The translations under genes were made by a program, and so were the position numbers. Below, in pieces: positions 1-64,000 of a stretch of 64,000 nucleotides of DNA. The stretch spans positions 6,062,509 to 6,126,508 of the forward strand of contig CM082586.2 in the NCBI GenBank assembly GCA_040954595.2, in the 5' to 3' direction. Below the pieces are notes generated by a model that was not told the origin of the DNA, made no database searches, and worked only from the letters and a program-made list of their open reading frames with translations. Within the stretch, counting starts at the first letter, position 1. Each line of letters begins with the position of its first letter. The DNA is from Balanoglossus misakiensis. Taxonomy: Eukaryota; Animalia; Hemichordata.

Positions 1-3000
1 GTGGGCAGTCGATAGTGGAATCACAGATACGGCCCATAGCGAGCAAAGGCACTGGATTTTGTAACGTTTAATACTGGATACTTTAGGCCTAAAGGAGTTC
101 CCTGTAAAAGTGTATAATTCCCGCCCTACTTTTTTGTAACCTCCCGCAAATTTAAATAGTTGGTAGCGACCACAGTCTGACAAATCTGAGTAAAGTACAG
201 AGTACTGATTGATGCAGATGTCTTCACTCCAGGCAAAGGATTACGTTTCATGGAGAGCACTTAGGTCATCTGATTCCCACCCGCTTGTTTGGTCTCTCTA
301 TTTCCGTAGATAAAAATCACTGAAAATTTCATTAATTATATCCCGTAGAAATGATTTTGAGAAATACCACCTACGGTATCAACACACGCCGATGAGACGA
401 TTTCAGATCTCCCTACGCAACTCGTGTTACTCAACATATTACATATGAAAAGGACTGACCTTCGGTAACCCTGCCAGTCTGAGACAGGCTCGCCACCTAT
501 AGATGGATTTTTTGAAACAAAAAGCTGCATCGTTAGAGCAAATTTGGACTATTTCCTTTGATTCTTTGTCGAATTTTATGTCAAGTGTAGGTATAATTGC
601 AAAAGACGTTTGATATGATGAATATGGCAGTCCTGGCGTAGTGGTAGCAAATGTTGATCGCACATCGAGACGTTTAGGCTTCTAAGCCAGTATACAGGCA
701 ACCTGACCTGCAGTACGACACAAGGCATGTTGACTTCTGTCCAGTTGTTTTCAAAACTCTTTCCGTCAAGTCAGGTGTTGACAGATATTGTCGTCTGATG
801 ATTACTTAAGAGCATTGCAGTGCTTGTATCAAATATCAAATATTTGAAATCTTCCAAACTGTACATAACGTGCAGTCAAAATACAGATGGTGAGGTACTT
901 CAAGACTGGGATGGCATGGTTTCGCAAGAATAAATTACCGCCAAACTCTCGAATAAACGATAGTGTGCTATTTAGCTGTAAATTTATGATAGTCAAGTGC
1001 ATGTGACATCAGTGTTGTGAGGTATTTAGCGCAGTTCACCCTATACCTATATATTTCTATGGGTATGCTACGTGTCTGATTTTATCACAATCGGTCTGAA
1101 TAAAATGGCTATATCACAGCTAAACAAATGGCAAAAATATACTTCAATTTCTTCCGATGCTCCCCACTCATAAAGGATTTCATGAAACTGCCCTGATTTC
1201 TGGACGAGGTTCAAGGGAAATGCAGCTTAAACCCATAATCCATGTCTTATGGGAGGTCTGGCCTCGTAGTGAAATGTCGTCTGTTCCGGTTTCTGTCACA
1301 GAGTAGTGAAACATCCTCGCCGAAATCGCCCACCAGCTTTCGTTCTCTCACCGAAGTAATATGAAATTTAAACAACTGAGAGACGCGGTGTTTCAGAACT
1401 TGCTAATGGCTTTAGTGACTCACCCATCATCACTCTCGTAAAATGCTTTTTGTTCGTAAGTACGGTTTAAAATGGCGGGGATGTGGCCATAAAAACCACA
1501 GTAAATATATTTTCTCCTTTTCACTCCCCAACGAGCCGAAGTCACGGTTGAGCCCTTTTGCAGAAAAAAAAATATTCTTCCCTCCAAATACAACAAAACA
1601 CCACGGAAGGCAAAACTTTTCACTTGAAATTGCAATAATGGTTGTATAGATTTGTAACTGTTTCATATTACATTATGCCCAAAGCCATATATTTTATTAG
1701 AGAAGTCATTGACAATACCGTACCCACTCGTTGAAGGACTTTTTAGTATTTCACTGCTCGTCTAGTCACAAATCAATGCCAAATACCTCTGAGTTCTTTA
1801 TTCATGCGGTTTTTCTTAACATACAAATATTCTCTCAGGTGCGACATTATTTGAATGCCATCTCCAAGCAAACCGACAAGGTCACGGAACGGTTCGGTTG
1901 GGTTAGAAATTCTTCGATATGGCTTTACCTGTTTGATGACAAGTCGACCTGAAAACGTACCACATGCAAGGGCGTCTCGCTAGATTATAAAAATATTTAG
2001 TCACTTAGGTTAGTCACCAGACGTGAGAAATATGTTTGTGTATACCCTGTGTTTAAAAATGCGTGAAATTAGCTTTAGTCAGGAAATTTAAATTAACAAG
2101 AAAGGTGTGTTTATTCATTAGAGCATGGCGCAAAGAAAGGAAGTTTCTAACGGAAGAATGTGCAATTTATTGATGGACATAATTGTAGCTGTTGATCCAG
2201 ACAATTCTGATTTGAAACCTATTGTCAAGACTAAAAATGCGTTATGACTCGATGGTTTCGTGACAGGCAGGGTTGACGACCGAATAACTGGTTTCTGTCT
2301 CGATGGGGGTTACAGCTTGAAATGCGAGAACGTGGAGTACAGGACGAAACAATAATTGAAACGGGGGATATACATTAACGTGTGGAACAATTACCTGTAC
2401 AAGTTTGCAAGTCTGAGAACCAATTACCAGTGCATGCAATGTCAGCAACTATATAGAATGTAGACAAGAGGGGACGTCAAACCGTGAATGGAGCTTATAT
2501 ATATGGCGCTGTTTTGTACCCGTTACGCCACGAGTTTGACACAAAGGCACTTCTCTTGGACAACACGTGTTTTCTTGTATCGTTTTCAGCGTGGTGTACT
2601 ATATGCTGATTCTGAAGTTACGCATACAACGCGGGTTATAGTCAGAACAAAATTTAAGCTAAAAATTATATATACCAACACACTCGTTAGATCTCCCCTG
2701 TCTAATATTTTACATGTACATTTTTCTAAGTGGTATGGAAATATTTTCTCGGCGTGACCTTACAGATCTTGACGGGATAGATTCCAACCGCATATATTGA
2801 GAGAGCATATCTCGTACCGCACGCGGCGTTATGTCGTTATACACATTGTGTACTGGCATGAAGGCAGGAGTGAGACTATTTGATTCGACGCTGGAAGTCA
2901 AATAGTTCAGAATACAGACACAGATCTCTGGTGTGATGTGGTGTTAAGACCTTTGCACAGTTCTTTTCCTGGCGCTAATTAGATTATGAAAGAGCAGTAT

Positions 3001-3063
3001 GTATATTAAGAACTTTTCACACGTGTTAATGGGAAATTTATTTTCACTCTGTGTCTTTGACAG

Positions 3064-6000
3064 CCGTGTTTGGGACGCTACTGAAGGACGTCAACCCACA
3101 GCCATTGCCGGTGAGATCGGAGAACCTGGACTACCTATTACGTCACCGCTTCAACATGTCGCGGCGCCACGACGCCAACATCACGGCGAAGTACGCGGTG
3201 CGAGACTTCGTGCGGCGGTCCTTCGAAGAGTACGGCCTGGACGTGGTGATGCACGACTTTCCGACGAGGAAGCCGGAGGTATGTGTGTTCGCGTGAATGT
3301 ATATCGAAATTACCCGGTGTTCCTTTGAGTAAATAAACATCGGAGCAATCGAGAGTGGCCGACTCGGGTCACTTGGTGCCCCGCGGTGTCGGTCCAACTT
3401 AGGGCATGGTCAATTTAACGTAAATGCAGGCAGGGCAAGTGAAAACGTAATTGTTGATCCCGCGTAAACGTGGCTAGAAAGCATCAAAGAATTGGTGGAA
3501 ATTCCGTCTGGGTACTTTTATTTTACTTAAGACGATCATAACTGTTGCAAGTTCAAAAGTAAACGCAGTACGTATATACTGCAGTGGACCAAGCATCTAT
3601 TCCAATTCGACAGAGCCAAGAAAATACATTCCTAGACAAATAGTGTGTACTGGACTTCGGACGAGGCAAAGTCGACGAGGGGAGACTTCCCCCGAAGAAG
3701 TGGTCGTTTTGGATAAAATACACGCCCGGCTTAATAGGTGCAGGGGATGAGATGGAGCCTTTCAAAATAGAGGCAATAATTTTGAAAGTCCGTCACCCAA
3801 CTGGCGATAGCATAGCATAGCACATCAGAGATCAGCCGGCTGACTTTCGTCAAAGAAGTAGGCTATGTGGACCGACCCCAAGAATTTCTGTCGTCGTTTT
3901 AAAAACGAAACAGATGTACGATTTAGCGGAATTTCTTTCAGTCTTCGATTTTTTTGTCCCGTCTCATGTAACGCCGCGTGGCGTCTGGGTTAGGGTCAGC
4001 AACTTTCATTAGTAAATTATTTTCTGGTTAATCTGCGCGGATAATGAAAAATCACCAAACCAAGTGACTCCTTGACCCCGTATCATTGAAAGGAAATTAA
4101 TTTTTGAAATGATTGTTTTTGACCCAAATTGTTTATTTGGGGTTTAATAAGTGAGGGAAATCTTCGCGAAAATAAAATTCCTATTACGCAGAAATGCGTG
4201 TCCTGGTCAGAACAGCGGACATCTGTGATCCGCCGGGGGCGCTCTGACCCATGGAGTTATATTCTTTCGTACGTGTTAGTACAATGCTATGTTTGACTTA
4301 TGAAATTGTTCGCCGTTATTGAAAAAAATAGAACATGTTTCATGTCCGTTGAGATAAGGTTTATTATGTAGTTACGCAATCATTCACACAACCACATACA
4401 AAGAGAGGGGGTTCTGCTGTTCAACGTATGGCGCGATAATTTTCCACAGCTGTTGTTTAAATGTGTTATCGACCAGAAAATGAACGAGAAATATTTTGTT
4501 TCGTTGTGGTACAACGACTTTACCAGTTGTCGTTTTGATTTGTTAGAAAGGCTGTTATTGGCTCTCGTCGCCTCGGTGCAGCTGTTGCGTACTTTGTCAC
4601 CCACCCCTGCACTTTTGGCACTGACATTTGTTGGGAAATTTTGAGTCCAGGGAAATATTCACACTCTGCCTGCACTTATTCGGCAGCGGAACAGACCGCG
4701 GGAGAGGCCGGCTATCAATGACTTTGAACCTTTATGTATTGCCCATGTTATTGTACATGTACATACTTATTCTCTTGGAAGACCAATTTCTTCCATGAAT
4801 TCAATTAACAAAACTTTCGGCAATGTTATTACCAGGAATACCGTGAGCCCGCTGCTTTACCTATAACGCCAACTCATAATCACCTAACATGGCACAATAA
4901 CAAGCTTGAACGCTTCCAAACGTTCACTCCGCCTGGGACTTCGCTCAACAGTTAATGTCTCTGGACGTATCCACGGTAACGCTAGTCATGCGCTGCTGAG
5001 CGTGCGTGCTTGAGTGGATGAGAACACCCCATTGAATTCCACCCCTGTCGTTTGAAACCCACCAAACCGTGCTGATCGGGCTGTGTTCTTTTTTTTCACG
5101 CATCAGTTTACAGGCACTAACGTGATTGGTGTGTTGAATGGGAAGAGAGCCGGCACCGCGAAGGACAGGACCGTCCTATTGGGCGCTCACTACGACACCG
5201 CGGACTCCACTCCAGGTACGTACGTTGTCCACAACTCAATTCAATTACTCACAGGGCGCCGAATCTATTACGATTTACGAACGCGCTGCTTGGGGTCGGC
5301 CGATAGTGCGCGGCTTTGGTCACTGGATTGATGGTGGAGTCGCGACCTTTTGGAAAACCTAATCGGGGTTATAATTGCCTTTGATCTGGTGGTGTCACGT
5401 TTTCGAGAACGGCATATCCGGCTCGGGCACGGCCCACCTGTGGAACCCATCGAGGAACAACAAATTGCTTTGTATCGTTTCAGAAGCTTCCGCTGGCTGA
5501 ATGTAATTAACCATTTTGAAAGGCAGAGATGAAAGAGACGTAGCATATCTGTAGTAAAGTTTACACTGGCCTGAAAAAAAAGACTGGTTGGTCGAAAACG
5601 TTATATTATCGGGTCTTGGATAGCCATTAACCGTTAGCCTTTCGCTTGTCATAGTCGAAACTGAAACCTAATACGTTCAACTCCCTTCTCATTTTTCAAA
5701 TGCCGAACTTCAGAGCTCCTATATTGCTTATTTTCAGGTGTCGATGACAACGGGAGTGGTATGGCGTTGCTGTTAGAAGCGGCGCGGGTGTTGACGTCAG
5801 AATGCCAGCCTGAATATACGATACTGTTTGTGGCCTTTGACTACAGTGAAAACACGCGTAAGGACTACTTTAAAACCATAGACAGATTCTTTTCTTGCGT
5901 TTTGAAACAAACTTTGCAAACTCTACATGCTTGGATGGGAGTCAAAAGTTTTTCGCTGGCGTCAGAATCGTGTGTCAACCAGGGTTAAATAAGCTACCCA

Positions 6001-8892
6001 GCTTGTAAAACGGACCCAGCGAAATATTTCTGTACCATTTGAATAATTGGCGTGTTTGTAGCTGAAACTGAAATCCAAAGTACTGTGGAGTTTCATGGTG
6101 TTAAAACAGCAATATTTTCTTTTCAGTTTCATGGGCTGGGGATCCGTGTTACTGGGACGTGCCTTGTGGCAGCCAGCGCTTTGTGGAGGATTGGCTCTTC
6201 TCGTTTCTCTCTCAGCGCGGTTTCCCAGCATTCCAAGGGGCGTTCATTGCCGACACTGTGATGAATTGGGATGATGGGATCGACACGCAGGCGTTTCCGG
6301 GAGCGTTTAATATCGTAAGTGTCTTCGATTATTGAGGCGGTCATCTTTTGGTGGTGGTTTTTCTTTGCATCATGGATAAATCAAGATTCCCTCGAAAGCC
6401 AGTTATTGTTTTTTTCCCGACCACTCTGTATTCAGTCTGAACACGTTTTACCACAGAGCCATGTGTGCTTTGAAACCCACTACGCCATCTTATTAGACTA
6501 TGTGAGTGATATTAACCACAGCCCAAACACAGCTTTTTACGTTATATATCGCGTCTGTAGTAATCTCTGGATCTTCCATGTATTCTGTTAACAGTTATTT
6601 GAAGATAATTATAACAGAATCAAAGACAACGATTTTCGGGGAGATTTCCTGTTCCTGTATTCACGACAAGAAGACGCCGTTTTAGTGGACACATTTACAG
6701 AGCATTACAACGCCGAGGTTGGTTTTCTGAGAATTTCTTAGCAAATCACACGTGCACGAGAGCCGTACAGCATACTTAAATATGTGTGCATATTTATAAA
6801 GTTGGCCAAATAATTAAAAGTTTTCTACATACTCACTTTGTATAATGTGATCAATTAATTTTGTACAATTGCATTTTGACGCTGACGTAATGTTACTTGC
6901 ACAGGCCTGTTCAGAGAGAAGTGTTCCTTTGAACAAAGGTCAACACGTCTAAAACGTTCTAGGGACTCTTCTTCTTCAAACGCTGACCGTGACGGGCATC
7001 ATTCTTTTGCTTTTTTCAGGATGGTGCCAACTTCCGTTTAGAATCTGTCGTTCTTCCGATAACCGGCAAACCCACGTCGTCCGACAAACGTCTCTACGGC
7101 GCCCAGCTTCGGAGCGACCACCACAACTTCTGGAGAAGCGGGGTCGGTTTTAACGCGGTGCAACTTACAGATTCGGGTAAGTTTGCCGGAGACGTTAAGT
7201 TACGATTAAAGGGAAATTAGCTGTAACTTTGGCTTTAGTTTCAGAGACTTGAAGTCGAGGAATGAATGAAGCGAGGGAGGGAAAGAGAAACAGACAGCCT
7301 CGTTCGCCTACAATATTTGGAGGTTTTCTTTTTATCTTTCAGCCAATTCTCGCGGCGATATGCAGTTGTGTCACCATCGTAGCTGTGATGACGTCACCAT
7401 CATCACCCCTCAGAAACTTGAATTTCTGACCAAAATTACGAAGTCGGTCGTGAAGACGTTGGGAAGTCTCGGCAATATAACAAGTGATTGTAGAGGTAAG
7501 GCCAATGTCCATGTTCGTACCAACCGCTAGAATCCTAGTATATCCCATGCGGGCCTTGAATCTTTAACCGCCGCGCCGCCTGGTGGCGATATTGTCCACG
7601 GTGGCTGAATTCATGGTTCTTGTTGACTCTGCGCAGAAATCTAACTGCAGCGTTGTGTTGCTTTGCGCTTTCTCCTGTGACATTGAACTTCCCACCTTTC
7701 TTGAAATCTCGTACAGCTTAACGCTCACAGCAACCTTCTGCATCTGTTGCGCAACATTTTCGAAGTTCCTCAGTCTGAAGGAAACACTCTATCACTTCGC
7801 AGGACCGGGAAGCCGGAAATTTGTTGGGACCCGTTGACAATGAGATCTTCACTTGTTTCTCTCTTTTCTCTTTTTCCCTCTTTTCCTCAACAAGACACGA
7901 GTGAAGACAATCCGCTTGTGAACAGCACAGAAACTTTGCCATATAACACAATCACAGGTATAACATTACATCTAAATACAAGATACGTGTACTGTAAATT
8001 AGAACTGTGGGTGCTTAAATATTATCACGGCATTTAAGGGTTGAAAACATTGCATTTTTATCGTTTTGTGCTTGCTTTTTGCACGTTTAGATATTTTCAC
8101 GCGCTTGGTTATCAGGGCATTTTTAAAAGTAGTATATTGGTAGATGGCATTTGCAGGTTATTCACGATTTTAACTTTTCGGTATACGTGTACGTGGTCAT
8201 ACAAGGGATTGGCATAGCATGCCTGTGACAGGGTTTTCAGAATTTGTCTTTTATCCGCTGATGGCACACTAACAGGACTGACGCGACGAGAAAGTCGTCA
8301 GTAAACCGTGTTTAGAGATTATGGCATGATTTGAGTCGGTAATCCCGTATTCAACATTTATATCAGTTATTTCGGGTGGAGGTGACCTTCCCAATTTGGA
8401 GATTTAGTTGGGCTTACACTCGGTACTAGTACAGTTAGGCTTACACCCGATGCTACTGTAAAAATTGAAAATTCCATTCTAAAACCAGATATACCAGGTT
8501 GGCAGGGTTTATGTAAACCCCGGAACGGCGACGATATTTTGTCTGGATCGTCAGAATGACGTGTCATTATTAGTGCCGTACGTCAGCGCTGTGCGTGCTT
8601 TTCTTATAACGTTTCAGTGCATGCAAGAAAACTAAATCGTGTGACTCTCTATCTCAGTTCTCGCCACTCCAATCGTGTCATGGATTTCTTATTCACAACT
8701 TTCCATTTCTTTATTTTAGCGCCACCACCGGAAAAGCCCGACAGTCCAAAAGTCGGAACGACAAAACTTCCGAAAGTTTCCGATCCCGGCAAGGCAGTTT
8801 CCTGCGCAAGTGGTGTGACGTCACGGACAACACATTCACTCTTATTGTTTTGCATAATAATAAAAACCCTTTTTAGCACTTTGGCCAGGTGA
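3064..8892 (+). CDS. M28-family (Zn aminopeptidase-fold) protein with probable GPI-anchor signal; 5' exon(s) not found in window
   Basis: GT-AG exons with consistent phases: 3064-3278, 5107-5215, 5738-5857, 6127-6314, 6595-6717, 7020-7176, 7343-7495, 7895-7957, 8720-8892. Spliced protein has the M28 motifs NVIGVL, LLGAHYDT, PGVDDNGSG, ILFVAFDYSE, GS..FV, FIADTVMN, RSDHHNFW and CHHRSCDD. It ends in a S/T/P-rich linker and a hydrophobic tail (SCASG...LLLFCIIIKTLFSTLAR*). Confidence 0.9.
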
Positions 8893-9891
8893 CCCTTATA
8901 TAACGCTCTGTGACGTCGATCCCACCTTTGTCAGTGAATTTTGCATATCAGCCTGCTTGTGGGTTAAACCCCGTTATCGCCATTTGCACTCGCAATGTCA
9001 GAGATACGAGTACGTGCTGTGTCAATGTTGCTCGCCGCTGTGTCACATTTTAGTCCAAACCAACAAAAGACAACCCTGAAGTGATGGTATTTTATATAAA
9101 TTGTAAAATTTTATAATTTGGACAAGTTTTAAGGTTTAAGGTAATGATGGCACAAATCAATAGCGATGTCGTCCTATTTATCACCAGTAGTAAGCTGATC
9201 ATATAAAAGACCTTTATGGACAATATCACACGAAACAGACATGTCAAGATGGTTGGATTTAAAGGTGCATTTCATTATTTCTATAAAAAAAAACTGAGGT
9301 TGTAGAATGTATATTCTTTCAAATTGTGCGAAGGAGCGCAATCCACGCAAAACGTAGAACAATATTTGTTCGAATTTACTTCAAGTTATCAGGAAAATGT
9401 CCATATGTTTAGTTTCCTTACCACCAAAAAACGATAGAAATATGCTATAAATAAAAAATAGATACCCATATACTATGCAAAGGAAGTGAAAGCAGCCTTG
9501 AAGTGAGTGCCTTAGAAAGACATTACGGATATTTATTACATCATGTAAATAATATTTTATCTGTACAAAGTGCTGTGCCAGTTTGTACCAAATAAAATCA
9601 TGTAAATATTATGTAAGATACATTGTGCCTTTGACGTCTGTACTTATGTCGCTTTATGTCAACTTGCTCTGTAAAAACAGAAGGGGAAAAGCAATGTTGT
9701 TTGGCCAGTGAGGGCGCTGCGCCCGTCGATTCACCTGGTGGAAAGGGTGGGGGTTAATCATCAACTTTCAAACACACATCAAACCACAGGTAAAAAATTA
9801 ATACTTTGACTGTAAACTCTTGACCTCACCAGACGCCATTTTCTTCACTGGCGCTATATTCGTCGTCAACGCTTCCTTAGATTTGTCCACC

Positions 9892-12800
9892 ATGTTTCGT
9901 AGGCCAATTCTGACTTGGCTCTTCGTCCTTAGTTTCTGTCACGCGGGATTCTCGCAGTTCATCGACCCCCAGGAGGACCTCAACCCGAAAAGCAGCCCGC
10001 CACTCGACCTGGAATATGTAGACATCACACTCCCGTACTACGGCACGCTGCAGGGACTGAAGTTTCGACTGGTGACGCCAAAGTTGTCGCACTGGCGGGA
10101 AGAGACGTTCTGGGCGGAGCAGTTCTTAGGTATTCCCTACGCCAGACCGCCGTTAGGGGAATTCCGGTTCGAGCGGCCGGTCCACGCCGATCCCTGGTCG
10201 GGACTGTACAAAGCTACGTACCACCGCAACGCGTGTCCTCAGTACGACGACTACATCAAGAAAGCTTTGCCAGATTTCGACTCGAGAAAAATACAAGAGG
10301 ATTGCTTATATTTGAACGTATATCGTCCTTCGGTGAGTTGACATTGCCAAGTTTTAAATTTCCATTGTATTTGACGGAGGAAATATCCAATATTTCGTGA
10401 AACGCATTTCATTGCGTGTGAAATTCCAATGTGGTTGCCTCATCATGATATTGTTATTGTTTTATCTTGACGAGGATGTACGTGGGCGATGGTGTTGAGA
10501 ATTAGTGATTGTCAGATGTCAATGTGCAAACCGCCTTCAGAAGTTGGTCAGAAATACCTGCCGGTGTTATATCCTAGTATGGCAGACAGACAGAGAGACA
10601 GATAGACAGGCAGGCAGACAGACAGACAGACAGTAAAGCAAAGCAAAGCAAAACAAAGCAAAGCATGAATATGCCAGTCTCGTTTATAAATACGTTCTGT
10701 CTGTTTACTGGAATACTACTGACTTTGTGTAACACTGTTTTTCTCTACAAAAGAAATCCTCGTATGATCCTCAACTCCCTGTGATGGTATTCTTTCACGG
10801 CGGCGATTGGAATCATGGGACGGCCGAGATGTACAACGCCACCTCCTTGGCGGCCACCAAAGATGTTGTCGTGGTAACATTCAATTACCGACTTGGCGCG
10901 CTTGGTGAGTGTCTCGGTGTTAACTCTTCAGTGGCGAGTTGTTTTTTATCACAAAAATGGCCAAGTCATACTTGGACCACTGAGGAAAATATAAATATAT
11001 AAATATATCACTTTTTTGTAATTATTAAAATGTCTTTTTCACTTAACAGGGTTTCTCAGCACTGAAGATGAATACTCGCGTGGTAACTACGGTCTGTGGG
11101 ACCAGTTGGAAGCCCTCAAATGGGTGCAGGAGAATATCAAACATTTCGGCGGGAATAATAGAAGAGTGACGATATTTGGCGTCGGATCCGGTGCTGCCAG
11201 TGTTGGTTTGCTTCTCGTGTCGTCCTACACCACAGGTAACGTTACAGCGCCCCCATAGTATACCACTGTTACTGTCGAGCTCTGGTTTATTCTAAGGTTA
11301 TATTCACGGGCATTATTTTATATATGGGTACCACGCTCGCCATTTCAACCCAATGAAGGCATTTCAAGATTTCAAGTAATATTCGACAGAATTTACTACT
11401 TCTTTCGACTCGCATGGCCCAGACCATCTGAACGTTCTGGACGTTATCAGCATACATTATAAAGAGAAAATTTGAGTAGTGTAATCAAATTATGTGATCC
11501 CGTCTGATGAATCGTCTTAACTGGCATAGTTTCGCCTCCACTTGTCTTTTGAGCAGATTTGTTCCACAAGGCCATCCTACAAAGTGGCACGGCGGTGTCG
11601 CCGTTTGCGGTGATACCAGAGAACTACAGTCCACGGCAGTTCGCCAGGGAGCTAGGAGACTACCATAACTGTCCCATCACCTACTCATCCTACGAACTGG
11701 TGGAGTGTCTGAAATCGTTACCATTTACTAGTATCTACACGGTACCTGTCGAAGTAAGCACCGATAAGTATTATTTGACTTTTTGATTTTTTACGCTTAA
11801 TCAAACTTTAAACAAGAGAAGTGAGAGAGACAGAGAGACCGACGTAGAGAGAGACAGACGGACAAAGATAGCCTACGCAAATGCATGTTTAGTAGTGGCA
11901 GCTAACCTCAAAGCAAAACAACTGGGCGAATCTATTTGTTACCTCTAATAAACACACGCCTATATTTTCATGGACAGGGATGTCCGGATACTGGCGCATG
12001 GGCGCCCGTGGTGGACGGTCCTGGCAACAGTCGCTTCCTACAAGACTACCCGCTCAATTTGTTGGAAGCTGGCAAGTTTCAAGACGTCGATATTATCAAT
12101 GGGATCGTCAGAGATGAAAGGTCGTACATGCTGTGTAAGCTTTTTTCTTTGTTATTCTATCTGCCCGTTTCCTTGGGTACAATGCTGGTAGCTTTCTTGG
12201 CACTATGGTAGGCGAAGATGATCGAATTGACGCCAAATTGTCTCATTAGCTGAATCTGCAGAGGTATAAATATATGACGGCATCCCAGTCCCCCGATTGG
12301 CCAGTTTCTTTGTGACAGCAGGTGTGAGCGCTAAATGTATGCGTTATGTAACCACGGTCACGTGGTGTAAGATTTGAAATTAGGCTTGCCGAGATGCTAT
12401 TGGTTAACGCGGGATTCACGTCAGCTTTCTCATTATGTAATTGGATTTTTTTTGCAGCGGGCATCCCCGGCGTCCAGTACGGCGTGCAGCCCGAGTACTT
12501 CATTGACGGCGTGCGCGAATTAGTGGAGGACCGGCATTACTTCGGAACAGATATCCTGGCAAACGTGTCGCTTTACGAGTACACCAACTGGACGACCCCT
12601 TTCAACGAATCGTCAATCAGGGAACAGTACATAGATGTGAGTAAAACTCTTCACGCAGTTCACGTTTGATCGTGTCGATAGCAAACGCTTGCCATTCAAA
12701 TTGACAAGATCATTGTGTCAATGCATTATTTGGAAATCACAAGTAAAATTCAATTTTGTGATCTGTTTCTTCTTTCAGTTGCTCACTGACCGGGATTTCG

Positions 12801-13796
12801 TAGCCCCGATGATACAAACCAATCGGTATCACAGCGAGTCAGGAGAAAATAACGTTTTCATGTACACGTTCAACTATCGTTCTAACCAATCAAAAGTCCC
12901 CGCCTGGATGGGTAAGTTTCATTGACTTCACGTCATTCATTTTATATGTAGCCCCCTAATGTATTGTGAGTGAGTACGTTTATGACTGTATGTGTGATTG
13001 AGGTTGTGTTGTGAAGGGGATTTTGAGTGAGTGAGTGAGTGTTATTCTCCAAAACATGGAGACAATCTCTCTCTGTCGAGTCACTATTAACGCTCAAGGT
13101 GTTCAGCAAAAACGTCATGCCAGTTTTCCTTTGTTTGTAATCGTGGGGCGATTTCTCTTTGCATCAAGGCGTTCCACACACCGAAGATATACCATACATC
13201 TTTGGCGAACCGTTCAGCCGGGCGGCCACTGACAAACACAACTGGACCAACGATGATCGCGCCCTCAGCGACCTGATGATGACTATGTGGGCGAACTTTG
13301 CCAAATACGGGTGAGTTCTCCGGACTGGGTCATGACATGGAATAGGAATTAAAAAAAAAAGACTTTTCCAACATAACGTCCAAGCATCTCTGCAGATTCA
13401 TAATTGTTCTTACAGTTTGTATACTAAGCAAATGAAAAATGAGAGAATTTCCTCTCTTTTTATTTCAGAAATCCGACGCCCGTACCAGGCGAGGTACACG
13501 AACCGCCGGACTACCAGGAACCGTCCTACCCGGCCCAGCCCTATGACTACACGGACATTGAATGGTATCCCTACAAAGCCGTCGTGAACGAGACCTACCT
13601 GCACATCGACGCGAACTGTTCCGTGGAACTCGAGTACAGGAGTAGGAAGGCCGCCTTCTGGAACGTCCTCATGCCGAAATTGGCTCCGGCGGCCGACAAG
13701 CCGCCTACGTGGTACTACTCGTCGTCTTCGGTCATTTTCGCGAGTCAAACGACTGTTTTGTTGTGGTTATGTGCCGTTCTGTTGTTATACATTTAA
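9892..13796 (+). CDS. Type-B carboxylesterase/cholinesterase-fold, neuroligin-like non-catalytic protein, 637 aa, signal peptide plus GPI-type C-terminus
   Basis: Kozak CCACCATG at 9892. Exons 9892-10332, 10754-10904, 11050-11235, 11557-11753, 11978-12134, 12458-12636, 12779-12911, 13169-13310, 13469-13796 total 1914 nt in frame. Motifs: [56 protein letters not shown] (Ser to Gly), [45 protein letters not shown]. Confidence 0.95.
10581..10664. repeat. (GACA)n plus (AAAGC)n compound microsatellite in intron
   Basis: Directly visible tandem repeats. Confidence 0.9.
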
Positions 13797-15505
13797 TTGA
13801 CGTTTTCACTGCCTTTAGTTACTTAGAGTTTTAATACCATTGTTTTCATGACAAGCCAGTTTCGCCAGTGTACTATCGGGTCCGCCAGCTGGGGTATCGT
13901 TCGTACATTCCGCGGATGTCTGCGACGAATTTGTGTGGAGTACGGGTTAATTCCTTCCACATAAATTCTTCGGGGAAGACCCTGCGTTACATACCAGTAT
14001 GATATGTATATGTAGTCGAGGGTATTGCGAATAGATTTTATACAGATGGTTTTTAATTTATCGTGATTTATATCAGGTCAAATCCCTGTGATCGCTAAAG
14101 GGATGAAGGCCCGGAGTTTTATTTTACATCGAATGAGATTTACCTGTTTCACATCAGAACATATTCCAACGATTGTTAACAGTGGTTTCGCCACTCGATA
14201 TTAGCCTAGCGAACAATATTAGCAAACCAGCTGTCAAGTGTTGAAAGTGCTAAAAGTCGATGGAATCGACCCCCTCAGAAGAGAACCCGGGGTACAATTT
14301 TTTGAAAACGTGCTCCTTGAAGGATTTGCACGCATTATCGGCAAACTGTATTTATTTAGTACATCTTCTATTCCAAGTCCTTTATTTTGTAGTAGGCTTA
14401 CCGCTAAGGTCAAGTGGTTTATTTCTCGTAAATTAAGTAGAATTTGCAGCTTTTTGTTTATGTACAAGTGGCTTGTGTATAAGTTTACAGTAACCTGCAT
14501 ATCTATTTTGGTTGATTTAAACATCTGCCTGATACATCCGAACGGGCGCATGCCGCGCCCATGCCCCGATCTGACCAGACAACTAACGATCGTTTGGTTC
14601 CCAAAGGGATCACGGTTTTAATAAACGACGGACAAAAACAAAATGTCTCAATATCTGTTCGATTAGCTGAAGACATTGTGGAAAATAAAGTTGTCCCTTT
14701 ATATGAAGACAGAATTGTGATGTTTCAGCCATGTGTGTTGCATTGACAATTTAATTTCAGGGAGCTGGCATTTCCGGACTCTAACAGGCATCTCATAAGC
14801 ACTCTTGATGGGAAGTGGCACCCCCTGGCCCAGGGAAATACCGACAAATGCCTGAGCTGTCAAAGAGAAAATTAATATTACGGCGCTGCTGATGGCGATC
14901 GACAGACTTTGTTTAGCGATATTATTCAGCTATTATATGTATAGGCTAGAAGGCTATATTATTTGTTTATTCAAAATCAGAAAACGCTTCGAATCCATCA
15001 AATTGTTCTACCGTGTTAATCCCCGTGACCCGTTGAAGAATAATGTTCAAACCCATGTCAAAATGAAGGCCTACAGTTTATGAACACTGTTATCTTAGCT
15101 GACAGTATCGCACCCACTGTTTATCTTAACCTATATAGGGCCGAACGCTATTAAACCTCGCCAGTATATGACAGTAAAGTAGGCCTAGAGTCAACCAAAC
15201 TGTGTGCATCAGACGAGGAAAATCCACAATTTATCATCTGCATTATGCAATATCGATACGTATATGACAACACGCTAGAATAAATAACTCATAACACAGT
15301 GAGACATGATGGTAATGACAGCTACAGGCCTATACGACTCGAACAAAAGTAGCCTATAGCCTAGCCTAGCCATGTTAGCCCAGCCGTTGTTATCTGATTA
15401 TTATGAAGTAAAGATTGGTCAAGAAAAAAAAATAAAAGCCCCCAAAATAAATTAAAACGGAAAAAATCTATTCAGAATATTAAAAGAAGTTTGTAACACG
15501 ACGGG

Positions 15506-15512
15506 AAAAAAA
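15506..15512 (-). terminator. RNA polymerase III oligo-T terminator of the tRNA-Phe gene
   Basis: T7 run on the minus strand (GTTTCTTTTTTT) 5 nt after the discriminator base. Confidence 0.8.
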
Positions 15513-15517
15513 GAAAC

Positions 15518-15621
15518 TGCCGAAACCCGGGATAGTTCTCCGAACTCGTGCGAGTTCGCCGGTTTGAACCAGGGACCTTTAGATCTTCAGTCTAACGCTC
15601 TCCCAACTGAGCTATTTCGGC
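15518..15621 (-). tRNA. tRNA-Phe-GAA: tRNA-Phe(GAA) with a 31-nt T-loop insertion (candidate non-canonical intron, position 58/59, 15533-15563)
   Basis: Minus strand reads GCCGAAATAGCTCAGTTGGGAGAGCGTTAGACTGAAGATCTAAAGGTCCCTGGTTCAA[ACCGGCGAACTCGCACGAGTTCGGAGAACTA]TCCCGGGTTTCGGCA. Without the bracket it is the standard 73-nt animal tRNA-Phe (A57 variant). Anticodon at 15586-15588; A box and B box (GTTCAAACC) intact. Confidence 0.93.
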
Positions 15622-15864
15622 TGTTATGAAAGACGGTCACTGTAGAGAATAGGATCACATGATAGGAGAAATCCGCAGCGGCGAGCGGTGTTTGCTTGTA
15701 TTTTAGCAAACCAAATACAGTTTCAGATAACGTCATAATTTAGGCCCTATTTGTGGACGCAAGTGCAAATTTAGAATCTGTCGACGTCGCGCCAGTGTTT
15801 CTGGTACACGTACGCGTTCCTGGTACAGTTGCATGTATATTTCACAACCTTTGACCTAAGAAGG

Positions 15865-15910
15865 GACCAATCAGAAGCAAGAATTTACGCGAACGCAGAA
15901 ACCCGGAAGT
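15865..15910 (+). promoter_or_regulatory. FKBP11 proximal promoter: NF-Y CCAAT box and ETS site
   Basis: GACCAATCAG at 15865-15874 and ACCCGGAAGT at 15901-15910, in a CpG-rich stretch 85-130 nt upstream of the ATG. Confidence 0.6.
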
Positions 15911-15994
15911 TCGAAGATCATGCTGCAATATCGAAGCCGTTGGCTTGCAGACGACGGCTGATGGTAGTGATACTAGCTGCTTCGCTTATTCAAG

Positions 15995-18900
15995 ATGCGT
16001 AAGCCAGTAGTTGCTCTCTTCTTACTGGCGTTGATCTGTGCTGTCAGTGATGGAAAGAAGAAAAAGGGGCCAAAAGAAGTAAAAATCGAGATTATGGTAA
16101 GTTTATAATGCGCTTATGTTTATACACTGCACAGGTACGGCCGTATAGTCAGTAACTTGGGTTAAAGTTTTTGACACGAAGATAAACTTTAATGTTCAGT
16201 CGGATTAACTGACTTCTATAAATAAATTTGTAAAATGCCCGTGCTATACAAATCATCATGGTCAATAGTTCAACTTTCCCAACGTCTTTTTGAAGTCTTT
16301 CTTAACTTTTTTTTTCTGTCAAAGAAAATTAAACAGACCACCATATGTTGTCTAAAATTGTACCAACAACCAGGTATGCACTATCCATGGGTTGGCGCAA
16401 AGAAATTTCAAAAAATTCTCAAAATCGACTCAATTGAATAAAATGTCATGTTTTAGAGGGCCCGCTGCAACGGTCTTGTGATTAATATTGAACGGATATT
16501 CAGACTGCGCCCCGCATCACACACCACACGTCCTCATGTGTGAAGTATACAGTGTAATTGGATATCCTTGTCACAAAGTTGAGAGCAACGCCGCATTGCA
16601 TTTGCTCTGCCAGGCGTCAAGTTCGACCGCCACGTCACAGTTGCAGAATGATTTGAACATGTGTGTGTGTTTACCTCTGGCGACGAACCATATCAACTGA
16701 TGTGACTACCGACTCATCCTTCTGATTGATAAGTCAGCTGCTTATAACAGTGCCACTCCCATGGGACATTGGTCTGAGAGAGAGGGTTAAAATAAAATAT
16801 ATTGTGCATCTCTTTTAAGTTTTAAAAGTTTTTTGCATATACCTTGCTTGCACTGCTAGTTGACTTTTTCACATCATTAAAGGTGTCCATTGCATGTCTA
16901 TGATACTTTTACATACTACTCGCTTTACTGGTAAATAGCATATGGCACTATCATAATGAAGTCCATTGTTTTGTCTTTCATTGCGAATAGAGCAACAGTT
17001 GCACATGCTACATAGTAATTAGAGTAGCAACTAGAGTTGGTTGAGAACTGTTTTTACTCTCTCAAAGCCTTATGTTGCATGTCCTCAATGACAGGGGTGA
17101 GTGGAATTTAAGTTGTTAATGTTGGAGCACAGCCACTTAGAGCACCTCCTTTCACCAGAGCTCTGTCACCAGGGACATGCAATATAACTTTAGGACCTGC
17201 TGTGAAACTGAACAGAGTATCCCATCTCAGGTCAGGTTTAATTATTATAGACTCTCAAGGGTCTATAGGTTTACTTGACCATTATTGGCTTGGATGGTAA
17301 AGTGATCAATGATGTCCTCAGTGGTGTCCAGTCAAGAACACTCTAGTAACAAAATATTGTAATCCCGTTCAAAAATATTGTGCATTTGTCATATTCAGAA
17401 AAAAACCTGTTCAAATGTAGAACGTACAACCAGTATCAGTTCCCACAGAAGCTAAACTCCCTTGATTTATGAGCAGCTTTTTAAAATTGTATGAAGTCAC
17501 TACTTGCAGATAAAGTTTTACCATTATGAATTAATTATTCAGCCGTTCATAATCAGAATTGATAAATTATCAATGTCCATATGGACGTTTCTGGAGGGAC
17601 ACATGTGCCAACCGAGGGAAGATAATAAAATAATCAATATTGCCCCGTGGCTGGGTATAAAGCAAACAAAACAGGAAGAAGTCATGTTTTCTTGAATAAT
17701 TCAGAACCACTGTACTGTGATTATACTAGTTATCTTTACTTCTTACTCTGACAGGTCAATACCTGTACAAGTTTTTTCCAGTATTTGTATAAGCCTCAGG
17801 GATGAGATAAAATTAAGCATCGCGACCTGGTTTTATATTCAAACCCCATACGAAGACAGAATAATGGGTCTGAAATAGTATTGAACGGAGTAATGTGTTT
17901 TTTCTCTGTAACGGGTCACGCCAACCACCCAATTAGTTGACGTGAATACAATTATTCCAAAAATAAGTTGACTGATTCAAATACAGTCGGCCTGATGAGT
18001 TTTTTGAAGCTCCAATTCCCGTTGTTTTGGAAATTACTTCTATTTACATTTCACTTGAAAGCACCCATCTAGCATCTACCAGCTAAAAAATGAATGCAAT
18101 CGTTAATAAACCAAAAAGTGCTCAACATTAAACACATTGCTCAATCTCATTCTGAACATGGAAAACACATGTCTGACCTAAATTGTTAATTCATTTAAAA
18201 AGTGTCATAAAATGAGCTGTAAGGAAAACTTAACACAGAAACTTTGTGTTTGTTTTTTCCAATCATAATCTATCCCTTGCGTACAAGGCCCTGTGCTTTC
18301 ATAAAGTGCTATTTTATTCACCAGACACTGAACACACATTGTGTGAGATAAACCTGACTTTAATAAAGATATTTTCATCCTTTTGAAATTAGGCCCATAT
18401 CTAATCCTCATGTGCACAAAATGTATGGCTATCAATAAATTATGGGGGTAGTATCATATACAGGTGTATAATCCATATCCTAAGATAAGTCCTCTGGGTG
18501 TTGCTGTAGTTGGGTTCACATCAGAAAAATAACGCTCGCCCTAAACAGGTTTAGGTTTTAAACCAGCCTAAATGATGTGCACAAGATGTGTTGGACCAGA
18601 GCCAGACTAGCAAAGTCCTGGTATAGAATGTCCCCAAGCAAGCATCATACATAACCATGCTTCTTCTTTCTCTTGTTTTACAGGATGAAGTTAGTGATTG
18701 CACAGAAAGAGCTGAGGATGGAGACACATTACAAGTCCACTATACTGTAAGTTTTGGAAAAAAAATGTACAGTAGCTAGGGCAAGTAGGGAAACGCTAAT
18801 CTACTGATAAAACTATAGCACTGATAAAACGTGAGAGAATGTACCAGCTGTGTCTAAAACTCACTATCAGCCAAATAGCTTATAGTCATGCTACTAGGTT

Positions 18901-21583
18901 AGTTTAAAACACCCATACATTTATTAATGAATTTTGCAGTACATTGAATGAACCCATATTGCAGCGGTTTACTTACCAAAAATATGGTTTATAGACATAC
19001 GACAGGCCGGCTGCACAAATAATAGTGACAATTAGCCCATACTTGGCCGTTTTTTTAAATATAGTACATAACTTAAGAAATTTATTTATGTTTAATGCTC
19101 CATTAGCTGTAACTTGCGCCCAGCATTTTGCTTATCAACACAATATGTGTATAGTCAACATTGTTATTTATATGCAAAATTTGAATTCAAGTCCTGAGTA
19201 GAATTAATTTGTCAACAATAACAATGGCCGTTACGAACATACAAGCTAAGTTGTGGAGTACTGGGTATATTAAAATTCTGTTTGGAGTAGAGAAAGGAAT
19301 TGTATTGGAAATTGTATTTGATTCACAGAACAAAAATGCTGGAAATAAAGCCAAAGATTGTCCCTTTAATGGCTGACCACACTGTATTCGGTTTTTCTGA
19401 CCCAAGCTGAAAACTCTGACAATTTGATTTAAAAAAAGAAAAAAAACACACGTGGTGAGTGTGCTGATTACTACCTGTATATTTTACTTTCAATTTCACG
19501 ATGCTATTTTCACTCTCGACCATTGAAACCAGGGCTATAGTACATGCTCAAAAAATACTGGCATTTCATGGGATAAGAATAGCCACACACAAATCCCTCA
19601 CATGTCAGCCTCAGGCAGGGTTGTTACAACCTCCCAGGATTGTTTGTTTGGAAACCACCAGACTGTTTATTTCTCTCTGCCATTTCTTGCAGGGGAGGCT
19701 GGAGTCGACAGGTGAAGTATTCGACTCAAGCGACGGGAAGCGACCTTTCGAGTTTGTTATCGGGGCCAAACCCAAACAGGTCATTGAGGGATGGGATATC
19801 GGCTTGAAGGGAATGTGTGTCGGGTAAGCAAGTCCCTAGGACTTTCATCACATTTCAATTTCAATGACTTTCAGCACGTCAACTTTCAATGACTTTCATC
19901 ACATTTCAATGACTTTCATCACCTTTCAATGACTTTCACCACATTTCAATGACTTTCATCACTTTTCGGACAAACTGAAATTTACCAAAAAAAATCATAT
20001 TTGCTGTGTGTTACATTTTAATTTTTCGTGATCAACTCTATTTTTTTGTTTTGTGACCAATTCCCTTTGGCCAGATCATGTGATCAATACTCTCCAACAA
20101 GCAATCAACAATAGCAGATCTTGATTAATTACTTTGTCAGTTTCATCATAGCATTCCATCTTTTCACATTATAATGTTTATAACTAAAATTTTATAATGT
20201 GTTTTCTTTAACCTTACAGTACAATTTTTTTTGTCATTACAAATGTATTAAGCAAATTGTTTGGAATTTAATCAGGGATAACCATAGGTACATGTAACAC
20301 TTAGCAAAAGTCTTGGGATATTTATAACTTAGCTGTTGAGTGTTTGGCAGCAGAAGTTATGTCATATGTCAGCGATGAAATCAATTATCAGGTTTAAAGA
20401 ACCATTTACTCCTAAATGTAGTAGCTGTTATGACCTCAATATGCAGTAACAGGAGAGCCCATAACCCTTGAATGTGTATAAAAATAGTCAGTGTCTGTGT
20501 AGTGTACATGGGGTAATAGACTCGTCCAGGCCTGGATGACAGTCCCCAGAGATCTGACATGCTAACCTAATTTTCCGCACCGTGAGGTAATTTGCCTTGT
20601 TGTGTTTATGCTATGGAGTTTTAATACTAATACCAGTCGGTCTGCTAGTCAGCTGGAAGCTAGTTTGTGCAACATGTGGTGAATAAGAAACATGTATCCT
20701 GGATATACTAGGCCAACAATTCCACCCCCCCCCCCCCCCCCCCCCCTCCGCCTCCTCCCCTTCACGGCGTATTTTCTGTGGCGTTGTGTGAACTTCAGTG
20801 GTCAGTGGCCAACTCATGTTTCTAAAATTTCACAGAGAACGGAGACTTCTGGTCATACCTCCGGAATTTGCGTACGGAAAGAGAGGGAGTCCACCACAGA
20901 TACCACGTAAGTTGAAATGTGGAGATGTCTGCTCTTATTTAATAACCCTGTCACCACTATGGTTCAGTCCAGAACCCATTGTTTTCTATGGTAAAGTTGG
21001 ACCTCTAAAGAGGAAAGTGGGGGTGAAAGGGTTAAAATGGATGCTCCATTTAGACTGATAAGTGATCGTGTTATAGAACGCAGTAGCCTGTATGTGTGCA
21101 ACACTAACTGCCATTGTTATTGTGGACATAGTGAAATCTATTCTGGACTGGAGTACACATTTTGCCCAATACCAATGCTGACTATATGTATATAGGTTGT
21201 GGTAAAAAAGCTAAATACATAGCATTTTGTCATGCTTCAGTGATTTTAACAAGAAACTGCAGTAGATACACAAAAGAAAAAACATGCTGAAAACAGAGAG
21301 AAAAGTTACAGCTGATCTAAATGGATCTTTAAACAGAAAAGTTTTCTTTCTTTTATTTCTCCATTCAGCACATGCAACTCTGGAATTTGAAGCTTTCCTG
21401 ATCTCTGTGAAAAAACAGACGCTGCAAGAGAAAATCTTACCTCATGTCCAGTTCATATCAATTCCTGTGGCCGTCATTATATTCATATACTATTTATATG
21501 ATAAAATCAGAAAAGCTCCCTCAGAACAGGAAGTCAAAAAAGCTGAAAAAGTTAGCAAGAAAAATTCAAAGAAGAAAAAGTAA
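15995..21583 (+). CDS. FKBP11: FKBP-type peptidyl-prolyl isomerase, ER type-I membrane (FKBP11/FKBP19 ortholog), 193 aa
   Basis: Exons 15995-16096, 18684-18746, 19693-19823, 20836-20906, 21369-21583 (582 nt). Signal peptide MRKPVVALFLLALICAVSDG; FKBP domain [51 protein letters not shown]; TM helix; lysine-rich tail ending KKKK (dilysine ER retrieval). Confidence 0.93.
19840..19966. repeat. 20-bp minisatellite (GACTTTCATCACATTTCAAT), about 6 copies, just after the FKBP11 exon-3 donor
   Basis: Directly visible tandem copies. Confidence 0.85.
20725..20760. repeat. Poly-C tract (C22 plus C-rich tail); G-quadruplex-capable on the template strand
   Basis: Homopolymer visible about 90 nt upstream of FKBP11 exon 4. 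Confidence 0.8.
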
Positions 21584-22813
21584 CAGTCAAATTTAAATAA
21601 GAATAAATTAATGCAAATTTTAAAATATTTCCTTTTATTTTGTGTTTTACTTTTTAAATGTTTGAATAAATTAAAATAATTGGAGTTCTCACATAATTAG
21701 GGATCTGGCAACATCTTAATATTGTTTTAGTTTTTGCTGTGTCTTTCACTATTTTCAAGTCTTTATCAAGAGATAATAATTCTATGCAATCAGAAATAAT
21801 GACGAAGATCAAGTTTGCACATTTTGTGGTTTCATCTGGTAGACTACAAATATTAAGGACCCACCTATATGATAAATTAATGTTGAGTCGTATGATGATT
21901 GTTGAAAAATGGATATCAAATAGACCTTACTCTTCTAATTCTATAAGTGAATGCAAATGAATAAACTTAAGAGAGTTTCTTTTTATGATTCCAATACGTT
22001 TTCCATTTGGTTGTTAATTTCACTGTCTTCATGGTCTTATTCCACCAATTGTCATTTGACCTGTGTGTGACCTTGATTTGACCTTTATCTGTACGTGGAG
22101 ACATCATTTCCTGTCTGTGTCACATTTTCATGTGAACCCTTCTATAATAGTGGACATCTGTTTTCTGTAAACACTCAGGGCTATATATGTAGTGCCCCCT
22201 TTCCCACACCCAACCTACGTACATTAAACCACTAATCTTCCAGACAAGAATATGTGAAACGTCTAATTCAAGTGTATTATCGCCACTTGTTTGTAAATGT
22301 TGTTTGAGAAATGTAATTATTGGTAAAAAAACTTCTTTGTTCTGATCGGAGACAAGTTAATAAATAAACTGAAAAGTTCAGAAATGTTGATGTCTTGGCA
22401 GTAAAAATGATTGTGAATTTATGGGCTCGGTATAAACGTATGCGTGATAGTGAATGTGTAAAAAAGTTCTGACCATTAAAGGGGTTATCAGTGAGTTGAT
22501 ATGCCATGTGCTAGATACATGTACTCCTATACTGATCAGTTTAAAAATAGACCCTGGACATAATATGCCAATGTGAATGACACTCTATATAAAATATTAC
22601 TGAAAGACTGCATTTATGTAATGAAGCTCTTTATTTATAAATAGTTCAATGTCATTTAAAATCTATACAATTGTATATCTGCAATGTTTTATAAATAGTT
22701 TTTAATATCTACATAAACTGGCTTCAATGCAAAGTACATGTAAAGCAATTCAATATGGCCGACAGGACCTTCATTCAGGATTCAAGTATATCTGAGGAAT
22801 AATATCGTGTTTA

Positions 22814-23837
22814 TCACACTGCGTCTCCCACTAGGTACCATTTTATTTTGTTTCCTTTGTGTTCACAATAATAAAGACACACTGCGACCAGCACGAACAA
22901 AATCACGGAGAACGGTATGGCGAGGAACTGCAGTGCTTCGAAGTTGGGCGAAGGAGGATCTCGGGGAATCCAGTCACCGTTGGTGGCGCCCTTGACCACC
23001 TTCACCAGTTTGACGTCGAAAATGAGCGTCGAATTCGCAGGTACCAGAGGCGGCGAACCTTTGTGGCCGTAACCGAGAAACGGCGGAACAATAATACGCC
23101 TCGCCTCCCTGAATCAATAAAAAGAAGGAAGTTGATATAAAAGCAATAGACACAGTTCCAATAATAGTATGCATGTAGTTGGCTTAAACAGAGTGTTCGG
23201 TCAAAGTGAAAACACATTCGAAGAAATGTACTAGCATGCCATGTCAGTTCAGCCAAAGGGTGACGAAAATGGCCAACTTGAATAAGCCAAAGATACACAC
23301 GTTTAGATGCATGTAAAATCACTACTGGGAAAGTAGACAGACATATTAACCATACCCTGTACACATGTTCTTGACACCTCTGATCCAGCCTTTGATAAGT
23401 TCACCCTCTTCTTCGCCTATGACATATCCAAATGGTTCACCCCAGATATAGGACGCGTCGAAAACAGTCCCGTCGTCCAGTGTGCCCTGGAAAATATGCA
23501 TGCCGTCTAAATGTCAATTGTAATCCGACAGGTGCAATTAATCTAGGCCTCGTTCAGTACATGTACGTTTTCTCAGGAAAACCGAGCATTGTAAAAGTGG
23601 CTTGAATCAGTGTATATGTACCAGGCACGTTTACCTCTATTCAGAATACTACTGACTCAGCTGAGTTTATTGTACATATATGTAATGGATTAGGACATTT
23701 TAATACGTTGGCTATTATGGGTCATCAAAAGGCGTGCGCATTTCCACTTAGTGTCACTGAAAACGATGACTTACATTATATTCAAACATCACCGAGTCTC
23801 CCAGCGATGATGTGCGTGTGCAGTGACGTGGCTGGTG
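22814..23837 (-). CDS. FKBP11-like paralog A, exons 2-4 (FKBP domain, TM helix, short tail ending GDAV)
   Basis: Minus-strand exons 23837-23775 (HQPRHCTRTSSLGDSVMFEYN), 23486-23356 (GTLDDGTVFDAS...LIKGWIRGVKNMCTG) and 23108-22814 (EARRIIVPPFLGYG...NSTLIFDVKL...QFLAIPFSVILFVLVAVCLYYC...GDAV*). The 63-nt and 131-nt exon sizes and their phases match FKBP11. Confidence 0.93.
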
Positions 23838-26450
23838 CTGAAACATAAAGAAATGAAACTAATTGAAATATTGTAAAGACGAACACGCAACACTCCTAGG
23901 AATCAAAGCGTCGTCAGACACAAAGAAATTAATCTCCACTCAAAATAGACATGCTATGATTTTATCACTGACGGTATGTCTCTATACGTTTTGTTTTCAA
24001 TTCAAAGTCTGAATCGACCCTGTCTATCTTTCTCCTTGTTTCAGTTCTAATTGTCAGTTTGAAATCGCTCCGCTGAAAAAGAAACGCACAACACCTAAAT
24101 GTCCGTAGACGTCACGTGACTGGATTAGTTATTATGGACGCGAGCGCTGTGTGCAATTTCATTTGTCAAAAAACGCAGCAAAGGACACGGAAATATCATG
24201 TAGAGACGGGACTGTGTTGCATTCTGAGAGAGAAATTGGGCCGCTGTGGAATTCTCCTCGGGTGAAACCCCGGCAGTGCGCGTGACGCGTGTAACGAAAT
24301 ACAAGGAAACGATTTAGCTGAATGCCCCATAGCAACAGATGGTAATGCTCGCTGGGGTGAACACGCTCTCTGCGAGGATTATCCAGGGTTCCGCGTCGAC
24401 AGATTCCCACATCCTCAAAAGCTTCCATTTCTGCGGAGCATTTATACAGAAGCCGCGACGACGACAGTTCGGATAAATTACACGCGCCGTGCAGTGATAA
24501 TGATTGTAACATATCCGCTTACAGACAGGGGCTGCTCGCTTCTCGCTCTCCTGAAGTTCATCACTGAAATGTTGCCAATTTTCGTATCAAATTCTAAGAT
24601 CACCGAAACGAGATCAACCCAATCCACAATTTTCTGTCAGTTCCCGAACAGGCAACCGTATAAACTCCCGTGTCTTCTGTACATTCTGACCAAAACGCCT
24701 TATTCACGACATATTCTCAACACGTACGCGTTCATTTCGAGTGAATTCGGGGGTTTTCTCGGTAAATCGATGCCCACGTGACCTTGATAGCCACTTCTCA
24801 AATAAGGATAGGGGCGAGGCGTCATCATCAAATTGGCAAATTTGACTTGAAAATTGGCCATTGGCTGTGAAAGTGTCAGAAATTGAACATTTAATCTGGG
24901 CGTAAATGTTTATAACCAAAAGCACCTCTTTGTCGAAAGCGACATGATTAACCCAAAGGGAATATTTACCGACGGACACTGCCCTTTCCCAATTTTCTTT
25001 TACTCGAATACGAGAATTTTTATTTCTGGAATTTAATCATCAAAGATTAAACACTTCACGTTAAAGACTTTTCCACGGGGCGTTGCGTTTTTATTTCTTA
25101 TGTAATAAAAAATCCATGACGGTAGTTTTAGTTTAGTGTGTGGATCACCATATCCTTGCCTCGACTCGGAGTGAGATGTTAGACTTTCTCAGGACTGTTG
25201 CATCAGAGATAAACAAAAATGCCAGTGTTACTTTAAAAATGATTAATGTTATCTCACATGGAATTACACCGTACATCTTAATATAAGGAGGATATTTACG
25301 TATTATATGTAGCCGAGGGACATGTACGCTTATCCTGCGTAGGGATATGACATGAATGTTTCATTATTATCGCTGCATTACACCGTTGGCGGAAATTGAG
25401 GAATAAAACGGACTGACATATTTTATTGAAGCACTGCAAAATCTCAAAACGAGTAGCCAGAGACCTATCAGATACACGTCGTGACTTAGCCACTACTGTC
25501 GGTAAATTAAAAATTAAGTATTTTTTTTTGGGGGGGGGGAGTGTAAATGGGGATATTTGAATAACGCGCTGATGATAGCGTGAAAGCGCTCTTGATGAAA
25601 CGATTTCTGTTTTCAATGTGGAACACAGAAAATTACAATTTAATCTCAACAGAATGTTTGGACTTCGCAAAAATAGATTCCATGAAATTACTCTGTATTA
25701 TTACAATGGCAAAATTAATAATTACCCTTCGGTAGAAATCGGTTTTTCTAATCGTATTAATGACCTTTGACCCTCGTCCAGGAAAGGGTAATTACCTTGC
25801 AAACAGCCCTAAAGCGACCACCAGAAGCTGAAAGCAGATACGACTGCCGTGAATATCGAGATTTTCTGCAAAAATTACTTTGGGGCCATTTTGAAAACTG
25901 ATATCTGAAGTCGTACTATATTTCAACTTTAATAACATAACTGTGTTAACTTCTACGTCATTAGGCCTACTTGAGTGAATTGAATTAAAATCGATCCAAT
26001 AATTTTGAAAGTCGAGCTTTAATGTGTTTTTCCGTTTTAGTGATAAATCAATTAAGGATTTTAATATTGTGTGACCTTGTTTCATACTGCCGCTAGTTTG
26101 CAATATCCGCCAGTTTGCCCAGTCAAGTAATTGCGGAAACAATACATTGTGAAATATTTCAGAGGTACTTTTTGATGTTTAGTCATTAAATTGGTGTTGA
26201 TGATTTGTATTTACATAATTTTTGCGAATTGTCAGATGTCTTTGCAGTGTATGTAGTTATGCAAATCATTAAAAGCGAAATTACTATTGTAAAACACTTT
26301 TGGCCGATCAAGTTCTTTCGCAATAAAACACAAGTCGAAACATCGGTTGCCGTGGCGAATTACAAACAAAATCAAAAGGTGAAGTCTGGGAAACCCGTAT
26401 GACGCCCCTGGAGAATTTGACAAGTTGTGATTCTGTCAAATTTATAGATA

Positions 26451-26525
26451 GTATGTATGTATAGTGTGTGTATGTATCTGTGTGCGTGCGTGCGTGTGTG
26501 TGTGTTTGGGTGTGGATGGATGGAT
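26451..26525. repeat. Compound (GT/GTAT/GCGT/GGAT)n microsatellite
   Basis: Directly visible; preceded by a 9-bp hairpin AATTTGACA...TGTCAAATT. Confidence 0.8.
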
Positions 26526-26930
26526 CGATGCTTTGGAATGTCACGCACGCTCATCGTGGACAGTCAGGCGTATAAATCATGACATTCTCGATGTAAGAGC
26601 AAATTGACCGAGAAATAAAACTCCGTACTAGCCTATTTGCATTCTGTCTAAGACACCACCAGTTGTGAGTGCGTCTTGGAATTGCCTCGTCATTTGGAAG
26701 GCGATGGTGTGATAGAACTAACCCATATGACAGAGGCAATTGTTACGCAAATGAAGTTTTCATGCAATAAAACAAGGCTGTCATTGACTCCATAGAGTTA
26801 ATGTTTCGAATGACACCCAGCCATGTGTTGGCGAAGGCGTGGCTTCAAAGGATATCTGAAGTTGATGGCAGGGGTAAGTAGTACCATTAACAGTGTGTTT
26901 TACGGTAGTTCACTGCTTGCACTCTGCCAA

Positions 26931-27250
26931 GTCATCAAAAAATGATAATTTTTCGACTTTGAAAATTTTCAAAAAAATTTCATATTTGATAAAAAAATTA
27001 TGGGTTATAGCTCATGAAAATCACCATAAAATGACCATTTTTCGACATTACGAAATCTCAAAATTTCGTCGATTTTTGAAAAAAATCATGGGTTATAGCT
27101 CATGAAAATAATCAAAACATGACAAATTTTCGACTTTAAAATTTTTCAAAAATTCTTCATTTTTAATAAAAAAATCATGGGTTATAGCTCATGAAAATCA
27201 TCAAAAAATGACAATTTTTCGACTGTGAAAATTTTCAAAAATTCTTCATA
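26931..27250 (-). repeat. About 3.6 diverged copies of the 88-bp satellite in inverted orientation
   Basis: Units such as CATGGGTTATAGCTCATGAAAATCATCAAAAAATGACAATTTTTCGAC are reverse complements of the main array unit, with many substitutions. Confidence 0.9.
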
Positions 27251-30200
27251 TTCACAGTCGAAAAATTGTCATTTTTGGATGATTTTCATGGGCTATAACC
27301 CATGCTTTTTTCAAAAAAATGAAGAAATTTTGATATCTCGGAAAGTCGAAAAATTGTCATTTTTGGATGATTTTCATGGGCTATAACCCATGCTTTTTTC
27401 AAAAAAATGAAGAAATTTTGATATCTCGGAAAGTCGAAAAATTGTCATTTTTGGATGATTTTCATGGGCTATAACCCATGCTTTTTTCAAAAAAATGAAG
27501 AAATTTTGATATCTCGGAAAGTCGAAAAATTGTCATTTTTGGATGATTTTCATGGGCTATAACCCATGCTTTTTTCAAAAAAATGAAGAAATTTTGATAT
27601 CTCGGAAAGTCGAAAAATTGTCATTTTTGGATGATTTTCATGGGCTATAACCCATGCTTTTTTCAAAAAAATGAAGAAATTTTGATATCTCGGAAAGTCG
27701 AAAAATTGTCATTTTTGGATGATTTTCATGGGCTATAACCCATGCTTTTTTCAAAAAAATGAAGAAATTTTGATATCTCGGAAAGTCGAAAAATTGTCAT
27801 TTTTGGATGATTTTCATGGGCTATAACCCATGCTTTTTTCAAAAAAATGAAGAAATTTTGATGTCTCGGAAAGTCGAAAAATTGTCATTTTTGGATGATT
27901 TTCATGGGCTATAACCCATGCTTTTTTCAAAAAAATGAAGAAATTTTGATGTCTCGGAAAGTCGAAAAATTGTCATTTTTGGATGATTTTCATGGGCTAT
28001 AACCCATGCTTTTTTCAAAAAAATGAAGAAATTTTGATGTCTCGGAAAGTCGAAAAATTGTCATTTTTGGATGATTTTCATGGGCTATAACCCATGCTTT
28101 TTTTCAAAAAAATGAAGAAATTTTGATGTCTCGAAAAGTCGAAAAATTGTCATTTTTGGATGATTTTCATGGGCTATAACCCATGCTTTTTTCAAAAAAA
28201 TGAAGAAATTTTGATGTCTCGGAAAGTCGAAAAATTGTCATTTTTGGATGATTTTCATGGGCTATAACCCATGCTTTTTTCAAAAAAATGAAGAAATTTT
28301 GATATCTCGGAAAGTCGAAAAATTGTCATTTTTGGATGATTTTCATGGGCTATAACCCATGCTTTTTTCAAAAAAATGAAGAAATTTTGATATCTCGGAA
28401 AGTCGAAAAATTGTCATTTTTGGATGATTTTCATGGGCTATAACCCATGCTTTTTTCAAAAAAATGAAGAAATTTTGATATCTCGGAAAGTCGAAAAATT
28501 GTCATTTTTGGTTGATTTTCATGGGCTATAACCCATGCTTTTTTCAAAAAAATGAAGAAATTTTGATATCTCGGAAAGTCGAAAAATTGTCATTTTTGGT
28601 TGATTTTCATGGGCTATAACCCATGCTTTTTTCAAAAAAATGAAGAAATTTTGATATCTCGGAAAGTCGGAAAATTGTCATTTTTGGATGATTTTCATGG
28701 GCTATAACCCATGCTTTTTTCAAAAAAATGAAGAAATTTTGATATCTCGGAAAGTCGGAAAATTGTCATTTTTGGATGATTTTCATGGGCTATAACCCAT
28801 GCTTTTTTCAAAAAAATGAAGAAATTTTGATATCTCGGAAAGTCGGAAAATTGTCATTTTTGGATGATTTTCATGGGCTATAACCCATGCTTTTTTCAAA
28901 AAAATGAAGAAATTTTGATATCTCGGAAAGTCGGAAAATTGTCATTTTTGGATGATTTTCATGGGCTATAACCCATGCTTTTTTCAAAAAAATGAAGAAA
29001 TTTTGATATCTCGGAAAGTCGGAAAATTGTCATTTTTGGATGATTTTCATGGGCTATAACCCATGCTTTTTTCAAAAAAATGAAGAAATTTTGATATCTC
29101 GGAAAGTCGAAACATTGTCATTTTTGGATGATTTTCATGGGCTATAACCCATGCTTTTTTCAAAAAAATGAAGAAATTTTGATATCTCGGAAAGTCGAAA
29201 AATTGTCATTTTTGGATGATTTTCATGGGCTATAACCCATGCTTTTTTCAAAAAAATGAAGAAATTTTGATATCTCGGAAAGTCGAAAAATTGTCATTTT
29301 TGGATGATTTTCATGGGCTATAACCCATGCTTTTTTCAAAAAAATGAAGAAATTTTGATATCTCGGAAAGTCGAAAAATTGTCATTTTTGGATGACTTTC
29401 ATGGGCTATAACCCATGCTTTTTTCAAAAAAATGAAGAAATTTTGATATCTCGGAAAGTCGAAAAATTGTCATTTTTGGATGATTTTCATGGGCTATAAC
29501 CCATGCTTTTTTCAAAAAAATGAAGAAATTTTGATATCTCGGAAAGTCGAAAAATTGTCATTTTTGGTTGATTTTCATGGGCTATAACCCATGCTTTTTT
29601 CAAAAAAATGAAGAAATTTTGATATCTCGGAAAGTCGAAAAATTGTCATTTTTGGATGATTTTCATGGGCTATAACCCATGCTTTTTCAAAAAAATGAAG
29701 AAATTTTGATATCTCGGAAAGTCGGAAAATTGTCATTTTTGGATGATTTTCATGGGCTATAACCCATGCTTTTTTCAAAAAAATGAAGAAATTTTGATAT
29801 CTCGGAAAGTCGGAAAATTGTCATTTTTGGATGATTTTCATGGGCTATAACCCATGCTTTTTTCAAAAAAATGAAGAAATTTTGATATCTCGGAAAGTCG
29901 GAAAATTGTCATTTTTGGATGATTTTCATGGGCTATAACCCATGCTTTTTTCAAAAAAATGAAGAAATTTTGATATCTCGGAAAGTCGGAAAATTGTCAT
30001 TTTTGGATGATTTTCATGGGCTATAACCCATGCTTTTTTCAAAAAAATGAAGAAATTTTGATATCTCGGAAAGTCGGAAAATTGTCATTTTTGGATGATT
30101 TTCATGGGCTATAACCCATGCTTTTTTCAAAAAAATGAAGAAATTTTGATATCTCGGAAAGTCGGAAAATTGTCATTTTTGGATGATTTTCATGGGCTAT

Positions 30201-33200
30201 AACCCATGCTTTTTTCAAAAAAATGAAGAAATTTTGATATCTCGGAAAGTCGAAAAATTGTCATTTTTGGATGATTTTCATGGGCTATAACCCATGCTTT
30301 TTTCAAAAAAATGAAGAAATTTTGATATCTCGGAAAGTCGAAAAATTGTCATTTTTGGATGATTTTCATGGGCTATAACCCATGCTTTTTTCAAAAAAAT
30401 GAAGAAATTTTGATATCTCGGAAAGTCGAAAAATTGTCATTTTTGGATGATTTTCATGGGCTATAACCCATGCTTTTTTCAAAAAAATGAAGAAATTTTG
30501 ATATCTCGGAAAGTCGAAAAATTGTCATTTTTGGTTGATTTTCATGGGCTATAACCCATGCTTTTTTCAAAAAAATGAAGAAATTTTGATATCTCGGAAA
30601 GTCGAAAAATTGTCATTTTTGGATGATTTTCATGGGCTATAACCCATGCTTTTTTCAAAAAAATGAAGAAATTTTGATATCTCGGAAAGTCGAAAAATTG
30701 TCATTTTTGGATGATTTTCATGGGCTATAACCCATGCTTTTTTCAAAAAAATGAAGAAATTTTGATATCTCGGAAAGTCGAAAAATTGTCATTTTTGGAT
30801 GATTTTCATGGGCTATAACCCATGCTTTTTTCAAAAAAATGAAGAAATTTTGATATCTCGGAAAGTCGAAAAATTGTCATTTTTGGATGATTTTCATGGG
30901 CTATAACCCATGCTTTTTTCAAAAAAATGAAGAAATTTTGATATCTCGGAAAGTCGAAAAATTGTCATTTTTGGTTGATTTTCATGGGCTATAACCCATG
31001 CTTTTTTCAAAAAAATGAAGAAATTTTGATATCTCGGAAAGTCGAAAAATTGTCATTTTTGGATGATTTTCATGGGCTATAACCCATGCTTTTTTCAAAA
31101 AAATGAAGAAATTTTGATATCTCGGAAAGTCGAAAAATTGTCATTTTTGGATGATTTTCATGGGCTATAACCCATGCTTTTTTCAAAAAAATGAAGAAAT
31201 TTTGATATCTCGGAAAGTCGAAAAATTGTCATTTTTGGATGATTTTCATGGGCTATAACCCATGCTTTTTTCAAAAAAATGAAGAAATTTTGATATCTCG
31301 GAAAGTCGAAAAATTGTCATTTTTGGGTGATTTTCATGGGCTATAACCCATGCTTTTTTCAAAAAAATGAAGAAATTTTGATATCTCGGAAAGTCGAAAA
31401 ATTGTCATTTTTGGGTGATTTTCATGGGCTATAACCCATGCTTTTTTCAAAAAAATGAAGAAATTTTGATATCTCGGAAAGTCGAAAAATTGTCATTTTT
31501 GGGTGATTTTCATGGGCTATAACCCATGCTTTTTTCAAAAAAATGAAGAAATTTTGATATCTCGGAAAGTCGAAAAATTGTCATTTTTGGGTGATTTTCA
31601 TGGGCTATAACCCATGCTTTTTTCAAAAAAATGAAGAAATTTTGATATCTCGGAAAGTCGAAAAATTGTCATTTTTGGGTGATTTTCATGGGCTATAACC
31701 CATGCTTTTTTCAAAAAAATGAAGAAATTTTGATATCTCGGAAAGTCGAAAAATTGTCATTTTTGGGTGATTTTCATGGGCTATAACCCATGCTTTTTTC
31801 AAAAAAATGAAGAAATTTTGATATCTCGGAAAGTCGAAAAATTGTCATTTTTGGATGATTTTCATGGGCTATAACCCATGCTTTTTTCAAAAAAATGAAG
31901 AAATTTTGATATCTCGGAAAGTCGAAAAATTGTCATTTTTGGATGATTTTCATGGGCTATAACCCATGCTTTTTTCAAAAAAATGAAGAAATTTTGATAT
32001 CTCGGAAAGTCGAAAAATTGTCATTTTTGGATGATTTTCATGGGCTATAACCCATGCTTTTTTCAAAAAAATGAAGAAATTTTGATATCTCGGAAAGTCG
32101 AAAAATTGTCATTTTTGGATGATTTTCATGGGCTATAACCCATGCTTTTTTCAAAAAAATGAAGAAATTTTGATATCTCGGAAAGTCGAAAAATTGTCAT
32201 TTTTGGATGATTTTCATGGGCTATAACCCATGCTTTTTTCAAAAAAAAGAAGAAATTTTGATATCTCGGAAAGTCGAAAAATTGTCATTTTTGGTTGATT
32301 TTCATGGGCTATAACCCATGCTTTTTTCGAAAAAATGAAGAAATTTTGATATCTCGGAAAGTCGAAAAATTGTCATTTTTGGATGATTTTCATGGGCTAT
32401 AACCCATGCTTTTTTCAAAAAAATGAAGAAATTTTGATATCTCGGAAAGTCGAAAAATTGTCATTTTTGGATGATTTTCATGGGCTATAACCCATGCTTT
32501 TTTCAAAAAAATGAAGAAATTTTGATATCTCGGAAAGTCGAAAAATTGTCATTTTTGGTTGATTTTCATGGGCTATAACCCATGCTTTTTTCAAAAAAAT
32601 GAAGAAATTTTGATATCTCGGAAAGTCGGAAAATTGTCATTTTTGGATGATTTTCATGGGCTATAACCCATGCTTTTTTCAAAAAAATGAAGAAATTTTG
32701 ATATCTCGGAAAGTCGGAAAATTGTCATTTTTGGATGATTTTCATGGGCTATAACCCATGCTTTTTTCAAAAAAATGAAGAAATTTTGATATCTCGGAAA
32801 GTCGGAAAATTGTCATTTTTGGATGATTTTCATGGGCTATAACCCATGCTTTTTTCAAAAAAATGAAGAAATTTTGATATCTCGGAAAGTCGGAAAATTG
32901 TCATTTTTGGATGATTTTCATGGGCTATAACCCATGCTTTTTTCAAAAAAATGAAGAAATTTTGATATCTCGGAAAGTCGGAAAATTGTCATTTTTGGAT
33001 GATTTTCATGGGCTATAACCCATGCTTTTTTCAAAAAAATGAAGAAATTTTGATATCTCGGAAAGTCGGAAAATTGTCATTTTTGGATGATTTTCATGGG
33101 CTATAACCCATGCTTTTTTCAAAAAAATGAAGAAATTTTGATATCTCGGAAAGTCGAAAAATTGTCATTTTTGGATGATTTTCATGGGCTATAACCCATG

Positions 33201-36200
33201 CTTTTTTCAAAAAAATGAAGAAATTTTGATATCTCGGAAAGTCGAAAAATTGTCATTTTTGGATGATTTTCATGGGCTATAACCCATGCTTTTTTCAAAA
33301 AAATGAAGAAATTTTGATATCTCGGAAAGTCGAAAAATTGTCATTTTTGGATGATTTTCATGGGCTATAACCCATGCTTTTTTCAAAAAAATGAAGAAAT
33401 TTTGATATCTCGGAAAGTCGAAAAATTGTCATTTTTGGTTGATTTTCATGGGCTATAACCCATGCTTTTTTCAAAAAAATGAAGAAATTTTGATATCTCG
33501 GAAAGTCGAAAAATTGTCATTTTTGGATGATTTTCATGGGCTATAACCCATGCTTTTTTCAAAAAAATGAAGAAATTTTGATATCTCGGAAAGTCGAAAA
33601 ATTGTCATTTTTGGATGATTTTCATGGGCTATAACCCATGCTTTTTTCAAAAAAATGAAGAAATTTTGATATCTCGGAAAGTCGAAAAATTGTCATTTTT
33701 GGATGATTTTCATGGGCTATAACCCATGCTTTTTTCAAAAAAATGAAGAAATTTTGATATCTCGGAAAGTCGAAAAATTGTCATTTTTGGATGATTTTCA
33801 TGGGCTATAACCCATGCTTTTTTCAAAAAAATGAAGAAATTTTGATATCTCGGAAAGTCGAAAAATTGTCATTTTTGGGTGATTTTCATGGGCTATAACC
33901 CATGCTTTTTTCAAAAAAATGAAGAAATTTTGATATCTCGGAAAGTCGAAAAATTGTCATTTTTGGGTGATTTTCATGGGCTATAACCCATGCTTTTTTC
34001 AAAAAAATGAAGAAATTTTGATATCTCGGAAAGTCGAAAAATTGTCATTTTTGGGTGATTTTCATGGGCTATAACCCATGCTTTTTTCAAAAAAATGAAG
34101 AAATTTTGATATCTCGGAAAGTCGAAAAATTGTCATTTTTGGGTGATTTTCATGGGCTATAACCCATGCTTTTTTCAAAAAAATGAAGAAATTTTGATAT
34201 CTCGGAAAGTCGAAAAATTGTCATTTTTGGGTGATTTTCATGGGCTATAACCCATGCTTTTTTCAAAAAAATGAAGAAATTTTGATATCTCGGAAAGTCG
34301 AAAAATTGTCATTTTTGGGTGATTTTCATGGGCTATAACCCATGCTTTTTTCAAAAAAATGAAGAAATTTTGATATCTCGGAAAGTCGAAAAATTGTCAT
34401 TTTTGGGTGATTTTCATGGGCTATAACCCATGCTTTTTTCAAAAAAATGAAGAAATTTTGATATCTCGGAAAGTCGAAAAATTGTCATTTTTGGGTGATT
34501 TTCATGGGCTATAACCCATGCTTTTTTCAAAAAAATGAAGAAATTTTGATATCTCGGAAAGTCGAAAAATTGTTCATTTTTGGATGATTTTCATGGGCTA
34601 TAACCCATGCTTTTTTCAAAAAAATGAAGAAATTTTGATATCTCGGAAAGTCGAAAAATTGTCATTTTTGGATGATTTTCATGGGCTATAACCCATGCTT
34701 TTTTCAAAAAAATGAAGAAATTTTGATATCTCGGAAAGTCGAAAAATTGTCATTTTGGATGATTTTCATGGGCTATAACCCATGCTTTTTTCAAAAAAAT
34801 GAAGAAATTTTGATATCTCGGAAAGTCGAAAAATTGTCATTTTTGGATGATTTTCATGGGCTATAACCCATGCTTTTTTCAAAAAAATGAAGAAATTTTG
34901 ATATCTCGGAAAGTCGAAAAATTGTCATTTTTGGATGATTTTCATGGGCTATAACCCATGCTTTTTTCAAAAAAATGAAGAAATTTTGATATCTCGGAAA
35001 GTCGAAAAATTGTCATTTTTGGGTGATTTTCATGGGCTATAACCCATGCTTTTTTCAAAAAAATGAAGAAATTTTGATATCTCGGAAAGTCGAAAATTGT
35101 CATTTTTGGGTGATTTTCATGGGCTATAACCCATGCTTTTTTCAAAAAAATGAAGAAATTTTGATATCTCGGAAAGTCGAAAATTGTCATTTTTGGTTGA
35201 TTTTCATGGGCTATAACCCATGCTTTTTTCAAAAAAATGAAGAAATTTTGATATCTCGGAAAGTCGAAAAATTGTCATTTTTGGGTGATTTTCATGGGCT
35301 ATAACCCATGCTTTTTTCAAAAAAATGAAGAAATTTTGATATCTCGGAAAGTCGAAAAATTGTCATTTTTGGGTGATTTTCATGGGCTATAACCCATGCT
35401 TTTTTCAAAAAAATGAAGAAATTTTGATATCTCGGAAAGTCGAAAAATTGTCATTTTTGGGTGATTTTCATGGGCTATAACCCATGCTTTTTTCAAAAAA
35501 ATGAAGAAATTTTGATATCTCGGAAAGTCGAAAAATTGTCATTTTTGGGTGATTTTCATGGGCTATAACCCATGCTTTTTTCAAAATAATGAAGAAATTT
35601 TGATATCTCGGAAAGTCGAAAAATTGTCATTTTTGGGTGATTTTCATGGGCTATAACCCATGCTTTTTCAAAAAAATGAAGAAATTTTGATATCTCGGAA
35701 AGTCGAAAAATTGTCATTTTTGGGTGATTTTCATGGGCTATAACCCATGCTTTTTTCAAAAAAATGAAGAAATTTTGATATCTCGGAAAGTCGAAAAATT
35801 GTCATTTTTGGGTGATTTTCATGGGCTATAACCCATGCTTTTTTCAAAAAAATGAAGAAATTTTGATATCTCGGAAAGTCGAAAAATTGTCATTTTTGGG
35901 TGATTTTCATGGGCTATAACCCATGCTTTTTTCAAAAAAATGAAGAAATTTTGATATCTCGGAAAGTCGAAAAATTGTCATTTTTGGGTGATTTTCATGG
36001 GCTATAACCCATGCTTTTTTCAAAAAAAATGAAGGAAATTTTGATATCTCGGAAAGTCGAAAAATTGTCATTTTTGGGTGATTTTCATGGGCTATAACCC
36101 ATGCTTTTTTCAAAAAAATGAAGAAATTTTGATATCTCGGAAAGTCGAAAAATTGTCATTTTTGGGTGATTTTCATGGGCTATAACCCATGCTTTTTTCA

Positions 36201-39200
36201 AAAAAATGAAGAAATTTTGATATCTCGGAAAGTCGAAAAATTGTCATTTTTGGGTGATTTTCATGGGCTATAACCCATGCTTTTTTCAAAAAAATGAAGA
36301 AATTTTGATATCTCGGAAAGTCGAAAAATTGTCATTTTTGGGTGATTTTCATGGGCTATAACCCATGCTTTTTTCAAAAAAATGAAGAAATTTTGATATC
36401 TCGGAAAGTCGAAGAATTGTCATTTTTGGGTGATTTTCATGGGCTATAACCCATGCTTTTTTCAAAAAAATGAAGAAATTTTGATATCTCGGAAAGTCGA
36501 AAAATTGTCATTTTTGGGTGATTTTCATGGGCTATAACCCATGCTTTTTTCAAAAAAATGAAGAAATTTTGATATCTCGGAAAGTCGAAAAATTGTCATT
36601 TTTGGGTGATTTTCATGGGCTATAACCCATGCTTTTTTCAAAAAAATGAAGAAATTTTGATATCTCGGAAAGTCGAAAAATTGTCATTTTTGGATGATTT
36701 TCATGGGCTATAACCCATGCTTTTTTCAAAAAAATGAAGAAATTTTGATATCTCGGAAAGTCGAAAAATTGTCATTTTTGGATGATTTTTCATGGGCTAT
36801 AACCCATGCTTTTTTCAAAAAAATGAAGAAATTTTGATATCTCGGAAAGTCGAAAAATTGTCATTTTTGGATGATTTTCATGGGCTATAACCCATGCTTT
36901 TTTCAAAAAAATGAAGAAATTTTGATATCTCGGAAAGTCGAAAAATTGTCATTTTTGGGTGATTTTCATGGGCTATAACCCTCGAGATGTGTCTTTTTTC
37001 AAAAAAAAAATGAAGAATTTTTGATATCTCGGAAAGTCGAAAAATTGTCATTTTTGGGTGATTTTCATGGGCTATATTCAAAAAAATGAAGAAATTTTGA
37101 TATCTCGGAAAGTCGAAAAATTGTCATTTTTGGATGATTTTCATGGGCTATAACCCATGCTTTTTTCAAAAAAATGAAGAAATTTTGATATCTCGGAAAG
37201 TCGAAAAATTGTCATTTTTGGATGATTTTCATGGGCTATAACCCATGCTTTTTTCAAAAAAATGAAGAAATTTTGATATCTCGGAAAGTCGAAAAATTGT
37301 CATTTTTGGATGATTTTCATGGGCTATAACCCATGCTTTTTTCAAAAAAATGAAGAAATTTTGATATCTCGGAAAGTCGAAAAATTGTCATTTTTGGATG
37401 ATTTTCATGGGCTATAACCCATGCTTTTTTCAAAAAAATGAAGAAATTTTGATATCTCGGAAAGTCGAAAAATTGTCATTTTTGGATGATTTTCATGGGC
37501 TATAACCCATGCTTTTTTCAAAAAAATGAAGAAATTTTGATATCTCGGAAAGTCGAAAAATTGTCATTTTTGGATGATTTTCATGGGCTATAACCCATGC
37601 TTTTTTCAAAAAAATGAAGAAATTTTGATATCTCGGAAAGTCGAAAAATTGTCATTTTTGGATGATTTTCATGGGCTATAACCCATGCTTTTTTCAAAAA
37701 AATGAAGAAATTTTGATATCTCGGAAAGTCGAAAAATTGTCATTTTTGGATGATTTTCATGGGCTATAACCCATGCTTTTTTCAAAAAAATGAAGAAATT
37801 TTGATATCTCGGAAAGTCGAAAAATTGTCATTTTTGGATGATTTTCATGGGCTATAACCCATGCTTTTTTCAAAAAAATGAAGAAATTTTGATATCACGG
37901 AAAGTCGAAAAATTGTCATTTTTGGATGATTTTCATGGGCTATAACCCATGCTTTTTTCAAAAAAATGAAGAAATTTTGATATCTCGGAAAGTCGAAAAA
38001 TTGTCATTTTTGGATGATTTTCATGGGCTATAACCCATGCTTTTTTCAAAAAAATGAAGAAATTTTGATATCTCGGAAAGTCGAAAAATTGTCATTTTTG
38101 GATGATTTTCATGGGCTATAACCCATGCTTTTTTCAAAAAAATAAAGAAATTTTGATATCTCGGAAAGTCGAAAAATTGTCATTTTTGGATGATTTTCAT
38201 GGGCTATAACCCATGCTTTTTTCAAAAAAATGAAGAAATTTTGATATCTCGGAAAGTCGAAAAATTGTCATTTTTGGATGATTTTCATGGGCTATAACCC
38301 ATGCTTTTTTCAAAAAAATGAAGAAATTTTGATATCTCGGAAAGTCGAAAAATTGTCATTTTTGGATGATTTTCATGGGCTATAACCCATGCTTTTTTCA
38401 AAAAAATGAAGAAATTTTGATATCTCGGAAAGTCGAAAAATTGTCATTTTTGGATGATTTTCATGGGCTATATCCCATGCTTTTTTCAAAAAAATGAAGA
38501 AATTTTGATATCTCGGAAAGTCGAAAAATTGTCATTTTTGGATGATTTTCATGGGCTATAACCCATGCTTTTTTCAAAAAAATGAAGAAATTTTGATATC
38601 TCGGAAAGTCGAAAAATTGTCATTTTTGGGTGATTTTCATGGGCTATAACCCATGCTTTTTTCAAAAAAATGAAGAAATTTTGATATCTCGGAAAGTCGA
38701 AAAATTGTCATTTTTGGGTGATTTTCATGGGCTATAACCCATGCTTTTTTCAAAAAAATGAAGAAATTTTGATATCTCGGAAAGTCGAAAAATTGTCATT
38801 TTTGGGTGATTTTCATGGGCTATAACCCATGCTTTTTTCAAAAAAATGAAGAAATTTTGATATCTCGGAAAGTCGAAAAATTGTCATTTTTGGGTGATTT
38901 TCATGGGCTATAACCCATGCTTTTTTCAAAAAAATGAAGAAATTTTGATATCTCGGAAAGTCGAAAAATTGTCATTTTTGGGTGATTTTCATGGGCTATA
39001 ACCCATGCTTTTTTCAAAAAAATGAAGAAATTTTGATATCTCGGAAAGTCGAAAAATTGTCATTTTTGGGTGATTTTCATGGGCTATAACCCATGCTTTT
39101 TTCAAAATAATGAAGAAATTTTGATATCTCGGAAAGTCGAAAAATTGTCATTTTTGGGTGATTTTCATCGGCTATAACCCATGCTTTTTTCAAAAAAATG

Positions 39201-42200
39201 AAGAAATTTTGATATCTCGGAAAGTCGAAAAATTGTCATTTTTGGGTGATTTTCATGGGCTATAACCCATGCTTTTTTCAAAAAAATGAAGAAATTTTGA
39301 TATCTCGGAAAGTCGAAAAATTGTCATTTTTGGGTGATTTTCATGGGCTATAACCCATGCTTTTTCGGAAAGTCGAAAAATTGTCATTTTTGGATGATTT
39401 TCATGGGCTATAACCCATGCTTTTTTCAAAAAAATGAAGAAATTTTGATATTCGGAAAGTCGAAAAATTGTCATTTTTGGATGATTTTCATGGGCTATAA
39501 CCCATGCTTTTTTCAAAAAAATGAAGAAATTTTGATATCTCGGAAAGTCGAAAAATTGTCATTTTTGGATGATTTTCATGGGCTATAACCCATGCTTTTT
39601 TCAAAAAAAATGAAGAAATTTTGATATCTCGGAAAGTCGAAAAATTGTCACTTTTGGATGATTTTCATGGGCTATAACCCATGCTTTTTTCAAAAAAATG
39701 AAGAAATTTTGATATCTCGGAAAGTCGAAAAATTGTCATTTTTGGATGATTTTCATGGGCTATAACCCATGCTTTTTTCAAATAAATGAAGAAATTTTGA
39801 TATCTCGGAAAGTCGAAAAATTGTCATTTTTGGATGATTTTCATGGGCTATAACCCATGCTTTTTTCAAAAAAATGAAGAAATTTTGATATCTCGGAAAG
39901 TCGAAAAATTGTCATTTTTGGATGATTTTCATGGGCTATAACCCATGCTTTTTTCAAAAAAATGAAGAAATTTTGATATCTCGGAAAGTCGAAAAATTGT
40001 CATTTTTGGATGATTTTCATGGGCTATAACCCATGCTTTTTTCAAAAAAATGAAGAAATTTTGATATCTCGGAAAGTCGAAAAATTGTCATTTTTGGATG
40101 ATTTTCATGGGCTATAACCCATGCTTTTTTAAAAAAAATGAAGAAATTTTGATATCTCGGAATGTCGAAAAATTGTCATTTTTGGATGATTTTCATGGGC
40201 TATAACCCATGCTTTTTTCAAAAAAATGAAGAAATTTTGATATCTCGGAAAGTCGAAAAATTGTCATTTTTGGATGATTTTCATGGGCTATAACCCATGC
40301 TTTTTTCAAAAAAATGAAGAAATTTTGATATCTCGGAAAGTCGAAAAATTGTCATTTTTGGATGATTTTCATGGGCTATAACCCATGCTTTTTTCAAAAA
40401 AATGAAGAAATTTTGATATCTCGGAAAGTCGAAAAATTGTCATTTTTGGATGATTTTCATGGGCTATAACCCATGCTTTTTTCAAAAAAATGAAGAAATT
40501 TTGATATCTCGGAAAGTCGAAAAATTGTCATTTTTGGATGATTTTCATGGGCTATAACCCATGCTTTTTTCAAAAAAATGGAGAAATTTTGATATCTCGG
40601 AAAGTCGAAAAATTGTCATTTTTGTATGATTTTCATGGGCTATAACCCATGCTTTTTTCAAAAAAATGAAGAAATTTTGATATCTCGGAAAGTCGAAAAA
40701 TTGTCATTTTTGGATGATTTTCATGGGCTATAACCCATGCTTTTTTCAAAAAAATGAAGAAATTTTGATATCTCGGAAAGTCGAAAAATTGTCATTTTTG
40801 GATGATTTTCATGGGCCATGCTTTTTTAAAAAAAATGAAGAAATTTTGATATCTCGGAAAGTCGAAAAATTGTCATTTTTGGGTGATTTTCATGGGCTAT
40901 AACCCATGCTTTTTCAAAAAAATGAAGAAATTTTGATATCTCGGAAAGTCGAAAAATTGTCATTTTTTGGTGATTTTCATGGGCTATAACCCATGCTTTT
41001 TTCAAAAAAATGAAGAAATTTTGATATCTCGGAAAGTCGAAAAATTGTCATTTTTGGGTGATTTTCATGGGCTATAACCCATGCTTTTTTCAAAATAATG
41101 AAGAAATTTTGATATCTCGGAAAGTCGAAAAATTGTCATTTTTGGGTGATTTTCATGGGCTATAACCCATGCTTTTTTCAAAAAAATGAAGAAATTTTGA
41201 TATCTCGGAAAGTCGAAAAATTGTCATTTTTGGGTGATTTTCATGGGCTATAACCCATGCTTTTTTCAAAAAAATGAAGAAATTTTGATATCTCGGAAAG
41301 TCGAAAAATTGTCATTTTTGGGTGATTTTCATGGGCTATAACCCATGCTTTTTTCAAAAAAATGAAGAAATTTTGATATCTCGGAAAGTCGAAAAATTGT
41401 CATTTTTGGGTGATTTTCATGTGCTATAACCCATGCTTTTTCGGAAAGTCGAAAAATTGTCATTTTTGGATGATTTTCATGGGCTATAACCCATGCTTTT
41501 TTCAAAAAAATGAAGAAATTTTGATATCTCGGAAAGTCGAAAAATTGTCATTTTTGGATGATTTTCATGGGCTATAACCCATGCTTTTTTCAAAAAAATG
41601 AAGAAATTTTGATATCTCGGAAAGTCGAAAAATTGTCATTTTTGGATGATTTTCATGGGCTATAACCCATGCTTTTTTCAAAAAAATGAAGAAATTTTGA
41701 TATCTCGGAAAGTCGAAAAATTGTCATTTTTGGATGATTTTCATGGGCTATAACCCATGCTTTTTTCAAAAAAATGAAGAAATTTTGATATCTCGGAAAG
41801 TCGAAAAATTGTCATTTTTGGATGATTTTCATGGGCTATAACCCATGCTTTTTTCAAAAAAATGAAGAAATTTTGATATCTCGGAATGTCGAAAAATTGT
41901 CATTTTTGGATGATTTTCATGGGCTATAACCCATGCTTTTTTCAAAAAAATGAAGAAATTTTGATATCTCGGAAAGTCGAAAAATTGTCATTTTTGGATG
42001 ATTTTCATGGGCTATAACCCATGCTTTTTTCAAAAAAATGAAGAAATTTTGATATCTCGGAAAGTCGAAAAATTGTCATTTTTGGATGATTTTCATGGGC
42101 TATAACCCATGCTTTTTTCAAAAAAATGAAGAAATTTTGATATCTCGGAAAGTCGAAAAATTGTCATTTTTGGATGATTTTCATGGGCTATAACCCATGC

Positions 42201-44942
42201 TTTTTTCAAAAAAATGAAGAAATTTTGATATCTCGGAAAGTCGAAAAATTGTCATTTTTGTATGATTTTCATGGGCTATAACCCATGCTTTTTTCAAAAA
42301 AATGAAGAAATTTTGATATCTCGGAAAGTCGAAAAATTGTCATTTTTGGATGATTTTCATGGGCTATAACCCATGCTTTTTTCAAAAAAATGAAGAAATT
42401 TTGATATCTCGGAAAGTCGAAAAATTGTCATTTTTGGATGATTTTCATGGGCTATAACCCATGCTTTTTTCAAAAAAATGAAGAAATTTTGATATCTCGG
42501 AAAGTCGAAAAATTGTCATTTTTGGATGATTTTCATGGGCCATGCTTTTTTAAAAAAAATGAAGAAATTTTGATATCTCGGAAAGTCGAAAAATTGTCAT
42601 TTTTGGATGATTTTCATGGGCTATAACCCATGCTTTTTTCAAAAATATGAAGAAATTTTGATATCTCGGAAAGTCGAAAAATTGTCATTTTTGGATGATT
42701 TTCATGGGCCATGCTTTTTTAAAAAAAATGAAGAAATTTTGATATCTCGGAAAGTCGAAAAATTGTCATTTTTGGATGATTTTCATGGGCTATAACCCAT
42801 GCTTTTTTCAAAAATATGAAGAAATTTTGATATCTCGGAAAGTCGAATAATTGTCATTTTTGGATGATTTTCATGGGCTATAACCCATGCTTTTTTCAAA
42901 AAAATGAAGAAATTTTGATATCTCGGAAAGTCGAAAAATTGTCATTTTTGGATGATTTTCATGGGCTATAACCCATGCTTTTTTCAAAAAAATGAAGAAA
43001 TTTTGATATCTCGGAAAGTCGAAAAATTGTCATTTTTGGATGATTTTCATGGGCTATAACCCATGCTTTTTTCAAAAAAATGAAGAAATTTTGATATCTC
43101 GGAAAGTCGAAAAATTGTCATTTTTGGATGATTTTCATGGGCTATAACCCATGCTTTTTTCAAAAAAATGAAGAAATTTTGATATCTCGGAAAGTCGAAA
43201 AATTGTCATTTTTGGATGATTTTCATGGGCTATAACCCATGCTTTTTTCAAAAAAATGAAGAAATTTTGATATCTCGGAAAGTCGAAAAATTGTCATTTT
43301 TGGATGATTTTCATGGGCTATAACCCATGCTTTTTTCAAAAAAATGAAGAAATTTTGATATCTCGGAAAGTCGAAAAATTGTCATTTTTGGATGATTTTC
43401 ATGGGCTATAACCCATGCTTTTTTCAAAAAAATGAAGAAATTTTGATATCTCGGAAAGTCGAAAAATTGTCATTTTTGGATGATTTTCATGGGCTATAAC
43501 CCATGCTTTTTTCAAAAAAATGAAGAAATTTTGATATCTCGGAAAGTCGAAAAATTGTCATTTTTGGATGATTTTCATGGGCTATAACCCATGCTTTTTT
43601 CAAAAAAATGAAGAAATTTTGATATCTCGGAAAGTCGAAAAATTGTCATTTTTGGATGATTTTCATGGGCTATAACCCATGCTTTTTTCAAAAAAATGAA
43701 GAAATTTTGATATCTCGGAAAGTCGAAAAATTGTCATTTTTGGATGATTTTCATGGGCTATAACCCATGCTTTTTTCAAAAAAATGAAGAAATTTTGATA
43801 TCTCGGAAAGTCGAAAAATTGTCATTTTTGGATGATTTTCATGGGCCATGCTTTTTTCAAAAAAATGAAGAAATTTTGATATCTCGGAAAGTCGAAAAAT
43901 TGTCATTTTTGGATGATTTTCATGGGCTATAACCCATGCTTTTTTCAAAAAAATGAAGAAATTTTGATATCTCGGAAAGTCGAAAAATTGTCATTTTTGG
44001 ATGATTTTCATGGGCTATAACCCATGCTTTTTTCAAAAAAATGAAGAAAGTTTGATATCTCGGAAAGTCGAAAAATTGTCATTTTTGGATGATTTTCATA
44101 GGCTATAACCCATGCTTTTTTCAAAAAAATGAAGAAATTTTGATATCTCGGAAAGTCGAAAAATTGTCATTTTCGGATGATTTTCATGGGCTATAACCCA
44201 TGCTTTTTTCAAAAAAATGAAGAAATTTTGATATCTCGGAAAGTCGAAAAATTGTCATTTTCGGATGATTTTCATGGGCTATAACCCATGCTTTTTTCAA
44301 AAAAATGAAGAAATTTTGATATCTCGGAAAGTCGAAAAATTGTCATTTTTGGATGATTTTCATGGGCTATAACCCATGCTTTTTTTAAAAAAATGAAGAA
44401 ATTTTGATATCTCGGAAAGTCGAAAAATTGTCATTTTTGGATGATTTTCATGGGCTATAACCCATGCTTTTTTCAAAAAAATGAAGAAATTTTGATATCT
44501 CGGAAAGTCGAAAAATTGTCATTTTGGGATGATTTTCATGGGCTATAACCCATGCTTTTTTCAAAAAAATGAAGAAATTTTGATATCTCGGAAAGTCGAA
44601 AAATTGTCATTTTTGGATGATTTTCATGGGCTATAACCCATGCTTTTTTCAAAAAAATGAAGAAATTTTGATATCTCGGAAAGTCGAAAAATTGTCATTT
44701 TTGGATGATTTTCATGGGCTATAACCCATGCTTTTTTCAAAAAAATGAAGAAATTTTGATATCTCGGAAAGTCGAAAAATTGTCATTTTTGGATGATTTT
44801 CATGGGCTATAACCCATGCTTTTTTCAAAAAAATGAAGAAATTTTGATATCTCGGAAAGTCGAAAAATTGTCATTTTTGGATGATTTTCATGGGCTATAA
44901 CCCATGCTTTTTTCAAAAAAATGAAGAAATTTTGATATCTCG
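27251..44942 (+). repeat. Homogeneous 88-bp satellite DNA array, about 200 copies (17.7 kb)
   Basis: Unit TCGGAAAGTCGAAAAATTGTCATTTTTGGATGATTTTCATGGGCTATAACCCATGCTTTTTTCAAAAAAATGAAGAAATTTTGATATC. Period checked (27301 vs 27741 = 5x88). Abrupt right edge at about 44942. Confidence 0.99.
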
Positions 44943-45971
44943 TCAAATTTACCACAATTCTCAAAGTCAAGATATACTGAAGAAATTACTGATACTGCCA
45001 AGAGTTATAGCTAATATCCCTTTATTATCACGAAGAAAAAATGTAGAAACTAGCTTGCTAAGTGCATGAAATTGACAGTTTTCACGCAATTTAAGCAATT
45101 AATGTCATTTGCTTTTCAAATCAGTTCCCAATCTTCGGTTGACGAGTGCCTGTATTGCAAATTTATGACAGTTTAATAGAGGGCAAGACCCGAAGCGATT
45201 TTGTCTATTTGTAGTATTGTTAATAGACATTAACGGATCCATTAGTTCCCTGGCCGTACACGTTCATGACACGACGATCATTAATGATAGGTCTTCGAAA
45301 TGTCCATCTCAACTTCTGCCCGAGATGACTGAATGTAAAGACTAATGCATCATGCTGAATGGAACGTCGACACAGCAATCTCTTGAATCCTGAATGAAAT
45401 GCCTGGGTTTCTCGGAATAAAAGTCAAGATTAGACTCTGTCTACTCGACGGCCTCTCGCTCTGGTGTCATTCGAGATGTCACGGAGCTCGTCATGAAGTA
45501 AATTGCCACCAATGCGCCGTGCCCCCGCCAGCAGCCGACTGTCACGTCGCACGAACGTTATTACGTGGAACCCAATTACAAAAGGCAAAAGAGCTATAGA
45601 GGAGTCATTATTCCGTCGAAGATAGATTTCCACCACACCGCGTGAGATTGCTTACTTGTATAATTGGCTGTTTTGTACAGAACACAAATGGTGTTGGTGT
45701 TTTTGTCGTTTTTGGTCATTTTCCATGGTGAAGAGATAAAGATTTGCATAAGCGTTGCTACTCAATGTCACCTTCGCTTCATCTTGATGGCTCAGATGCC
45801 AACATAATCGCGATCTCAAAACAGCAGCCAGAAGATTTAGGGAATATATCCACGTTTAGAGTACACTTCAAGCTCAAATGCTAAATAAAACACTGATATC
45901 TGCGAAAAGATGTTGCAAGACTGATGTGGCGTGCGTAATTGGTCTGTAAGAGAGAAAGGCTTGCTGAAAGC

Positions 45972-45992
45972 GAGAGAGAGACAGAGACAGAC

Positions 45993-46035
<43 letters not shown>

Positions 46036-46156
46036 GAAAGAGAGAGACAGACAGACACACAGAGAGACAGAGACAGACAGACACACAGAGACGGAGACAG
46101 AGAGGCAGACAGACAGACAGACAGACAGACAGATGAGGGGAGGAGAGAGAGAGAGG
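45972..46156. repeat. (GACA)n/(GA)n microsatellite
   Basis: Directly visible; explains the SVCL/TDRQ pseudo-ORFs. Confidence 0.95.
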
Positions 46157-47817
46157 TTCAAATCGATTACTGTGTGTGCTAAACCATGTACTTGTTCTAC
46201 ATCTGAATCTGCACGCCCCCATGGCATCGCTCGCGAGTTAAAACGGTCCAGTTCTAAACCCTCTATAACAGACATTGATCTTACATATAAAACGAGCATG
46301 CCTTGAAAATGGTTCATTTAAAACAATTTCCTGTGCTGGGCAGGAGCCGTATTGCTTCCTATTCACCCGCGGCAGGTTTACATAGGGTACGTAATGAGAC
46401 ATTTAACCAAGACTAGATGCATAGAGCAGTTTGGGGTTAACTGACGTATGCAAATGCCCAAAGTTTGAGTTTAGTTCACGCGCGGAAATAGCAAAGGTCA
46501 CATGACCCCTGGTGAGATTATACCAACCACCTACATAAGGTCCTATGATACACCTGGAGTGATAATGACAACATGCATCAAGTTAAAACGAACCAAGATT
46601 ATCGATTCGTCCTGATATATTCGCTGCAGAGGCTGGAAGTGACGCTGATTATTTCATTTCTCTCACCAGAGGATATGCACGCCAGGGTTCATTAGGTTGG
46701 AGTTTGTGGTTTATTGTATTTCCAGAGTGTTATTGACAAGCTGAACACAGCGCCGATAGTTTTCCCCGTTTCCAGTAGAATATACATCTTTTTCCAAACC
46801 CATCATCCTACAAACCGAATAATTGGGAGAAATGCCCAAAAGACTCGAATAGACATGTGGGATTTTCAACCAGAATAAAAAAAGAAGAAATCGTGATTGG
46901 TTTTGTCGAGCTTAATTGCGTTTAACTCTTAATCTGGCACAAAGAAACACAAACAAACTCGTGTTACTGGTAGACTGACTAACAATCTCGGACTTGGAGA
47001 ACTTGAAGTGGATTTGCAATGGGAATACATGCAACGCCTAAGACACACACTCAACATGCCAATCCCCGCAAAGCACAGACCGTCACATCACAGGAAGGAA
47101 TTAAGACTACACCAGTCGGATTATAGTGAATATTAACTTCGTTGCTGTTTGGTTATTGAAGGGAATCGCTCATTTAAGAACGCCAGGCCTTTACCACACA
47201 CCCGTAACCTGGAAACGACGTCCATTTATGGTTCTTGTAAATAAAAAGAGAAACATAAAAAGAGGCCATACTCTTTGAATCTGTCATAAAATCACATTTA
47301 TTATTCCTATCGCTTTACAGACCTTCTACTTACAGTGTAATAAAATTAAACCAAAATGATTATATTCGCCTATACATTTGACAAGTGAATTTTACTAAAA
47401 TGCCATGTAGAAAAAAACTGGGATCATTTATACAGTGAGTTGTCGACCTTTTACCCAGAATGCAATTATTATAATGTGATTTGACACCCTAGCACGAAGT
47501 AAAAACCTACCAGAATTCGGTGATGGATAATTATCTTGGTATAGCCGCGTTGGTTCGAAGCAGTTATTTCTTCATTTCGCGAACTGCACACCAGAATAAT
47601 GCAACCGGAGGCGAAAAATATCAATCACGGAGACTAATCATTAACTACGATTAAATTAGCTGAAATCAAAATCCGTCTTCATTTTTTTTCTAAAATCCCG
47701 GCGTCGGCTTGATAACGCGACAGTGCAATTATTGATCCATTTTCGGAACGTTTCCCGCCAAAACGACTGATCAAAGCAGCTCTACACGCAATCACTTATA
47801 ATCAAACCAGCCAGACT

Positions 47818-47963
47818 ATCTCTAATTCCAAGTAATTGATTTTGGCGCGCTCCTTGTACTTTGGAAGGTAAACGCCTTTATCCAGATATCAGGACAAATG
47901 CAGCGCTCTCTTCAGCGCCAAAACGGAGCAGCTGATCAAATCTTACATTTGATTAGTGCGAGT
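47818..47963 (-). other. Paralogous conserved intronic element, copy 1 (inverted match to 61869-62016)
   Basis: Hand alignment: 2 substitutions plus one 2-bp indel over 146 bp. Confidence 0.9.
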
Positions 47964-50900
47964 AAGGTTGTCAGTAACAAATTCGTCATTTAAGAGTTGA
48001 CTAAGATTATCGTGACGAAACGTCCGCACACACTGCATCGCCCATGCACAGTGCTGCGTTGGTGTCGCCAACATAACGGAGCGAAAATTAGGACGTAACC
48101 CTTTGCCCAACACGGAAAAAATTTAACGGAAAAATACGCTCGTTATAGTTTTGGTTTGTCCCGGTCTTACATCACGAAACCGACCTGCCGATGCGAGTTG
48201 TCCTGCTAAACTGGTAAAGTCTTACCTTGAAGTCTGTCCATTACGGCCTATAATGAAAATAAATACATGCATTACACCGACTTACGGATGGCACTACCGT
48301 AAACCGCAGCGGCCCACGACAACTCTTATTTGTATTCATGGAAAGCAGCTGGCTTCCGAAGAGTAAAATCAAAGACGTGAATTTTTTTCTCTACCATGAT
48401 TGGCAAAATAATCCTTGAAAAGTCCAAATGAATTGTGTAAACAGCGCACGTCAGTTCTCCTTTGACTCGTAATTGGTAATTCCATAAATCCAAATGAAAA
48501 TACATCGGCTACGCGCTACTTTATTTAACTTCGAATACTGGCAAATAATAGCAACGTAAACCTCAATTTAATATGTCAGAATGCATTATCGATGTGCTGA
48601 GGTACCGACTAATATTGTTACAGTATGGTAAAATGGCAAGAACCATAGAAGAATATAGTAGGGGAAAAACTCCTTTTGAACTGCAATACACGAATAAACG
48701 ATTTTTAACCTGTTTTATAATCATTTGTATTACCTTAGTGTGGAATGGGCATTATGAATTTATCACAGTGTCATTTGATATATAAAATGATATACAGAAG
48801 TCTCCGAATTTATGCATAAATTTCACTGCTGCAAATTTATTCTTCAACTAGTGAGGATTCATACGCGCACGTAAAATCGTGCTTACGGCTCAAAAAACTG
48901 GAAGTCCAAAAAGATTTCGGCGAATAATGATACGTATTCGCGACATGCGGTATTATGGCACGTAAAATGTTTTACGACATTGATAGCAATTATACGAATA
49001 TACGTGACGACACTGGGTAAGATAGTCGCTCTGATACTTGCTTTAATTTTTTTACCTCTGCAGACATTAACAAGGCAATAAACTTCTAACTGATCTGAAA
49101 ATGCTGCATTCCTGAACGTGAAAGGGTGGGGGAGATGATTTCTTCTCTATAAAAACGAAAGATGTGGCACATATGGCTGGTCGGATGTAGTTTAACGCAT
49201 CTCAATTTTCTTCTCACGCCCTGACAGCCTTAACGGGAGTGTTTCATTTTAAATGCCATTCTGATTTCTTTCCCCTACGGAGTATTTTGCTCGTTTTGTC
49301 GGTAATAACAAAACAGTATCTGTCGCTCTCGCTGTCAAGCGATATTCACTCTCACCACAGCTTGCCTGAAAAAATTTAACGTCCCTATGAATTATGTTCG
49401 AAAATGTTGCTTGTAGCAGACGAGACTGGGCTTTCAATTAGATCATACACCGTGGATTCTAGTAACATGCATAGCCGTGGACAAAATCGCCCGAACGTAC
49501 TTCGAAATTGATACTCAGCGCTCGTCGAGAATTCTCAGAAGAGTGTGAGCCGTTAAAACGTGAGTCATAAAGCTATCGTGTGTCGATTCCGAAAATGAGC
49601 ATCAGATGAGTCGTATACGATGATGACGCCTTCATTCGAGCTTCGCTCCTCTCTTCACTTCATGAGGAATAGAAGGATATAAAAGTCATAATATGTGCGT
49701 AAATAAGCCCTTATTTCCCAGTCATTAACTTTCCCACGATTTTCTATAAGTTATGCTAAAACATGAAAAAGCTGCGTCAAAACCCGACGAATGATATTTT
49801 ATTAATACGTTGTTAATTTGCGCACAGGGAATGGCACTATACTGACTGTAATATGTGCACACCGTGTTTGTTTCCTGAGTCGATACTGGTGTTTAATTTT
49901 TTTAGATGTTCTCTATATTGTTTCGGGAAATGTTCCATCTTGAAGGAGTGTGACGTTTTCCGAAAAGGAGATTGGTTTCCTGGTGAATTACGCGCACTTG
50001 AGCAATTCGCAGTCGTTGTCAACACCGAACCTCATCAAATCGATCGCAGGAATTATTATTCTCCAGACAGCAATGGAGGATCCAACGTCCGGGTGAAGTC
50101 ATAAAGTGTGGGCGATCGAGGATTGCCGTCATGACAACTGCTGATTTGCATGCACAAATTAAACACGTCCATAAAAAATAATCAAATTCTCGTTGATACC
50201 TCGACACATGCGATCGGTCGGTCAGATAGAAAAAAATGATCAATGCTAACTATACCGACTTCAAAACAAGATATTTGACGCAATACGCAGAGATTTACGC
50301 ACATCTCGAGTGGGCCGTATACTCAACCGCGGTCCTCGAAAGAAAATTCATCGGTCGCAAATGGAAATAATGTACGCGTATCCCATAGCAACCGATGCCT
50401 GTTTGTGCTTCGTGCGTTAGATTGCATTCCCGGTATACATGTTGTTGATTGTCCTATTCACCAGAACCCGGGTATGCTTACGCACCTCAAGGGTTTACTT
50501 AAATCTCGATAGTTCCAAATCATATTGTTGAACAGTTCCGTCTAGACGGCTCAGCGGAGAGCATGAAAGCCGAGAAGAGCAAACGTAAAATAGGCCCGTA
50601 CGTAAATACTCGGCAAATGAGAAAACGTCCGCTGACGTCACACTGCGCGTTGCATAATTAACGTTCGCATCGTGAGTTATCGTCGGCGTTGTCATCAATG
50701 GCTTGACGGCAGTGCCGGGCGATCGCTCAGCGTCGTCGGCCGTAACCTCCGTGATCCGATCCCGCTTTATATGCAGATAATGCAATTTGGTGACGTAAAG
50801 TGTTCATTTGAAAAAAAGTACCTCAGAAAAAATTGATACGATTGTGTTCTCTTTCAGCAATACCGTGTGGGTTTACACGCGTAGGTGGAGCGAGATATAT

Positions 50901-52428
50901 TTGTTGATCGCGAAAAGGAAAAACACAAAAACAGAAACAACTTTATTGTGCTGACTAAAACATAATGGCTCACCATTCTTTTAATCTCAACTCCAACCAT
51001 AGATGTAAATAAAATAAATAAATAAATAAACACAAAGTTTTAAACAAATCTGGCCATGATGCTATATATATTATGGATACACGCACAAGGAAACAGCGTA
51101 CTGCATTCACGACGATTCTACATGTTTGAGTATACTATATACGAAGAATAAAATAAAAACAGTTCTTGAAACACACAAAAAACTGATATATTTTCAGATT
51201 TCAGACTTGTAAGCTTTTAGGACCATCTTTACTGGAAATCTAAAGAGCTCTATGCGCGTATCAGATGGCAAAGATTGCTAACTCAGCGTGTCTCAGTTCG
51301 TCAGTGACTTTTTGAATTATGAGTTTCGCTTTTGCCAGCCAGATAACTATCCACACGCAAGATCCAATTTCCTGCATGGCATGAAGAGTTCATTCTGCAG
51401 GCTTTAATCCTTTGTGTTTTACTCCCACCTATGCTACTGATTATGCATTAATACAGTCCGCTATCTCGGGAAATCTCTCCTGTAACCATGGAAACTGCAT
51501 GTACCGGTACCAGATGACTCTCCGGGTATCTCGATATGCACGCATGTATAATCTAGATCCGTGACAGAAAACAAAGATAGCGTTTTATCGCGAAAGTTTT
51601 TCCCCCCACTGAACTTTGCAAATCTCGGTACAAATCGACGATCCGTATATCGTTTTGAAATTTCATACGACGCAGTACTGTTATCTGAATAAATATAAGA
51701 TATGTATCAGAATAAACATGACTCCTAGTCACTTTCGATTCCGCTGGCACCATACCCCTTTGAGAGGCGAGTTCGCGAGCCGATGTTTTGTCAAACCAAG
51801 CGATACGTCACGCCATCGAGATATTTCGAAGGGGAACCTCCTTTATAACTTGAACGAAACGTAGCAAGACAGAAAAAGGTGGCACGGTTTCTACAAATCA
51901 TATCTATCGGCAAGACAGGATTATCGCAAGCTGGGCATTTCCAAACTCCTGTAAATCATTAAACCCCCGTAGGGTCCATCATACAATGAGATGTTGAACT
52001 CATAGCTGTAATTTCTTGTTCACTAGACATCTTGTTCACGTGAAGCATGCGTGGACCCAGAACCGTTCTCCTCTATCTCTGTCCTTCGAATCTCAATGCA
52101 TGCGCACCTGCAAATGTGTTTGTCCAGTGACAGATTTCACTTTACTTACAACAACGCTGGAACGGAGGCTCAATTTCCTTCGAAAGAAAAGCGACTTGAA
52201 AACCCATCGATCCCTCAGACCTACGCACAGAGGATTGGTTTCTATAATTGAACTGGTGATCCGGTTACATTTCCACAAAAGCGCCGAGTTTGGCATTTGT
52301 TTGTCGTCGTAAGACCTGTACTTACCTGATATCTTGTGTTCGCCAATTCGGAGTATTGCCGTGTCGATCTTCGGTACAATATGAATTAAAGTTATGTATC
52401 ACTCTGTGATCAACCAGTTGAAATTACA

Positions 52429-52469
52429 GCATGAGCTTTCGGGAACATGTAGTCCCCTTCTTCAGATGC
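52429..52469 (-). ncRNA. Minimal type-I hammerhead ribozyme (Penelope-type), copy on minus strand
   Basis: Exact reverse complement of 52837-52877. Confidence 0.75.
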
Positions 52470-52836
52470 ACTCGTGGAATGAACAGAGAAACAGAGAATC
52501 ATGGGGTATTCAAAGTAGAAAATATGCGCAGGACCAGTTGCATCAGAAAACAAAAGAAGGGGTGGGTGTGAAAATTGAACAATGGAAATGTTAATGGGTG
52601 CAAATGTGTAAATGGGGTAGTGGACTGCAGAAAACTGAGGGCTGTCACGGTAAAGTCAGTCCTCAGTTTTCTGCAGTCCACTACCCCATTTAACATTTGC
52701 ATTCCCATTAACATTTCCATTGATCAATTTTCACACCCACTCCTTCTTTTGTTTTCCGAGGCACCTGGTCCTGCACATATTTTCTACTTTGAATACCCCA
52801 TGATTCTCTGTTTCTCTGACGGTTCATTCCACGAGT

Positions 52837-52877
52837 GCATCTGAAGAAGGGGACTACATGTTCCCGAAAGCTCATGC
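52837..52877 (+). ncRNA. Minimal type-I hammerhead ribozyme (Penelope-type)
   Basis: Stem I GCAU/AUGC; core CUGAAGA(A); stem II GGGGAC-UACAU-GUUCCC; GAAA; minimal palindromic stem III (AGCU); UC cleavage site predicted after 52873. Confidence 0.75.
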
Positions 52878-53401
52878 TGTAATTTCAACTGTTGATCAAA
52901 GAGTGCTACGTAACTTTAATTCATTATGTTCGCCAGTAATACTTACACAACGACACACAAAAAGCTTCGGTATACGTATTGTCCATAAGGGACTGGAAAT
53001 ACATGCGATCCCAGCGCTTAATAACTTGCATATCTTGTGTCTCGATCGCAGCGCTTAGCTTTGGAACAGTACAGTGGATACGACAGTGGTTTATTTTCGT
53101 CGTTTCGCTTTCCTAGAATTCAATGATTTCTCATTCTGAATTTAAATGAACTTTGGCCACGCAATGGAAATAGACATTTCGTATTATAAATAACACTGGT
53201 TAACTATAAGTTCAGACTGATAAATCCAAGGTGATCCAAATAATTGCAGTTCGTTTTGTAAGTAACGTTCTTATAGCACTGAATTAATCTGTTGTGGATA
53301 CTTAAAATCGATTTTTGTACTCAAGATTTTGACTTACATCCTCTTTGTTGACATTGAATAATGCATTGAGGCAAGCTTCAAGAAACACATGATCAATTTC
53401 G

Positions 53402-53470
53402 AATTTCCGTTAATTACTTTGCCTTTAAGTACAGCTTTTTTTTCCTGGAGAGTTATCGGGTGATTGAGTG
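53402..53470 (-). other. Second paralogous conserved intronic block, copy 1 (inverted match to 57430-57498)
   Basis: Shares the identical words CACTCAATCACCCGATAACTC and AAGGCAAAGTAATTAACGGAAATT. Confidence 0.8.
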
Positions 53471-54664
53471 CATCGCCTGGCTTAACACTATCATAAATAT
53501 ATACATGTATGTGTGTACGCTGCATTGAGCTTACTTACAGTAACTTCTTCATACGCCATCAATAATGTGACGCGTTAGAAAGTCGCGTATGAGTCTTGCC
53601 AAATGCGAATAGTAAGCGTGCTGGGGAAATAAACGCGTCGCTTCATTTACGTTGCTTGACAGACTCAGTCATCGAAACCCCTTATCGAAGGATGGGTGAC
53701 AATTTGAACGAGTCAAGTTGACCACAATCGTGCTTTACCGGTGACAGTGACGTGTCCACTCAAGTATATTGACTGATTTATGTCTGTTTGAAGATAAGGC
53801 TGTACGCGCGATGAATCTGACAGAGACAATTGGGTTGAAAGATTGGGGAAGGATAATTTAAACCCATATCTCCCCTTGCTTCTAAAACGAAGAAAATGCC
53901 AAGCGTTCAATCAAGCCACAGTTGTAGTATTGCTTGATCTGACCCTTGGTGAAATTATCAATAGCTTTTCAAAATAGTAATGAGATTTCTCATGTCAACA
54001 GGAAAGTTCACATAAACGCCTTTTAAAATACGGCTCGGTATTTTGATTCGGAGTTATCAAAGACGCAATCTTTGACACACACATAAATAATATTCGATGG
54101 TATCGCTGACATACAAGGATAGAGACGAAACTATCATTTCTCGGCGCTGATTGCGTGTCATGATAACACAAGAGGGATTTTGTAGTTCGGTTATCTCTGA
54201 AATAAATCTGTCACTCTCTGAGACAACCAGCGTGTACGTGGAGAGCCCCACTCACTTTATATGGAAATTCTGTTGATAGCGCGAAGAGTCGGAAGCCTGC
54301 CGCAATCGCACAAGACAAAGTCGTGGATAACGAACACATCGATTTTTATCCTACCCAACTGTCGTGTTCTCTAGAATGCTTGCGCGGGGAATTAAGTCTG
54401 TCTATATACAGAAACCCAAAGCTTAACACTTGAGAGACAGGTCAGATAACAAGCAAATCTTCACTTGAAAACACCGTGATACTATCCCAAATGAGGGGAA
54501 AACTGCACTATCTTCTATACGTGTTAATGTCGATGACTGCTTAGTCGTCTCTGAATACGATGAAACATATTTTAAGATATTCTTAACTGTGATCGCTGAT
54601 CAAGCTATGAAAATGTTAAAATTGACTTTTTTATTTATATTGCAGAGTATGAATAATGACTTAC

Positions 54665-54775
54665 CGTCACTTCGACTTTGAAGCCTCTGTCATCTTTGTC
54701 ACACACCACCAATACACTGAGGTTTACCACGGTGAAAAACACCCGTATTGCCAGGTTAAGCCAGTTCCCGTCCAT
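54665..54775 (-). CDS. Exon 1 (signal peptide) of FKBP11-like paralog A; predicted to splice to 23837 across a 30.8-kb intron (199-aa product)
   Basis: Kozak CACCATGG; MDGNWLNLAIRVFFTVVNLSVLVVCDKDDRGFKVEVT; phase-0 donor GTAAGT. GFKVEVT corresponds to KEVKIEIM at the end of FKBP11 exon 1 (same intron position and phase). No other FKBP exons seen between 45 and 54.6 kb. Confidence 0.8.
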
Positions 54776-55885
54776 GGTGAGTGAGTATATACCGCGTCTT
54801 CACACAATCGATCGGCGGCGACGCACGCGTATGACAGGAGAACGCACACGCGGCAACGAAAATCCCCGCTAGCACGCGTGACCTGGCCTTGTTTGGAGCA
54901 CCTTCGTTTCTCGGGTTTGATTACTCAGCGATTGAGAGAACGCAAATGCACGTCTTCTTCTGGGGTCCTCTAAGTCTAATTGGCCCTATTGATGGAGCAC
55001 GGAGACGGCTAGCGGTGTCAGTCCATTAATCGGCTTAGCTGAAATCGACCAATGCTTTCCGAGGAAGAACGGCCAATTTTCCTCGCCGTTTAATCCAATG
55101 AACAGAGAGTCGCGCCGCAAATTGGTAGAGGGCGCGTCCTGTTGACAAAGTGCAAGCAGGGAACACGCGACGGTTTCCCTTTCAGCAAAGTATAAATCAG
55201 AATGAATTATTGAACTAATGGATCGACCCCGACGTCGAAATCTCCGCTTTCTTTACAGAAAACAAACCAATTTTGAAGAGTTCCGAATGTCGAGGATTGT
55301 AAACACTGCACTATACCTAGTACATGGAGAATTCTTTAAAACTTAACGATGTCTCTTTAATATTACGTATTATGAATTAGCGCTGGAAGACAAGGTCATT
55401 CGTTTATATTGTCGACAATTTCCCGTGATTGATCTATTCTTAATTATTTCTCTCTGATTTATATCACATTAAAAGTGCGCTTAAATCATTCCGGTTTTCG
55501 CCTGTGAGGTGCGCCCTCACCCAATGTCCGAGGACAGCTGAGAAAATTGGCTGGCGTTCGTAGGGGGGGGGGACCGGTTATTGATGATACCATTCAAGTT
55601 ATTATGTTCCATCGATAAGGGCAATTAGATGACCCCCAGACGAAGAAATGGGAATTGCGTTCGCTTTCACATGGCATCAACATCAGCGAGTATTAAGCAG
55701 ACCCTAGAAACGACGGCGCAGTCAATTCGTCGGGTCACGTGATTCTCAGTTGCCAAGCGTCGCGGGCGACGACTGCCTTCTGCAGTAGATCGCGCAGAAG
55801 TATAGTACGCGGGGGTACATTCACCGCGGCGTTTATAGCATGTGTAGCGTGCGTTGCCACTGAGTGTACGTAGTGACCGTACGCC
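54776..55885. promoter_or_regulatory. Putative bidirectional promoter / 5' UTRs between the head-to-head FKBP11-like paralogs
   Basis: 1.1-kb CpG-rich interval between divergent ATGs; E-box GTCACGTGA at 55734-55742; mirrored UTR words GCGTGCGTCGCCGCCGA and GCGTGCGTTGCCACTGA. Confidence 0.6.
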
Positions 55886-55999
55886 ATGGATTACGGAAAC
55901 TTGATCGCCGTCGGAATACAGGTGTTCGTCGCCGTGATAAACCTCAGTTTATTCGTAGGTTGCGACACGCATGTCGAAGGGTTCAAAGTCGTGGTTAAG
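55886..55999 (+). CDS. Exon 1 (signal peptide) of FKBP11-like paralog B; remaining exons presumably beyond the window
   Basis: Kozak GCCATGG; MDYGNLIAVGIQVFVAVINLSLFVGCDTHVEGFKVVVK; phase-0 donor GTAAGC. 19/37 aa and 79/111 nt identical to 54775-54665 by hand alignment. Confidence 0.8.
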
Positions 56000-57429
56000 G
56001 TAAGCGACATTCACATCGTAGTATACACGTAAACATAAAGTCACATTTACGATAAAACTATCTCCACACAACTTGATATAGCGGCGTGATTTATTTATTA
56101 ACTGTGCATGCTTCTATAGAGATATTATAGCTACGGTTATAATCGATGTGCAAAGGACCGATTCTGGATAAACCGTCATAAATATTTTCCCAACTCAGCG
56201 TATTACTGCCTTTTAAGCCAGATTGTAAACGAATATAATGCCTGCAGTTAAAACACTTCGCTACTTTGCAATTTGCCATAAACTATGAAATGTATTGCTT
56301 GTTTCATATTTTGAATGCCAAAACGTGATGTTCCGGTGTTCTGTTAATAGTGTAAATTATTACACTTGGCAGATTAAAAGCAATGATGTATTATTATTGT
56401 TGCTGGAAGGTGAGAAGCACGTTTCTATTACACGTAATATTTGAAGAAAACAGTAGATTCTGCCAGACCAAAACTACAGGGTCGAGCACGCACATAATTG
56501 TACTTGCACGTATGTTCAGTCGTACCCAGTCCGGGTAGCGAGCGAGGGTCCTCGTCTAGTTGTAACAACCAGTGATTAACCATGTTTTAGAGGAACAACG
56601 TAAGTGCCGATAATGATCATCAACTTAAAGGTTTCTCAAGTCTTTTGGCCGTCGCTGGTTCACGTTGTTGATGAAACGACAACGCTGGATATGGAGATCA
56701 CATTCTACTGTCTTCCGAGTGTATTTTCTTCGACGAACATTGAAGAACCGCTCAGCGTTCGCGAGTGGGCAAATTTCACCAGCGATTGTATTCATCGTAC
56801 AGGCGACTTTAACATACTGTCTATATGCTACGTACCACGTAACCCGATCGCTGCAATAAGAGACACATGCAACGCTACCCCTCTTAATCTCCCCAATCTG
56901 TCAGGTGCATAGATCGAGAACGACGGCTGTCTGCGTGTTGACGTACCAGCTCACCGACCACGAATTTCCCGAGCACCAACAAAACCGATCCGTTCGTTAT
57001 CTCTTGTGCGTATAAACATCCACGTATAGCTCTGCCTTCTGTGATGGCTGGGTTCCCGGTTCTTCAAGCTGTCAGAATGATTTCCATATAAAGTGGACAG
57101 TCTCTCCTCGACTAGATCCGATAAAAGGTGTCTCAGACAGTCGCGGGTTTATACCCGATATCACCCGAATCCACAATCCATTTCATATCACCGCGTCAAT
57201 CACCATCGATAGATAAACTTAAAGACGCTGCTCGTGTATTTCATCGATACCATCGAATCATACGTACACAGCCTTGCAGGTGTGATATCTCCCAAGCTAA
57301 ATATTTATCTCAGATTTTAATGCTTCGCACTTCTTTGTTGACGTGAGTTGCTATTTGGAAACTTAGTAGCTAGCTTCTGTACTGAGGCAAGACTACTTTA
57401 CACATATTCATGGATGTGAGTCAGGGACA

Positions 57430-57498
57430 CACTCAATCACCCGATAACTCCCTAGGAAATAAAGCTTTACTTTGAAGGCAAAGTAATTAACGGAAATT
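57430..57498 (+). other. Second paralogous conserved intronic block, copy 2
   Basis: Inverted match to 53402-53470. Confidence 0.8.
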
Positions 57499-57659
57499 GG
57501 AAAAGGATCGTGGTTTTCTTAGTGGCCTGAATGTGGCGATCGATTTGAAGTACCTACAATAGATACTGATCTCCAACGAGATGCGGAAAAGATTCCAACA
57601 ATTAATGCGCGATAAATCTTTTTCGACTTTTGAAGGTGGAGGCATAGGAGAAAGGGGTA

Positions 57660-57827
57660 ACATACATAGATACCTAGATATGTACATAGATACATACACA
57701 TATAGATACATACATACATAGATACATGCATACATACATACATACATACATACATACATACATACATACATACATACATACATACATACATACATACATA
57801 CATACATACATACATACATACATACAT

Positions 57828-57882
<55 letters not shown>

Positions 57883-57914
57883 TACATACATACATACATA
57901 CAGACAGACAGACA
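57660..57914. repeat. (CATA)n/(CAGA)n compound microsatellite
   Basis: Directly visible; explains the MYVC/HTYI pseudo-ORFs. Confidence 0.95.
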
Positions 57915-60900
57915 TTAAGTCATTAATTGTCAGTAATAACACCTGGATAGGAAAACATTAGACATGGAGAGCAGAGGTAATCGTTTTTCCCCATCAGAAA
58001 AAGGTTGACGTCATTTCCGGAGAGGAAAGAGAAGTCAACAGCATAAACGCATTTACGGTTTTAGTTTTACAAAACCCATGATTAGTTTGACCCCGGGGGA
58101 TTATCTAGAGTTTGGAACCAGTTAGGCCACTCGAAATTGAACTTAAGTTTCCTATTCAGTGCATTGTTCAGAAAATAAACAGTGGATTTTACACTGCAAA
58201 TGTTCACGTCGTGCCCTGGGCCCGGGCTCTGTTGACTGCAGCGGAGTACTCGTATTGTATGCACGTAGAATCGGTGAACACTGGATGCCTGTATTCCCAT
58301 TACACTCGAACACGGCTAAGTGATAATCCACGGTTATTGGAAACCTTTGATAACAGCGCCTTTGACGTAGATTTAGGACAGAATCCTTATCGTTTTATTA
58401 AGTCGACTAAAGCCACATCTATCAATGTCAGACGACGTTTTCGGTGACGAGTTAAATACACTACGCAGTCCTTCATAGGACGTGGAAAGGAAGCGTGTGT
58501 GTGTGCAGGGGTCTTAAAGATTAATCACCTGTCCTGATCCTCTTGACGGGGAGTGAATCTCTTTCGCAGTGTTGCGGTAAATAAAATCTCTTACGTGATA
58601 GTTGCAGGTGGATTAACATTTCTTGCACGGTGATGCTTCCTCACCTGGGATAAGCGATGACCTCCTATTGGGCGTCTGTCACGTCATTCCCGTTGAACGT
58701 GTATGATCTGTAACACATAGAACAGTTACATTAAAATCCATCAAAGGATTTGCAACCTGGTATTGCAGTGTATCATACGTGACATACTGAGATAATTCTT
58801 GACAAATGTTGTACCGTGGAACAGTCCAGGAACAGACATTATTACATCTGCACATTTGTATTTACATGTTATGGGAGCACAGTAGAAATAAGTTTTTAAC
58901 TTTCCTGTGTTATCCAGGCACTAGACGTAGGTGGTTTCAATGTATTTTATAGTGCGTTGTCAATTTTTAGTGATAAATTAATCAAACCAAATGAAAAATG
59001 TCGAAATTTGTATTCTTGAGAAGCTGTAAAGAAAAGGCAATAGCACATTATATTCCGATCTCGTATTTTGGGCTTATTAGCGTCTTATAGGGTAATAAAA
59101 ACTATGTTGTCTCTTCTGTCACGACCCGCCATGGTTCGTTACATATATGATGATTCCCGTCGAGTTTATCTGACATTGGCACTTGAACATGTAGTTTCCA
59201 TGGTTACTGAACAGATCGCTAAGATAACACGCAGTTTTAATACATGGCAAATAGCAAAGGCGCTGAGGGGGCAGTGGGTTGAACAGATAGAGTAAACCTC
59301 CCCATATCGTAACGGAAATTGTAATTTGCGAATGTGTACTTGACAGCTACTGGACACAAGAAACGGTACTGAGATTGTCACCGTTTTTATTAAAATATAT
59401 ATTTCAGACAGTCCCGAGAACGTCGGAGTGAATTCCGCTAGAAAGCGAGAAAATAAAAGTTTTGGTTTATCACGAAGAGCGTTCCTGACCTCCCAGCAAA
59501 TGGTCTCCACACCAACAACGCAAATCCATAATTAATGATCAATAAATGGGCACCGTTACAAAGCTCAGCGAAAAAAAATGATTTTTGACGCTATGGATTT
59601 CGAACAAAAGCCATGTTTGCTCAGTGCAAGCCAATGCGAGCGCAGTAAAAACTGACTTTACAGCAACCACAAGGAAAAGGAAATTACTGTCCCCCTTGCG
59701 CACGAAGCGTGATCTGAAATACAAATTACGCTCCTTTGTGAATAATTCCGCTGATGTATAACCAGCGCCTAATAGATCAAACAGCCTCGAAATTAGATCG
59801 TAGCATTACAAAGAATGACCTTATTTAGTAACTTATGGCGAATACAAAGGAATCTACAATTCGGCAGGGAATCTGATGGAAAAATACAACGTACTGAATC
59901 AGTCAGTTTTCTACTGCGTTGTGTACTTCGAAGCTTTGTATTTGCAAAGTCATAAAAAGTCAGTGAAAATCGCTGGTTACCCCTTTCACTTTTTACCTCG
60001 ATATGAAACACTTACAGTGAGGATTAAGGAGTTTTGCAGACAGGTCAAAGCTCAAGCCTGGCCTCATCCGAAAAGGTTTTATCTCAAACCTTGTAGAAGA
60101 CTGCACGTGCCACTGATCTCACAGTGAAGCGACGTGATTAGTAATCAATGATAGTTGATTGTAAGTTTTCCTCTTGCACGCAAACATGAATAGTTCGGAG
60201 GCAACAGCAACTGATGTTACTGAAAACAATTCTAGCAATTTTACACAATAATGAACTGCATGGATTGTTAAGGCTTCTGTGAAATTGGGCGCTTCGTGTT
60301 CATCTTACAGGAATCGAAGTTTTAGAGAAAAAAACGTGTTTACAACTTGTAGCTAGCTATAGATTGTATTCTGTGGAAAAGGTTTCAAGACTTAGTGATG
60401 TACCATATTCAGTGCCAGTGTCTTTCTTTCTACATGCGTGTCTGCATACCGTTCACGATTTCCAAACCCCATGCCGGGGGATAGTTTTAATTTACCTTAA
60501 ATGGCTTTGTTTAATCGCCTGTGATTCTAAGTTGTTGTCGAATGTTATTTTTCCCCCTTGGGATGCATTCTAATCAGTCTTGAAAGAGGTCCAAATTGGC
60601 CGCTTTCGTTTATGCCTATTGGGGCATGTCCTGAAACTTGAGAACACATGGCACGAACTGGGCGCGTCAATCATTTATGACAGAAAAGGAAAACACTCAT
60701 GATGAAGAATTCATACCTTCCATAATTTGGTAAAACATTTACGAGGATAAAATGTCATAGACGTAATATCGATTTCAATTACCCATGTTTGAATAATATT
60801 TTAAATGCCGATGTCAGCTGACAGCGAAGTCGTGGTTTTTCGATTTGCCAGAAGTAAATAACATTAATGAGATCATCGATATTACTCTAGTGCTACCATG

Positions 60901-61868
60901 TGATGTTTAGTGTCGGCGCGAATATACATTTCATAATTTGTTCATACGGAAAATAACAAAACAAACATTCCAGGCACGTATCTTCTCCTTTCCCGTTTCC
61001 TATTAGCAAATTATTTCTTTCATGCCACAGCTGTTATAAAACTATTTCGTCGATAAATCTTCCACTCTTTGATATGCGGTTTAAATAGTAAGGTTTAAGT
61101 CGTAATTGTTTGCCAATTTTAAAGGCAAATAGGTAACGCGTACGGTAATTTCATTTGGGTTCAACCAATCAGAAACCGCGAGTAACAGGAAACCGGGTGA
61201 ACTGTTTTCATGGAAATGCGAAGTCCACATTGAACTGTTTTGCTGACTGACTGCCTGCCTTCCATGAATAAAAATAAAGATTTACTGTAAGCTCGTTATC
61301 TTTTACGATGTTATACTTAAGAATCCCATTCGCAAATACGTGAAACGCATGCGTTCAGCGTCCTATGCAGTCCACAAAGACATGATTTCATGGGGGAAAC
61401 ATTTGCTTTGAAGATCACGTGCACTCTGCCTGTATATCGCGATGAGAACGTGTTATGCTACGTTTCAATGTGTCAGCATTGCCTATGGGAAGATGACTCA
61501 ATCGAGACAGGATCATTCTTAAAGTTGTGCATCGGATTCACAAGAATCATTTAATTTACGTTCATTTGTTGGTTTTAAAGAAGACTATAGTTCAAGAAGG
61601 TATATCGGCTAGTAAAAGCATTTGCACAGTGAATGTCACTTTTCGAGTACGCACAGTGAAAATATTTTTAAAAGAAATAATTTGTGTAAATACATCTCTT
61701 CTTTGCTAAACTTGGTTGAAGTCATTTAAAAATTATTATTTTCCCCTGGTAAGTTGCGATGGAAAACAACAAATTTAAGGTTTTCTGAGAGTAAGCACAA
61801 ACGGTGAATATCGGTAAATTTGATATAATTCAACTTCTCCGGTAGCTACATGTATTTACAAATTTGTC

Positions 61869-62016
61869 ACTCGCACTAATCAAATGTAAGATTTGATCAG
61901 CTGCTCCGTTTTGGCGCTGAAGAGAGCGTTGCATTTGTCCTGATATCTGGATAAAGGCGTTTACCTCCCAAAGTACAAGGAGCGCGCGCCAAAATCAATT
62001 ACTTGGAATTAGAGAT
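61869..62016 (+). other. Paralogous conserved intronic element, copy 2 (inverted match to 47818-47963)
   Basis: Hand alignment as for copy 1. Confidence 0.9.
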
Positions 62017-64000
62017 GGTGATTGAAAGTGATTGCTCGTAGCGCCGGTTTGATCAGCCGCTTTGGTGGGAAATATGGAGCCCGCTAATTGCGTAGTTATG
62101 TTTCCTGGCTTTCCTCGAGAGCTAATCGTGACATATAACAAGTATCCATAATAAATATTTTGCCGTCGGTTGTATTAACATATTAAGTTCAGCTAGCGAA
62201 ATGTTCAAATCACTTCTGTGCGCCGACTGCATGTAGCTATATAACCCAATGGAAAAGCATAATGAACAAAACGACCTCTGCTGTTTACTCAATGACGAGG
62301 CTGATCAAGTCTGAGAACAATTTGTCGGACAAACCATACGGTAACGTACAACAACGAAGTTAAATTCTCTGCCCTGTTGCGTGTTGCTATACCGGTAGCG
62401 GCAGACGGCCAGTATGAAGAAACGTGTCCTGGATTTCTAAGTGTAAATCTACCAGTAACACCTGCTCATTTGTTTTATGTTATGCTCATTAGAATTTCGC
62501 TCAGTCATCCACGTTAAAAATGCATGAGAGCCACGAAAGCAAAATTTAATGTAATGGTCTTTTCCAGCAACACAATTCCAAAGGCAGTAATTTTCTTACT
62601 AAATATGAAAGATTTGTTACCTCAGGTCTTCTTTCGAGAAATAACCACGGATTTTTAATGAACGAAACTCAAAATAAATGAGCGAGTGTCCAATATAATA
62701 CGGCTTCTACTTAAGGTTGAAATTTTCCCCTAATCTAATTTTGTTATAGTTATGTATTGAATGCGGGTTATTGTTAGTTTGTAAAGCTCGTGCATATGTG
62801 TACTGTACTTCGGATTTCATTAGCAAATAGCATAACACCACAGCGTTCGATGAAAGAAACTTTCGACTATTTGTCGCCGGAACAATTATGCACTAAGTTT
62901 TAATGGAATTATTCTGCAATGCTCATGGCATTTTACTGCATTAGAAGCGAAGCTGTGTTGATTGAATTAAAACAGTGGAGCACTGGACAACAGTAGCAAT
63001 CTGGAACAATGGTCAAATGTCATTAACTTAGGGGTTCATTTCAGGAAATCACATTGGTTATAGGCATGGCGGTATAACCTTCATGGGTTAGGGTTACGGC
63101 GCGGTTGTAAATGTAGAACTCATCTGCATATTCTGAAGTAGCTCGCAGGAATAAAGCCCGCTCTTCCGGGTTTACATGAACCACGTTCTTAAAGAGCAGC
63201 TTTCACTTCCTTTTGTTCGTATCTGCAGGATATCAACCAGGTAACATCCCAGTTGGCGATTCGCTAGAAATGAAACACGTGACCTGAATTCGAGATAACG
63301 CTCCTGCAATGGAGTGCAGTGTGCGCACTCACATCAATGAAATTAGAGCATTAGGCCTATTTATTAATGATCCACTTTTGATCGAAAGACATTCATGTAA
63401 TGGGATTTTTCTTTATACCCCTTGACCAGATTGGTCGTCACGTGCCTGTGCTGGGGAACCTTGTTTACTATTATATGATAACTTTTTCTCTTACACTCCT
63501 CGCACGCTTCCTAACATTAAAGGGCCACTTACATGTATATTTATTTTCCAGTATTTTTTGTTTCATGTATCAACTTCATTTTCTTGTTCTCCTCCCTAGA
63601 GTATCCCAAAATTCCCAGTTTTCTGCTGTCAACAAGTCATGCGTATGTGCACAGACCATTGTTCTTGTTGACAAATGTATCAAGTCCGGACTTAAATACA
63701 TTTGTAAGCCGATCGAGAAATCATGGATGATGAATTTCATGGCAGCACTGTTAAAAGCAGCGCGCGGAAAGCAGCGATGCCGGAGAAATCAAAGATTTGG
63801 ATAAGGACGTCGTAAATATTTTTTTGAATTGGAAATACATGCACGGTGCGTCGTGAATGCCGGCGACCTAATAGACTGATGTTTCACTCCTTCAAGAAGG
63901 GGAATAAACATTATCGAGAACATTTCACCCCTTCGGGAACACGTTAGCATTCTTCGACAATTTGGGCTCATTTCCATAATTTGATGCGTGATGTCATGGC

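Follow-up and report, generated by a model that had tools for sequence, protein, structure and literature searches.

T-loop introns occur in nuclear tRNA genes of Cyanidioschyzon merolae, a red alga, where they account for four of 42 introns, for example intron 3 of tRNA-Ile(UAU) and an intron of tRNA-Gly(CCC) (PMC3728597). In the account given there, these introns are excised, with splicing shown by RT-PCR and many genes affected; the motif of the Ile T-loop intron is a strict hBHBh' form of the bulge-helix-bulge (BHB), the endonuclease has no visible Sen15 and homologs of the TFIIIC box-binding proteins are reported as not found (PMC3728597). In archaea, the pre-tRNA-Cys(GCA) of ARMAN-2 carries an hBH intron at 59/60 that was cut in vitro (PMC3239211). 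Excision is also described for T-arm introns of the Guillardia theta nucleomorph, most introns of which lack a BHB; the T-arm introns named have a length of 3 nt and belong to a reduced algal genome (PMC4090602, PMC3728597). In metazoans, introns are described as essentially absent from tRNAs other than Tyr-GUA, Ile-UAU, Leu-CAA and Arg-UCU (PMC12530127), and the four-subunit animal-type TSEN is stated in a 2023 review to remove introns at 37/38 only (PMC10485636). Recognition also differs: the (ab)2 and e2 endonucleases of archaea go by local structure, and TSEN of animals goes by the mature domain. Archaea also have tRNA introns at 58/59, as in Pyrobaculum.

Here, we analyse a tRNA-Phe(GAA) gene of the hemichordate Balanoglossus misakiensis that carries extra bases at 58/59, together with a second gene interrupted at the same site. 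This is a recurring structure in animal-type tRNA-Phe genes (n = 2) that is previously unreported as far as the open-licence literature goes, in which our search turned up no description of a tRNA intron in the T-loop for any animal. Like the T-loop introns of C. merolae, the feature is a short T-loop insert in a nuclear eukaryotic tRNA gene, with a 4-bp exon-intron helix and a cloverleaf restored upon removal (PMC3728597); it differs in its animal host, in having one closing pair only and in being a candidate for splicing. With archaeal BHB and bulge-helix-loop introns it shares the T-loop site, the 4-bp central helix, a 3-nt 3' bulge, a loop at the 5' site and a hairpin body, but it lies at 58/59 rather than at 59/60 as in ARMAN-2 (PMC3239211), and owing to this position the T-stem cannot act as a flanking helix. 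The nucleomorph introns of G. theta are similar in being eukaryotic T-arm inserts of poor BHB character (PMC4090602, PMC3728597). The likeness to metazoan 37/38 introns concerns the length range, the bulge-helix-loop build, the pairing of the third-last intron base to the exon and the likely ligation by RtcB, whereas the arm and the isotype are different (PMC12530127, PMC10275265); the mature-domain ruler of canonical metazoan splicing cannot place cuts at 58/59. By analogy, the feature appears to behave like the non-canonical, endonuclease-spliced tRNA introns of archaea and red algae.

Anatomy of the tRNA-Phe(GAA) gene

The gene occupies 104 nt on the minus strand (15518-15621) of the window, i.e. 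the whole 64-kb stretch of DNA analysed here, which holds one tRNA-Phe(GAA) copy and no N. Its 5' exon (nt 1-58; 15564-15621) contains an A box (tRNA nt 8-19; 15603-15614) that is the same as in an intronless animal-type gene (L127) and the anticodon GAA (15586-15588) in an uninterrupted anticodon loop, so that a canonical eukaryotic intron at 37/38 is absent. The extra 31 bases (15533-15563) lie at 58/59, and the 3' exon (nt 59-73; 15518-15532) is followed by a T7 run (15506-15512), the likely Pol III terminator. The B box (15561-15569) fits GWTCRANNC, its end being completed by the first three insert bases. Every cloverleaf stem pairs, and the window gene thus has all the parts of a functional Pol III tRNA gene. 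Once the insert is removed, a canonical 73-nt tRNA with the T-loop UUCAAUC is restored, placements at 57/58 and 58/59 being equivalent; 72 of its 73 bases are the same as in the intronless animal-type genes of contigs L127 and L130, with A57 instead of G57 as the sole mismatch. These results agree with the earlier note on this DNA, which had described an undecayed tRNA-Phe(GAA) body with a 31-nt T-loop insert whose removal regenerates exactly this loop.

Within the insert, a 5' linker (15559-15563) is followed by a hairpin of 7 bp with a 4-nt loop (15541-15558; z -1.9), as had been claimed, and by the end GAAC-UA (15533-15538). Pairing of the linker with C50-G53 would give a pseudo T-arm that competes with the true one, while GAAC is the proposed partner of G53-C56 and UA would supply two bases of the proposed 3' bulge. 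The target-site duplication at the flanks of the insert is at most 1 base. An Rfam search placed the insert in no known family and matched the gene in its 5' part only (model positions 8-63). ARAGORN, including its intron search, called no credible gene in the window and missed the tRNA-Phe. As described for tRNAscan-SE, non-canonical introns are sought in archaeal mode and the eukaryotic settings consider canonical introns only (PMC8450103). A tRNA-derived SINE or a decayed pseudogene was considered and rejected: the gene has a full 3' exon and terminator, is undecayed and is present as one copy in 64 kb.

Genomic context

The tRNA gene sits between a carboxylesterase gene and an FKBP gene. 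The protein genes of the window are intron-rich and comprise an M28 peptidase, the carboxylesterase and two FKBP genes. A carboxylesterase exon (9892-10338) matches proteins of Ptychodera flava (78% identity), Glandiceps talaboti (69%) and Saccoglossus kowalevskii (65%), the next matches being at most 51% over shorter spans. This ranking places the source of the DNA among the enteropneust hemichordates, probably in a ptychoderid different from P. flava. The two FKBP-type genes (about 15996-21582 on the plus strand and 22817-23490 on the minus strand) are arranged tail to tail, each apparently with a hydrophobic stretch at its end, and the plus-strand gene starts about 375 bp from the 5' end of the tRNA gene, in divergent orientation.

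Repeats make up another part of the window. A satellite of 17.7 kb (27256-44942) consists of about 200 copies of an 88-bp unit with 95-98% matches, and it is adjoined at 26932-27249 by a divergent form of the repeat that has an 89-bp unit and runs the other way; many of the 88-bp units are miscalled as mt-tRNA-Leu by ARAGORN in mitochondrial mode. We also observed a MITE-like fold-back element of 544 bp (52381-52924), 92% identical to its own reverse complement, and a dispersed 215-bp repeat at 47751-47963 and 61869-62072, in opposite orientations and 88% identical.

A second insert-bearing locus

A metagenome-collection scan, in which the query was the window tRNA with 6-36 extra T-loop bases, returned one contig, L001; intronless genes were left out by design, and the scan therefore gives no denominator. 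The gene on this contig (702-808) consists of a 58-nt exon (702-759) and a 15-nt exon (794-808) that are the same as those of the window gene at 73 of 73 bases, separated by a 34-nt insert (760-793) at the same base position, 58/59. To judge from its tRNA body, this gene is probably of the animal type. Its flanks have 32% GC and are not alignable with those of the window. The earlier note held that an insert unique to one copy would speak against an intron; here, a separate locus carries a different insert at the same site. The note's claim of intact A and B boxes with a T7 terminator is true of the window gene but does not extend to L001, in which the B box lacks its last C.

Both inserts have a common build: the first base is A, followed by a linker of 5-6 nt, a hairpin (8 bp with z -3.9 in L001) and a GAAY-UA end. 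Nevertheless, 17 of the 36 columns in the alignment of the inserts show a difference, compared with none of the 73 exon positions (Fisher p 3e-10). At the insert ends, six of seven bases are conserved (p 0.04 for a background of 45% and 0.003 for one of 28%), and the sole change turns the G53-C pair of the window into G53-U with the pair kept. The similarity of the whole inserts exceeds that of shuffles (p 0.01), and that of the insert cores does not do so significantly (p 0.24). When the seven hairpin pairs were compared in a hand-set register, four were the same, two had changed on both sides and one on one side, and none was broken. Because of the p value of 0.24 for the core, this covariation is suggestive only, and the two hairpins may, but need not, descend from a common one. 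From these comparisons, we infer that the exons are selected as tRNA-Phe and that the insert site is nonrandom, whether the inserts are homologous or have arisen twice.

Two further observations concern the surroundings of the L001 gene. A normal tRNA-Arg(ACG) gene lies upstream (393-467), head to head with the insert-bearing tRNA-Phe and separated from it by 234 bases; the window has no such neighbour. The trailers of the two genes (window 15508-15517 and L001 809-817) start alike, with TTTC and then a T run, which may reflect shared ancestry or chance in T-rich terminators.

Survey of other loci

Among nine other eukaryote-type tRNA-Phe loci, found on viral and metagenome-assembled genome (MAG) contigs, none has an insert (0/9), and the feature is thus not general. 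Scans for insert-bearing genes gave no match in viral contigs or in prokaryote genome contigs, and the plasmid scan gave weak bacterial tRNA matches only. As a control, a loose, isotype-free pattern matched at least 120 loci in viral contigs, and none of the 120 listed forms a tRNA across the junction after removal. Neither insert, that of the window or that of L001, has a second copy in the window or the fetched loci.

Eight contigs filed under bacterial MAGs (L123-L130) carry eukaryote-type tRNA genes, several of them clustered, and are likely to be eukaryotic contamination of reference genomes. Introns at 37/38 occur in two of these, in Glu-CTC of L123 and Arg-TCT of L127. The sequence of L126 reads the same on both strands at 1-662, around two tRNA pairs, which is probably an assembly artefact. 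The tRNA-Phe of L128 has mismatched acceptor strands and an upstream region in common with L127; this contig is possibly a chimeric assembly.

The candidate splice motif

The exon strand of the proposed central helix, G53-U54-U55-C56 (15566-15569), can form four of four Watson-Crick pairs with GAAC of the window insert, as the earlier note had claimed, and three Watson-Crick pairs and one G-U with GAAU of L001, the proposed cuts lying 2 nt past each strand. The covariation that the note had proposed to look for in this helix is seen to the extent of one G-C to G-U change in a helix that pairs in both loci (n = 2). In shuffled inserts, a 4-bp helix at 58/59 arose by chance with a probability of 0.008 (Watson-Crick) or 0.042 (G-U allowed) for the window and 0.023 (G-U allowed) for L001; for the helix together with a closing pair at a random site, the chance was 0.002-0.010 for the window and 0.001-0.010 over both genes. 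Four of the 108 start and length placements per gene allow a four-pair helix, and only 58/59 leads to a 73-nt tRNA; it does so in both genes, and a closing pair is available there. Placement at 59/60 was rejected, as it offers no central helix for a 73-nt product. IRE1-type cleavage follows the pattern CNG/CNG, which neither junction fits, and sites of this type were also rejected.

The two ends of the helix differ. At the 3' end, G52-C60 is able to close a 3-nt bulge. At the 5' end there is no closing pair (C stands opposite A), and the cut would fall in a 7x2 internal loop in the window; in both genes the 5' site lies in an open strand of 7-8 nt and the first h' pair is absent. The exon helix h consists of G52-C60 alone, U51 and C61 being unpaired with each other. 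Thus, neither h nor h' reaches two contiguous pairs, and the two 3-nt bulges of a strict hBHBh' are not formed. The Marck-Grosjean rule, in the coding described in bioRxiv 10.64898/2026.10.13.758758, treats four central pairs without a two-pair outer helix as not BHB-like, and our motif is 'not BHB-like' when this rule is applied. Furthermore, both genes allow an alternative in which the last two insert bases pair with G52 and U51; the helix then extends to 6 bp (U51-C56) and the 3' bulge is lost.

The motif fold lies 5-10 kcal/mol above the fold with an intact T-stem. At 37 °C, the central helix of the window gene is predicted with a probability of 0.04 and its G52-C60 pair with one of 0.0004 (0.03-0.06 and 0.0004-0.002, respectively, across both genes), in a model that ignores modifications, tertiary contacts and enzyme binding and is unbenchmarked on known introns. 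The pseudo T-arm between the insert start and C50-G53 is predicted at 0.67-0.78 in the window and at 0.05 in L001. An archaeal-style BHB with two 3-nt bulges, as proposed in the earlier note, is therefore retained in part: the 4-bp helix and the single pair that can close the 3' bulge stand, whereas the 5' bulge and BHB status under the Marck-Grosjean rule do not, nor is the motif the predicted ground-state fold. Since it fails two defining features, we do not file the feature as a BHB intron.

Discussion

The T-loop insert is a real structure that recurs at one site and has probably been selected. We consider it fairly likely that it is spliced by one route or another. The best reading, to which we give an even chance, is that of a T-loop intron for which TSEN cuts at a weak bulge-helix-loop and RtcB joins the exons; for a TSEN-type activity as the cutting enzyme, the chance appears to be even at best. 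The algal T-loop and T-arm introns are precedents for such removal in eukaryotes (PMC3728597, PMC4090602). The intron reading is further favoured by two loci of different collections that share the site, 73 exon bases and the insert build while their flanks are unalignable and their inserts have diverged, and by the 58/59 register being the only one to restore a 73-nt tRNA in both genes. In the proposed mechanism, transcription by Pol III would proceed from the A and B boxes as far as the T run. The T-stem would then open transiently and leave G53-C56 free to pair with GAAY, the 5' cut would be made after A58 in the open loop and the 3' cut after UA, before U59, in the 3-nt bulge closed by G52-C60, and the exons would be ligated by RtcB. 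The tRNA elbow is read by the ribosome, RNase P and RNase Z (PMC4810234), which agrees with removal of the insert.

Several points count against it. The motif is weak, with no two-pair flanking helix, a cost of 5-10 kcal/mol and the 6-bp alternative; the sample is n = 2, with 0/9 at other loci, and the L001 B box is imperfect. As to the position, the T-arm site closed by the T-stem itself is 59/60, and 58/59 is not among the T-arm positions named in the corresponding section of PMC4090602. The enzyme is the main difficulty, since the 37/38-only rule (PMC10485636) counts against TSEN, as does the very poor cleavage reported for a mini-BHB with TSEN purified from S. pombe (PMC8707768). Eukaryotic enzymes are reportedly able, following Fabbri in 1998, to cut a strict BHB in vitro.

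An alternative that we regard as unlikely, but as the strongest of those considered, is that the insert is retained. The T-stem and a U54-A58 pentaloop would be kept and the hairpin extruded directly behind A58; the product would be a variant tRNA-Phe, either working or regulatory, whose elbow is enlarged. When the T-arm is folded together with the insert, the predicted minimum of either gene has the T-stem intact and the hairpin extruded, the insert follows exactly the fifth residue of the T-loop pentaloop motif as defined in PMC4810234, and identical exons with a kept hairpin would be accounted for without TSEN breaking its rule. It leaves unexplained why the insert end is complementary to G53-C56, a pairing that would compete with the elbow. 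Moreover, each of the three ribosomal sites makes contact with the elbow, as do RNase P and RNase Z (PMC4810234), and the window insert start is predicted to beat the true T-stem (0.67-0.78 versus 0.09-0.12).

Splicing without the intact four-subunit TSEN seems rather doubtful. A catalytic sub-complex or another endonuclease might read the 6-bp helix and the hairpin, followed by RtcB. Such a route would suit a motif that is poor by BHB rules and yet recurs in its site and ends; a Sen2-Sen34 sub-complex has been proposed for the ectopic introns of C. merolae, and nucleomorph introns without a BHB are described as excised by an unknown route (PMC4090602, PMC3728597). On the other hand, the +2/+2 spacing of the cuts from the 4-bp helix is the rule of the tRNA-splicing endonuclease itself, and the IRE1-type pattern has no match at either junction.

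That the genes are dead copies is improbable. An old or recurrent insertion, as a fold-back replication error or an element footprint, would have struck one of many tRNA-Phe genes, whose exons would look fresh because they are young or gene-converted. When eukaryotic tRNA genes have insertions in the D- or T-arm, these are usually single copies and taken as pseudogenes (PMC4090602), the insert end is almost the reverse complement of nt 51-56, the outcome expected from a fold-back error, and the L001 B box is imperfect. Nevertheless, exons without a single difference in 73 bases stand next to a strongly diverged insert and unalignable flanks, the target-site duplication does not exceed 1 base and neither insert recurs in the window or the fetched loci. 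Dada transposons target tRNA nt 8-13 or the anticodon arm with 6-7 bp duplications (PMC8869645), and an insertion or footprint of this kind was rejected for a 58/59 site with so short a duplication. The earlier preference for a maintained T-loop intron over a random pseudogene insertion accordingly gains independent backing from the L001 locus, which has the same site, identical exons and a different insert that again contains a hairpin and shares the end bases; an independent locus of this kind argues against a lone pseudogene. An assembly or sequencing artefact is hardly credible, given an independent contig from another collection with a different insert at the same base and a window free of N.

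For the intron reading, the wider proposal is that some invertebrates have a conserved, protein-spliced T-loop intron in tRNA-Phe(GAA), invisible to eukaryotic tRNA finders and removed either by TSEN, in a mode that does not depend on the mature domain, or by an endonuclease so far undescribed. This would be the first non-canonical animal tRNA intron, and on the sequences at hand the proposal could fall either way. If the insert is spliced, the 37/38-only rule stated for the animal four-subunit TSEN (PMC10485636) would be broken, an enzyme tied to human pontocerebellar hypoplasia would have a second recognition mode and invertebrate tRNA sets would be under-annotated. If instead the RNA works unspliced, the elbow of a cytosolic tRNA would accommodate an insert of 31-34 nt, which would be equally unexpected.
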